Part shown: positions 1 through 42,653 of the stretch, piece after piece | Position numbering within the stretch: the stretch's first letter is position 1 | How the letters are laid out: every line of letters starts with the position of its first letter | Source: Gammaproteobacteria bacterium | Lineage (GTDB): Bacteria; Pseudomonadota; Gammaproteobacteria; Steroidobacterales; Rariloculaceae | NCBI GenBank assembly: GCA_029864465.1 | Contig: JAOTTJ010000001.1 | Span: 1 to 42,653 of the forward strand | Direction: 5' to 3' | Length of the DNA: 42,653 bases | Notes under the pieces: generated by a model | The model's input: only the letters and a program-made list of their open reading frames with translations | The model's database searches: none | Told to the model about the DNA's origin: nothing | Made by a program: the position numbers and the translations under genes

Positions 1-879
1 CTGCAGCCAATTGTTCGGCCGGTTTTCCTCGACGACGAAAAGCCCTTGTAGGCCCATCATGACGTGCACGTGCGGCTGCACGTGGCAGTGATAGAAGGCT
101 GTGCCGGCCGTGCGCGGTTGCACCTCATAGGTGCGCGCAGCGCCTGGCATGACGGGCACCTCGCTCGTGAACGGCACGCCGTCGTTGCCCTCGCCGTCGA
201 CGTCGACAAACGGATGATCGACGCCGTGCAGATGCACGGTGTGCGGCATGTAGTGACCGTTTTCGAGCGTGATGCGGATACGATCACCCTGCTCGACGCG
301 GATCGCCGGTGAAGGTAGGCGCAGCGACGGGCGTGCAGTCAGCGACTCGAAATTCTCTGTCGCCATCCCGACAAACTTTGGTGCAAACGCCCAGAAGCCG
401 GGCATGATGCCCGGCGCGATCGCGTATTGGGTCGCGGGCTCGGGCAGCTCTGGTGAGCCACCGTTGAGCTCGACGACCTCGAGGCGGATGTGAATCTCAT
501 CGGGGTCGCCGTCGCCGTCGAGGTCGGCGCCTTTCTCGACGGCATCGGCCGTCAGGCCGCTCGCCGCAAGTGTCTGCGCGGAGACGTTGTTCGTGCCGCG
601 CACGAAGGCAGCGACGGCGTAGGGATCATCCGCGATGCAGGTTGGTGACGGCAGGATCGCCACGCCGTCGATTGTCTGACCCTCGCGCCAGCCCGAGAGA
701 TCCTCGAGGCAGGCTGGCTCCGGCACGGCATCCTCGACCGACGTCGAGGCCGGCAACGGCTGGTAACCGCTCGCGCCGAACCACTCCGCCCATTGCGCCC
801 GCCACGTGCGCGGGTACCACTGCGGTGGCACGCTCAGCACCGCGATGCCGATGAGCCCGAGCAGCAGCCACCTTCTCAT
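1..879 (-). CDS. Multicopper oxidase / cupredoxin-domain protein; N-terminal 293 codons only, 3' end lies beyond the window start
   Basis: Not in the supplied ORF track because it has no stop inside the window. The minus-strand frame with codons at 1-3, 4-6 and so on has no stop from 879 down to 1. The ATG at 879..877 overlaps the upstream gene's stop (ATGA). The translation starts MRRWLLLGLIGIAVLSV (signal/TM-like). It contains HTVHLHG and, at the window edge, FYHCHVQPHVHVMMGLQG, which are the HxH and HCHxxxHxxxxM copper-ligand motifs of multicopper oxidases. Confidence 0.75.
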   Translation of the reverse strand, partial: MRRWLLLGLIGIAVLSVPPQWYPRTWRAQWAEWFGASGYQPLPASTSVEDAVPEPACLEDLSGWREGQTIDGVAILPSPTCIADDPYAVAAFVRGTNNVSAQTLAASGLTADAVEKGADLDGDGDPDEIHIRLEVVELNGGSPELPEPATQYAIAPGIMPGFWAFAPKFVGMATENFESLTARPSLRLPSPAIRVEQGDRIRITLENGHYMPHTVHLHGVDHPFVDVDGEGNDGVPFTSEVPVMPGAARTYEVQPRTAGTAFYHCHVQPHVHVMMGLQGLFVVEENRPNNWLQ

Positions 880-1502
880 CGTGAGGTCCCCATCGCAGCT
901 CGCGCATTGGCCCACCATCTTGCGGCCGTGCCCGTGGAGACGAGGTAGAGAAATTGCACGGCGATGCCGAGCAGTAGGAACAGCGGCAGCAGGCCCCAGT
1001 TCGTGCCGACCTCGAACGGGAAAACCGTCTCGTACGTTCGGCCCGTATCCGGATAGGTCGTCGTGACGATGCCGATGTACCAGCCGGGCGCGTCGAAGCG
1101 GTGCTCGACCGTGAAGACGGCTTCGCCGCGCACGGCCGCCGGCTCGTAGAAGACGGTTGCCGCGTCGAGATCCTCGATCGTTGCAACGTCCGCCAATCTC
1201 GCGAAGACACCGGCGCCGGTGACGTCGCGGATAATGCGAAAATCGAGCGGCATTTCCTTGAGGCTCGAGTGCAGGTACTCCATGACGAAGATCGTCTGCG
1301 TGACGTCGGGGACGTCCTCGCAGAACTCCTCGCTCGCGCGTGTTTCGGGTTGGTAGATCGTGAAATGAGCCGATAGAAAGCCCATGTTGATTACGCAGAT
1401 ATCCTCCTCGAGCACGACGCCGCCGTGCGCCTGTGCAGGCGGGCTCGATAGGCCCAGCCAGCAGGCGGCGATCAGCGCAGCGATAGCGGTGAATTTCGGC
1501 AT
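876..1502 (-). CDS. Hypothetical exported protein with a C-terminal membrane anchor, translationally coupled to the downstream multicopper oxidase
   Basis: 208-aa ORF. N-terminal signal peptide (MPKFTAIAALIAACWLGLSSPPAQA|HGGVV) and a C-terminal hydrophobic helix (WGLLPLFLLLGIAVQFLYLV). Its stop overlaps the oxidase ATG (ATGA at 876-879). I recognise no family. Confidence 0.6.
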   Translation of the reverse strand: MPKFTAIAALIAACWLGLSSPPAQAHGGVVLEEDICVINMGFLSAHFTIYQPETRASEEFCEDVPDVTQTIFVMEYLHSSLKEMPLDFRIIRDVTGAGVFARLADVATIEDLDAATVFYEPAAVRGEAVFTVEHRFDAPGWYIGIVTTTYPDTGRTYETVFPFEVGTNWGLLPLFLLLGIAVQFLYLVSTGTAARWWANARAAMGTSR

Positions 1503-1552
1503 TCGGAGCGAGTATCTGGCGAAAACGCCAATTATCGCAGTTCTCGTTTAAT

Positions 1553-1612
1553 GGAGTCAGAGCCGATTTAAGGAATCGGGCTCTGACCCGAACGATTGGG
1601 GCTCTGACCCCA
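1553..1612. repeat. REP-like intergenic element, locus A: three copies of the GGGTCAGAGC/GCTCTGACCC core forming an imperfect hairpin
   Basis: GGAGTCAGAGC (1553-1563, forward), GGGCTCTGACCC (1578-1589, reverse) and GGGGCTCTGACCCC (1598-1611, reverse). It lies in the divergent intergenic region between 1502 and 1680. The same core recurs at 6093-6160 and 17623-17640. Confidence 0.5.
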
Positions 1613-1679
1613 ACAGTTCTTCGTCGTTCGGCTTGTATTTGCTATCGTTCCAGGCCTACGGTGCCGACCGAGAATCGTT

Positions 1680-2537
1680 TTGGCAAGGTTCCTCAAAGAC
1701 CCACTCGTGCATTTCGTGCTGCTCGGCGCGGCGATCTTCGGGCTTTTCGCCGTCCTCGAGGATGATCCCGGCGCCGATGAGCGGCGCATTGTCATCCCCG
1801 AGGCCGAGATCGACGGCCTGTGGGGGGCTATGTCGATGCTCTACGGCCGCGCGCCGACCGAGGACGATATCGAGCAGCTCATCGAGCCGCGGATCCGCGA
1901 GGAGGTGCTGTACCGCGAGGCACTCGCGCTCGGGCTCGACCGGGACGACTCTCAGGTGCGCCAGCGGCTCGTCGAGAAAATGACCTTCCTGAGCGAGGAT
2001 CTCATTCCGGCCGAGCCGCCGAGCGATGCGGAGATTGCAGCGTTCTTCGAGACCAATCGCGAGGCCTTCGTCGAGCCCACGCGCGTGGACTTCGAGCAGC
2101 TCTATTTCAGCCCGAGCGCTCATGGTGACGGCATCATGGCTGCCGCCGAGGCTGCGCTCGAGGCGCTGGCCGACGGCGCCAATCCCGATGCGCTCGGTGA
2201 CTCGAGCACGGTGCCGCGCGTGCGCGCAGCTGCATCGGCCGAGGAGCTCAGCGCCGATCTCGGCGAGGAGTACGCGGCGGGCGTGATTGCGCTGCCGGCC
2301 GATCAGGCCTGGCACGGGCCGATCCGCTCATTTTTCGGCGTGCATCTCGTGCGCGTCACGGCGCGCACCGAAGCCCGAACGCCAGCGCTCGAGGAAATTC
2401 GTGAGCGGGTGGTCTCGGCGCTGAATGCCGAGCGCCGCCGCAATGCGAACGAGCAGTCCTATCGAGAGCTGCGCGGACGCTACGACATCATCATCGAGCT
2501 ACCCGAGGCAGTCAGGGAGGCATGGCAGTCCGAATGA
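1680..2537 (+). CDS. Parvulin-like peptidyl-prolyl isomerase family protein (PpiC/Rotamase_2 type), N-terminally membrane anchored
   Basis: 285-aa ORF with a TTG start. N-terminal hydrophobic segment (PLVHFVLLGAAIFGLFAVL). C-terminal GPIRSFFGVHLVRVTAR...EEIRERV resembles the parvulin/rotamase fold of this family. Its stop overlaps the next gene. Confidence 0.6.
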   Translation: MARFLKDPLVHFVLLGAAIFGLFAVLEDDPGADERRIVIPEAEIDGLWGAMSMLYGRAPTEDDIEQLIEPRIREEVLYREALALGLDRDDSQVRQRLVEKMTFLSEDLIPAEPPSDAEIAAFFETNREAFVEPTRVDFEQLYFSPSAHGDGIMAAAEAALEALADGANPDALGDSSTVPRVRAAASAEELSADLGEEYAAGVIALPADQAWHGPIRSFFGVHLVRVTARTEARTPALEEIRERVVSALNAERRRNANEQSYRELRGRYDIIIELPEAVREAWQSE

Positions 2538-3523
2538 GATGGGTCGTGCTCGCGGCGCTCGCGCTCGGCGCGAGCGCCACGCAGGCGCATGAGTTCAGTC
2601 CGGGCTTTCTCGGCTTCACCGAGCTCGAAGCAGACGTCTACCGTGTGCAATGGAAGGTTTCGTTGACGGGAGGGCTGGCCGAAGGACTCCTGCCGCAGCT
2701 GCCGGACGAGTGCACATTCACGGGCGAGCTCAGCGCGTACGTCATGGGCGATGCGCGTGTACAGCAACGGGACGTGCGCTGCGATGGCGGTCTTGCGGGA
2801 CGCACCGTCAGTATCGATGGGCTGCCTTCGACGATGACGGACGTGCTTGTGCGTATCGATTATCTCGACGGCGGCTCAGTCACACATCTGCTGACGCCGG
2901 CGGCGCCTGGCGTCGTTATCGCCGAGGCGCAAGGTGCGCTCGCGGTCGTCGTCACTTACGTCGTGCTCGGCACGGAGCACATTCTGATCGGCATCGATCA
3001 CCTCCTTTTCGTGCTCGCACTGTTGCTGCTCGTCAATGGCGTACGCCGGCTCATCATCACGGTTACGGCGTTCACGCTCGCACACAGCATCACGCTCGGC
3101 GCGGCGACGCTGGGTTTGGTCGATGTTCCCCAGGCGCCGGTCGAAGCAGTTATCGCACTCAGCATTTTATTCCTCGCCGCCGAGCTTGGCCGAAAGGCAG
3201 TGGGCTACGGTGACTCACACGATATCGCGCTCGAGTTTCCGTGGGTCGTCGCGTTCCTGTTCGGCCTGCTGCACGGCTTCGGATTTGCCGGTGCGCTCGC
3301 CGATGTCGGCCTACCGCCGCAAGCTGTGCCGCTCGCGCTGCTGTTTTTCAACGTCGGCGTCGAAATCGGCCAGCTCATTTTCATATTCGCCGTGCTCGGC
3401 CTCGCCTGGGCCTGGCGCCGTGTGCGGCTTCCGGCGCCGCCGGTCTGGCGCGTAGCGGCGGCCTACGGGATGGGATCGGTCGCAGCATTCTGGGTGTTCG
3501 ACCGCACAATCGGCGCGATTTGA
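2522..3523 (+). CDS. HupE/UreJ-family (HupE_UreJ_2-like) membrane protein
   Basis: 333-aa ORF. Signal peptide ...ASATQA|HEFSPGF, followed by a periplasmic domain and about six hydrophobic helices (HILIGIDHLLFVLALLLL..., FLFGLLHGFGFAGAL, LLFFNVGVEIGQLIF). An alternative ATG at 2534 forms an ATGA overlap with the upstream stop (2535-2537). Confidence 0.7.
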   Translation: MAVRMRWVVLAALALGASATQAHEFSPGFLGFTELEADVYRVQWKVSLTGGLAEGLLPQLPDECTFTGELSAYVMGDARVQQRDVRCDGGLAGRTVSIDGLPSTMTDVLVRIDYLDGGSVTHLLTPAAPGVVIAEAQGALAVVVTYVVLGTEHILIGIDHLLFVLALLLLVNGVRRLIITVTAFTLAHSITLGAATLGLVDVPQAPVEAVIALSILFLAAELGRKAVGYGDSHDIALEFPWVVAFLFGLLHGFGFAGALADVGLPPQAVPLALLFFNVGVEIGQLIFIFAVLGLAWAWRRVRLPAPPVWRVAAAYGMGSVAAFWVFDRTIGAI

Positions 3524-3633
3524 GCCTTCGCTGGGGATCGGAATGTGATCTGGATACGCTCAACCACAGGCGTATATTGTTATTTAAGGTGTGCCCTGCG
3601 AGGGCGTTTCGGGCCGAACCAGAGATCTCGACA

Positions 3634-6087
3634 ATGAACCACATCATCACGAGCCGCTGGGCTCACCTGGCCGGCGCACTTCTCACGCTGTTCGCGTTGC
3701 CTAGCTACGCGCAGGTCGAGTTCGGCGACGACCGCAGCGAGTGGGCTAACGATGGCGAGTGCGATGATCCGCGCTTCGTCGGCGGCGGCATGGCCGACGT
3801 GTTGCTCGATGAGGATCTCTACGCCGATGCGACCGACTGTCGCAGTCTGTTTGACGCCGGCCGTATTCGGCTTCGCGCTACCACGGGCGTGGAATTCGGT
3901 GACGACCGCAGCCAGTGGTCCAACGACGGCGACTGCGACGACCCGCGATTTGCCGGCAACGGTATGGCTGACGTGTTGCTCGATGAGGACCTCTACGCTG
4001 ATGCGACCGATTGCCGCAGCCTGTTCGAGGCCGGCCGGATTCGCCTACGCGATGCGCAAGGAGCCAGCACCGTATCGGCCGAAGAGGTCGATTTCGGTGA
4101 CGATTCCGGAGAGTGGACGCATGACGGTGAGTGCGATGATCCGCGTTTCGTCGGCGACGGCATGGCCAACATTCTGCTCGATGAGGATCGGCTTGCGGAT
4201 GCGACCGATTGCCGCACGCTATTCACCGCTGGCAGGATAACGTTGCGCACAGGTAACGCGGATTTTCGCGGTCGTGCATCGGCGACTGCGCTAACTCTCG
4301 GCGCCGAAGAGCGCGGTCGGCTCGAGTCCGGTGACGGCACTCTGGAGTCTGGCGAATACCGCGACTACTTCACGTTCGAGGGCGCAGAAGGCGACATCGC
4401 CGTGGTCGATCTGCGCTCGGAGGATTTCGATCCTTACCTGATCGTGCACACGCCGAGCGGCGAGCAGTTCGATAACGATGATTACGAGGGCGATATCTCG
4501 CGCTCGTTCCTGACGCTCCCGCTGATGGAGTCCGGGACGTATACCGTCGGCGTCACGAGCTATGACGCCGAAGAGACCGGCGACTACATGCTGCGCGTCG
4601 AGACCGAGGTCGACGATGGACAGGGCATGGGCACGATCGAGCGGGTGGGTGAGCTCGCCGAGGGAGATTCGACGCTCGACTCCGGCGAGTACGTCGATTC
4701 CTATGAGTTCATCGGGCGGCCCGGCGATCGTGTAACGATCGATCTACGCTCTGCTGATTTCGACACGTACGTCATGCTCGTCGAACCGAGCGGCGAGCAG
4801 CAGGAGAACGACGACGCCGACGATACGGGTCACAGCCGTATCGAGACGGCACTTTCCGAAACGGGTGTCTACGAGGTCATCGTCACGTCATACGAGCCCG
4901 GCGAGGTTGGCAACTATGAGCTCGTCATCGATCAGGTCGACGGGACGGGCATACAACCGAGCCGCGAACCCGGGACGCTGACGGTCGGACGCAATACGAG
5001 CGGTAGGCTCGAGTCGATCGACCTCGAATCGGAGACAGGGGCGTATCGCGATCTATTCGTCTTCGACGGCACGGCAGGCGAAAGCATCCGTGTCGAGATG
5101 AGCTCCGAAGATTTCGACACCTTTGTCGCATTAACGACACCCGGCGGTGACGTTATCGATAACGATGACTTCGAGGGCAGCACGGCGCGTTCGGTCGTCG
5201 AGCTCGAGCTGCCCGAGACCGGTCGCTACCGCGTCGCGGCAACGTCTTATGGCGCAGGTGAAACGGGCGCATACCGCCTGCTCGTCGATGCGCGTTCTGG
5301 ACCCGCGACGGTCCTCGGGCGCTCCGGCGAGCGCGGCCGCGGGCGCACGTACGGCATCTTCGCCGGGATCAGTGATTATCCGGGTACCGACAACGATCTC
5401 GAGTTCACGGCAGACGATGCGATTCGCGTACGCGACGCGCTGATACGCGGCGGCGGCATGCGGGCCGAGGATGCAGTCACGCTGACCGACGCCGATGCGA
5501 CAGTCGAGAATCTGCGAGACGCGATCGAAGGTCTAGCGGCGCAAGCCGGACCTCAGGATACGTTCGTGCTGTTCTATTCCGGACACGGCGACCGCGTGGA
5601 ACGTGCGGGTGGTCCAGAAGTCTTCGATCCCGATGCGCTCGATGAGACGCTAGAGCTTTACGATGACGCCGTTAGCGACGATGAGCTGCGCGTTATGCTC
5701 GACTCGGTCCGAGCGGGCACGACATTGCTGTTGCTCGATTCGTGCTTCAGCGGTGGATTCTCGAAGGATGTGATCTCTGTCCCTGGACGCATGGGCCTGT
5801 TCTCGTCGGAGGAAGATGTCACGTCGCAGGTTGCGGTCAAGTTCCGTGCCGGAGGGTATCTGTCGTTCTTTCTCGACGAGGCGATCGGTGATCGTCTAGC
5901 CGATGAGGACGGCAACGGCGACGTCACTGCCCTCGAGCTCAGCGAGTACGTGCACGCGCGCTATCGCGATGATATCAAGCCGGCTAGTACCGGAAACCTC
6001 GTTCGTGAGGGCGGCGCGCAATCGAGTTATCAACGCCTGGTCGTCGATCGCGGCAGCATCGGCCCGTACGATGTTCTTTTCCCCTAA
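3634..6087 (+). CDS. Secreted multidomain caspase-family (peptidase C14) protease: signal peptide, 3 Cys/Asp-rich repeats, 3 PPC-like (pre-peptidase C-terminal type) domains, caspase domain
   Basis: I use the ATG at 3634 (MNHIITSRWAHLAGALLTLFALPSYAQ|VEF, a clear signal peptide). The track's 3241 start overlaps the HupE gene. The caspase His-Cys dyad is present: FYSGHGD (His codon 5584-5586) and LLLDSCFSGG (Cys codon 5743-5745). Three ~100-aa repeats at 4291..5289 carry the pattern G.L...D..D.Y.F....G..V.IDL.S.DFD.Y..L..P.G.....DD, which is typical of PPC domains. Confidence 0.8.
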   Translation: MNHIITSRWAHLAGALLTLFALPSYAQVEFGDDRSEWANDGECDDPRFVGGGMADVLLDEDLYADATDCRSLFDAGRIRLRATTGVEFGDDRSQWSNDGDCDDPRFAGNGMADVLLDEDLYADATDCRSLFEAGRIRLRDAQGASTVSAEEVDFGDDSGEWTHDGECDDPRFVGDGMANILLDEDRLADATDCRTLFTAGRITLRTGNADFRGRASATALTLGAEERGRLESGDGTLESGEYRDYFTFEGAEGDIAVVDLRSEDFDPYLIVHTPSGEQFDNDDYEGDISRSFLTLPLMESGTYTVGVTSYDAEETGDYMLRVETEVDDGQGMGTIERVGELAEGDSTLDSGEYVDSYEFIGRPGDRVTIDLRSADFDTYVMLVEPSGEQQENDDADDTGHSRIETALSETGVYEVIVTSYEPGEVGNYELVIDQVDGTGIQPSREPGTLTVGRNTSGRLESIDLESETGAYRDLFVFDGTAGESIRVEMSSEDFDTFVALTTPGGDVIDNDDFEGSTARSVVELELPETGRYRVAATSYGAGETGAYRLLVDARSGPATVLGRSGERGRGRTYGIFAGISDYPGTDNDLEFTADDAIRVRDALIRGGGMRAEDAVTLTDADATVENLRDAIEGLAAQAGPQDTFVLFYSGHGDRVERAGGPEVFDPDALDETLELYDDAVSDDELRVMLDSVRAGTTLLLLDSCFSGGFSKDVISVPGRMGLFSSEEDVTSQVAVKFRAGGYLSFFLDEAIGDRLADEDGNGDVTALELSEYVHARYRDDIKPASTGNLVREGGAQSSYQRLVVDRGSIGPYDVLFP
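3715..4248 (+). repeat. Coding tandem repeat (3 units starting 3715, 3889, 4087) within the caspase gene
   Basis: Units read VEFGDDRSEWANDGECDDPRFVGGGMADVLLDEDLYADATDCRSLFDAGRIRLR, VEFGDDRSQWSNDGDCDDPRFAGNGMADVLLDEDLYADATDCRSLFEAGRIRLR and VDFGDDSGEWTHDGECDDPRFVGDGMANILLDEDRLADATDCRTLFTAGRITLR. Each unit has two conserved Cys. Units 1 and 2 are also clearly similar at the DNA level. Confidence 0.85.
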
Positions 6088-6092
6088 TTACC

Positions 6093-6160
6093 GGGGTCAG
6101 AGTCATTGCCGGAGTCAGAGTAAGAATTGCGGTCTGAACCGCAATTCTTACTCTGACTCC
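6093..6160. repeat. REP-like intergenic element, locus B, containing a perfect 23-bp stem / 4-nt loop hairpin; probably also the caspase gene terminator
   Basis: GGGGTCAGAGT at 6093-6103. GGAGTCAGAGTAAGAATTGCGGT (6111-6133), loop CTGA, then ACCGCAATTCTTACTCTGACTCC (6138-6160), an exact reverse complement. It begins 6 nt after the stop at 6087. Confidence 0.65.
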
Positions 6161-6222
6161 AATTTGATTGCGGTTCGACCCTAATTTTCTGACAATGCGC
6201 TGAGTTCCGCTCGAGGAGGCAC

Positions 6223-7035
6223 ATGAACGTGATCGCGTTACTGGCGGCCCATCTCGTTGCGCTGCAGGGCCAGGCCGTGCAGCTCAGCCAGACGCACGAG
6301 CCGGGTCTGGAAGCCGTCGAGGTCCGTTGGAACGATCACACCATTCCTTACGTGCGCCGTGAGTCCGAATGGATTACGGTCGTCGGGATCGATCTCGACA
6401 CGCGGGCGGGGGCGTACCCCGCCGAGATCGAGCTCGAGTTTGCAGACGGCAGGACTGCGACGCGAACGGACACGATCGAGGTCCGTAGCAAGGAATTTCG
6501 CACGACAGAGCTCACGGTCGCGCCGGGTTACGTCGAGCTCAGCCCGGAGGATCAGGAACGCGCTGCGCGCGAGCGGCGCGAGATCGCGGCCGTTTACTCG
6601 AAATTAACGCCGACCGCGCATTGGTCTGAGCCATTCGCCGTGCCGATCCCGGGCGTCGAGGGTGGGCGCAATTTCGGCCACCGGCGTGTCTTCAACGGTC
6701 AGCCGCGCGCGCCGCATTCGGGCGCCGATCTTCGCGCGGCTACGGGCACCCAGATTCGTGCCGCGAATACCGGCACGGTCGTGCTGGCGAAAAATTTATT
6801 CTTCAGCGGCAACGCCGTGTTCGTTGATCACGGGCTCGGTGTCTTTTCGACGTATCTGCATCTATCCGAGATCAACGTCGACGTCGGTGATACGGTCGAG
6901 CGCGGTCAGGTTATCGGTCTGGCGGGCGCAACGGGTCGCGTCACGGGCCCGCATCTGCACTGGGGCGTACGCGTGCTCGATGCGCGCGTGGATCCGTTCT
7001 CGCTGTTGAGCCTCGATACGCCCGTGGTTCAGTGA
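6223..7035 (+). CDS. M23-family (LytM-type) metallopeptidase
   Basis: 270-aa ORF with a GAGGAGG Shine-Dalgarno sequence upstream. M23 zinc motifs are present: HSGAD (HxxxD), then VFVDHGLGVFSTYLHLSEI and TGPHLHWGV (HxH). Confidence 0.85.
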   Translation: MNVIALLAAHLVALQGQAVQLSQTHEPGLEAVEVRWNDHTIPYVRRESEWITVVGIDLDTRAGAYPAEIELEFADGRTATRTDTIEVRSKEFRTTELTVAPGYVELSPEDQERAARERREIAAVYSKLTPTAHWSEPFAVPIPGVEGGRNFGHRRVFNGQPRAPHSGADLRAATGTQIRAANTGTVVLAKNLFFSGNAVFVDHGLGVFSTYLHLSEINVDVGDTVERGQVIGLAGATGRVTGPHLHWGVRVLDARVDPFSLLSLDTPVVQ

Positions 7036-7104
7036 CCCTGCGACCGCTAGTCAACGATCCCGATACCGGTAAAATGAGGGCTGTCCGATAATCGGGGAGC
7101 CGCA

Positions 7105-7719
7105 TTGGCATCCATGGTGATGGAGATCAGGCGCCGCTTTGCACGTATGGCCGGGGCCGCGATTGTGGCCGTCTCGGTATGGTCGTTGGCCGCTGTGAGC
7201 TCGGCTCAAGGTTGGATCGACTATGTCGATCTCGAGCAGCGATTTCGCATCAACCTGCCCCACGAGCCCGCCGTGGAGGATTCGGCCTTCCTCGGCGAGT
7301 ATGGCGACGAGCTACCGGTGCGGATCTATACGGCCTCGGATGGGATCAGCGACTACAAGGTCAGTGTGATCGACTACCGCAGCGCCGGCGTTACGGAGAA
7401 TCGCGCGTCGATCGCGTTCCAGGCCCTGCAATACCGGCGCCGGGGTGGTGAGGTTACGCACGATGCGTATGCCCAGATCGACCGGATCGAAGGCCATCAG
7501 CTGCAGATCACGAACCCTGATCAGAGTCGCACGTTCGTCGCGATCCACCTGCACCGCGGGCGCCTGTATGTCGTCGAGGCGAATGCGCCGCCGGGCGCGC
7601 CGCCGCCGGGGCTCGTCCAGCAGTCGCTCGTCATGCTCGATGAGTATGGTAATCACGTGCGCTACGAGCTCGATGCCGACGGCAACCGCGCGCGCGCGCG
7701 GACCGTCGAGGCGGATTGA
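7105..7719 (+). CDS. Hypothetical secreted protein
   Basis: 204-aa ORF. TTG start 5 nt after GGGGAG. Signal peptide (AAIVAVSVWSLAAVSSAQG). I recognise no family. Confidence 0.5.
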   Translation: MASMVMEIRRRFARMAGAAIVAVSVWSLAAVSSAQGWIDYVDLEQRFRINLPHEPAVEDSAFLGEYGDELPVRIYTASDGISDYKVSVIDYRSAGVTENRASIAFQALQYRRRGGEVTHDAYAQIDRIEGHQLQITNPDQSRTFVAIHLHRGRLYVVEANAPPGAPPPGLVQQSLVMLDEYGNHVRYELDADGNRARARTVEAD

Positions 7720-7840
7720 ACTGTGACAGGCGCAAGGGCTTCTCGTCTATCGATCGGCATTGTCCGCCGTTGTGCGAGGATCTATGCTCTTAGCGATGCG
7801 TGCGCAAGGTGAGCCGCTCTCGAACGAGGTCGTGAATAAC

Positions 7841-8212
7841 ATGCGATACACAGCCGTCAGTTTCATCGTCGCTTTCGTGCTCTCGCTGGCCGTGCCGGCG
7901 TCGGCGCATCACTCGCATGCGAACTACGCACAGCGAGACTGGGTCGAGCTCGAGGGCACCATCACGAACGTGCACTGGATGAATCCACACGTCTGGATCT
8001 ATCTCGAGGTCATGGGCGAGAGCGGCAAGCCCGTCGTCTGGGCGATGGAGGGCGGCAGCATCGCCGCGCTGACCGAGGGCGGCTGGCAGCCCGACAGCGT
8101 GCAGGTGGGCGATAAGATCTCGGCACGGTGCATGCCGCTCAAAGACGGTTCCTCGGGCTGTCTGCTCGGTTACCTGACGACCGACGAGCACGAAGACAAA
8201 GAGTTCGACTAA
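7841..8212 (+). CDS. Small exported HHS/W-x-NPH protein (DUF6152-like), copy 1 of 4
   Basis: Internal ATG at 7841 gives MRYTAVSFIVAFVLSLAVPASA|HHSHANYAQRDWVELEGTITNVHWMNPHVWIYLEV. This is a signal peptide followed by HHS and W-x-NPH motifs, both shared with 11081..11455, 26235.. and 35896... The DUF6152 assignment is from memory of that family's N-terminal pattern. Confidence 0.7.
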   Translation: MRYTAVSFIVAFVLSLAVPASAHHSHANYAQRDWVELEGTITNVHWMNPHVWIYLEVMGESGKPVVWAMEGGSIAALTEGGWQPDSVQVGDKISARCMPLKDGSSGCLLGYLTTDEHEDKEFD

Positions 8213-8223
8213 CCGATTCTTCT

Positions 8224-9195
8224 TTAAGGTTCGAGCGACGCCGCATACGCGGCTAAATTCAGAATGTCCTCATCGCTCAAGTTTGCGACGACGGGCACCA
8301 TGAGGGCTGCGGCCGCGCCCGTGCGCACGCCGTGCTTGATGTCCAAGAGCTGGCGCGCCGTGTAGATCGGCGAGCGTCCGGCGAGCGGCGGAATGTCAGC
8401 GAGTCCGCGAAGGTCTGGCCCGTGGCAGATGTCGCACTGCAATGTTTTGCCGCCGCCCGTCGCCGCGAGCTCGCGGCCGGCCTCGACGCTGCCCGGCGGC
8501 ACGTAGGCGATGAAGCCGCTGTGTGAGTCGCGTAACTCGGCGCGATGGGAGTCCTCGGGAATCTCGACGATGCGCTGGCCGATCGGCTCCATGCCGCCCT
8601 CGGGCTCGGCATGGCGCATGTTGCCGGCGCCGACGTAGGTTTCCGGCACGCGATCCGTTTCGATGACCGTGACCCATTTGACGGGCGTTAGCTGTGCGAA
8701 GTATTCGGCCGCCTCGCGCACCTCGTGTTCGGTAATGTCCGAGGCGATCTCGACCATGCTGTTGTGCCGTCTGTCGTCTAAGCTCCGGCGCTCGCCGCTC
8801 TTGTAATTGCGCATCTGCTGGACGACGTAGTTCACGGTCAGCCCCACCATGGACGATGACTCCGGATGGCCCATGCCGTGCGGCATGTGGCACTGCGCGC
8901 AGGCTCGCACGAGCGGCGGGCGCCCGTGGGCGACGACCTCGGGCATGGGCGGATGCTCGTCCGGATACCAGTCAGGCGGATTGAAACGGTCATTGATCTC
9001 GGTCTGGGTGAATTCGAGGTCGCTATCGGGTGTGCTCAGCAGCGTGCCGTCGTCAGGGCCGCGCCCGCGGCCTTCCTCCATGAGCGGGTAGGCCCAGGCG
9101 GGGGGTTCTTGCGCGTTCACGGGTCCCGCGACACCGAGGAACGCCGCAAGGGCTACAATGGGAATCGTCAGCCGGACGCGTTCATTTTTCTGCAT
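8224..9195 (-). CDS. Diheme c-type cytochrome, exported
   Basis: Two CxxCH heme-attachment motifs (RACAQCHMPHG and LQCDICHGPD). I prefer the start at ATG 9195..9193 (MQKNERVRLTIPIVALAAFLGVAGPVNAQE, signal peptide, GGGGAA upstream). The track ORF extends to 9264. Confidence 0.75.
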   Translation of the reverse strand: MQKNERVRLTIPIVALAAFLGVAGPVNAQEPPAWAYPLMEEGRGRGPDDGTLLSTPDSDLEFTQTEINDRFNPPDWYPDEHPPMPEVVAHGRPPLVRACAQCHMPHGMGHPESSSMVGLTVNYVVQQMRNYKSGERRSLDDRRHNSMVEIASDITEHEVREAAEYFAQLTPVKWVTVIETDRVPETYVGAGNMRHAEPEGGMEPIGQRIVEIPEDSHRAELRDSHSGFIAYVPPGSVEAGRELAATGGGKTLQCDICHGPDLRGLADIPPLAGRSPIYTARQLLDIKHGVRTGAAAALMVPVVANLSDEDILNLAAYAASLEP

Positions 9196-9389
9196 GCCGT
9201 TCCCCGCTGATGCGGCCGGAGCGTAGAGCCAAGCGTTCGAGACTATCGGCTGCTCGGTCATCAATCAATGTGAAGCCGGACGAGATCGTCGTGCGCGGCC
9301 AGCTTACGGGCGTTACGGGCCGAGATCCGCTGCCTGTGCGCGCCCGGTAACCGCAAAGGGCATCATGGGGACCGATCGGGTCGTTTCTG

Positions 9390-10079
9390 TCAGCTACTGC
9401 CGACCGGCGCTGTATCGGACCGCTTGTAACGATCGTGGAGCGAGATCAGCGTCACGGCCGTCAATGCGCCGATGAAGTTGGATACGAGATCCCAGCCGGT
9501 ATTCACGTAACCGCCGACATTCGTTTCCGGTACGGTAAGCGTTGCCACAAACTCGATGAGCTCGTTCAGCGAGCCGAGGCCCATGCCGGCCGTCGCCGAG
9601 AGCACCATCAAGCCGATGCTCGGACTCGCCGTGCTGCCGCCTCGATGCCGAATCGCTGCGCGCAAGCCTTGCCAGCAGACCCAGGTTGCAAGGCCGAATC
9701 CGTAGGCATGCACGACATGGTCGTATTTAAGCTGACCCGGGATGAGCCATAGCGAATAGAGGACACGGCTCTGTGCCTCGACGGGCCATGCTTCGGGCAC
9801 GACGACGAGGCCGCCGGCCATGTGCACGAGTCCCCAGAAGCTCAGGCCCCAGAGCACGGCATCGTTGAGGATGACGCGCCAATGTACCCAGAGCACCAAT
9901 GGAATGATGATCAACATTACGCCGATGTAGAGCATGAACTCGATATTGCCGCGCTCCAAGGCGAGCCACGAAGCGCCGATGAGATAGACCGACGTGAAAG
10001 CGGCCAAAGGCCACAGGCGCGCGACGTCGACGAAGAAGGGCTCGGTCGTATTCGGGTCTTTATGCATCGTCTCACTCAC
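9390..10079 (-). CDS. YjdF/DUF2238-family integral membrane protein
   Basis: 229-aa polytopic ORF. KYDHVVHAYGFGL and NELIEFVATL...GGYVNTGWDLVSNFIGALTAV align by eye to the E. coli YjdF motifs PYDKLGHFFQGL and YELIEWWAAL...GDQWDTQSDMFCALLGALTTV. Confidence 0.65.
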   Translation of the reverse strand: MSETMHKDPNTTEPFFVDVARLWPLAAFTSVYLIGASWLALERGNIEFMLYIGVMLIIIPLVLWVHWRVILNDAVLWGLSFWGLVHMAGGLVVVPEAWPVEAQSRVLYSLWLIPGQLKYDHVVHAYGFGLATWVCWQGLRAAIRHRGGSTASPSIGLMVLSATAGMGLGSLNELIEFVATLTVPETNVGGYVNTGWDLVSNFIGALTAVTLISLHDRYKRSDTAPVGSS

Positions 10080-10419
10080 GCGGCAGCAATAGCAGCCGTG
10101 TTGTTCATGAATCGCCGTCGGCTGGTAGTCATCTTCCGCCTCCTCGGTGACGCCTATGGACTATAGCTTCAGAAAAGAGCCATTGGCATCGATCTCGACG
10201 ATACACACTTCTGATCAGTGGGATCTTCGCCCACAGCTATTGCGCGCCGCAGTCGGCTACTCTAGGCTAGTAGCGCTAGCGAGTTCATACACGTAGATCG
10301 GCGATAAGCCGGCGATCGCGTTAACCGAACATCAGCTTCGTGCTGGGGCTGGTCGGGGGAGGCGACTCATGCTGCGGGCAGTCACGACAAGCGTTGACGA
10401 CCGTACTCAATCAAGGTGC

Positions 10420-11070
10420 ATGACGGCGTGCAGCTCTCGCCGAGCCTTGATCATCATTAGTCTCGTCATGTTGGTCACTGTTCCCGCGGCGCAGAGCGCT
10501 TCGGATCTCAGCGGTGTCTGGTTATCGACGTCGCCGAGGGGCGGGGGCGGTGGGCCGAGGCCTGCGCTCACCCCGAGGGCGCAGGCGGATGCCGACGCGT
10601 TCGACCCGCTCGACGACCCCGTCATTCGCTGTGTACCACCCGGGTTCCCGAGAACGGGTGCCGGCGTCTATCCCTGGGAGATCGTCCAGACCGACGAGAT
10701 GATTCTGTTTCTCTACGAAGCATTCGGCATGGTTCGCCGCATCTATATGGATGGCAGGGAGCCTCCCGAATACTTTCCGCCGAGCCTCATGGGGTTCTCG
10801 GTCGGGCACTGGGAGGGCGATGATCTCGTGATCCGTACGACGCACTATGCGCCCTGGCTCCTGACCGGGTCGGGCGTCCGTCAGTACGGTGACATGGTCG
10901 TCGACGAGCGTTACCGGCTCGTGGATGACGGTCAGGCCCTCGAGGGTGAGGTGACAATCACGGCGCCGGAAACTTTTGAGGGACCGTGGACTCGAGAATA
11001 TACCTGGGAGCTGGATCCGGACGGCATGATCTTCGAAGCGATCTGCGATCCGGTCGACAGCCGGTTCTAG
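10420..11070 (+). CDS. Secreted uncharacterised protein ('B-domain'), stand-alone homologue of the C-terminal halves of 26235..27281 and 35896..36918
   Basis: ATG at 10420 preceded by AAGGTG. Signal peptide MTACSSRRALIIISLVMLVTVPAAQSA. Motifs shared with the fused paralogues: SGVW..., DDPVIRCVPPGFP, GFSVGHWEGDDLVI and a C-terminal Cys (EAICDP). Confidence 0.65.
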   Translation: MTACSSRRALIIISLVMLVTVPAAQSASDLSGVWLSTSPRGGGGGPRPALTPRAQADADAFDPLDDPVIRCVPPGFPRTGAGVYPWEIVQTDEMILFLYEAFGMVRRIYMDGREPPEYFPPSLMGFSVGHWEGDDLVIRTTHYAPWLLTGSGVRQYGDMVVDERYRLVDDGQALEGEVTITAPETFEGPWTREYTWELDPDGMIFEAICDPVDSRF

Positions 11071-11080
11071 CGGGGGCGGT

Positions 11081-11455
11081 ATGCGAGTCGGGATAATCGG
11101 TTTCGTCCTGAGCCTGACGGCCTTCATGGCGCAGAACGCGTCTGGGCATCACTCGTTCACCGCGCTATTCGATCCGTCGCGGACCGTAGAGATTGCGGGC
11201 ATCGTCACCGAGTTTCAGTTCCGGGCGCCTCATTGCTACATTCGTCTCGACGCCGCGGGCAGTGACGGAGTGCGGATCGAGTGGGAGCTCGAGACGACGT
11301 CTCCGGGGCAGCTCATCCGTATCGGCTTGACGCCGGAAAACTTGAAACCAGGGGATCGAATCTCAGCGATCGGTAACCCGACCCGCGACGGACGACCCTT
11401 GATGCGCCTGTTGACGATTACGATGCCAGGTGGAGAGGAAATCGAGATCCAGTAG
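11081..11455 (+). CDS. Small exported HHS/x-x-PH protein (DUF6152-like), copy 2 of 4
   Basis: 124 aa. MRVGIIGFVLSLTAFMAQNASG|HHSFTALFDPSRTVEIAGIVTEFQFRAPHCYIRL. It starts 10 nt after the preceding stop, with GGGGGCGG upstream. Confidence 0.7.
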   Translation: MRVGIIGFVLSLTAFMAQNASGHHSFTALFDPSRTVEIAGIVTEFQFRAPHCYIRLDAAGSDGVRIEWELETTSPGQLIRIGLTPENLKPGDRISAIGNPTRDGRPLMRLLTITMPGGEEIEIQ

Positions 11456-11507
11456 AAGGATACAAGCCGTCGGGCGACACGCCCGACTACAACGAAAGGG
11501 GGAGTTC

Positions 11508-13919
11508 ATGAAGCGCAAGAGTGATCTATTACGCGGCTCATTGAAGGCGGTGCTCGGACTGGTTTCCGTAGCCATGCCGGGACTGTCTTTGGCCCAAGCG
11601 CTAGAGGAGATCGTCGTGACCGCGGAAAGGCGCGAGACGCTTCTCCAAGACACACCGATCTCGGTGCTGGCCTTCGATACCGATACGCTGGACGCGGCCG
11701 GTATCGACGACATCGAGTATCTGCAGAATATCTCGCCGGGCCTGAAGATCACCGGTAGCCGTGGTAACCAGAACAGACCTATCTTCCGCATTCGCGCGAT
11801 CGGTAACACGGGCGGCTCGGGCCCGACGGGCGACCGCGGTGTCGGTCTGTATATCGATGACATCTATTACCCCCGCAGCACCGGCTCGCTGCTGCAAACG
11901 CTCGACGTCCAGCGTATCGAGGTGCTGCGCGGACCCCAGGGCACGTTGTTCGGACGGAACAATGCCGGGGGCGCCATACGCTACATCACCAATCGCCCGC
12001 ATGAGGAGACCGAGTTTCAAGTCAAGGCAACGATGGGCGAGTTCAGCCGCGCCGATATCGACCTCCTCTACAATGCGCCGATCAGTGACCGCGTGTTCTT
12101 TCGAGGTCAGATTTCCTCGCTGAACAGGGACGGCTACGTTCAGCGCGGCGACGTGGACCTCAGCAACGTGGATGCTCAGGTCATCCGGGGGCAGCTTCGG
12201 TTCGCGCCGTCCGACGACGTCACGGTCGATCTCGGGCTCATGTTGACCAAAGACGAGTCCAATGGCCGCGCAGGCTCGATCATCAATCAACAGGGAAGCA
12301 CGGGCTCAGGGGAATGGGGCATCGTTCAGCGGGCGATCATCGCCACAGATCCGACGCAACCGCCGTTCGGCGATGATGACCCGCGGTTGATCCTCGACGA
12401 TTTCACGCTACCGAACTACTGCCTGTTGGACGGCGATGGTGATCCATTCACGCGGCTGTCGCGCGCCGAGGCGCTGGCCGGCGGCTTCGCGTTCCTATCG
12501 GATTGCTCGATCGCAACCAAAGAGGAGATGAGCCTCGCGAGTCTCGATATAAATTGGAATATCTCCGACTCCATGTCCTTCCGATCTTTAACCGGCATTC
12601 TCGGCATCGAGGCCTTTGTGCCGGCGGATTGGGCGTATTCGGGCGGCTTCATCTCGGAGTCCGTCGAAGACACGGACGGCTGGTCGCAGGAGTTCCAGCT
12701 CTCGGGGTCGATCGACGATCGCGTCGACTGGACAGCAGGGGTGTACCTGTTTCACGAGGACGGTACGGAGTTTCGGCCGCGGCTCGACATACTCGATACG
12801 GGCGGAAACCTCAGGACGAGTGTCGAGCGCAACGAGAGCCGATTCATCGACACCGACAGTCTGGGCCTCTACGGTCAATTGACCTGGTACATCAATGACG
12901 CTTTCTCGCTAACCGCGGGCGTGCGTCGTACCGAGGACGATAAGGCCAACACGATCAACTGGTCGGAGGTCAGATCTGGCACTTTCCTCCCGTTCTCCGG
13001 ACTGTCGTTGCCGACCGAAGCGAGCTTCAGCTCGAACGACTACCGGTTGACGCTCGACTATGACATCAACGACGACGTCATGGTGTTCATCACAGCATCG
13101 ACGGGATTCCAGGCCGGCCAGTTCAATGACACTGTCAACACGGGAGTCTGGTTCGACGATGTGGCGGACGGCGGCAATGGTGATGGGATCGCGCAGATCA
13201 GCGAGTGCATCGACGCGTGCCGTGAGTCCGTCCGGCCTCAGGAGATCGAGAATCTCGAAATCGGCATTCGTGCGCAATGGCTCGAGAACCGCTTGCGGAC
13301 CAATCTGACGGTCTACGATATGGACATCACGGATCTGCAGACCGGTGGCCGTGTGCAGATCGTCGAGCCGGACGGAACGCTGACGACGATCACCCGATCA
13401 GTCAACGCCGGCGCTGCAAAGGTGCGCGGCTGGGAAGCCGAGATTCAGGCGGGGATTACGGATAACCTGACGCTGAACTTCGCAGCGGCGAAGTACAGCC
13501 AGGCAGAGATCACCGAGCTACCTCCGCCCGAGGTCATCGCGGATAGTAATCTCGTGCTGGGCGAGCGCCTTGCGGACACGCCGGACCTGGCCTACACGCT
13601 TTCGCTGAATCACGCTATTTCGCTGAGTAACGGCGGCGGCCTCGATACGACGGTCGGCTACAGCTTTTCCGACGATTTCACGACGAATCAATCGCTCCCC
13701 GATGCGATCACCGTGCCCGACGTCGGTATCGTCAGTGCGCGCATCAGGTATACGGAGCCGGAAGGCCGTTGGGCCGTGAGTCTGTCCGGAACGAATCTTG
13801 CGGATGAGGTCTACTCACACGGCGGGCAGCATTACGCGGGTGCGCGCGGCCAGGTCGGCGTCGCTTTCATGGCGCGGCCACGCGCGCTCGCGCTCGGCTT
13901 CGAGTACTACAGCCGATAG
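11508..13919 (+). CDS. TonB-dependent receptor
   Basis: ATG at 11508 after AAAGGGGGAG. Signal peptide (AVLGLVSVAMPGLSLAQA). Plug motifs EEIVVTAERRETLLQDTPISV and IEVLRGPQGTLFGRNNAGGAIRYI. A long beta-barrel region follows, with the typical FSLTAGVRRTEDD segment. Confidence 0.9.
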   Translation: MKRKSDLLRGSLKAVLGLVSVAMPGLSLAQALEEIVVTAERRETLLQDTPISVLAFDTDTLDAAGIDDIEYLQNISPGLKITGSRGNQNRPIFRIRAIGNTGGSGPTGDRGVGLYIDDIYYPRSTGSLLQTLDVQRIEVLRGPQGTLFGRNNAGGAIRYITNRPHEETEFQVKATMGEFSRADIDLLYNAPISDRVFFRGQISSLNRDGYVQRGDVDLSNVDAQVIRGQLRFAPSDDVTVDLGLMLTKDESNGRAGSIINQQGSTGSGEWGIVQRAIIATDPTQPPFGDDDPRLILDDFTLPNYCLLDGDGDPFTRLSRAEALAGGFAFLSDCSIATKEEMSLASLDINWNISDSMSFRSLTGILGIEAFVPADWAYSGGFISESVEDTDGWSQEFQLSGSIDDRVDWTAGVYLFHEDGTEFRPRLDILDTGGNLRTSVERNESRFIDTDSLGLYGQLTWYINDAFSLTAGVRRTEDDKANTINWSEVRSGTFLPFSGLSLPTEASFSSNDYRLTLDYDINDDVMVFITASTGFQAGQFNDTVNTGVWFDDVADGGNGDGIAQISECIDACRESVRPQEIENLEIGIRAQWLENRLRTNLTVYDMDITDLQTGGRVQIVEPDGTLTTITRSVNAGAAKVRGWEAEIQAGITDNLTLNFAAAKYSQAEITELPPPEVIADSNLVLGERLADTPDLAYTLSLNHAISLSNGGGLDTTVGYSFSDDFTTNQSLPDAITVPDVGIVSARIRYTEPEGRWAVSLSGTNLADEVYSHGGQHYAGARGQVGVAFMARPRALALGFEYYSR

Positions 13920-13937
13920 GAGAAGCAATTGGCCCGG

Positions 13938-13967
13938 CCCGGGGGCGCGCGTCAGCGCGCCCTCGGG
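13938..13967. terminator. GC-rich hairpin between convergent genes (TBDR and acylase)
   Basis: CCCGGGGGCGCGC, loop GTCA, GCGCGCCCTCGGG. This is a 13-bp stem with one mismatch. There is no clear U-tract on either side. Confidence 0.4.
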
Positions 13968-14010
13968 TGGCTCGACGCGCTGGCCCTGCAGCGGGCGACG
14001 CGGTACCGAG

Positions 14011-16392
14011 TCAGGGCGTAGCGGGATTGAGCGTTAGGCTATGCCCCGCCGGGCCCGGCAGGAACGGCAGGCGTTCGCCGCGCACCCAGGCATCGTGGCC
14101 CGCACTGAAGAACCGCGATAGCGGATGGCCGCTCTGCCCGCCGGGCATATGAAAGTAGCCGTTCGCCTCATCGCCCGGTGAGACGGCGAAGCGCTCGGAG
14201 GCACCCTGAAGACCGTTTTGAACACGCGGCGTGTACTGACCGCCCGGTAGCGCGCCCGAGTGCACCGTGAGCCAGCGCGAGACGAGCGGCAGCGCGCGCG
14301 CGAGCGGGTGCGCGATTTCTACCCGATTGATCTCGCCCCAGCGACATGCGGTGAGCGCCGCGTCGGGGCATGACGCCATGGTTTCATCGGCCATCGACAG
14401 AAGGAACTCCTGCCAGTCTGTGAATCTCGACGGCAGTAGGTGCGCGGGTCGTTCGGTTACGAGACGCCAGATCGATCCTTCGGTCTGATAAAGGCGCCTG
14501 AGCTCGATCGGTTCCTCGGCTGTGCCGCAGCCGAACACGATCTGTCCGAAAAGTGAATCTCGCGTGCGCTGCCTGAACTCGCGCGCGAGTCTGTAGCCCG
14601 CAGCGTCTGTGCTTGCGCGGCCGTCCCAGGCTTCGAGTACGGCGCGCAGCTCTGCGCGTCGCGCATCACCGCTGTCGTCATCGTGCAGCACGCGTACGAG
14701 CAGATCTCGCCAGGCCTGCTGCACGAGGGCACGGTCGTCGAGCTGGATCGCGAGCATGTCGTCGATCGTGACATTGTCGAGCGCCGCCAACCGATCGCGG
14801 ATCTGCTGCGCGCGGGCGCCGAGCGCGTAGGTGCCACGGCCGACCGTATCGAGCACGGAGTCGTCCCCGGTACGGGCATTAGCCGTCCACAGAAAGCCTG
14901 CGCCCGGGTTCTTGATGACCGGGTAGCCGTCCGGCGCGAGCCAGCCGAGCCAACCCGTGCCCGGCTGGGCCCACGAGGCCGGCAGGCGCGAGTCGTAGCC
15001 GACGCGCCGCGGGATTCGGCCCATGATCGTCCAGGCAATGTCGCCGCTGCGATCGGCGATCATGATGTTCTGCGGCGGCGAGCCGACCGTGTGCGCAATG
15101 CTGACGGCTGTGTCGACATCGCGTGCCTGCTCGAGGCCGATCAGACTCAGGTTGGCGGCCTCGGGCTCGTGCGCTAGCCAGTGCACGACGCGCTTGCGGC
15201 CTTGGCGGTCCGTGTCGAGCACCGGGCCCCAGATGCTCGATTCGATCGTCAGCGTCTCGGAATCCGCGCCGCGGATCTCGATGATCTCCTCATGCACTTC
15301 GAGCTCGCGGTAGCCGGAGGGTGTGCGGTAGCGGCGCGGGTTGGCGGGGTCCTGCTCGAGCAACACGAGATCGGACCAGTCGCCGTAGCTGTTCGTGAAA
15401 CCCCAGGCCACGTATCCATTGCTGCCTGCAACGACGACCGGTGCGCCCGGAAGCGTCACGCCTGTTATGTCGAGGGCCTGCTCGTCGTCGGTAGTCGGCT
15501 CGACGATCCAACGCATGCGATACCAGATGTTCGGTGCGGCGAGCTGCAGGTGCATGTCGTTGGCGACAATGGCTCGCGCCGTCTTGCTGCGCTCGGCCGC
15601 GACAGCCCAGCCGTTGCTGCCGGCCATCGGCTCCTCGATGACGAACACCTCTGGGCCGGTCGGGCGCGCAGCTGCGCGAGCCGCCGTGACGGGGCTTCTG
15701 AGATTGCAGATCCCAGGGCCCGGCACGGGCGGTACGTCGATTGCTTCACCGATGAGCGGCGCATCCCAGTGTGTACCCTCGGGTAAGAGAAACGCTGTGA
15801 GCTCGGGCGGGAGCGAGTCGTGCAGCAGCGCGTAGCTGGCATCGCGGCTCGCATCGTCGTCGTTGAGATCGAAATACATAGCGAAATTGACCAGCAGCGT
15901 GTCCTCCGCCATCCACGGCTGCGGTGTCGAGCGCAGCAGTAGATATTCGAATGGACGGATCGCGAGTGCCGCGAGCCCGGCGTTGACGCCTTGCGTGTAT
16001 GCCTCGAGGAGCACGCGGTCGCCGGCTGGCATCCGCGCCAGGAGCTGTCCAGCCGCCGCGCGGAAGCGATGCAACCGGTGGTCGCGATCTACGCCGAGCG
16101 CGGCTGGTCCGACAAGCGCACTGAGTTCGCCCGCGGCGATGCGGCGCAGCAAATCCATCTGAAAAAAACGGTCCTGGGCGTGCACGAAACCCGTAACCAG
16201 CGCGAGATCGCGGCGCGATGCGGCCGCTACGGTCGGTACGCCGTAGACATCGCGCTCGACCGTGACGCGCTCGGCCAGGCCCGTCAGTTCGGCGGTGCCG
16301 TCGAGCATCGGGCGACTGAGCCAGACCGCCGTCCAGAGACCGGCGGCGAGGCCGATGCAGCAGAGTACTAATAGGCCGGCGATGCGTTTCAT
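14011..16392 (-). CDS. Penicillin-acylase-family (peptidase S45, Ntn-hydrolase) protein
   Basis: 793 aa. N-terminal anchor or signal MKRIAGLLVLCCIGLAAGLW. Family motifs VERDVYGVPTV, GFVHAQDRFFQMDLLRR and the beta-subunit nucleophile context AGSNGWAV. Confidence 0.85.
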   Translation of the reverse strand: MKRIAGLLVLCCIGLAAGLWTAVWLSRPMLDGTAELTGLAERVTVERDVYGVPTVAAASRRDLALVTGFVHAQDRFFQMDLLRRIAAGELSALVGPAALGVDRDHRLHRFRAAAGQLLARMPAGDRVLLEAYTQGVNAGLAALAIRPFEYLLLRSTPQPWMAEDTLLVNFAMYFDLNDDDASRDASYALLHDSLPPELTAFLLPEGTHWDAPLIGEAIDVPPVPGPGICNLRSPVTAARAAARPTGPEVFVIEEPMAGSNGWAVAAERSKTARAIVANDMHLQLAAPNIWYRMRWIVEPTTDDEQALDITGVTLPGAPVVVAGSNGYVAWGFTNSYGDWSDLVLLEQDPANPRRYRTPSGYRELEVHEEIIEIRGADSETLTIESSIWGPVLDTDRQGRKRVVHWLAHEPEAANLSLIGLEQARDVDTAVSIAHTVGSPPQNIMIADRSGDIAWTIMGRIPRRVGYDSRLPASWAQPGTGWLGWLAPDGYPVIKNPGAGFLWTANARTGDDSVLDTVGRGTYALGARAQQIRDRLAALDNVTIDDMLAIQLDDRALVQQAWRDLLVRVLHDDDSGDARRAELRAVLEAWDGRASTDAAGYRLAREFRQRTRDSLFGQIVFGCGTAEEPIELRRLYQTEGSIWRLVTERPAHLLPSRFTDWQEFLLSMADETMASCPDAALTACRWGEINRVEIAHPLARALPLVSRWLTVHSGALPGGQYTPRVQNGLQGASERFAVSPGDEANGYFHMPGGQSGHPLSRFFSAGHDAWVRGERLPFLPGPAGHSLTLNPATP

Positions 16393-16500
16393 CGATGTAT
16401 GTGCGTGTCTGAGCAGTCCGCCGAAAATGCGGCGCCGTGCTTTTGAGCGATTTTAGCTCTAGGATATGCGCTTTCGCGAACGCCTCGATCCGCATCGAGC

Positions 16501-17607
16501 ATGAGTGCGCTGATACCTCTTACAGAACCTCCGCAAGCCGTCTGCATCATCCGGTTGTCCGCGATTGGCGATACCTGCCATACGGTGCCTGTTGTGCGAG
16601 CGCTGCAGGACGCCTGGCCCCAGACAGCCATCACGTGGATCGTCGGTAAGGTCGAGCACAGCTTGCTCGAGGGGCTCGAGGGCGTCGAGTTCATCATTCT
16701 CGACAAGACCAAGGGTTGGGCTGGCTATCGCGAAGTCCGTCGTGCGCTGCGCGGCCGGCGATTTCCGCTACTGCTGCACATGCATGCCTCGCTGCGCGCC
16801 AATATCGTGAGCACGCTCGTCTCAGCCAAGGTCCGCCTTGGGTTCGATCGCGCGCGTGCGCGCGATCATCAGTGGCTATTCACGAATAAACGGCTGCCGC
16901 CAACGCCGCAGCAACACGTCATGAACGGCTTGTTCGAGTTCGCCGACGCGCTTGGCGTGCCGCACGGCAAGCCGCACTGGGATATACCTCTCGGCGATGC
17001 GGATCGCGAATTCGCCGCCGAGCACGTTGATGGATTGCGACCGACGCTGATGATCAGTCCTTGCACAGGGCAACGGTTTCGCAACTACAGAAATTGGAGC
17101 GTCGAGCGTTACGCGAACGTCGCCGACTATGCAGCCGCGCACTATGGCGCGCAGATCGTGCTGACCGGCGGTCCGACGGAACTCGAGCGCGAGTACGGTG
17201 AGCGGATCTCAGCGAACGTATTCGAGCCTACGACGAACCTGATCGGCCGCACGACGCTCAAGCAGCTACTCGCGATTATTGAGCGGGCCACCGTCGTGCT
17301 GTGCCCGGATTCCGGGCCAGCGCACATGGCGACCGCCGTCGGCACGCCTGTTGTCGGTCTCTACGCGACGTCGAATCGTTATCGAACCGGCCCGTGGGCG
17401 AGCCAGCACCTGGTCGTCGATAGGTATCCGCAAGCCGTCGCGGCCGAGTTTCATAAGCGCGTCGAGGATCTGCGGTGGGGCGAGCGTGTGCGCGATCCAG
17501 GTGCCATGGATCTGATCGAGGTCGCTGACGTGACGCGCAAGCTAGACGTCGCCTTTTCCCAGCAGAACATCGCCCCACGGGTCGAAGACCTGCTCGCTCG
17601 GCCTTGA
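16501..17607 (+). CDS. Glycosyltransferase family 9 (LPS heptosyltransferase-like)
   Basis: 368 aa. The N-terminal ICIIRLSAIGDTCHTVPVVRALQDAWPQTAITWIV is the characteristic GT9 opening. C-terminal LCPDSGPAHMATAVGTPVVGLY is the conserved nucleotide-sugar site. Confidence 0.8.
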   Translation: MSALIPLTEPPQAVCIIRLSAIGDTCHTVPVVRALQDAWPQTAITWIVGKVEHSLLEGLEGVEFIILDKTKGWAGYREVRRALRGRRFPLLLHMHASLRANIVSTLVSAKVRLGFDRARARDHQWLFTNKRLPPTPQQHVMNGLFEFADALGVPHGKPHWDIPLGDADREFAAEHVDGLRPTLMISPCTGQRFRNYRNWSVERYANVADYAAAHYGAQIVLTGGPTELEREYGERISANVFEPTTNLIGRTTLKQLLAIIERATVVLCPDSGPAHMATAVGTPVVGLYATSNRYRTGPWASQHLVVDRYPQAVAAEFHKRVEDLRWGERVRDPGAMDLIEVADVTRKLDVAFSQQNIAPRVEDLLARP

Positions 17608-17622
17608 GCTATCGGGATAGTT

Positions 17623-17640
17623 GGGGTCAGAGTAGACCCC
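17623..17640. repeat. REP-like element, locus C (single copy, small hairpin)
   Basis: GGGGTCAGAGTAGACCCC. It has the same GGGGTCAGAGT core as 6093-6103, the arms GGGGTC/GACCCC can pair, and it lies 16 nt after the stop at 17607. Confidence 0.4.
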
Positions 17641-17690
17641 TACGATCCTGAATTGTCGTACGATTGAAGCTATCTAGCTGGAGAAGGACG

Positions 17691-18599
17691 ATGGTTGACC
17701 GGTACACATTGCGTCGCTTCGATGATGCGCCACCCGAGGCGATTCAGGAGGCGCTGGAGCGCAGTGAAGTTGTCTACTTCGAGCAAAGCCCCGTGCCGTT
17801 GCCGTCGGAGGAAGATCTCGATTTCCTTCGCGAGGAGTTGCCGCGGCAGCACAAGGTCAAGAACGTCAGCTATCATCCCGAGTCGGATTCGATTCCACGA
17901 TTCGAAGCGTCCACGGAGATTCAAGAGCGGACGAAGCAGATTCTGAAATCTCACCGCGCCGAGGTCGAGGCCTTCTTTCGGCGCAACGCGCCGGCGTGGA
18001 CGCCGGGTTGGACGGTCGGCACGAGCAGCTTTCGTGCGGTCGAGGAAAAAGGCCGCGATCTGAAGCCGCGCTCCAATAATGAGATCGTGCATATCGATGC
18101 AGGGGCCTACGGCGCGACGAACGGCAATCGAATCTTGCGGTTTTTCATCAACGTCAATCCTAGCGTGGACCGCGTCTGGGGCACGAAGGGCAGTTTCGCT
18201 GAGCTGTTTGCCAGCCAGGGGGCGTTCGTCGAAGCCGCGCGCGGTAAGCATGGCCGGATTCGGCTCGAGAAATCCGTAGGCGATAGGCTCTTTAGCGGCG
18301 TCGTCCGTGGCTTGAGTAAGGTCTATCCGCTGTTGCGGGTCATCGACTCGAGCCCCTACGACCGAGCGATGCGCCGGATCCACAACTACATGAAGGACAC
18401 CGAGAGCTTCCGCAATGATACGACGGGCTACAAAGAGATCCGTTTCCCGCCTTTCTCGGCATGGTCGGTGTTTACCGACGGCATCAGCCACTCAGCCGTG
18501 TCGGGGCAGTTCGCGTTGATCACGACCATACTCGTGCCGCTGGAGAATATGGTTCAGCCGGAGCTTGCGCCGTACAACATTCTCGCCGCCGCGAGCTGA
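17691..18599 (+). CDS. Kdo-hydroxylase-like (KdoO family) Fe(II)/2-oxoglutarate dioxygenase, tentative
   Basis: ATG at 17691 directly after GGAGAAGGACG. HxD facial-triad candidate (IVHIDAGAY) followed by NRILRFFINVNP, and a distal His (GISHSAV). It lies immediately downstream of a GT9 gene. The family call is from memory of the Kdo_hydroxy pattern. Confidence 0.5.
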   Translation: MVDRYTLRRFDDAPPEAIQEALERSEVVYFEQSPVPLPSEEDLDFLREELPRQHKVKNVSYHPESDSIPRFEASTEIQERTKQILKSHRAEVEAFFRRNAPAWTPGWTVGTSSFRAVEEKGRDLKPRSNNEIVHIDAGAYGATNGNRILRFFINVNPSVDRVWGTKGSFAELFASQGAFVEAARGKHGRIRLEKSVGDRLFSGVVRGLSKVYPLLRVIDSSPYDRAMRRIHNYMKDTESFRNDTTGYKEIRFPPFSAWSVFTDGISHSAVSGQFALITTILVPLENMVQPELAPYNILAAAS

Positions 18600-18624
18600 C
18601 CCCAAAGATTCCAAAAATTCTTCG

Positions 18625-18888
18625 TTAGCGCTGGTCGTCGCGGAGCTTGGCGAGCGCCAGCAATGCCGCTCCCGTGCGTGAGAAATCGTCGCGGCCTTCG
18701 AGCTCGTGCGCGATGAGCCGCTCGGCGAGCTTGCGATCGCCATGACAGGCGCGCAGCAGGTCGGTCTCGACATCGACGCCGCTGCCGGCAGCGCGCCCCG
18801 GGTGCCGGCCCCGGTCGCGATAGCGCTTGAGCAGCACGATGACGGCGACGACGATGATCGCTATGAGAATGACGGGGGCGTCGGTCAT
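18625..18888 (-). CDS. Small single-pass membrane protein (87 aa), hypothetical
   Basis: This is the C-terminal part of track ORF 18625..19239. The ATG at 18888..18886 shares a base with the DUF4159 stop (TGATG). MTDAPVILIAIIVVAVIVLLKRYRDRG gives a TM helix plus a positive patch. Confidence 0.45.
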   Translation of the reverse strand: MTDAPVILIAIIVVAVIVLLKRYRDRGRHPGRAAGSGVDVETDLLRACHGDRKLAERLIAHELEGRDDFSRTGAALLALAKLRDDQR

Positions 18889-19727
18889 CAATGCGTCATC
18901 GCGTAGATGATGTAGTTGATACCGAAGCGGTACGCCAGTGCCGTCATCGGCTCGGGGTAGGTCGGGTCGTCGGCATGCTCCCAGGCGTCGCCCATGTCCA
19001 TGTTGAAATTGATGGCGACCATGAGGCGACCGTCGTCGTCGTAGATGCCGCGCCAGTGAGGCGGGCCCTGCATGCGAGCAGCGACGTTGCCGGCTCCCCA
19101 GCGTAGATGGCGGTGGCCCGGAATCTGTGTGCGCTGGTCCAGATCGTAGAGGATATGCAGCAGCGCGTCGGTCTCGGGGATTTCGACAATTTGCCGGTCC
19201 GGAAGCACGCGGAAGATCGACTCGGTGAAGACCGACCATTCGTACTCACCATGGAAGTCGTCGACGACGAGAAATCCGCCGCGCAGCAGATACTCGCGCA
19301 GCTGGTCCGTCTCGGTGTCGGACAGATACCAATGCCCGACCTGCTGGGCGAACAACCACGGGAAGTCGAAGATCCGGTCGTCGAAAGCGCGGGTATGGAA
19401 GCTGTCATCGGCAACGTCGAGCCGCGTGAGCCGTTGCAGCCCGCGCGTGATGTGACACTCGGCTTCGGGCCAGTCGATGGCCCACCAGGGGCGCCAGCCG
19501 CCTTGAACCCGCCCGCTCGCATCCGTGTACATGAGCCGCGCCATGTGAAACTCGGCCTCGGGCTGGGCGGGGTCGTTGTCGCTCGTCGTCCGGCCAGGGC
19601 CGAAGCAGTAGCTGCTGCTGTACCGTTGTGCCATGGCCGGGTCGTTTTGTACGAGGACGGCTACGGCGAGCACGCTCGCAACCAAGCAGGCGGGAAAGGA
19701 GCGGCGCTGACCACGCTGAGACGACAT
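18888..19727 (-). CDS. DUF4159 domain-containing exported protein
   Basis: 279 aa with a signal peptide. FHMARLMY...W..DWPEAE...L..LT, FPWLF...G...LSDTE...LREYLLRGGFLVVDDFHG fits the DUF4159 pattern as I remember it. Confidence 0.7.
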   Translation of the reverse strand: MSSQRGQRRSFPACLVASVLAVAVLVQNDPAMAQRYSSSYCFGPGRTTSDNDPAQPEAEFHMARLMYTDASGRVQGGWRPWWAIDWPEAECHITRGLQRLTRLDVADDSFHTRAFDDRIFDFPWLFAQQVGHWYLSDTETDQLREYLLRGGFLVVDDFHGEYEWSVFTESIFRVLPDRQIVEIPETDALLHILYDLDQRTQIPGHRHLRWGAGNVAARMQGPPHWRGIYDDDGRLMVAINFNMDMGDAWEHADDPTYPEPMTALAYRFGINYIIYAMTH

Positions 19728-19811
19728 TCGGACATTATAGGACTGATCGCGCCCCTCCCTGGAAAATCGGGGGGCGTGACCCGAGTTCTCGGATCTCGAA
19801 ACTGTGTCCAG

Positions 19812-19852
19812 AAAAAACTGGGCGCCGGGCTGCTCTCACAGCCGCGGCGCCC
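19812..19852 (-). terminator. Intrinsic terminator of the DUF5666 copy-1 gene
   Basis: On the minus strand: GGGCGCCGCGGCTG, TGAGAG, CAGCCCGGCGCCC (one bulge), followed by CAGTTTTTT. The hairpin starts 27 nt after the stop at 19880. Confidence 0.6.
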
Positions 19853-19879
19853 GAGTAGCCGGCATTGTGCCTGCGTCCG

Positions 19880-21355
19880 CTACGGGGTCTCGTACTCGAC
19901 CTCGTCCGCGTCGATAGCCGTGTCCGCGACTTCCGTACCTTGAACTTTCACGAGCTCGCCATCGGGTGGGCGAGCGAAGAACGCTACCGAGCCGATTGAC
20001 GCATCGGTCTCGTCGCGGAAATCCATGTCCAACACGTTATCCGTGTCGATCGTGACGCCGAGGATCGTCATCGACGTCCCGGCGACGGTCTCGACGATGC
20101 CTTGCAGGATCGTGTCGTCGGTCATCCCGACTTCGCGCTCGAGCCGTGCTGCGAGCACCTCGCCGGGCGCATTCGGGGCTTCGCTGCCGCGGACCGCAAT
20201 GAAGTCACCCGCGACAATGTTGCCCAGACCGAATGGCTCGACATCATCACGTTTGTCCTCGATGCGTGTCAGGCTGTCGACGTGAATCGTGATACCGAGC
20301 ACGGTCACGGTGCCGGCACTCGGAGGGGAATCCACGAGTCCCTCGATTTCCACGACGCTGTCGCGGCGAATGTCGACCTTATCGGCGACGAGCACGCCGG
20401 CCGAGTTTAGATCGCCCTCGACCTCGACCTTGACGTTGAGAGCGAGGTCATTCGCACTGGCGATACCGATAGGCTCGAAGACCGTCTGATTGTTCGTCGT
20501 GACGGGGTATCCCGAGACGTCGAAGTCTGTCGCGTCGTTGAAGCGTGTGATCAAGCCCTCGATCTCGACGTGATCGTCGGCGTTGCCGGCGATCTGGGCG
20601 CCCTTGAACTCGACCTCGGTCGCTGTCAGCGTATTGCTCGCGATTTCGAAGTCTATGCCCTTGGCCTCGACGAGATCGCCGTCGTCGATATCGCCGCCCG
20701 GGAAGTTGCGGATGCTACCCGCCGTCGAGTAATCCACGACGAGCCCGTTGATCATGAACGTCATCGCGCCGGAGAGGTGACCTTCGACGATGCCCGTAAC
20801 TTCGAACTCATCGCCCGGTAACAGATTCTTGAGTTCGATACGTGTTGCGAGAATGTCGCCGTCGGAGTTGACGAAGCCGGATACCTCGACGACGTCAGTC
20901 ACAGCGAGGCCATCGATCGAGGCCGGCACTATCGAGTCGTCGAAAGACGTATCTGCTGTGATGCGCACGGTTTGGCCGAGGACGATGAGCGTCGATGCGT
21001 CCGGTTTGGCGCTGATCGGCCCTTCGACGTTGTCGTTGAACGTGACTGAGGCGGCCGTGCCGGTCGTTCGGGACGCTGCAAGCGTGCCCTCGATCAGCAC
21101 GACGTCGCCGACCTCGAGCTCAGCTTCGGTGCCCGGCGAGTCGTCAATCGTGAACGTCGCCGTGCTCGTGTCGTAACGCACGCCGTTGACGATGATGCTG
21201 CCGAAGCCCGAAATCGAGCCGTACGCGAACGCAGCGCTCGGGCTGCCCGTTCGATCGATGCCTGCAACGGTGGGACCTGAGGTACCGCCGCACGCCGCAA
21301 CTAGTACGGCCGCGCCGATGACGCTAACTATCTGTAGTGATGTATGCGGTTTCAT
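19880..21355 (-). CDS. Lipoprotein made of about six tandem DUF5666-type modules, copy 1
   Basis: 491 aa. Lipobox LVAACGG. Repeated pattern [VI]EG.I........[ILV].V.G..[VI]......T.F.D, for example GFGSIIVNGVRYDTS. It is collinear and highly similar over its whole length to 22317..23786. Confidence 0.8.
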   Translation of the reverse strand: MKPHTSLQIVSVIGAAVLVAACGGTSGPTVAGIDRTGSPSAAFAYGSISGFGSIIVNGVRYDTSTATFTIDDSPGTEAELEVGDVVLIEGTLAASRTTGTAASVTFNDNVEGPISAKPDASTLIVLGQTVRITADTSFDDSIVPASIDGLAVTDVVEVSGFVNSDGDILATRIELKNLLPGDEFEVTGIVEGHLSGAMTFMINGLVVDYSTAGSIRNFPGGDIDDGDLVEAKGIDFEIASNTLTATEVEFKGAQIAGNADDHVEIEGLITRFNDATDFDVSGYPVTTNNQTVFEPIGIASANDLALNVKVEVEGDLNSAGVLVADKVDIRRDSVVEIEGLVDSPPSAGTVTVLGITIHVDSLTRIEDKRDDVEPFGLGNIVAGDFIAVRGSEAPNAPGEVLAARLEREVGMTDDTILQGIVETVAGTSMTILGVTIDTDNVLDMDFRDETDASIGSVAFFARPPDGELVKVQGTEVADTAIDADEVEYETP

Positions 21356-21361
21356 GGCTTT

Positions 21362-22171
21362 CTACCTTTTGGTTTCATCGTGTATCAGATAGACGCCGGC
21401 CCCGAGACGGACGCTCTCTGACGTAGAAGATTCGGTTTCGTTGACTTGATGTTCGGACAGCCAGGCGTCGATCTCTTCGAGAAAGGCCTGGCCGCGGGTG
21501 TCGAGATATTTTCGGAAATCTTCGAGGTGACTTCGGGCAACACGCGGGTTCGAGGCCATGCCTTCGAACCGCGGTGGCTCCGTACGCTCGCTGTCAACGT
21601 TGTGCGCGAGCGTCATACCGTGGTCGTGCAGCGCCACGCCGACCTGACGCAGCATGTCGGGATCGAGCGGGCTGCGGATGTACTCGCGCGCGCGCACCTC
21701 GTATACGCTCGGCTCGACCTCGGCAATGAGCTCGAGCTTCAGCAACTCCTTGGTCAGCGCGCCGTGCGGCGTGTCGCCCGCGTAACGTTTTAGCAGGGTT
21801 GCGAGGCTTGCGCCGTTGCCATCGGCCGGAAGCCTAGCGGGGTGTCCGCCAGCATTAAGAAAATCGGTATCGAGATGCCAGCCCGAAAGTACTTGCGCGA
21901 TACTGCTGCCCGCGGGCTGTTTCGGATCCTCGACCCCGGCCAGCGTTTTGCGTACGCGGGTGACCTCGCGCCGGCTCAAGCCCGTAATCATGGCTACGCG
22001 CGAGGCATTCGTCGGACGCCCCTGTAGCCCATAATCTCGTCCGGCGACAGCGACATAGACCTCTTTGCCGAGCTCGGCAAACTCCGCCCATGTGATGCCG
22101 CTGCGCTGCAGCAGGCGCACGACGGGGACGAGCAGGTGGCGACAGGCCTTGAGTAGCGCGGTTTTGGTCAT
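21362..22171 (-). CDS. HTH-containing regulator-like protein (DUF6502-like), intact copy
   Basis: 269 aa, ending 6 nt upstream of the DUF5666 start. The N-terminal LLVPVVRLLQRSGITWAEFAELGKEVYVAVA...TNASRVAMITGLSRREVTRVRKTL looks like a helix-turn-helix. The DUF6502 assignment is from memory. Confidence 0.55.
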   Translation of the reverse strand: MTKTALLKACRHLLVPVVRLLQRSGITWAEFAELGKEVYVAVAGRDYGLQGRPTNASRVAMITGLSRREVTRVRKTLAGVEDPKQPAGSSIAQVLSGWHLDTDFLNAGGHPARLPADGNGASLATLLKRYAGDTPHGALTKELLKLELIAEVEPSVYEVRAREYIRSPLDPDMLRQVGVALHDHGMTLAHNVDSERTEPPRFEGMASNPRVARSHLEDFRKYLDTRGQAFLEEIDAWLSEHQVNETESSTSESVRLGAGVYLIHDETKR

Positions 22172-22186
22172 GCGTAGAGGGAATAT

Positions 22187-22209
22187 ATATGGGCTACGCT
22201 AGCACATAT
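22187..22209. promoter_or_regulatory. Dyad-symmetric candidate operator upstream of the DUF6502-like gene
   Basis: ATATG-G-GCTA-CGC-TAGC-A-CATAT, with 5+4 bp symmetric arms, located 16 nt upstream of the ATG at 22171. It is conserved at 23948..23974. Confidence 0.4.
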
Positions 22210-22279
22210 GGTCGATCTATTGTGCGAGCGGCAACATAAGGTCGAATGGTCGCGTGTCTTCATTCGAGGGACCGGAAAC

Positions 22280-22307
22280 GCCCCGGCGGGTACGTACCCG
22301 CCGGGGC
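22280..22307 (-). terminator. Perfect 28-bp palindrome after the DUF5666 copy-2 gene
   Basis: GCCCCGGCGGGTAC/GTACCCGCCGGGGC are exact reverse complements. The palindrome sits 10 nt after the stop at 22317 and is followed on the minus strand only by a weak GTTTCC tract. Confidence 0.45.
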
Positions 22308-22316
22308 TTCAGGTCG

Positions 22317-23786
22317 CTACGGGGTCTCGAACTCGACTTCGATGGCGGCGATGTCCGTCACGCCCACCTCCGTGCCTTTGGCCTTGACGACCAGGCCATC
22401 CGGTGGGCGACCGAAGAATCCGGCCGAGCCGATTGGCATATCGTTCTCGTCCTCGAAGTTCTGGTCCGTCACGCCGCTCGTGTCGATTCTGACGCCGAGG
22501 ATCGTGATCACGGGCTCCGCTACCGACTCGACGATGCCCTGCAGAATCGTGTCGTCGGGATCGTCGCGTTCGAGCCGGGCTGCGAGCACCTCGCCGGGGG
22601 CGTTCGGGTCTTCGCTGCCGCGCACGGCGATGAAGTCGCCTACGACGATGTTACCCAGGCCGAACGTCTGCATGTCGTCACGCTTGTCCTCGATGCGCGT
22701 CAGGTTGTCGACGTGAATCGTGATACCGAGCACGGTTACGGTACCGGCACTCGGGTCTAAATCCACGAATCCCTCGATCTCCACGACGCTGTCGCGGCGG
22801 ATATCGACTTTGTCCGCGACGAGCACGCGGTTAGCGTTAAATCTGCCTTCGACCTCGACCTTGACGTTGAGGCCGAGGATATTGACGTCGCCTTCGAACA
22901 GGGCATTGCGAGCATCGACCGTGATGCCAGAGACGTCGAAATCGTCCTGGGAGCCGAAGCGCGTGATCAGACCCTCGATCTCGGCGTGGTCGTCGGCGTC
23001 ACCGGCTAGCCCGGCTAGCTGATCGTCCTCGAAGTCGACCTCGGTCGCGACGAACTCGCCGAGTCCGTTGATGGTCAGACCTTTTGCCTCGACGAGGTCG
23101 CCATCGGTGATGACGCCACCCGGGAAGTCGTTGTCGAGCATGGCTGCTGAATAGTTGACGACGAGCGCGTTGATCATGAACGTCATCGCACCCGGGACGT
23201 GGCCTTCGACGATGCCCGTAACTTCGAACTCATCGCCCGGTCCCGGATTCTTAAGCTCTATACGCGTCGCGAGAATATCGCCGATGGAGTCGACGAAACC
23301 GGATACCTCGACGATGTCGGTAACGGCGAGGCCATCGATCGACCTCGGAACGATCGAGTCGTCGAAAGACGTATCTGCCGTGATGTGCACGGTTTGGCCG
23401 AGGACGATAAGCGTTGTGGCGTCCGGGATGGCGCTGATCGGCCCTTCGACGTTGTCGTTGAACGTGACCGAGATCGCCGTGCCAGTCGTTCCGGATGACG
23501 AAACCGTGCCATCGATAATCACGACGTCGCCGACCTCCAGATCGTCTTCTGTACCCGGTGAGTCGTCGATCGAGAACGAAGCCGAGCTCGTGTCGTAACG
23601 TACGCCGTTGACGATGATGCTCCCGAATCCCGAAATCGCACCGAACGCGACCGCGGATTCCGGAGGAACCGCACCGACATTCGGGGTGTTGGAGCTCGCG
23701 CCGCCGCCGGAGCTGCCACCGCAAGCTGCTGTGAGTGCAGCGGCGCAGACCAGAGTGAAAAATTGAAGAGCTGTTCGTGCGTTCAT
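22317..23786 (-). CDS. Lipoprotein made of about six tandem DUF5666-type modules, copy 2
   Basis: 489 aa. Lipobox LTAACGG. It shares long identical stretches with copy 1, for example ISGFGSIIVNGVRYDTS, SVTFNDNVEGPISA, TLIVLGQTV.ITADTSFDDSIVP.SIDGLAVTD and VLVADKVDIRRDSVVEIEG. Confidence 0.8.
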   Translation of the reverse strand: MNARTALQFFTLVCAAALTAACGGSSGGGASSNTPNVGAVPPESAVAFGAISGFGSIIVNGVRYDTSSASFSIDDSPGTEDDLEVGDVVIIDGTVSSSGTTGTAISVTFNDNVEGPISAIPDATTLIVLGQTVHITADTSFDDSIVPRSIDGLAVTDIVEVSGFVDSIGDILATRIELKNPGPGDEFEVTGIVEGHVPGAMTFMINALVVNYSAAMLDNDFPGGVITDGDLVEAKGLTINGLGEFVATEVDFEDDQLAGLAGDADDHAEIEGLITRFGSQDDFDVSGITVDARNALFEGDVNILGLNVKVEVEGRFNANRVLVADKVDIRRDSVVEIEGFVDLDPSAGTVTVLGITIHVDNLTRIEDKRDDMQTFGLGNIVVGDFIAVRGSEDPNAPGEVLAARLERDDPDDTILQGIVESVAEPVITILGVRIDTSGVTDQNFEDENDMPIGSAGFFGRPPDGLVVKAKGTEVGVTDIAAIEVEFETP

Positions 23787-23799
23787 AGTTGTCTACCTT

Positions 23800-23928
23800 T
23801 CAGGTTTCATCGTGTGTCAGATACACGCCGCCCCCCAGACGGACGCTTTCCAAGAAATCTTTGACGCGGCCTGTGACTTCGCGCCGATTCGCGATCGGAT
23901 GGCTGTAGGTCTCGAGTGGCGCGGCCAT
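23800..23928 (-). pseudogene. Truncated relic (42 codons) of a second DUF6502-like regulator gene
   Basis: The minus-strand translation is MAAPLETYSHPIANRREVTGRVKDFLESVRLGGGVYLTHDET*. Its last ~17 aa match the C-terminus of 21362..22171 (ESVRLGAGVYLIHDETKR). It occupies the same position relative to the DUF5666 start, with the same AAGGTAG ribosome-binding site. About 680 bp of coding sequence is missing compared with copy 1. Confidence 0.5.
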
Positions 23929-23947
23929 AGTCATATGTCAAAACTCT

Positions 23948-23974
23948 GTATATGGGCCAAATTAGCACATATAC
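23948..23974. promoter_or_regulatory. Second copy of the dyad-symmetric candidate operator
   Basis: GTATATG-G-GCCA-AAT-TAGC-A-CATATAC. The outer arms are 7 bp and perfect. The 25-nt core TATATGGGCYAMRYTAGCACATAT is shared with 22186-22210. It lies between the regulator relic and the divergent flavoprotein gene. Confidence 0.4.
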
Positions 23975-24130
23975 AGACAAAGTCAACAGTCTCGTGGTCC
24001 CCGAGTAACGGTGGGCGTCGGCGATATGCAGATCGCTTCGCTTGCACCGGAAAGCGCTCCTTGTGTCCGCGTCGGGCTAGCTGGCAAGCTAGCCCGACGA
24101 TACGGGGCTTAGGGCAAACGGAGACGTTCA

Positions 24131-26020
24131 ATGTCGGGTTATGTCAAAACGGGCCGAGAACTCGTGCTAGCAGGCTGCCTTGCAGCGCTACTCGCCGGCT
24201 GCGGATCGCCCGACACTGAACCCGTTGGAGCTGCCGATACGGTCGCGTCAACGAACGATGCGGACATCATTGTCGTTGGTGCGGGACTGGCTGGTCTCTC
24301 GGCCGCGATCGACGCGGCGAGCGGCGGCGCGCGCGTGCTCGTCATCGATATGAACTCAGTCTTCGGCGGTCACGGCATTCAGTCCGGCGGTGTCGCGTTC
24401 ATCAACTCGACGATGCAAGAAGAGCTCGGTTACGAAGACGACCCCGCCGTCGCCTATGCGGACTGGATGGAATGGACCGTTGACGGGCATGCGCAGTGGA
24501 ACCGTTTCTACGTCGAGAACTCGCGCGAGATGCTCTGGGATTGGCTCACGGGACTCGGCGTTCGCTTCGACCGGATCCGGCCCTCGCATGGCAACAGCGT
24601 GCCGCGCTTCCACATGACCCACCGGCGGGGGTTGAATCTCACCCGGCCGATTTTTCTCGAGGCGCTGCGTTACTCGAATATCGATTTCCGCTGGAACGCC
24701 GTCGCCGATCATCTGACCAAGGACGGCGACCGCGTCGTCGGCGTCGAAGGTCTCGACTACCGAACGGGCTCGCGCTTCGCTCTCCGCGGCGAGACAGTCA
24801 TCCTCGCGACGGGCGGCTTTCAGAGCAACATCGATATGGTCAGGGCCAACTGGCGCGATGACCTGCCGGCACCGGGGCCGGTCTACAGCATGTCCGGACA
24901 GAACTCGCGTGGCAGCGGTCATCGCATGGCCGAGGAAGCCGGCGCGGCGCTCGTCAACCTCGATCGCCAGTACAACGGTTACACGATTGTTCCCGACATG
25001 TTCGGTCTGGACGAAGCCCGCGGCTACTACGGCGGAAACGCCCGCTCGATCTGGGTGAACTCGGCGGGCGAGCGTTTCGTCACAGAGCTCGGTATCGACC
25101 GCTACGTGTTCGACGCCGTCATGCGCCAGCAACCCGAGGGCCATTGGTCGATTTACGATTTCGACGACAAGGACGGCTTCCGGCTCAACGGGCCGCACTT
25201 TGTCTCGGCCGACGCCGTCGACCACGAGAAGATCCAGCGCCTCGCCGTCGAGAACCCGGACATCACGCAAAAGGCCGATACGCTCGCCGAGCTTGCGGCG
25301 CTCATCGGCGTGCCGCCCGATTCGCTCGAGGCGACAGTCGCGCATTACAACGCACTTGTGGCGAACGGTGAGAGCACGGACGTCGACGGCCTGCCGCCCG
25401 AGGACACGCCGCCGGTGTTCACGATCGACACACCGCCGTACTACGCGACGAAGCTCTACCCGATGGCGAACAAGAGCGCCGGCGGTGTCTCGATCGATAT
25501 GCGAACCCATGCGCTCGATGCGTCGGGCACCCCTGTGCCGGGCCTGTACGCAGCCGGCGAAATCACTGGCTCGGCCGGCATGAACGGGCTCAACGGTCTC
25601 GACGGCATGTTCACGGGACCGTCGATTCTGACAGGGCGCGTGGCGGGTCGGACGGCCGCGGCCGAGCTCGCCGAGATTGCGGGCTGGGAACCCGTCGAGT
25701 TCACGCGGCGCGGCGCGGACTGGGATATGACGCGACCGGCCGATTCGTCATGGACACCCGCGCTCGGACCTGCCGACGTGCAGAACATGCTTGCCGACAG
25801 CCGCGACGGTTACTGGCATTTCGAGCGCGTGCACAATCTCGTGCTCGAACGCGGTTACGGGTGTACAAACTGCCACTCGGAACGCGTGCCGTTCTATACG
25901 GCGCTCTCGCGCGAGGACAAAGCCATGCAGACGCAGATCTGCGAGACCTGCCATCTCGCACCAGCCGGCACGCTGCCGGGCGCCGACGTGCAGCGCACGC
26001 CTGCTCGTGTTAGCAACTGA
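24131..26020 (+). CDS. Lipoprotein FAD-dependent oxidoreductase (fumarate-reductase/KstD-type FAD_binding_2 fold) with a C-terminal diheme c-type extension
   Basis: 629 aa. Lipobox LLAGCGS. Dinucleotide fold DIIVVGAGLAGLSAAIDAASGGARVLVID. C-terminal FAD motif GLYAAGEITGS. The ~110-aa tail carries CTNCH (25862-25876) and CETCH (25940-25954). Confidence 0.75.
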   Translation: MSGYVKTGRELVLAGCLAALLAGCGSPDTEPVGAADTVASTNDADIIVVGAGLAGLSAAIDAASGGARVLVIDMNSVFGGHGIQSGGVAFINSTMQEELGYEDDPAVAYADWMEWTVDGHAQWNRFYVENSREMLWDWLTGLGVRFDRIRPSHGNSVPRFHMTHRRGLNLTRPIFLEALRYSNIDFRWNAVADHLTKDGDRVVGVEGLDYRTGSRFALRGETVILATGGFQSNIDMVRANWRDDLPAPGPVYSMSGQNSRGSGHRMAEEAGAALVNLDRQYNGYTIVPDMFGLDEARGYYGGNARSIWVNSAGERFVTELGIDRYVFDAVMRQQPEGHWSIYDFDDKDGFRLNGPHFVSADAVDHEKIQRLAVENPDITQKADTLAELAALIGVPPDSLEATVAHYNALVANGESTDVDGLPPEDTPPVFTIDTPPYYATKLYPMANKSAGGVSIDMRTHALDASGTPVPGLYAAGEITGSAGMNGLNGLDGMFTGPSILTGRVAGRTAAAELAEIAGWEPVEFTRRGADWDMTRPADSSWTPALGPADVQNMLADSRDGYWHFERVHNLVLERGYGCTNCHSERVPFYTALSREDKAMQTQICETCHLAPAGTLPGADVQRTPARVSN

Positions 26021-26234
26021 TATGGCTGCGCTCCATATCCGAGGTTACGGGCTGAAAACCTTACTATGGTCTTGTGAATAACGGCTGTCCGGGCCGCGGC
26101 TGCGCTTGGAATGCCGAGGACCCGCGCCTATTCTGGCCAGACAAGGGTTAGAATCGATCAAGTACTTTCAGCGGTGAGAATCGAAACTGCGGCCTGGGAT
26201 TCATGCGATTGCCCCAGGATCGCGAGGAGTGAAG

Positions 26235-27281
26235 ATGCAGAAATCGAGAAACCGAACGGCAATGCCGGTCCGTGCCGTCCTAGTGCTAACGCTTGCGATG
26301 ACGACGTCGATATTCGCTCACCATTCCGGGATCGAGTACGACCGCTCGATGCTCGTCGAGCTCGAAGGCGAGGCGCGGACGGTTCACTGGCGCAATCCTC
26401 ACATCCTCATCGAACTCGCTACGACCGATGCAAGCGGTCGAGAAGTCGTCTGGAGTGTCGAGGGTGCGGCCCTCAGCAATCAGCGCCGTCGCGGCGTCAT
26501 GGAGGGCATGCTCCAGGAAGGTGATCAGGTACGCGTGGCTGGATATTCCTCGACACGCCGCCCCGCGCACATGACGGCCGAGCACATTCTGCTACCGAGC
26601 GGCACGGAGCTGCTCGTCGGCTCGGCGCGCGAGCCCCTCTGGTCCGAGGATCAGGTCGGCGGCAGCGCCCAGACCCCGACCACAGCAGCCGCAGCCGCGC
26701 CCACGGGCAGCGGAATCTTCCGTGTCTGGACGCGTGCCGGTGGCTACTGGCCGTGGTATTTCACGGAGCCGCAGGAGTACGAGCTCACGGAATGGGCCGC
26801 GGCGCACGTAGCCGAATACGATACGTTCGAGGACAATCCGCTGCTCGACTGCACGCAGCCGGGTATGCCTTCCGTCATGGGCAACCCCTACCCGATGGAA
26901 TTCATCGACCACGGCGACACAATCGAGTTGCGCTTCGAGGAGTTCGACGTCGTGCGTACGATTCACATGAACGATGCGCGTAACCCAGCCAACGTACCGT
27001 TGTCTCCACTTGGCCATTCGGTCGGGCGCTGGGAGGGCGATACGCTCGTCGTCACGACGAGCCGGATCAACTGGCCGTACTACGGGCGCATGGGCCTTCC
27101 GCAAACCGAGTCGGTACACGTCACCGAGCGGTTCACGCTCGTCGCCGCTGAGAACCGTATCGATTATGAAATTACGAACCGGGACCCCGAGGTTTTTGCG
27201 GGCACCGAGACCTGGTCGGCCCCCTATGTCTGGCGCCCGGGCGAGGAAGTCGGCGTCTACGCCTGCACCGTCGCAGAGTAG
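26235..27281 (+). CDS. Exported fusion protein: DUF6152-like HHS/W-x-NPH module (copy 3) + B-domain
   Basis: ATG at 26235, 5 nt after GAGGAG. ...TSIFA|HHSGIEYDRSMLVELEGEARTVHWRNPHILIEL. The C-terminal half (GIFRVW..., NPLLDCTQPGMP, GHSVGRWEGDTLVV, VYACT) is homologous to 10420..11070. Confidence 0.7.
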   Translation: MQKSRNRTAMPVRAVLVLTLAMTTSIFAHHSGIEYDRSMLVELEGEARTVHWRNPHILIELATTDASGREVVWSVEGAALSNQRRRGVMEGMLQEGDQVRVAGYSSTRRPAHMTAEHILLPSGTELLVGSAREPLWSEDQVGGSAQTPTTAAAAAPTGSGIFRVWTRAGGYWPWYFTEPQEYELTEWAAAHVAEYDTFEDNPLLDCTQPGMPSVMGNPYPMEFIDHGDTIELRFEEFDVVRTIHMNDARNPANVPLSPLGHSVGRWEGDTLVVTTSRINWPYYGRMGLPQTESVHVTERFTLVAAENRIDYEITNRDPEVFAGTETWSAPYVWRPGEEVGVYACTVAE

Positions 27282-27430
27282 GCAGAACGCGGCCACCGTC
27301 GGTCCCGCGCGCGCGGCGGCCCCAATAACGTTGGGGTAGCCGCCAGGAATGTGAACTGCGTCCCTCAATATGTTCAGCTGCCTGCCGATACAGGGACAGG
27401 TTCTGAATTCGAGTTGAGGATCGCGGCAGC

Positions 27431-28414
27431 ATGATCAAGCCACCCATACCGGCGGATGAGTTCCGGCGTTTAGAGAGTCTCCGTAACCTGAAGCTCCTCG
27501 ACACGCCGCCGGAGGAGCGTTTCGACCGCGTCACCCGCCTCGCCAGGCGGATATTCGGCGTCCCGATCGCGCTAGTGAGCCTCGTCGACGGCGACCGGCA
27601 GTGGTTCAAGTCCCGCCAGGGGCTCGACGCGACCGAGACGCCGCGCGACATCTCGTTTTGCGGTCACGCCATCGTCGGCGAACGCATCATGGTCGTCAAC
27701 GATGCAACGGGCGATGAGCGCTTCTGTGACAACCCGCTCGTCTGCGGCGATCCGAACATCCGTTTTTACGCCGGCTATCCGCTCAACGCGCCGGATGGCG
27801 CCAAGATAGGCACGCTGTGCGTGATCGACAGCAAGCCGCGCGATATGTGCCAGGAGGACCTGCGCCTGCTGCGCGAGCTCGGTCGCATGGTCGAGGAAGA
27901 GCTCCTGCTCGCCACGATGACGACGACCGACGGCGTGACGGGCCTGTCGAATCGTCTGGGCTTCTCGCTGATCAGCGAGCACCTGCTCGCGATGTGCAAA
28001 CGCATGGATGCTCCGGCCTCGCTGCTCATCTTCACGCTCGTGAATCTCCGCGATATCGACGAATCGTCCGGTCGTGAGCTCGCTGAGCGTGCAGTCGTCG
28101 AGCTCGGCCAACTCCTGCAAACCTGCTTTCGGGACTCCGACGTGATTGCGCGCCTCGGTATGGACACGTTCGGCATTCTGCTGGCTGGGAGCAATCTCGA
28201 TGGTGCCGACCGCGGTCGCGAGCGATTGAGCAACCTCGTCACGCAGCAGAACCTCGACTCGGAGGCCGACTACGAGATAGAGCTGCGTACCGATGTCGTT
28301 GCCTACAACGTCGAGCGACACCCGAATCCCGATGCACTCGTGCGCGAGGCGCAGGAGCGCATGCGTCAGACCCAACCGGATTCGGAAGACCAAGCGGCGC
28401 GTGCGCTGCCGTAA
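27431..28414 (+). CDS. GAF domain + degenerate GGDEF domain signalling protein
   Basis: 327 aa. The GAF region is ERFDRVTRLARRIFGVPIALVSLVD...RFYAGYPL. The GGDEF-domain opening is DGVTGLSNRLGF. The signature position reads ARLGMDTFGILL (GMDTF, 28157-28171) instead of GG[DE]EF. Confidence 0.8.
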   Translation: MIKPPIPADEFRRLESLRNLKLLDTPPEERFDRVTRLARRIFGVPIALVSLVDGDRQWFKSRQGLDATETPRDISFCGHAIVGERIMVVNDATGDERFCDNPLVCGDPNIRFYAGYPLNAPDGAKIGTLCVIDSKPRDMCQEDLRLLRELGRMVEEELLLATMTTTDGVTGLSNRLGFSLISEHLLAMCKRMDAPASLLIFTLVNLRDIDESSGRELAERAVVELGQLLQTCFRDSDVIARLGMDTFGILLAGSNLDGADRGRERLSNLVTQQNLDSEADYEIELRTDVVAYNVERHPNPDALVREAQERMRQTQPDSEDQAARALP

Positions 28415-28464
28415 CCCCCGTTTCCTCCGGCCAGCGCACGCAGCGCGCTCTGCTGACGGCGAAC

Positions 28465-29013
28465 TCAGCTCTCTACAAAACGGACGAAGTCCGCGAGGAA
28501 TTTCTCCAGACGCTGGCGAGTCTCGTCGTCGTGCAGTCGTCCATCGTCGTCGAAGAGGCTGCGCGCCCCGGAAACAAGCATTCGGCCATCCCAGCACCGC
28601 ATGCCGAGCGAGTGCAGTATTGGGAGCCATGCGGTCTGGGAGAGCAGGGTGCCGAACCTGCCCGGTGCGGCGCCCATGATTGCAACCGGACGGCTACGGA
28701 ATACACGCGATCGGTCATCGGGCGGGCGCGAGAGCCAATCGATCGCGTTCTTCAATACGCCCGGAATCGAGTGGTTGTACTCGGGCGTGCTGATCAAGAG
28801 CGCGTCGGCCGCGGCAATCGCGTCCTTGAGCTGCGCCACGGGCGCTGGAATTCCGCTGTCTGACTCTAAGTCCCCGTTATAGAGCGGAATGTCGGCGATC
28901 GATTCGATGCGCAGAGAAGCATTCTCCGGAAGCACTTCGTGGGCGGCCAACAGCAGGCCCGTGTTGAAGGAGTTGCTGCGAAGGCTACCGGAGATTCCTA
29001 CGACGGATATCAT
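28465..29013 (-). CDS. NAD(P)H-dependent FMN reductase family oxidoreductase
   Basis: 182 aa. ISGSLRSNSFNTGLL...ADALLISTPEYNHSIPGVLKNAIDWLSRP is the classic FMN_red signature. Confidence 0.85.
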   Translation of the reverse strand: MISVVGISGSLRSNSFNTGLLLAAHEVLPENASLRIESIADIPLYNGDLESDSGIPAPVAQLKDAIAAADALLISTPEYNHSIPGVLKNAIDWLSRPPDDRSRVFRSRPVAIMGAAPGRFGTLLSQTAWLPILHSLGMRCWDGRMLVSGARSLFDDDGRLHDDETRQRLEKFLADFVRFVES

Positions 29014-29070
29014 GCGGTGTTTCTCGATCGAACGACGGCTCGACCCGTCCGACTCTGTGTCGGCGGCGAC

Positions 29071-31905
29071 TCAAAGACCAAGGCGTTCTCGCAACCGATC
29101 CTCGAGTTGATCGCGAACGCGGTCCCGCAGAATCTCGCCATAGTCGGGCTCGATCTCTGGCGCTGTGATTGCTCCGGTCGCGCGCATCGGAATTGAGCGG
29201 CCAATCAGCGGGTCCATCGTCTCGCAGCCGTCGATGCCGACGCTGTTCGTGAGCGTCGCGATGAGATTGTAGTTGATCTCACGGCTCACGAGGCTCGACT
29301 GTCCCCGCCCGCTCACAGTCATGAAGTCTGTCGTTGCCTCGAGATCTTCCGTACGCGCAATGCCCTCGACGACCTCGGCGCCAGCGCGCAGAAGCCGGTA
29401 GCGCGTGACCGGTTGGCTGGGCCGTGCCGGTCGAGGCAGGCGCTCTCTGGCGTTGTAGACCGTGCAAAGCGTGTTGCCGACGTCGACGCCGCGGATGAGG
29501 CCGTCGCGCAACGAAAACGCAATGTTGCCAGCCGTGCTCTCGAGCACGGCGCTGAGGACCTCGCCGCTGCCTGTCAGGTTCAAGTCGAAGCTGCCGGTCC
29601 CGCTCATGTTCGCTTCGCCGCGCAGGTCCGCGAGCAAGGGCTCGATCTCGACTGACGTTGCCGTGCCGTCGAGCGACAGCGTTGGGGAGTCGCCGCGCGC
29701 ATCGAGCTCGAGGCCTCCCTCGAACTCACCGCCATAGAGTGCGGCACGCGCCGAGTCGATAACGCCTCGGCCACCGCCGACTGCCAGTGCCGCGGATACG
29801 TCTTGTAGCTCCAGCCCAGTGATTGTTAACGCACCGACCTCGAACGTGCCGTCGAACCGTTGGTTGTGGAGGATATCGGTCGGCAGTGCAATCTCGGCTG
29901 CGACGGGCGCCGCACCCTGCGGTGGTGGTGGCTCGGCTGAGGCGGGCATATAGCGGTCGGCATCGAGGCGGTCTATCGCGAGATCGAATGCGTAGGCGTT
30001 CTGCGGCGCGAGGCTCACCGTGAGCTCGCCCGTCACCGTGCTGTCGTCCAGCACGACGTTTAGATTTCGGAACGTGTTCCGCGACGCGTTGCCTTCGATT
30101 TGCGCCGTGGCGCGGATGTTTTGAAAGGCCGTGGGGTCCACGCGCGCGGGCATCGGTCGGTCGAAACGCTCGAGCAGCGCCCGCGGATCGAACGGCAGAA
30201 CTTCGATACGACCTGTCCAGTTAGGTGAGTCGGCCAGACTCGTGACGCGCAGGGCACCCTGCAGATCGAGACCAGCGGCGCGGGCTTCGAGCGCCGTGAG
30301 ATCGGCCGCACCGGCTGCGTAGGCGAACTCCGTGCTCAGGGCGAGATCGCCGAGCGCATCGGGTGGCAGGCCTGCCGGCATGAGCTCGCCGAGCACGCGC
30401 GCGAGCGCGGCGGCATCGAGCGCCGGGATCGTGACGTTTCCGGCAAAGCCCTGGCCGCCTTCGAGCCGGCTGACGTTGCCGTTCAGATTCGTGCCGAGAG
30501 CACCGATGTCGAAATCCTGGACCGACAACTGCTGCGTGGCCGGGTTGTACTCGATAGATCCTGCGGCCGTCACTGGCCCCAGTGCGCTCACGTCGATGCG
30601 TGCAAGCGTCTCCTGCGGCACGAGACTCAGCGCCTGTGCGGGGTCGAACTCGTTCGTCGCAAGCCGGCCGCTCATGACGCCATTCTCGCTTGTCGTGATC
30701 TCTCCGCTCACTGTCATTCCGAGCAAGTTCGCGGCGATATCACTCAGGGATGCCTGGCGGGTCAGTGGCAACAGCGTGAACGCAGCCTGCAAGTCGACGT
30801 TGCCGAGATTCGTGGTCGCTGTTTCGTCGATCTCCAATGCGAGCGTGTCGATGACCGAGGCAAGCGGCTGCGGTGCGACGCGGACCGAGCCGGTCAATTC
30901 CGGTTGCTCGAACAGGTTTGCGCCGCTCAGATCCCAAACGGCCGACATGCCCGCAAACTCAGTCGCGAGTCCGGTCACGCTCAATGCCGCCGATTCGCGC
31001 TCGAGCAACATGGAGCTCCAGTCGATTCTCACCTCGGCTTCTTCGGGTCCAATCGGCGGTGATGTGAGTGCAGCCGTCAGGTTGCCGCGAGAGAGCCCGA
31101 TGTCGTTTTCGGCCAATGCCACGCGGAGGTTGTCTAGCTGCAGCGCGCCGGCGGCGCGCTCGTTGCCACGTCCGTCAGCGAGATTGAATCCGACGCGCAG
31201 GTCGCGCGTCTCGACGGTGTTGCGCGCCGTATCAATTACGGTTGTGCCCGACGCATCGATCTCGGCGCTGAGCTGCGGCTCGACGCTGACGAGGCGAAAG
31301 CTCAGCTCGCTGTCGACGGGCTGCCCGGGCGCGATCGCGCCGGTTTCGACACTGAGCTCTGAGAACACGTAGCGGACGTCGCTCGTGTTCTCGCGCCAGA
31401 AAATCAGCCCTTCGTCAATGTCGATGCCAGCAATGTTCAGTGACTGTAAGAACGGTTCGCGATCCGCGTTGGTCGTGGCCGGCGCCACATCGGTTGATTC
31501 GGCTGCGACGAGATCGCTCCAGTTAGTCAGGCCTTCCGCATCGATTGCGAGATTGAGCTCGAGGCCACCGAGTGAGACGGTACCGATCTCGACCTGCCTG
31601 CGAAGCAACGGCATGAGCTGCACGCTGACGGAGAGGCTATCGACGCTCGCGAACGGATCCTCGCCGAATCCCGGCGCATTGCCGAGGCGCACGTTGCCGG
31701 TCGTGACACCGAGCCAAGGGAAGAACATGAGCTCGAGATCGTCCTCGATGATGAACTCACGTCCCGTTCGGCTCTCTACCCAATCGGCGATATAGCCCTT
31801 GTAATCGTTCGGGTCGAACGTGAGCCAGATAATGATGGCTGCAACGGCGCCCAGCGCCACTGTCGCGGCGATCGCGGCTCCGAGGATCTTCAAAAACTTC
31901 CTCAT
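29071..31905 (-). CDS. AsmA-family outer-membrane biogenesis protein
   Basis: 944 aa. N-terminal anchor MRKFLKILGAAIAATVALGAVAAIIIWL followed by FDPNDYKGYIADWVESRTGREFIIEDDLELMFFPWLGV. The C-terminal AsmA_2-like region is GIDGCE...IPMRATGAITAPEIEPDY. Confidence 0.85.
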   Translation of the reverse strand: MRKFLKILGAAIAATVALGAVAAIIIWLTFDPNDYKGYIADWVESRTGREFIIEDDLELMFFPWLGVTTGNVRLGNAPGFGEDPFASVDSLSVSVQLMPLLRRQVEIGTVSLGGLELNLAIDAEGLTNWSDLVAAESTDVAPATTNADREPFLQSLNIAGIDIDEGLIFWRENTSDVRYVFSELSVETGAIAPGQPVDSELSFRLVSVEPQLSAEIDASGTTVIDTARNTVETRDLRVGFNLADGRGNERAAGALQLDNLRVALAENDIGLSRGNLTAALTSPPIGPEEAEVRIDWSSMLLERESAALSVTGLATEFAGMSAVWDLSGANLFEQPELTGSVRVAPQPLASVIDTLALEIDETATTNLGNVDLQAAFTLLPLTRQASLSDIAANLLGMTVSGEITTSENGVMSGRLATNEFDPAQALSLVPQETLARIDVSALGPVTAAGSIEYNPATQQLSVQDFDIGALGTNLNGNVSRLEGGQGFAGNVTIPALDAAALARVLGELMPAGLPPDALGDLALSTEFAYAAGAADLTALEARAAGLDLQGALRVTSLADSPNWTGRIEVLPFDPRALLERFDRPMPARVDPTAFQNIRATAQIEGNASRNTFRNLNVVLDDSTVTGELTVSLAPQNAYAFDLAIDRLDADRYMPASAEPPPPQGAAPVAAEIALPTDILHNQRFDGTFEVGALTITGLELQDVSAALAVGGGRGVIDSARAALYGGEFEGGLELDARGDSPTLSLDGTATSVEIEPLLADLRGEANMSGTGSFDLNLTGSGEVLSAVLESTAGNIAFSLRDGLIRGVDVGNTLCTVYNARERLPRPARPSQPVTRYRLLRAGAEVVEGIARTEDLEATTDFMTVSGRGQSSLVSREINYNLIATLTNSVGIDGCETMDPLIGRSIPMRATGAITAPEIEPDYGEILRDRVRDQLEDRLRERLGL

Positions 31906-32081
31906 ACGCCCGCGCGCCCTACGTGAGCCACTCTGGGCGCAAAGTCGCGCAGCCGAATGAAGAGATACCGAGACACTTGATTGAGTTGACGTTTCTCATC
32001 ACCGGTAAGTTCCAGGATTCTACGCCGCAGCGCCTATTAGAGATAGACTATGCTGAACGGCTCCTGAACGGCAGCAGCGCG

Positions 32082-33467
32082 ATGGACGATCTGCACTACG
32101 CAACCCTGACCGAGGCCGGCGCAGCTCTGCGTGCCGGCGACACGACATCTGTTGCCCTGACCGAGCGACTGCTTCGGCGCATCGAGAGCCTCGATGCTGC
32201 GCTCAACAGCTACATTACCGTGACGGCCGACCATGCGCTCGCGCAGGCACGTCGTGCGGATGCCGAGCTGCGCGAGGGCCGCGACCGCGGCGCGCTGCAC
32301 GGCATTCCCATCGCCGTCAAGGATCTGATCGCGACGAACGGTATCCGTACGACCGGCGGTAGTCTCGTGTACGAGAACTGGGTCCCCGATCACGATGCGA
32401 CCGTCGTCCGCAAGCTAGACGAGGCTGGCGCCGTCATGCTCGGCAAGACGGGGCTACACGAGCTGGCATTCGGCTCGACTTCGGTGAATCCGTTTTTCGG
32501 CGCGATCGCCAATCCCTGGAAGATCGATCATCACTCGGGTGGCTCGAGTGGCGGCTCCGCCGTCGCCGTCGCGGCCGGTATGGCGTATGCGGGCATCGGC
32601 ACGGACACGGGCTGTTCGGTCCGCCAGCCGGCGCAGTGCTGCGGCATCGTGGGTCATAAACCGACGTTCGGTCTCGTCAGCAAGGCGGGCGTGCTGCCGC
32701 TCGTCGACAGCATGGACCACGTCGGGCCGCTGGCGCGCACCGTGCGCGATGCCGCGCTCGTCCTGCAAGCCATCGCCGGGCACGATCCCGACGATCCGCA
32801 TTGCGTCGATCGGCCGGCGCCGGATTTTACCGAAAAGCTCGAGCGGCCGATCGACGGGGCCGTCATTGGTGTGCCGCGGGGCTTTTTCTACGAGGGCGGC
32901 GACGAGGAAGTCTGCGACATCGTCAGCGCATCGCTCGAGGTGTTCGGCTATCTCGGCGCGCGCGTCGAGGATACCGAGCTGCCGGATATCGACCGCGCGT
33001 ACAAAGCTGGTGATGTGACGTTTGTCGAGATCGTCGAGGCCAACGGTGAGGCGATGCGGCGCGACCCGAGCCTGTTCAGCGAGGAGTTCCGGCGGCGTTA
33101 CGACGGCGTCGCGCGCAGCACGCCAGACGACTACGCCCAGGCACAGCGCTTTCGTGAGCAATTCCGCGCGGAGGTCGCCGAAGTCATGACGGAGTACGAC
33201 GTGCTTGCCGTGCCGACCTCGACGGTTGCGGCCGCTCCGATCGCGAGTCAGCCGCCGGAGCATTCCGTCGAGCGGCGCAAGAACGCGAGCATCTTCAACT
33301 TCACGGGGCAGCCGGCGATCTCCGTGCCGTGTGGTTTTACGCGCGCGGGCTTGCCCGTCGGGCTCATGCTCGTCGGGCGCATGTTCGAGGATGCGACCGT
33401 GCTCCAATTCGCTGCTGCATTCGAGCGTGCGACCACGTGGCATGAGCAGCGCCCGCCCGTGGGTTGA
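32082..33467 (+). CDS. Amidase-signature family amidase
   Basis: The ATG at 32082 (MDDLHYATLTEAGAALRAG...) fits the usual family N-terminus. The amidase-signature motif is present: GGSSGGSAVAVAAGMAYAGIGTDTGCSVRQPA, preceded by HGIPIAVKDL. Confidence 0.85.
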   Translation: MDDLHYATLTEAGAALRAGDTTSVALTERLLRRIESLDAALNSYITVTADHALAQARRADAELREGRDRGALHGIPIAVKDLIATNGIRTTGGSLVYENWVPDHDATVVRKLDEAGAVMLGKTGLHELAFGSTSVNPFFGAIANPWKIDHHSGGSSGGSAVAVAAGMAYAGIGTDTGCSVRQPAQCCGIVGHKPTFGLVSKAGVLPLVDSMDHVGPLARTVRDAALVLQAIAGHDPDDPHCVDRPAPDFTEKLERPIDGAVIGVPRGFFYEGGDEEVCDIVSASLEVFGYLGARVEDTELPDIDRAYKAGDVTFVEIVEANGEAMRRDPSLFSEEFRRRYDGVARSTPDDYAQAQRFREQFRAEVAEVMTEYDVLAVPTSTVAAAPIASQPPEHSVERRKNASIFNFTGQPAISVPCGFTRAGLPVGLMLVGRMFEDATVLQFAAAFERATTWHEQRPPVG

Positions 33468-33521
33468 GGCGCGGGCGAGCCCGTTCTCGTATACTGCCCC
33501 ATGATTTCTCGAGGGGTTTCC

Positions 33522-34781
33522 ATGACGAGCGAGACAGCGACGACGAGTCGTGTGCGGCAGATGCCGCTGGCGGTCGTAGCGATACTGCTTGTGGCCGCGT
33601 GCAGCGAGGCACCGCTCGGTCCGCTCAGCGTCACGGAGCTCGATACGCCTGCCGGAGAATTCAGCGGCCCGTCACATCTCGCCGCCGCAGCCGACGGCAC
33701 GGTCATTTTGAACTGGCTCGAATCGACGACGGGCGAGGCCATGGCGCTCAAGTACACAACGCTGGCTGCCGACAGCGAGACCTGGGCCGAGCCCAAGACG
33801 TTGGCTGAATCGGAGAACTGGTTCATCAACTGGGCTGACTTTCCGTCCATTGTGCCGATGTCCGACAGTCTCTGGGCCGCACATTGGCTCGTCTATCGTG
33901 AGGACTACGACGGTTACGATATCCACGTGGCGATATCGAGCGATGCCGGGCAGAGCTGGGGCGAGCCATTCTTGCTCAATACTGACGGCACGGGTGCCGA
34001 GCACGGTTTCGTGACACTGTTTCCGCTGGATGGCGACATCGCCGCCGTCTGGCTCGACGGACGCAACATGATCGTCGACGGCGAGTTCATGTACGAAAGC
34101 CCCGCAGGTGTGTTGCTCGGCACGAGCCTGCGTTACGCACGCTTCGACCGCGACGGCGAGCGCCTGACCGATGTCTCTCTCGATGAGCTCGTCTGCGACT
34201 GCTGCCAGCCCGACATTGCGCACACGGCGGACGGGCCGATCCTGATCTATCGCGATCGCACGACGGATGAGGTCCGCGACATCGTCGTGCGTCGCATGAT
34301 CGATGGAGAATGGCAGGCCGTGCAGGCGCTGCCGGCCGACAACTGGATGATAGAGGCTTGCCCGATCAACGGCCCGGCGATCGCAGCAGATGACGACGAT
34401 GTCGTCGCCGCCTGGTTCAGCGCCGTCGACAATCAGCCGTTGGTGCACTTTGCGCGCTCGACCGACAGCGGCGCGAGCTTCGGCGCGGCGATCGAGATAG
34501 ATGCGAGCGGTAGCTTCGGTTATGTTGACGTCGAGTTGCTCAGCAACGGCGATGCGATCGTCAGCTGGTTGCGCTCGAGCGGAGACGATCTCGCGCTCGT
34601 GACGCGGCGTGTGTCACCGGCCGGCGAGCTCATGGCCGTCGAAACCGCCGTCGATATCGACCTCTCCCGTCCGCTCGATTTTCCGCAGATGGTTCCGGCT
34701 GGCGAGCGGCTCGTTTTCGTCTGGACGGACTATACGTCGGGCAGCAACGTCAAGACCGGTCTCGGGCGCTTCGGCCCTTGA
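33522..34781 (+). CDS. BNR/Asp-box repeat (sialidase-fold) lipoprotein
   Basis: ATG at 33522, 5 nt after GAGGGG (the track start is 33501). Lipobox LLVAACS. Asp-boxes SSDAGQSW and STDSGASF. Confidence 0.6.
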   Translation: MTSETATTSRVRQMPLAVVAILLVAACSEAPLGPLSVTELDTPAGEFSGPSHLAAAADGTVILNWLESTTGEAMALKYTTLAADSETWAEPKTLAESENWFINWADFPSIVPMSDSLWAAHWLVYREDYDGYDIHVAISSDAGQSWGEPFLLNTDGTGAEHGFVTLFPLDGDIAAVWLDGRNMIVDGEFMYESPAGVLLGTSLRYARFDRDGERLTDVSLDELVCDCCQPDIAHTADGPILIYRDRTTDEVRDIVVRRMIDGEWQAVQALPADNWMIEACPINGPAIAADDDDVVAAWFSAVDNQPLVHFARSTDSGASFGAAIEIDASGSFGYVDVELLSNGDAIVSWLRSSGDDLALVTRRVSPAGELMAVETAVDIDLSRPLDFPQMVPAGERLVFVWTDYTSGSNVKTGLGRFGP

Positions 34782-34825
34782 CCGTGAACGACCGTCCCTA
34801 GACTCACGCCGTTGCAGCTTCATCA

Positions 34826-35656
34826 ATGACGGCCCAGGTCCTCGCGCTGGTCCTGCTCGCGGCCTGCATCCACGCGACCTGGAACACATGGCTCAAGCTC
34901 TCCGGCGACCGGCTCGTCGTCATGGCGCTCATGGGCACGGGCTGGGCGCTGTTTGCGGCTTGCTGGTTGCCGTTCCTCGAGCCCGTAACGGTCGACGCAT
35001 GGCCGTATCTCGCTGTATCAGTCGTCGTGCATCTCGCCTATACGTTGCTGCTCGTGCCGGCCTATCGGCTTGTCGATCTGAGCGTTGCCTATCCGATGAT
35101 TCGCGGCACGGGCCCAGTGTTTGTAACGCTCGTCTCCTTGCTCGCACTAGGTGAAGCGGTTGGGCTGTTCGGTTGGACAGCGGTGTTGCTCATCACCGGC
35201 GGCGTGCTCGCGCTTGGGTTAGGTGGAGTCGCCGGCGATTATCGAGCGCTGCTGTTTGGATTGCTCGGCGGCGCGCTCGTCGCAGGGTATACCGTCATCG
35301 ACGGCGTCGGCGCGCGTGTGAGCGGTTCGGCGCTGACCTATGCAGCGTGGTTGTTCTTGCTGACGGGCATCCCGTTGCCCGTGATCGGCGTAATCGCGCA
35401 CCGCGGCGACTTTGTCAGACTCGCCCGGCCCATCGCCGCACGCGGGCTGATCGCCGGGGCAATCGCCTCGACCGCGTTCGCAATTGTGATCTGGTCGCTG
35501 ACGCAGGCACCGTTGGGTCTCGTTGCAGCCGCGCGTGAAACGAGTGTCGTTCTAGTGGCGATCGCCGGCGGCGTGCTGCTGAAAGAGAAGGTCAATTGGG
35601 TCGCCATCGCCGTGGTATTCGTTGGCGTCGTGCTGTTACGTTTTGCCGGTAATTGA
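34826..35656 (+). CDS. EamA/DMT-superfamily transporter
   Basis: 276 aa, about 10 hydrophobic helices in two halves. N-terminal LLAACIHATWNTWLK and a typical EamA-like repeat organisation. Confidence 0.7.
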   Translation: MTAQVLALVLLAACIHATWNTWLKLSGDRLVVMALMGTGWALFAACWLPFLEPVTVDAWPYLAVSVVVHLAYTLLLVPAYRLVDLSVAYPMIRGTGPVFVTLVSLLALGEAVGLFGWTAVLLITGGVLALGLGGVAGDYRALLFGLLGGALVAGYTVIDGVGARVSGSALTYAAWLFLLTGIPLPVIGVIAHRGDFVRLARPIAARGLIAGAIASTAFAIVIWSLTQAPLGLVAAARETSVVLVAIAGGVLLKEKVNWVAIAVVFVGVVLLRFAGN

Positions 35657-35895
35657 TCGATGATCAATACCATTCGGCAGCTGGGCCTCAGCGCTTCATC
35701 TGACCGAGGACAGGTAATCAGCTTCGACGCTCGCTAGGAAGCTGTCTTGCGCAAGGGATGAAATAACCCGTACTGCCAGCCACGAATGACCAATACGATG
35801 ATAAGCGCACGGCGCTGCTCGGCGTCGAGAAATGCTTCTGCGCGCCGCCGGCTCCAAGTATTATCTGTGAGTACTTTTTTCGGTCGAGGTTGCCA

Positions 35896-36918
35896 ATGCG
35901 GATTCAAGAGCTCGGTATCTTGCTAACGTTCGCCGCTGCGCCGGCACTCGCTCATCATAGCGTTGTGGCTAATTTCGATGCGGGAACGACAGTAGAAGCC
36001 GAGGGCGTAATCAGCAACATTGCGTGGAGGAACCCTCATATCCTGTTCACGCTGACGACCGCCGACGGCGCTGAGTTGACGCTCGATACGCACTCTTTGA
36101 GCATCATGCGTCGATTGGGCGCGGCCGAGCCATTCATCCACGTAGGTGACTCCGTCAAGGTCGCCGGCTGGCCGTCGCGGCGAGGTGAGGGAATGTTCGT
36201 TAACAACATGCTGCTGCCCAGCGGAGAAGAGTTCGTTTTCGATTTCAGCGCAGAGCCCGCAGATCTTCGTTGGTCAGACCGGATGTGGGGAAGCAATGAG
36301 AATTGGTTTGCCGAAGGCGGCGACTCCTCGGCGGAAGAGCGCGGAATTTTCCGCGTCTGGAGCACAACGCTCGCGGGTGGTGGCGCTTTTTTCTTTCAGC
36401 AGCGAGCCTATCCGCTCACTGAGGCAGCGCAAGCATTCAACGATGCATTCGATATCACCACTGAAGACCCGTTGTTCAACTGTGCCCCGAAGGGTGTGCC
36501 GGCCATCATGAATGCACCTTATCCGTTCGAGTTCAGCGATCGGGGTGACATTATCGAGCTGCGTATCGAGGAATACGACACGTTGCGTACCATTTATTTG
36601 AATCCAGAGACGGCCGCTGCATCATCACCGTCGATTCTCGGGCACTCAACGGGTCACTGGGACGGCGAGACACTCGTTGTCGAAACCACGAATGTGAACT
36701 GGGGGCATCTCAACGGTCGCGGGGTGCCCATGAGCGAACAGGCTGTGATCGTCGAGCGGTTTACGCCTACGGAGAACGGCGGACGGCTCGAATATGAGCT
36801 GACGGTCACCGATCCAAGGAACTTCACCGAGCCTGTCGTCATGGGGAAATCGTGGGTCTGGTTACCCGACGTTCGCGTCGAGCCGTACGAGTGCACGCTT
36901 CGCGAGGAACTTGGATAG
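35896..36918 (+). CDS. Exported fusion protein: DUF6152-like HHS/W-x-NPH module (copy 4) + B-domain
   Basis: ATG at 35896, 6 nt after GAGG. MRIQELGILLTFAAAPALA|HHSVVANFDAGTTVEAEGVISNIAWRNPHILFTL. The C-terminal half (GIFRVW..., DPLFNCAPKGVP, GHSTGHWDGETLVV, PYECT) is homologous to 10420..11070 and to the 26235 fusion. Confidence 0.7.
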   Translation: MRIQELGILLTFAAAPALAHHSVVANFDAGTTVEAEGVISNIAWRNPHILFTLTTADGAELTLDTHSLSIMRRLGAAEPFIHVGDSVKVAGWPSRRGEGMFVNNMLLPSGEEFVFDFSAEPADLRWSDRMWGSNENWFAEGGDSSAEERGIFRVWSTTLAGGGAFFFQQRAYPLTEAAQAFNDAFDITTEDPLFNCAPKGVPAIMNAPYPFEFSDRGDIIELRIEEYDTLRTIYLNPETAAASSPSILGHSTGHWDGETLVVETTNVNWGHLNGRGVPMSEQAVIVERFTPTENGGRLEYELTVTDPRNFTEPVVMGKSWVWLPDVRVEPYECTLREELG

Positions 36919-36949
36919 CGATTCGCTTCGATGGCGGAGGCAGTCGCGC

Positions 36950-37957
36950 TCAGCGCGTCCTGCTCGCCAACGTTAGAATGACGGTCGTGGTAATTTCGTC
37001 CGCGCTTGCGCCGCGTGACAGATCGCTGACCGGTTTCGCGAGTCCCTGAAGGAGCGGCCCGAGCGCTGCTGCACCGGCCAGGTGCTGGATCAGCTTATAG
37101 GCGATGTTGCCCGCGTTCAGGTCAGGGAAGACCAGCACGTTTGCATTTCCGGCGACGTCGCTCGCATCCGTGATCTTGGACGCTGCGATTCGTGTGACGA
37201 GTGCGGCATCGGCTTGCATTTCGCCGTCGATGGCGATGTTAGGCGCACGTTTCCGCGCAAGCGTCGCGGCTTCACGGGCTTTGTCTACGCTGGCGTGGCG
37301 GCCGCTACCTCGTGTGGAGAACGATAACAACGCAACGCGTGCGGCATCGCCTGTGAGCCGTTCGAAGCTCTGCGCTGACGCTATTGCGATATCTGCGAGT
37401 TTCTCGGCATCAGGGTCGACGTTGAGCGCGCAGTCGGCGAACAATAGCGGTCTTGTCGCCTGCGTTGTGGCGTCCGGGACGAGCATCATGAACGCACTCG
37501 ATGGAGTTCGGATTCCCTCGGCGAGGCCGATCGTCATGAGGCTCGCCTCGATGACACGCGCCGTAGGCGTCGTAATGCCCGCGACCATGGCGTCGGCTTC
37601 CCCGGCGTTGACCATGGCGCCGCCGAAGAAAAGAGGTTTAGTTACAAGACGCCGCGCGACCTCTGCGCTCGCACGGGGGCGGAGCTGTCGATACCGGCTC
37701 GAGTATTCGCTAATCCTATCCGAGCAGGTCGGGTCGATGATCGTAAGGCGTTGAGGATCGATGCCGGCCGTGCGCGCCGCTGCGACGACTTCGTCGTCGT
37801 GCCCAAGGAGAACGACGCTCGCGACCCGTTCATCGATGAGCTGGCCGGCCGCGATAAGAATCCTCTGATCGGCGCCCTCAGGGAACACGACCGTCCGCTC
37901 GCGGTTCCTCAGCGAGTCGGTGAGGTCATTTATGAACGGTATCCGCGTGTGCGCCAG
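36950..37957 (-). CDS. pta: Phosphate acetyltransferase (PTA_PTB family)
   Basis: The track ORF (36950..37888, GTG start) begins inside the conserved ...[16 protein letters not shown] motif. The frame stays open up to 37987 and encodes a Pta-like N-terminal helix ([19 protein letters not shown]). The proposed CTG start at 37957..37955 sits 6 nt after GGGAG. C-terminal motifs are [12 protein letters not shown] and DLSRGAS. The gene lies directly downstream of xsc. Confidence 0.8.
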
Positions 37958-37982
37958 TGCTGACTCCCGGTCGGCGATGCTG

Positions 37983-39707
37983 TCAGGTCACGGTGTAGTC
38001 CCGATCCTTCGCGAGATGCCGAACCGGTTTTTTCAGCGCATCTCGCCGGAACGGTTCACCGAGCTCTTGATTGACGACGACCTCGAGGATTGTTGCCTTG
38101 TCCGATGCGGTTGCTGTGCGCAGCGCGTCGCCGACCTCATCGGCGCTCGAAACGCGGATGCCGTTCGCTCCCATCGCCCGCGCGATTTCGGCAAAGCTCG
38201 GATTGTTCAAGTTTGTGCCGACGAATCGGTCAGCGTAATAGTCGATCTGGTTCTTTTTCTCTGCGCCCCACTGGCCGTTGTTGAACACGACAGCAGTTAC
38301 GGGGATGTTCTCGCGCACACAAGTCAGCGTTTCCTGAAGGCTCATGCCCCAGGCGCCGTCGCCGACGTACGCCACCGCGGGGCGGTTCGGCGCCGCAACC
38401 TTGGCGCCGATTGCCGTTGGGAACGCATAGCCGCAGTTACCGAAGCTCATGGCCGCAAGGAAGCTCGAGGGCTGCTCGAAGCGCAGGTAGCTGTTGGCCA
38501 CGGAACAGATGTTGCCGATATCGGTCGACACGATGGCGTCCTGTGGCATCGCGCGCTCGAGCTCCCGCAGCGCGCGCCGCGGCGAGAGCTCGCCTTGGGC
38601 GCCAACGCTCATGCCGTCGAGCTCTTCCTTCCAGGAAATTTTCTCGGCCGCGACCTGTTCGAGACGGGGTCCGGACGTTGCGATACAGGCCGGCGCGTCG
38701 GCCCCGGCTTTGAGCCTCTCGAGCAGCTCATTCGCTGCACCCGCAGCGTCCCCGTGGACGCCGACCGTGACGGGTTTGACGAGCCCGAGCACGCGTTGGT
38801 CGCTATCGACCTGGATGACCTTGGCGTCGTCCGGCCAGTATTCGAGCCCGTACTGCGGCAACGTGCCGAAAGGCCCGAGACGCGTACCGAGCGCGAGCAC
38901 GACGTCGGCCTTGGCGATCGTGCGCATCGCAGCCTTGGAACCCTGATAACCGAGCGGGCCACATGACAGCGCATGGCTTGCCGGGAACGAGTCGTTGTGC
39001 AAATAGCTCGTCACGACGGGTGCGGATAGGTACTCCGCGAGGGCTTGCAGGGCACCGACGCCCTCGGCCATGGCAACGCCGCCGCCGGCAACGATGACCG
39101 GAAAGCTTGCACCTCGGAGCAGCGCTGCGGCCTCGTCGAGACTTGCTGCGCCCCCCGGGGAGCGCTCGACACGCAGCGGCTCGCGCAGCTCGACGTCGAT
39201 ATCCCCGTAGAAATGATCGCGCGGGATATTGACCTGCGTCGGGCCCCGCTCAGCCAGCGCGATATCGAACGCCCGGCCCGTGAGCTCTGCGATCCGATCC
39301 GGCCGGCTGACGTGAGCCTGGTACTTCGTAATTTTCTCGAAGAACGCGAGTTGCTCGACTTCTTGAAAGCCGCCGAGGCCCATCGTGCCCGAGCCCGATT
39401 CGGGCGTAATGCAGACGACGGGCGAATGCGCCCAATAGGCTGCGGCGATCGCCGTGACGAAATTCGTGATTCCTGGGCCGTTCTGCGCGATGCAGACGCC
39501 GTGGCGGTTGCTGATTCGCGAGAAACCGTCCGCCATGTGCCCAGCGCCCTGTTCATGCGCGACCGAAATGAAGCGAATTCCGGCCGGCTCGAAGATATCG
39601 AGCGCATCCATGTAGGCCGAGCCCACGATGCCGAACACGTGGGTCACTCCACGCGCAGCCATGGTTTCGACAAACGCTTCGCTAGGCGTCATTCGCGGCA
39701 TAGTCAT
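37983..39707 (-). CDS. xsc: Sulfoacetaldehyde acetyltransferase (ThDP-dependent)
   Basis: 574 aa. The N-terminus [55 protein letters not shown]...[11 protein letters not shown]....[14 protein letters not shown]......[15 protein letters not shown] matches the Xsc sequence I remember closely. The ThDP motif is GDGAW...[12 protein letters not shown]. The conserved xsc-pta pairing is present. Confidence 0.85.
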
Positions 39708-39735
39708 TTCCTCTTTTCATTTGTAAGCCGGTGTC

Positions 39736-41331
39736 TCAAGTCTTCGTCGGCGTTTCGGCATCGTTGCCCGTAAAGAATTTGGCGAGCTCATGGCGCAGAA
39801 CCTTCCCCGTGGGGCCTTTCGGGAGCTCATGCATGAACAGAATTGTACGCGGCGCTTTGAAGCCACCCGTGAGCTTTCTGCAATGTTCGATGAGCTCTTG
39901 TTCGTCAACGGGCATATCGTCTCTGACCACGACGCAGGCGGCGACATCCTCGCCGAGATCGTCGTCCGGAACACCTAAAGCGCCCGCTTCGACGACAGCA
40001 GGGTGCGAGAATAACGCGTCATCGATCTCCCGTGGCGAAATATTCTCTCCGCCCTTGATGATGAGCTCTTTGAGCCGTCCCGTGACAAACACGAAGCCAT
40101 CGTCGTCTTTGTGTCCGAGATCGCCGGTACGCAGCCAACCGCCCGAGTCGATGGCAGCCGCCGTAGCCTGCGGGTCTCTGAGATACGCTCGCATGACGTT
40201 CGGTCCGCGTACGAGGATCTCACCCTGGTTGTTCGGGCCGATCTCGATGCCTTCGCCGTTCGCGATAATAACCTCGTTACCGTACGGTAGGCCCGGCGAG
40301 CCGATTCTGCAGGGGGCCGGTGGCAAGGGATTCGTCAGGATCTGTGCCGCCGCTTCAGTGATCCCCATGGTCTCGACGATCGGGATGCCGAATCTCGACT
40401 CGAACTGTTCGTGCAAGGCCGGCGGCAGCGGCGCGGATGCCGAGCGGCCGAAGCGAACGGCCTGCAACGCCGTGCGCGTGCGCGTATCCAACTCGGTATG
40501 CTCGTGCAAGAGATACGCGATGATCGTCGGCACGACGCTGAACCACGTGCAGCGGTGATCGGTCACCCACCCCCAGAAACGGCGCACGCTGAATCCGTGC
40601 GGCAGGACCATGGTTCCGCCGCTGACGAGGATTCCGAGCAAAGAGACGATTTGCGCGTTGATGTGGCATAGCGGTAGTACGCAGAGTCCACAATCCTCCT
40701 TGCGCAGCGCATGCGCGCCGGCAACGTTTCTGGCACCGCTCAGCACGTTCGCGTGCGTCAGCAAGACCCCTTTCGGCTTGCCCGTTGTCCCTGACGTGTA
40801 CATGAGCATGGCGTCATCGTTCTGCGTTAGCGTCGGCAATGCGCTGTCGGTCGTGTCATGCGCGGGCCAGTCGGGGCCGCGATCCACATCGGTCACGATG
40901 ATCCGAACCTCGCGGCCGGCGATTTCGAGCGCGTCCGCGAGTAGCGCTTCGAATTCCGGTGAGACGAAAACGACGCTGGCTCTCGAATGATCCAGGACGT
41001 AGCCAAGTTGCGCTGCGCCGGCCGCCGTATTGAGAGGCGCGCAAACACAGCCGGCGTACATTACGCCGAGAATCAACTCTGCGGTTGCCGCGCCGTTGCC
41101 GAGCATCAATGAAACGGTGTCGCCTTTGCCCAAGCCAAGCGTGTCTAGATGTCCGGCGATTTCACGCGCCCGTTGCAGCAGTTGTGCATAGGTCAGTGTC
41201 TGGTTGCTCTCGGGTGCAACGAGATAAACGTCGTTTCCGGCATCGACCGCTTGTCGCGTGATGAGCGCTCGCACGGTAGGGTCTTCGTGGGCGGACTCCG
41301 TCGTGCTCGAGATGTCTTGTGTCGTGCTCAT
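39736..41331 (-). CDS. AMP-forming acyl-CoA ligase; by context a candidate sulfoacetate-CoA ligase (SauT-like)
   Basis: 531 aa. AMP-binding motifs MLMYTSGTTGKPKGVLLTH, GWLRTGDLG and LKELIIKGGENISPREID. It lies between an acylating ALDH and xsc on the same strand, separated by short gaps (76 nt and 28 nt). Confidence 0.75.
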   Translation of the reverse strand: MSTTQDISSTTESAHEDPTVRALITRQAVDAGNDVYLVAPESNQTLTYAQLLQRAREIAGHLDTLGLGKGDTVSLMLGNGAATAELILGVMYAGCVCAPLNTAAGAAQLGYVLDHSRASVVFVSPEFEALLADALEIAGREVRIIVTDVDRGPDWPAHDTTDSALPTLTQNDDAMLMYTSGTTGKPKGVLLTHANVLSGARNVAGAHALRKEDCGLCVLPLCHINAQIVSLLGILVSGGTMVLPHGFSVRRFWGWVTDHRCTWFSVVPTIIAYLLHEHTELDTRTRTALQAVRFGRSASAPLPPALHEQFESRFGIPIVETMGITEAAAQILTNPLPPAPCRIGSPGLPYGNEVIIANGEGIEIGPNNQGEILVRGPNVMRAYLRDPQATAAAIDSGGWLRTGDLGHKDDDGFVFVTGRLKELIIKGGENISPREIDDALFSHPAVVEAGALGVPDDDLGEDVAACVVVRDDMPVDEQELIEHCRKLTGGFKAPRTILFMHELPKGPTGKVLRHELAKFFTGNDAETPTKT

Positions 41332-41407
41332 TCGATCGAATCGTGATCGTCACCCGGCGATAGATGCGTGGCGCAGAGATCACCCGCCCAAGCTTCGAGG
41401 CCTGGAC

Positions 41408-42653
41408 TTACTTTCCGTACCGACTCCAGTATGCGCCGAACAGAGCGGTCTCACTCGGCTTGTCCTCGGGGATTGTCATGGCCAGGTGCGTGATGTTGAT
41501 AAAGTGACGATAGTTCAGGTTTTCGCTGATGCTGTTGCCTTGCCATGTGCCGCAGCCCATGCTGAGGGTGAAGTTCAGTCCCGTGTCGAAGCCGCCCCCG
41601 TTGCCAAAAGTATGCGCCATGTTGACGAGCACTCGGGCAACGTCGAGCTCTGCGGCGAGTCGCCGCGCATGATCCATATTGGCAGTATGGATGCCACAGG
41701 AGTGTCCTCGTCCCTTGAAATCGAGAATCTCGCGAACCTTCGTGAGCGCTTCGTCGAAATCGCTCACTCGGTACACGGTTAGCACGAGCGACAGCTTCTC
41801 ATCAGAGAACGGGAAGCCCGGTCCTGTACCGGATTCCTCGACCATAAAGAATTTCGCATCCTGTGCGCGCGGGTCTAGTGCTGCTTCGCGCGCGAGTGTC
41901 GCTGCGTCCTTGGCGAGCACTTTACGGTTGAGGTGTCCGTCTACCCATAGAGTCTTCTCGATCTTGTCTTTGTCTTGCGCATCGACGAGAAAACCGCCGA
42001 CCGATTCTAGTTCCCGGATCGCATCGTCGTACACGGCACCCAGGATAATCACCGAGTTCTCCGACGAGCACGATGTCGCGTTGTCGAAGGTTTTCGAGGC
42101 GAGAATTTTCCCTGCAGTCGCCTTGAGGTCAGCAGTGTCGTCGATTATCACAGGCACGTTTCCGGCACCGACGCCGATCGCCGGCGTGCCGCTGCGATAG
42201 GCGGCGCGGACGTTATTCTGGGAGCCCGTGACGACGACGAGGTCGCAGGATTCCATGAGCGCATTCGTCAGCGACTTCGATGCGGAGGCCGGCAGTATTT
42301 GGATCAGATCCGCAGGCGCATCGATTTTCTCTAGCGCGGCGCGCATGAGCTCGACGGTGCGTGCGGTGGCAGATCGTCCGGCCGGTGACGGCGACACGAT
42401 GACGGCGTTGCGGCCTTTGATGGCCATCATGGCTTTGTTGACGGGCGTCGCGCTCGGGTTCGTCGCGGGCGTCAATGCGGCGACGACGCCGACGGGCTTG
42501 GCGTATTTGACGATGCCGAGAGCCGGTAGATCTTCGATGACACCGACAGTCTTGACGCGCAGCAAGTCGCGCAGCGTGCCGAAAGTCTTACGTTGGTTTT
42601 TGGTGACTTTGTCGGGAATGTTGCCCATTCCCGTGTCGCGCACGGCAAGCTCT
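41408..42653 (-). CDS. CoA-acylating aldehyde dehydrogenase, 5'-partial (runs off the window end); by context a candidate sulfoacetaldehyde dehydrogenase (SauS-like)
   Basis: The frame is open to the window end (ELAVRDTGMGNIPDKV...). The catalytic Cys context FDNATSCSSENS resembles the acylating ALDHs (AdhE N-domain/EutE/PduP type). NAD-binding region: VVTGSQNNVRAAYRSGTPAIGVGAGNVP. Confidence 0.75.
   Translation of the reverse strand, partial: ELAVRDTGMGNIPDKVTKNQRKTFGTLRDLLRVKTVGVIEDLPALGIVKYAKPVGVVAALTPATNPSATPVNKAMMAIKGRNAVIVSPSPAGRSATARTVELMRAALEKIDAPADLIQILPASASKSLTNALMESCDLVVVTGSQNNVRAAYRSGTPAIGVGAGNVPVIIDDTADLKATAGKILASKTFDNATSCSSENSVIILGAVYDDAIRELESVGGFLVDAQDKDKIEKTLWVDGHLNRKVLAKDAATLAREAALDPRAQDAKFFMVEESGTGPGFPFSDEKLSLVLTVYRVSDFDEALTKVREILDFKGRGHSCGIHTANMDHARRLAAELDVARVLVNMAHTFGNGGGFDTGLNFTLSMGCGTWQGNSISENLNYRHFINITHLAMTIPEDKPSETALFGAYWSRYGK

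Follow-up and report, generated by a model that had tools for sequence, protein, structure and literature searches.

A predicted Sec-exported metacaspase-type protease with PPC domains and an uncatalogued Cys-pair repeat in Gammaproteobacteria

The gene and its surroundings

The window analysed here is a stretch of 42,653 nucleotides from a Gammaproteobacteria bacterium. On its forward strand lies the coding sequence of an 817-aa exported metacaspase-type protease, P0001, at 3634..6087 (stop codon included), which is open across the full span. A longer frame from GTG 3241 was dismissed and ATG 3634 was taken as the start codon, because the longer version would cover part of HupE, which is read in a different frame, and the homologs start at the position corresponding to Met1. 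From N to C terminus, the product consists of a signal peptide, three Cys-pair repeats, three PPC beta-sandwiches of Ca2+-binding type and a C14 domain. A sigma-70-like promoter candidate (TGGATA-16-TATATT, consensus match only) is situated at 3551..3578 on the plus strand, 56 nt 5′ of the ATG. Directly after the stop codon, a REP-like hairpin with a 20-bp stem occupies 6112..6159 (+), accompanied by a tandem 18-mer at 6087-6121; the hairpin is the probable end of the transcription unit. The promoter-like site, the strong 3′ hairpin and the lack of any conserved partner gene across the homolog contexts examined suggest that the protease gene forms its own transcription unit.

The sequence-only reading of this DNA had noted a HupE-type membrane protein and an M23 peptidase as flanks. 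The presence of both was borne out by Pfam, with HupE_UreJ_2 upstream at 2522-3523 (E 5e-46) and a LytM-type Peptidase_M23 downstream at 6223-7035 (E 6e-30), while their value as functional context was not. The upstream block of MCO, p208, PPIase and HupE persists solely in relatives with 58% identity or more (L001-L003), and the M23 neighbour is conserved in none of the homolog contexts compared; a functional link of the protease to either was therefore rejected. In other clades, the protease gene follows uvrA with M14 at its side, lies next to M16 or occupies yet other sites. An anti-phage defence-system context was rejected as well, as the generic 'caspase' model of PADLOC alone matched (E 3e-12) and the neighbours gave no matches.

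The gene is sporadic; among 121 genomes from the order, 3 carry it. This distribution, together with modular binding domains and a repeat number that varies from 1 to 4 among homologs, would suit an exported weapon or interaction factor directed against competing bacteria, protists or algae and not a nutritional enzyme, and extracellular metacaspases have been speculated to act on neighbouring cells (PMC3501461). Nevertheless, the examined contexts contain neither an immunity gene or secretion-system gene next to the protease nor a domain for toxin delivery, and PADLOC gives nothing beyond the generic caspase domain, which makes such a role improbable.

Export signal and accessory modules

The N-terminus, MNHIITSRWAHLAGALLTLFALPSYA|QVEF, is built like a Sec/SPase-I signal: it has n, h and c regions, and positions −3 and −1 carry small residues. 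The signal peptide covers aa 1-26 (3634..3711, +) with predicted cleavage at SYA|QV, and a helix at aa 3-20 lies within it in the AF2 model. Both the twin-Arg motif and the lipobox Cys are absent from the P0001 N-terminus. The assignment, already made in the sequence-only reading, is based on sequence features and on conservation, as comparable N-terminal signals with an AxA-type site occur across the homologs. By computation, the SPase-I signal peptide is shown as the element that would take P0001 across the inner membrane. All other examined proteins carrying the Cys-pair repeat also have an N-terminal signal. Cysteine counts are mostly odd and, in P0001 and most homologs, equal to two per repeat plus the catalytic one; paired cysteines are confined to the repeats. 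No outer-membrane sorting signal is recognisable in P0001, and the type II secretion system gene product GspL is encoded in the genome (E 4e-28).

These observations bear on the proposal that P0001 is a cytoplasmic executioner of programmed cell death or defence, of the classical orthocaspase kind, with a hydrophobic N-terminus that is not a functional signal. Most prokaryotic C14 proteins are indeed without export signals (PMC3501461), and a weak match to the EACC1-associated caspase (NCBIfam NF047832) was obtained at 53.3 bits, below the cut-off of 140. Against this stand the signal peptide with its family-wide AxA-type site, the restriction of paired cysteines to the repeats, the exported nature of PPC-domain proteins and of all repeat-bearing relatives, and the absence of an NTPase, sensor or EACC1 partner beside the protease gene. 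A cytoplasmic role is thus very improbable.

The three N-terminal repeats, left unlabelled in the sequence-only reading, were recovered both as a DNA tandem repeat (period 174, 84% matches) and at the protein level. They extend over aa 28-81 (3715..3876, with C43 and C69), aa 86-139 (3889..4050, C101 and C127) and aa 152-205 (4087..4248, C167 and C193), all on the plus strand, the second copy being 83% identical to the first. Each acidic module of ~55 aa contains two cysteines flanked by invariant Asp clusters (C-D-D and D-x-x-D-C). Even with permissive E-values, nothing in Pfam or NCBIfam rose above cut-off, and tRNA-synt_1c_C and Arg_decarb_HB were set aside as sub-threshold noise. The repeat profile found no PDB sequence at E≤10, and Foldseek of a confident single-repeat model (pLDDT 94.9) against the PDB gave a best E of 5 with probability 0.07. 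A literature search on the repeat motif CDDPRF returned an unrelated hCG-beta peptide alone.

On these sequence and fold searches, the Cys-pair repeat is an independent uncatalogued domain without a Pfam or PDB relative, and the repeats are predicted to be small disulfide-type modules. The repeat was found in 743 clusters, and with its confident predicted fold and the lack of a detectable relative it could merit an entry of its own among domain families. Elsewhere it is fused to OmpA + PG_binding_1, SH3_3, Trypsin_2 + PG_binding_1 and DUF4384 as well as to subtilase S8, and it also builds large repeat-only secreted proteins. The co-occurrence with OmpA, PG_binding_1 and SH3_3 fits a periplasmic, cell-wall-facing site as well as it fits secretion.

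Three PPC-like domains had been proposed, in an architecture like that of secreted collagenases and subtilases, and the domains were confirmed. PPC (PF04151) scored 55.3 bits against a cut-off of 25.9 (E 1e-14) in three stretches, the AF2 model shows three beta-sandwiches, and Foldseek matched the region to the tandem collagen-binding domains of ColG (5iku, E 8e-9). The first sandwich, which is collagen-binding-domain-like, spans aa 216-327 (4279..4614), the second aa 332-437 (4627..4944) and the third aa 444-554 (4963..5295, best Pfam stretch 472-536), all on the plus strand.

Taken together, the accessory modules raise the question of a periplasmic enzyme of envelope processing or quality control, which, once exported by Sec, would stay between the two membranes, kept close to peptidoglycan or envelope proteins through its repeats and PPC domains, and would act on particular envelope proteins and not on bulk external protein. 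The fusions of the repeat to OmpA, SH3_3, DUF4384 and PG_binding_1 proteins, the missing outer-membrane sorting signal, the LytM-type M23 gene downstream in the window and the suitability of two-Cys modules for the oxidising periplasm speak for it. PPC, however, usually occurs in proteases that leave the cell (Pfam description of the family and the ColG match), the M23 neighbour is not conserved, the repeat is also shared with a subtilase and with repeat-only secreted proteins, and occurrence in so few genomes of the order is expected of an accessory enzyme more than of core envelope housekeeping. We regard this periplasmic role as the most serious alternative, though an unlikely one.

Computation presents the mature protein as what would be a string of independently folded modules. 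The AF2 model of the full protein has a pTM of 0.38, so that inter-domain packing or autoinhibition is not readable from it. The linker between PPC3 and the C14 domain is variable among homologs, R571 alone being moderately conserved (40/60), and an autoprocessing site in this linker was not adopted, the evidence not being decisive.

Catalytic domain and lysine content

The C-terminal domain, aa 569-817 (5338..6084, +), is of C14 metacaspase type with a p20 and a contiguous p10-like part. The caspase-family fold claimed from the letters was supported by Pfam, sequence-to-PDB and fold searches alike. Peptidase_C14 (PF00656) matched aa 578-711 at 41.3 bits against a cut-off of 21.4 (E 2e-10), and P0001 scored 44.3 bits in the genome-wide search. 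Arabidopsis metacaspase-4 (AtMC4) was found by phmmer against the PDB (E 9e-12), and the family profile found GSU0716 as best match (E 3e-19) followed by AtMC4 (E 1e-18). The domain was modelled with a pLDDT of about 90, and the Foldseek top matches were C. glabrata MCA-I, with TM 0.59-0.65 over about 270 columns (7qp1: E 1.5e-10, TM 0.65 over 268 columns), and yeast Yca1 (4f6o, TM 0.59). Both p20 and p10 are thus covered.

The dyad is intact, as had been claimed. The catalytic His651 (codon 5584..5586, +) lies in YSGHG (aa 648-652) and Cys704 (codon 5743..5745, +) in DSCFSGG (aa 702-708), and they align with H86 and C139 of AtMC4. D595, S649, H651, D670, D682, D702 and C704 are invariant in 60 of 60 homologs and D683 is kept in 59, the sequences behind these and the other homolog statistics not being phylogenetically independent. 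A catalytically dead binding protein is conceivable, as pseudo-orthocaspases are common in bacteria (PMC6426788). Known pseudo-variants, however, carry Tyr or Ser in place of the dyad (PMC6426788), and here neither the dyad nor any S1 residue varies among the 60 homologs; a pseudo-protease is hence hardly probable.

Residues were mapped to TbMCA2 and CgMCA-I positions from PMC6426788 and PMC9622860. D595 and D702, the latter at Cys−2, are the equivalents of D95 and D211 of TbMCA2, which make the acidic S1 pocket, and S649 is kept too; the equivalent of TbMCA2 Cys92 is Thr592. In the Ca2+ site (TbMCA2 D173, D189, D190 and D220), D670, D682 and D683 are kept, and the fourth position is occupied by an invariant K711 followed by an invariant D712. 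As the dyad, the S1 Asp and three Ca2+ ligands are conserved, an Arg/Lys-directed, probably Ca2+-dependent endopeptidase is predicted, with the periplasm or the cell exterior as its site of action. From these residues we infer that P0001 would cleave after Arg/Lys and not after Asp, and it is probably stabilised or activated by Ca2+; with K711 at the fourth ligand position, dependence on Ca2+ is not assured.

The protease is strikingly poor in lysine. In genomes of 48-52% GC, it contains 0.6-0.85% Lys against 4.4-4.5% in its neighbours (Fisher p 2e-9 to 3e-8); the Arg content does not differ (5.3-5.6%). The exported M14 neighbour contains 3.1-3.3% Lys and a paralogous C14 protein of the same genome 5.5%. 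Across the family, 179 of 344 lysines sit in three invariant columns, all in the catalytic domain and K711 among them, and Lys is 4.5-fold denser in the signal region that is cleaved off than in the mature chain. Genome composition or transfer from a high-GC donor was rejected as the cause, since the family is low in Lys whatever the genome GC, and since in the 48-52% GC genomes the gene matches its surroundings in GC and GC3, yet its product has 5- to 7-fold less Lys than the neighbours, the exported M14 included. The purge of Lys with normal Arg suggests that the enzyme may prefer Lys at P1 and that selection has removed sites of self-cleavage, which gives a concrete prediction on cleavage specificity. 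Alternatively, an acidic, cation-binding surface of halophile-like character could account for the scarcity. It also counts against the purge reading that Arg shows no depletion, although most metacaspases examined to date accept it.

A joint reading of these features, which we consider rather unlikely, would make P0001 and its family Lys-directed extracellular metacaspases whose mature sequence has become nearly Lys-free so that the enzyme survives its own activity. In it, K711 could change or replace Ca2+ control, and an undescribed disulfide-locked Ca2+-binding module, common to several unrelated exported protease classes, would deliver the enzyme to its substrates.

Proposed function and comparison with known systems

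Research on metacaspases and orthocaspases has dealt almost wholly with cell death and stress signalling inside the cell. To our knowledge, the PPC + C14 family is unstudied and has no characterised member; a literature search found no paper pairing 'metacaspase' with 'pre-peptidase C-terminal'. A search with P0001 matched over 1,000 clusters, and PPC + C14 occur together in the majority of the 120 best. The matching clusters come mainly from uncultured marine Gammaproteobacteria, and the family, large in marine metagenomes, is concentrated in marine-sediment and particle-associated lineages such as the Woeseiaceae, which are noted for rich peptidase repertoires (PMC12175321). A 2012 survey reported about 15% of prokaryotic metacaspases with transmembrane or signal-like helices and about 30 extracellular architectures (PMC3501461), and a secreted Bradyrhizobium caspase was noted in the same year (PMC3355149). 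With these precedents and the size of the family, the description of an extracytoplasmic caspase-fold protease as uncommon was overstated. Exported prokaryotic metacaspases were thus noted in silico already in 2012, and the multi-module exported layout is a variant of those.

With a probability of about 60%, we consider P0001 a cysteine endopeptidase of metacaspase type (MEROPS C14B-like), stand-alone and exported by Sec, that acts outside the cytoplasm, where it would bind proteinaceous material as its substrate and cleave it. The signal peptide would direct Sec export and be cleaved by SPase I, leaving mature P0001 beyond the inner membrane, and release would most likely follow through the genome-encoded type II secretion system. 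The PPC modules and Cys-pair repeats would serve as Ca2+-loaded binding or spacer modules, and the catalytic domain would cleave extracytoplasmic proteins after Arg/Lys. A large conserved family built for the outside of the cytoplasm would imply a second role of the caspase fold in bacteria, probably degradative or envelope-processing, and in marine sediments the family may contribute to protein turnover.

Among known proteases, the type I metacaspases (C. glabrata MCA-I, 7QP0/7QP1; Yca1, 4F6O; TbMCA2, 4AF8) and AtMC4 (6W8S) have the same p20 + p10 fold as P0001 (Foldseek E 1e-10, TM about 0.6). They share the dyad contexts YSGHG and DSCxSGG, both S1 Asp and three Ca2+-ligand Asp. These enzymes are cytosolic and eukaryotic with Pro/Gln-rich or zinc-finger prodomains, whereas P0001 has a signal peptide and six extracytoplasmic modules, and neither a Pro/Gln-rich nor an LSD1 zinc-finger prodomain of eukaryotic type I metacaspases is present at its N-terminus. 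Unlike in these enzymes, p20 and p10 are joined by a very short stretch (invariant S-x-PGRMG), and the fourth Ca2+-ligand position is an invariant Lys in the P0001 family in place of the Asp of type I metacaspases (TbMCA2 D220). Microcystis MaOC1 and Geobacter GSU0716 (3BIJ) resemble P0001 in being bacterial C14 domains with an acidic S1 pocket, but characterised prokaryotic orthocaspases are cytoplasmic or without export modules and none has PPC or the Cys-pair repeat.

Gingipains (C25) and clostripain (C11) are exported cysteine proteases of the caspase-hemoglobinase fold, Arg- or Lys-specific, with adhesin or Ig-like accessory domains. They belong to different families, as P0001 matches the C14B metacaspases in sequence and fold and has no T9SS C-terminal domain. 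For the N-terminal repeat only, and as an analogy, LDL-receptor class A and other small Ca2+-binding Cys/Asp modules may be compared, which are likewise small and tandem with Asp beside Cys; LDL-receptor class A has six Cys, whereas the P0001 repeat has two and matches no PDB sequence or fold. In overall layout, P0001 is like ColG and the metallo- and serine proteases of Vibrio and Pseudoalteromonas, which combine a signal peptide, tandem Ca2+-binding sandwiches of PPC fold and a protease. The catalytic domain, however, is a clan CD cysteine protease in P0001 and M9, M4 or S8 in the PPC-bearing secreted proteases, and the PPC domains are N-terminal to it in P0001 and C-terminal in the known secreted PPC proteases.

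Gene, domain layout and metacaspase core

The caspase gene at 3634-6087 (+) is one uninterrupted frame of 817 codons. ATG 3634 was taken as the start since the position equivalent to Met1 is the start in all homologs. An alternative GTG start at 3241 was rejected, as the longer frame traverses the 3′ end of the HupE gene in a different frame and the homologs begin at Met1. The presence of a sigma-70-like site upstream (3551-3578) and of a hairpin with a perfect 20-bp stem after the stop codon (6112-6159) suggests that the gene is a transcription unit of its own. A REP-like element directly 3′ of the stop (6087-6160) comprises a tandem 18-mer and the 20-bp-stem hairpin.

The Pfam search of the 817-aa protein revealed PPC (PF04151, beta-sandwich) in three stretches (E 1.2e-14, 55.3 bits vs cut-off 25.9) and Peptidase_C14 (E 1.9e-10, 41.3 bits vs 21.4), while the sole NCBIfam match was the EACC1-associated caspase model, below threshold (53 bits vs 140). 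The AlphaFold2 model, built on 60 homologs (mean pLDDT 79.6), is of high confidence within domains and low in linkers. It contains a signal helix (aa 3-20), three repeats as small alpha/beta units (aa 28-81, 86-139 and 152-205), three PPC beta-sandwiches (aa 216-327, 332-437 and 444-554) and a C14 domain of alpha/beta caspase fold (aa 569-817). The three PPC-like domains and three unfamiliar repeats proposed by the sequence-only reading are thus borne out. The pTM of 0.38 fits a beads-on-string layout, and domain packing is not readable from the model.

The catalytic domain is, judged from profiles and the predicted fold, a metacaspase (C14B). A PDB sequence search matched AtMC4 (Arabidopsis metacaspase-4; E 9e-12), in an alignment that pairs the dyad residues one to one, and the family profile matched Geobacter GSU0716 (E 3e-19), AtMC4, Yca1, C. 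glabrata MCA-I (CgMCA-I), AtMC9 and T. brucei MCA2 (TbMCA2). Foldseek placed the model closest to CgMCA-I (E 1.4e-10, TM 0.59-0.65, 260-275 columns), so that the domain spans both p20 and p10; GSU0716 and Yca1 were also among the leading matches. Pfam, family profile and Foldseek therefore agree on the C14 fold, and the dyad motifs, earlier read as intact, were located at aa 648-652 (YSGHG) and 702-708 (DSCFSGG).

Residue roles were taken from the literature and conservation was counted over 60 homologs. Catalytic H651 and C704 are present in 60/60. The S1 pocket of TbMCA2 is formed by Cys92, Asp95, Ser156/159 and Asp211 (PMC6426788); the equivalents of Cys92 (T592), Asp95 (D595), Ser156 (S649) and Asp211 (D702) are each found in 60/60. 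From established metacaspase enzymology, P1 specificity is predicted to be for Arg/Lys and not Asp. The Ca2+ ligands D173, D189, D190 and D220 of TbMCA2 correspond to D198, D214, D215 and D245 of CgMCA-I (PMC9622860). The first three are matched by D670 (60/60), D682 (60/60) and D683 (59/60), and the D220 position holds K711, followed by D712 (each 60/60). Ca2+ is probably involved, though not with certainty. The p20-p10 link is very short and holds an invariant S-x-PGRMG; R719 could be an autoprocessing site.

Export and the N-terminal repeat

The N-terminus, MNHIITSRWAHLAGALLTLFALPSYA followed by QVEF, consists of a basic n-region, a hydrophobic core of 11 residues and a c-region of the small-x-small type, and inspection of its sequence found neither a twin-Arg motif nor a lipobox Cys. 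The signals of the homologs differ yet are equivalent, ending in ASAQ, AYAQ or HAQ, in agreement with the signal peptide claimed before. The protein has seven Cys, the catalytic one and two per repeat; in most homologs the count is twice the repeat number plus one, with surplus Cys in the signal peptides. This pattern is that expected for disulfide-bonded extracytoplasmic modules. Of the T2SS, the component GspL (E 4e-28) is encoded in the window's genome, so an outer-membrane route exists, the use of which by this protein is only putative.

The repeat, a two-Cys module of ~55 aa, is an independent, uncatalogued domain. Modelled alone it gave pLDDT 94.9 and pTM 0.80, and no match was obtained in PDB fold (best E 5), PDB sequence, Pfam or NCBIfam searches. 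Alignment of 56 diverse copies gave the consensus FGDDxSxWxNDGECDDPRFxGxG...DAxDC...G.I.L., with G5, C17, D18, D19, R21, F22, G24, D39, D42 and C43 invariant. Judging by the Asp cluster next to its Cys pair, the module may hold a disulfide-locked Ca2+ site. When 1.84 billion representatives were searched exhaustively by HMM, the repeat was found in 743 proteins (E ≤ 0.001), many of them exported, made up of 2-17 repeat copies only, and originating from Devosia, Erythrobacter, Rhodobacteraceae and Hyphomicrobiales. Others are fusions of the repeat with Trypsin_2, subtilase S8, OmpA + PG_binding_1, SH3_3, Ser/Thr kinase, ankyrin repeats and DUF4384, and every repeat-bearing protein examined has an N-terminal signal. 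With such partners, the repeat may serve as a general-purpose binding or spacer module outside the cytoplasm. Caspase-family proteins carry 1 to 4 copies and repeats 1 and 2 of the window protein are 83% identical; therefore, the array is dynamic. In G047, a complete genome of the same order, a frame that contains the repeat and is interrupted by one in-frame TAG (G047:C1:688819-689403) lies a few hundred bases 3′ of the caspase homolog (686473-688452), so the repeat can also occupy a neighbouring or decayed gene.

Lysine scarcity

Against 174 Asp+Glu and 61 Arg, the mature protein contains no more than 3 Lys, each of them in the C14 domain: K711 and K782 (60/60 homologs) and K736 (59/60). These three columns hold 179 of the 344 Lys in the 60 homologs. 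Relative to the remaining mature sequence, the cleaved signal region is 4.5-fold richer in Lys, a purely descriptive figure as the sequences are related. Many proteins across the window have very little Lys (0-1.4% K, K/(K+R) ≤ 0.2), less than 62% GC alone would usually bring about, and several of these are exported or membrane proteins.

A high-GC effect was rejected for the caspase family since homologs from 48-52% GC genomes, whose gene GC and GC3 equal local values, remain Lys-poor. They have 0.6-0.85% Lys where neighbouring proteins have 4.4-4.5% (Fisher p 2e-9 to 3e-8), with equal Arg (5.3-5.6% vs 5.4-5.6%). The exported M14 peptidase adjoining homologs has 3.1-3.3% Lys, and the apparently non-exported C14 paralog of the window's genome 5.5%. 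In the simplest functional reading, the mature enzyme would have been selected for lack of Lys, as expected if Lys is its preferred cleavage site; in a rival reading, the scarcity would reflect an acidic surface that binds cations, as in halophiles. Two specific peculiarities lend themselves to testing: the purge of Lys throughout the family and the invariant Lys that takes the place of a Ca2+ ligand.

Distribution, neighbourhood and known metacaspases

A word-indexed search with the caspase protein matched >1,000 clusters. Among the best 120, most are PPC + C14 proteins of 680-1,240 aa, named, where at all, 'pre-peptidase C-terminal domain-containing protein' or 'caspase family protein', from uncultured Gammaproteobacteria (Woeseiaceae, Rariloculaceae, Pseudomonadales, SAR86-labelled) and Gemmatimonadales. 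The window's assembly is a MAG (3.5 Mb, 496 contigs), and the closest relative of the window is a sand-sediment gammaproteobacterial MAG (L001, 86% identity). Within the order the gene is sporadic (3/121 genomes at E ≤ 1e-50). A second C14 paralog of the same genome, truncated by the contig end (G000:C186:122-823; L084 2-979 +), has TYAGHG and DSCHSG motifs, 39% identity to the window C14 over the core and no PPC within the preserved part.

The flanking genes were correctly named before as HupE-type (HupE_UreJ_2, 2522-3523, E 5e-46) and M23 (Peptidase_M23, 6223-7035, E 6e-30). In window 1-3523, a block syntenic in L001-L003, a multicopper oxidase and its 208-aa partner on the minus strand diverge from PPIase (Rotamase_2) and HupE_UreJ_2, the latter two genes overlapping by 16 nt (2522-2537). 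This block is kept only to ~58% identity, and the M23 gene is absent beside the caspase gene in all relatives' loci compared. The 51%-identity clade has the order uvrA-caspase-M14; in the ~50% GC clade (L004, L006, L081, L087) the homolog always lies between uvrA and a convergent exported M14 carboxypeptidase. A Gemmatimonadales homolog (L086) adjoins two M16 peptidases and a Trypsin_2 gene, and in a further member the flanking genes are a PLD gene and an ABC transporter. Peptidase neighbours, of differing families, recur across the loci. Window 7105-8212 encodes a 204-aa protein without Pfam or NCBIfam match, then a DUF6152 protein, and a related pair occurs in L003 (9634-11396). Because the neighbourhood is unconserved and PADLOC matched only a generic caspase domain, we regard the protein as an accessory enzyme that is autonomous, for which HupE and M23 offer no informative context.

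The in silico recognition of exported metacaspases in prokaryotes dates from 2012, when ~15% of prokaryotic metacaspases were found to have transmembrane or signal-like helices and ~30 extracellular architectures were described (PMC3501461), and a secreted Bradyrhizobium caspase-YARHG protein has been known since the same year (PMC3355149). The 2012 survey makes no mention of PPC (PMC3501461), no paper combining 'metacaspase' with 'pre-peptidase C-terminal' was retrieved from the library searched, and a literature search found no biochemical study of the PPC + C14 family. The architecture seen by the sequence-only reading is real and was correctly read; with >1,000 clusters and those ~30 architectures, its description of such a protease as uncommon goes too far. 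What is new here is that a C14B metacaspase domain has been recruited into an architecture in the style of secreted proteases, one that includes an accessory module not described before.

Follow-up and report, generated by a model that had tools for sequence, protein, structure and literature searches.

The B and DUF6152 domains, two small exported domains, are clearly partners and together constitute a very widespread uncharacterised periplasmic module. The reading that we prefer, while stopping short of calling it probable, is that the module handles a metal or another ligand and that at the locus described here it serves the adjacent TonB-dependent receptor (TBDR).

We surveyed 85 loci with 169 B domains and 88 DUF6152 domains. 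A same-strand DUF6152 domain was located within 1 kb of 82 of the 169 B domains (20 fused, 62 split), and 81/88 DUF6152 domains had a B domain within 1 kb. In all nine orthologous split pairs the intergenic gap was from -4 to +11 nt, and the two partners have diverged together (63-76% identity for B, 53-77% for DUF6152). The 149 library representatives included 82 DUF6152-B fusions and 14 B-B proteins, with no case of B-DUF6152; DUF6152 came first in 20/20 fusions found at the loci and in 82/82 fusions of the library, a constant order that is predicted by the need for a free N-terminal His. The original prediction that the two small proteins act together is thus borne out by fusions, tight adjacency and co-divergence. 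Still, B does not require DUF6152, as about half of the B domains (87/169) have no DUF6152 nearby. A conserved N-terminal peptide, QW.NYPT.G.PR..DGKPNL, replaces DUF6152 in a large acidobacterial B subfamily, and at one locus (L084) the DUF6152 gene was deleted with B and the receptor kept.

The locus and related copies in the window

The window, i.e. the whole 42,653-nt stretch of DNA that was analysed, holds three B and four DUF6152 domains (Table 1).

Table 1. Coordinates of the module genes, the receptor gene and the candidate metal ligands
Feature	Position	Strand	Description
Gene 1	10369/10420..11070	+	Secreted B-domain protein; ORF and translation
Gene 2	11081..11455	+	DUF6152 protein, 124 aa; PF19649 match
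HHS codons of gene 2	11147..11155	+	Predicted mature N-terminus; candidate metal ligands
Pro-His of the [N/A]PH motif (FRAPH in gene 2)	11228..11233	+	Candidate third metal ligand
Gene 3	11508..13919	+	Complete TBDR, 803 aa; Pfam
Fourth DUF6152 gene, stand-alone	7784..8212 (start also given as 7760)	+	142 aa; PF19649
Fused paralogue 1	26235..27281	+	348 aa; signal peptide, DUF6152 OB domain, linker, B (HHS at 26319..26327; B domain ~26712..27278)
Fused paralogue 2	35896..36918	+	340 aa; signal peptide ending in ALA before HHS, DUF6152, B (HHS at 35953..35961; B domain ~36343..36915)

As the original prediction had stated, the three ORFs are separated by 10 nt (11070/11081) and 52 nt (11455/11508) on one strand, each is preceded by a purine-rich ribosome-binding stretch (GGGGGAGG before the gene 1 start at 10369, AAGGTG before its alternative start at 10420, GGGGGCGG before 11081 and GAAAGGGGGAG before 11508), and a predicted signal peptide can be read in each product. 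A simple scan of the + strand detected no terminator- or promoter-like sites between genes 1-3, which leaves an operon uncontradicted; the three genes are presumably transcribed together. No Fur-box-like site was seen in the window, and no inverted repeat was found upstream of gene 1.

Gene 1 had been described as a secreted protein of ~215 aa with no assignable function, the region given beginning at 10420 (216 aa from this start). The ORF stands; the start at 10369 (233 aa) is likelier, since it is used in public gene calls and is matched by an aligned ATG in the upstream regions of orthologues. The predicted Sec signal peptide ends approximately between AQS and AS, near 10498, and no lipobox was found in gene 1. 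We rejected a surface lipoprotein of the SusD/TbpB/BtuG type, as the cleavage regions of genes 1 and 2 and of their homologues have no conserved Cys.

The two domains are indeed fused twice elsewhere in the window, with DUF6152 at the N-terminal side in each case. PF19649 was detected in fused paralogues 1 and 2 with E=1.8e-16 and 7.5e-11 (60.5 and 42.4 bits); each C-terminal half aligns with gene 1 at 36% identity (E=1e-22 and 9e-26). Fused paralogue 1 has >2,000 homologues, nearly all 340-355 aa long and with PF19649; in its AF2 model (pLDDT 83.4, pTM 0.76) the linker at ~residues 140-160 is of low confidence. The listed DUF6152 copies were correct; the fourth copy, at the beginning of the window, had been overlooked (E=3.6e-28, 97.9 bits). 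It reads HHSHANY...WMNPH directly after ASA, and it follows a gene for an unrelated secreted 201-aa protein (7114..7719), which on comparison is not a B domain. A multicopper oxidase gene is also present on the contig, a few kb upstream of the locus, and so is, within the window, the gene of a HupE/UreJ_2 permease that has its own mature N-terminal His.

The DUF6152 and B domains

The guess that gene 2 is DUF6152-like was confirmed by a PF19649 match with E=2e-23 (82.7 bits against a cut-off of 27), and its predicted signal peptide ends with NASG followed by His-His-Ser, the mature start that had been foreseen. With cleavage sites predicted solely from sequence pattern, HH[S/G/A/T] was observed right after an A-x-A-type site in 84 of the 88 DUF6152 domains from the 85 loci (60 HHS, 15 HHG, 8 HHA and 1 HHT), two more domains had a mature start HN[A/G], and HH[S/A/G/T] was present in 76/82 DUF6152-B fusion proteins of the library. 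The first mature residue of DUF6152 is therefore predicted to be a His that is conserved throughout the family. It is known that a conserved N-terminal His exposed by signal-peptide cleavage marks secreted metal binders, e.g. DUF4198 (Ni, Kd 18 nM, with TonB receptor neighbours), DUF6702 and Ang-1/Ang-2 (Cu) (PMC12537917). A metal site in DUF6152 is suggested by the same kind of mature end, His-His, and the earlier guess of metal involvement is strengthened by it; DUF6152 may bind metal at this candidate site.

A second conserved element is the [N/A]PH motif, visible in all listed DUF6152 sequences, with its His ~27 residues after His1. Across 68 fused proteins the invariant residues included H29, H30, S31, W52, N54, P55 and H56. 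The DUF6152 domain of the fused paralogue was modelled as an OB fold, with Foldseek matches to SSB, LysRS-N and PriB; the [N/A]PH position falls in the beta1-beta2 turn of this model. No papers on DUF6152 or PF19649 were found, and no sequence relatives of B or DUF6152 in PDB (including a profile search for B), in line with the claim that the small proteins are outside experimentally characterised families.

Gene 1 could not be assigned to any family, just as had been reported: it has no Pfam or NCBIfam match, the mature part even at E<=5, and there is no Pfam model for the B domain. Its close homologues (>190 at 60-83% identity) are all annotated as 'hypothetical', and the B domain matches 12,547 clusters formed at 50% identity. 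The motifs picked out in gene 1 (CVPPGFP, GFSVGHWEGDDLVI and the C-terminal Cys) are real and conserved; among the residues invariant in 79 B sequences are two Cys, YP, E, R, GxSxG and E.

For the mature part of gene 1 the AF2 model (pLDDT 90.3, pTM 0.87) predicts an FABP/calycin-like beta-barrel, in which a first strand containing GVW is followed by a helix pair and eight further strands. The best Foldseek matches of B were CRABP2, CRBP1 and FABP6 (E 1.5e-3), and such intracellular lipid-binding proteins (iLBPs) were its sole matches with probability 1.0; the match is nevertheless weak (TMq 0.41-0.47, TMt 0.54-0.64, rmsd 6-7 Å), with an identity of just 11-14%. Modelled B shares with iLBPs (FABP, CRABP, CRBP; calycin superfamily) an order of elements in which one strand is followed by two paired helices and then by consecutive antiparallel strands, as well as a GxW motif in the first strand. 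Unlike iLBPs, B is ~50 residues longer, is exported and has two invariant Cys; we consider the resemblance to be a fold analogy rather than demonstrated membership.

Association with TonB-dependent receptors

Gene 3 does encode a complete TBDR, with Plug (E=2e-11) and TonB_dep_Rec barrel (E=1.4e-39) matches, both above cut-offs. Its signal peptide ends with SLAQA, followed at 11604..11624 by EEIVVTA, which we take to resemble a TonB box; no N-terminal signalling (STN) domain was found in gene 3. Similarity to PDB entries (FyuA, FetA, FpvA, PhuR) is limited to the plug. The class of TonB-dependent siderophore receptors was rejected (TIGR01783, 93.9 bits against a cut-off of 223.5), and all NCBIfam/TIGRFAM equivalog models scored far under their cut-offs.

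The proposed linkage of the module to TBDRs held for this particular receptor. Orthologues of gene 3 form just four clusters at >=84% identity (the next relatives fall to 38%), and all four adjoin B (the window, L084, L088/L117 and L123). As a general rule the linkage fared less well: other gene 1 orthologues (62-76% identity) are mostly without an adjacent receptor (L085, L086, L116, L118 and L119), a receptor is 3.8 kb off in L005, and in L087 the neighbouring receptor is non-orthologous and divergently transcribed. No B or DUF6152 was found at 27 loci of distant relatives of the gene 3 receptor.

In the survey, TBDR-like ORFs were located within 1 kb of B/DUF6152 at 11 of the 85 loci (~13%), two false calls having been removed. 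Their density within 1 kb was 5.3 per 100 kb compared with 1.2-2.2 at 1-8 kb, a ~3-fold enrichment (Poisson p = 3.5e-4 with 12 observed; by our estimate p ~0.004 with 10, after removal of the two false calls). A TBDR-like gene was the commonest immediate same-strand neighbour, yet this amounts to 9 of 123 neighbours, with 133 Pfam families in all. Non-orthologous TBDRs adjoin B/DUF6152 in L032, L040, L067 and L087, which suggests independent recruitment. It counts against the reading preferred here that metal homeostasis genes, regulators responsive to metals and transporters of the inner membrane were all missing from the conserved neighbours in the 85 loci. We conclude that the receptor link is confined to the narrow lineage of this locus and that the data argue only weakly for a general TBDR partnership.

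Possible functions of the module

DUF4198 (IsDUF4198, PDB 9GCB; PMC12537917) is, like DUF6152, exported with a conserved N-terminal His after cleavage and a second conserved His nearby, and both have TonB receptors among their gene neighbours. The two are different in structure, a 13-strand beta-sandwich in DUF4198 and a modelled 5-strand OB fold in DUF6152, and have no sequence relationship (the Pfam scan yields PF19649 alone). DUF6152 differs from DUF4198 also in its N-terminal pair of adjacent His and in being partnered with a dedicated FABP-like domain; neither NikR nor ABC transporter neighbours were seen for DUF6152/B. In Ang-1/Ang-2 'anglerase' (HupE/UreJ-2 permeases) and in CopC/YcnI-type proteins a free N-terminal His chelates metal in the envelope, as is proposed for DUF6152; His1 is conserved in 100% of Ang-1 and Ang-2 (PMC12537917) and in 86/88 DUF6152 domains. 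Those proteins are Ig-like/cupredoxin-like sandwiches that have a permease of the inner membrane as anchor or partner, whereas DUF6152 would be a soluble OB fold with a barrel-domain partner.

Two periplasmic metal proteins are similar in fold. CusF, which serves the CusCFBA system as an OB-fold metallochaperone for Cu(I)/Ag(I), is small, as DUF6152 is, and has His and Trp near its site, as the proposed carrier DUF6152 has near the putative one. CusF binds its metal through His/Met/Met under a Trp cap, away from the N-terminus; such a site was rejected for DUF6152, as the invariant and near-invariant columns of 68 sequences include no conserved Met pair. CusF is absent from the top 50 Foldseek matches of the DUF6152 domain, and, unlike in the CusF system, no RND efflux genes are near the gene 2 locus. 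ZinT/YodA, a calycin-like zinc protein that cooperates with ZnuA and has a His-rich N-terminus, would share with B-DUF6152 a lipocalin-like barrel, an N-terminal His cluster, the periplasmic location and a link to metal uptake (proposed here). ZinT unites its His-rich tail and its barrel in a single domain, while here His-His is on a separate OB domain; ZinT was absent from the top 50 Foldseek matches and, unlike for ZinT/ZnuA, no znu genes are near the gene 1-3 locus.

One could speculate that the module is a periplasmic metalloenzyme, in which a histidine-brace-like copper centre on the OB domain would transform (e.g. oxidise) a small hydrophobic or carboxylate compound bound within the FABP-like barrel. 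Neighbouring receptors would then do no more than provide this compound, and paralogues would act on different substrates. We consider this unlikely, if worth serious attention. In LPMOs the canonical histidine brace has a catalytic function (PMC10952591), the family considered here is strongly expanded (up to six or more copies per locus), and the invariant polar residues of B (Y, E, R, E) could be catalytic. Also, the neighbours are chiefly exported hydrolases and oxidoreductases: metallo-beta-lactamase fold proteins, amidohydrolases, sulfatases, PQQ dehydrogenases, cytochromes c, FAD_binding_2 flavocytochrome, GSDH and dienelactone hydrolase. However, PQQ dehydrogenases are not enriched near B/DUF6152 in comparison with outer flanks, no single redox partner is conserved (133 families among 123 immediate neighbours), and B-only and B-B proteins have no putative metal domain. 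Moreover, four N-terminal-His families, DUF4198 among them, showed only weak oxidase/peroxidase activity and were assigned to metal binding/transport, not catalysis (Franco Cairo et al. 2025, PMC12537917).

The case for the candidate metal site would be identical if the module were a periplasmic metal buffer or chaperone with no uptake role, binding Cu, Ni or Zn and handing it to, or shielding, exported metalloenzymes, with the receptor adjacency mechanistically meaningless. Many neighbours are indeed exported metalloenzymes (metallo-beta-lactamase fold, amidohydrolases, PQQ enzymes), the multicopper oxidase and the N-terminal-His permease are on the same contig, and most orthologues have no receptor beside them. 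Such a role is improbable, as it leaves unexplained the FABP-like barrel partner, the local enrichment of TBDR-like genes and their repeated recruitment, and copper/zinc resistance or regulator genes are not conserved nearby.

We give equally little credence to B as a periplasmic FABP-like carrier that shuttles poorly soluble organic nutrients, with importers in the outer membrane at one end of the route and either enzymes of the periplasm or transporters in the inner membrane at the other, and with DUF6152 as an OB-fold docking or regulatory add-on. In its favour are lipid-binding proteins as closest structural analogues, TBDR-rich heterotrophic hosts (Acidobacteriota, Sphingomonadales, Steroidobacteraceae, marine Gammaproteobacteria), TBDR-like genes as top neighbours and the occurrence of B both singly and in tandem as well as in large arrays of paralogues, a pattern to be expected if binding proteins differ in specificity. 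But the match to FABPs is weak, and a structural, not metal-binding, role of the His residues accounts neither for the placement of His-His right at the cleavage site in almost every copy nor for the constant fusion order.

In the reading that we prefer, a metal- or ligand-handling module, genes 1 and 2 would each supply one of the two domains of a periplasmic module, domains that are joined in one polypeptide in many bacteria. Signal-peptidase cleavage would free the His-His N-terminus of the gene 2 OB fold, and His-His, probably with the [N/A]PH His, would form a histidine-brace-like site of the N-terminal-histidine type for a transition metal (Cu, Ni or Zn). The barrel encoded by gene 1, FABP/calycin-like and stapled by a disulphide, would accommodate a small ligand in the cavity. 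The cassette of this lineage, presumably co-transcribed with a TonB-dependent receptor dedicated to it and perhaps interacting with that receptor, would most plausibly accept in the periplasm what the receptor has imported, either a metal ion or a metal chelate.

Organization of the cassette and the pairing of its two small proteins

The stretch is contained in a 92.9-kb metagenome contig (ena:ERZ27296398:k141_1200050). The original prediction described three same-strand genes, two for small exported proteins and one for a TonB-dependent receptor (TBDR), as well as two genes elsewhere in which both small domains are fused; as an observation it was confirmed as a whole. The three ORFs are on the forward strand, with spacers of 10 and 52 nt and a purine-rich stretch before each start, and encode, in order, a protein with a domain that we call B, a DUF6152 protein (D) and a receptor in which a TonB-box-like EEIVVTA follows the signal peptide (see table). 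For gene 1 the start at 10369 is more likely than that at 10420, since it is used by public gene calls and an ATG is aligned there in orthologues. A simple scan of the forward strand found no promoter-like or terminator-like sites inside the cassette, which is compatible with an operon, not proof of one. Both fused genes start with a DUF6152 domain, and their C-terminal halves share 36% identity with gene 1 (E=1e-22 and 9e-26). A fourth DUF6152 gene, absent from the original prediction, was found in the window.

Features of the window considered in the analysis
Feature	Coordinates	Strand	Content
Permease gene	2522..3523	+	HupE/UreJ_2 (PF13795, residues 146-301)
Gene for secreted 201-aa protein	7114..7719	+	No Pfam match
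Fourth DUF6152 gene	7784..8212	+	DUF6152
Gene 1	10369/10420..11070	+	ORF, B-domain
Gene 2	11081..11455	+	DUF6152 (PF19649, E=2e-23)
Gene 3	11508..13919	+	Plug and TonB_dep_Rec barrel (Pfam)
DUF5666 gene	19880..21355	-	4-5 DUF5666 repeats, ~490 aa
DUF6502 gene	21362..22171	-	DUF6502
DUF5666 gene	22317..23786	-	4-5 DUF5666 repeats, ~490 aa
FAD_binding_2 gene	24131..26020	+	FAD_binding_2, 629 aa
Fused paralogue 1	26235..27281		DUF6152, then B-domain
Fused paralogue 2	35896..36918		DUF6152, then B-domain

We compared 85 loci, 80 of them in species-representative genomes and the others on orthologue contigs, which together carry 169 B and 88 D domains. Of the 169 B domains, 82 have a same-strand D domain no more than 1 kb away: 20 fused, 37 split in the order D-B and 25 split in the order B-D. 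B was found within 1 kb of 81 of the 88 D domains, a figure biased by the choice of loci via B. In nine orthologous split pairs the two genes are separated by -4 to +11 nt, and the partners co-diverge (identity 63-76% for B, 53-77% for D). In fusions D always precedes B, both in the loci (20 of 20) and among 149 library representatives (82 D-B versus 0 B-D). Fusions, adjacency counts, tight gaps and co-divergence argue, at the level of sequence, that the two small proteins do belong together, as had been proposed from the fusions. B and D thus form a real module, very widely distributed and uncharacterized: B matched 12,547 clusters at 50% identity and occurs at no fewer than 589 loci in species-representative genomes, including those of Acidobacteriota, Gammaproteobacteria, Sphingomonadales and Gemmatimonadota.

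B is also independent of D. No D was found near 87 of the 169 B domains, and 14 of the 149 library representatives are tandem B-B proteins. A large acidobacterial set of B proteins has a conserved N-terminal peptide, QW.NYPT.G.PR..DGKPNL, where D would be, and seems to be a separate subfamily that has an N-terminal element of its own. Finally, D is naturally deleted at L084, an orthologue locus of 79% identity: B and the receptor are kept and the DUF6152 gene is cut to a remnant of ~37 nt (6700..6830), its first codons running into the sequence immediately ahead of the receptor start.

In the Acidobacteriota loci L012-L079 (e.g. L041, 1203..4308), B proteins without DUF6152 are found in tandem arrays; the mature N-terminal peptide, QW[LI]NYPTPGIPRT.DGKPNL.APAP.T.DGKP, precedes the GVW strand. 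At L084 an insertion sequence (DDE_Tnp_1) is situated directly upstream of B.

The fourth DUF6152 gene of the window (ASA/HHS...NPH, the slash marking the cleavage site) is preceded by the gene for a secreted 201-aa protein. We considered this protein as a divergent B-domain and rejected the assignment (BLASTP E=0.38, hhalign probability 0.5%, no Pfam match). Given that it has no detectable B-domain similarity, DUF6152 may also pair with a second, unrelated type of partner.

Predicted folds and the His-His N-terminus

The statement that gene 1 could not be assigned to any function held in database searches: B has no Pfam match even at E<=5 and no NCBIfam match, and a profile search against PDB found nothing. 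Close homologues of gene 1 number >190 (60-83% identity). The AlphaFold2 model of the mature protein (79 sequences; pLDDT 90.3, pTM 0.87) consists of the GVW strand, two helices and eight strands. In Foldseek its only high-probability matches were intracellular lipid-binding proteins (CRABP2, CRBP1/2, FABP6); since these score only modestly (E 1.5e-3, TM 0.41-0.64, rmsd 6-7 Å), we call the predicted fold 'FABP/calycin-like' by analogy, not as family membership. The invariant residues of B include two Cys, YP, E, R, GxSxG and E. One Cys is in the CxPxGxP loop and the other near the C-terminus; in an exported protein they would most simply form a disulphide.

The AlphaFold2 model of fused paralogue 1 (68-sequence alignment; pLDDT 83.4, pTM 0.76) has two domains, the N-terminal one modelled as an OB fold with Foldseek matches to SSB, the LysRS N-domain and PriB (probability up to 1.0). 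In 84 of the 88 DUF6152 domains from the 85 loci, HH[S/G/A/T] directly follows an A-x-A-type signal-peptidase site, with HN[A/G] in two more; His-His stands right after this site in all four copies of the window too. Mature DUF6152 is thus predicted to start with His-His. H-H-S and W-x-N-P-H are invariant across the 68 fused proteins, the gene 2 subfamily having APH as its version of the [N/A]PH motif, and the third invariant His is located at the beta1-beta2 turn. The D-first order of fusions is what would be expected if the first mature His (His1) needs a free amino group.

The receptor and other neighbours

The receptor belongs with B and D only partly. Orthologues of gene 3 form four clusters at >=84% identity, with the next relatives at 38%, and all four adjoin B: that of the window, L084 (B, deleted D, TBDR), L088 with L117 (B-D-TBDR) and L123 (B-D-TBDR). 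Outside this lineage, however, the gene 1 homologues examined are mostly without an adjacent receptor (L085, L086, L116, L118, L119); at L005 a receptor is 3.8 kb away, and that at L087 is divergently transcribed and only 22-35% identical to gene 3. At L011, in the cultured Aurantiacibacter odishensis KCTC 23981, D and B form a pair with an 8-nt overlap, and a TBDR lies at a distance of 2.6 kb. In the reverse test, a metagenome scan starting from the receptor, we found one close orthologue, carrying B-D, and neither B nor D near distant gene 3 relatives in 27 loci.

Over all loci the enrichment is modest. TBDR-like ORFs occur at 5.3 per 100 kb at <=1 kb from B/D versus 1.2-2.2 at 1-8 kb; 12 were observed where 3.6 were expected (Poisson p 3.5e-4). 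Two of the 12 jackhmmer calls are false, being B ORFs in L064, and are excluded from the figure of 11/85 loci with a TBDR-like ORF so close to B/D; for the remaining 10 we estimate p ~0.004. Among immediate same-strand neighbours TBDR-like barrels rank first (9 of 123, the 123 spanning 133 Pfam families). As the adjoining receptors come from different subfamilies, the association seems to have several origins. Neither subfamily scores nor PDB similarity allowed the receptor to be placed in a substrate class. Of the original interpretation, then, the B-D module stands, but the 'B + DUF6152 + TBDR system' holds only in one narrow lineage.

Clustering of 1,884 ORFs within 4 kb of B/D at the 85 loci yielded no single conserved operon partner, with no ORF family in >10 loci. 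PQQ dehydrogenases formed the top cluster, yet showed no enrichment with proximity to B/D and were rejected as a specific partner. Besides receptors, the neighbours that recur are hydrolases and oxidoreductases predicted to be exported: metallo-beta-lactamase-fold proteins, amidohydrolases, sulfatases, NHL propellers, PQQ dehydrogenases, cytochromes c and a FAD_binding_2 flavocytochrome. We found no conserved inner-membrane transporter, metal regulator or metal-resistance gene near B/D, no Fur-box match with up to 3 mismatches, no inverted repeat or palindrome upstream of gene 1 and no conserved motif in the orthologue upstream regions. Base composition is even across the region, so nothing points to a genomic island.

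Directly upstream of fused paralogue 1 is the gene for a FAD_binding_2 protein whose C-terminal part includes a cytochrome c7-like stretch. This arrangement is syntenic in L120, and a FAD_binding_2 gene is also near the fused D-B gene in L086; a 56%-identical orthologue is instead located between a VasI-like gene and genes for a TPP enzyme and cytochrome c. A ~491-aa protein with no Pfam match recurs beside fused D-B genes (L086, 8254..10510; L087, 8165..9640). The two DUF5666 genes flank the DUF6502 gene, a trio syntenic in L120. Just past the left end of the window the same contig carries a multicopper oxidase gene with Cu-oxidase domains (L001, 1..511).

The HupE/UreJ_2 permease, syntenic in L117, has a signal peptide whose predicted cleavage (ATQA/HEFSPGF) gives a mature His start, followed by an extracytoplasmic domain of ~120 aa; the copper/nickel Ang-1 anglerase-HupE/UreJ-2 proteins (PMC12537917) are built in this way.

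A candidate metal-binding module

Franco Cairo et al. 2025 (PMC12537917) showed a conserved N-terminal His after signal-peptide cleavage to be a mark of secreted metal binders. Among their families, DUF4198 binds Ni with a Kd of 18 nM and has TonB receptors among its neighbours, DUF6702 was described as a metal sequesterase, and Ang-1, like Ang-2, is a Cu binder attached to HupE/UreJ-2 permeases; the four families characterized there do not include DUF6152. These families, together with CopC and YcnI, are the closest kinds, sharing the N-terminal-His principle with DUF6152 but differing in fold and having no barrel partner. CusF is of the same fold class, with a ligand set that DUF6152 does not have. 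ZinT combines a calycin-like barrel and a His-rich N-terminus, but does so in one domain, and it was not among the Foldseek matches; the intracellular lipid-binding proteins resemble B in structure only weakly. The memberships established are those in DUF6152 and in the TonB-dependent receptor superfamily, and no others.

The reading that we favour, tentatively when all its parts are taken jointly, is that D would provide, on an OB fold in the periplasm, a metal site of the N-terminal-His type made up of the first two mature residues (His1, His2) and the His of the [N/A]PH motif; that B would be a barrel holding a ligand; that the two would act as a single module, fused or translationally coupled; and that in this lineage the module would take over the cargo of a presumably co-transcribed receptor, for which a metal ion or metal chelate is the most plausible candidate.

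The same histidines could belong to a histidine-brace-type periplasmic enzyme with its substrate held in the barrel, which we consider rather unlikely. A bolder reading, which we rate as unlikely, would make DUF6152 a new structural class of histidine-brace-type centre, in which a free N-terminal His-His and the histidine of [N/A]PH come together on an OB fold, with an obligatory partner from a hitherto uncatalogued FABP-like barrel family (at least 12,500 clusters at 50% identity) presenting a small-molecule substrate or metallophore. Such a widespread periplasmic system could strip metal from TonB-imported chelates or oxidise imported organic compounds. To our knowledge no periplasmic system pairs an OB-fold histidine brace with a FABP-like barrel, and a literature search joining histidine brace, OB-fold and periplasmic returned no papers. 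It is improbable that the module is a metal buffer or chaperone serving exported metalloenzymes, apart from uptake; and we give equally little credence to a FABP-like shuttle of organic nutrients, with D a non-metal add-on.

Under the favoured metal-site reading, we rate the system among the secreted metal-binding modules of the N-terminal-His kind that are linked to import across the outer membrane. B has neither a Pfam model nor a literature, and its partner is a bare DUF, with no papers found for DUF6152 or PF19649; His-His at the signal-peptidase site and the strict D-first order turn this anonymous DUF into a concrete metal-binding hypothesis. If it is true, an OB-fold member would join the small set of N-terminal-His metalloprotein folds, and, for heterotrophs that are rich in TBDRs and dominant in the environment, a new periplasmic step downstream of outer-membrane import would be defined.
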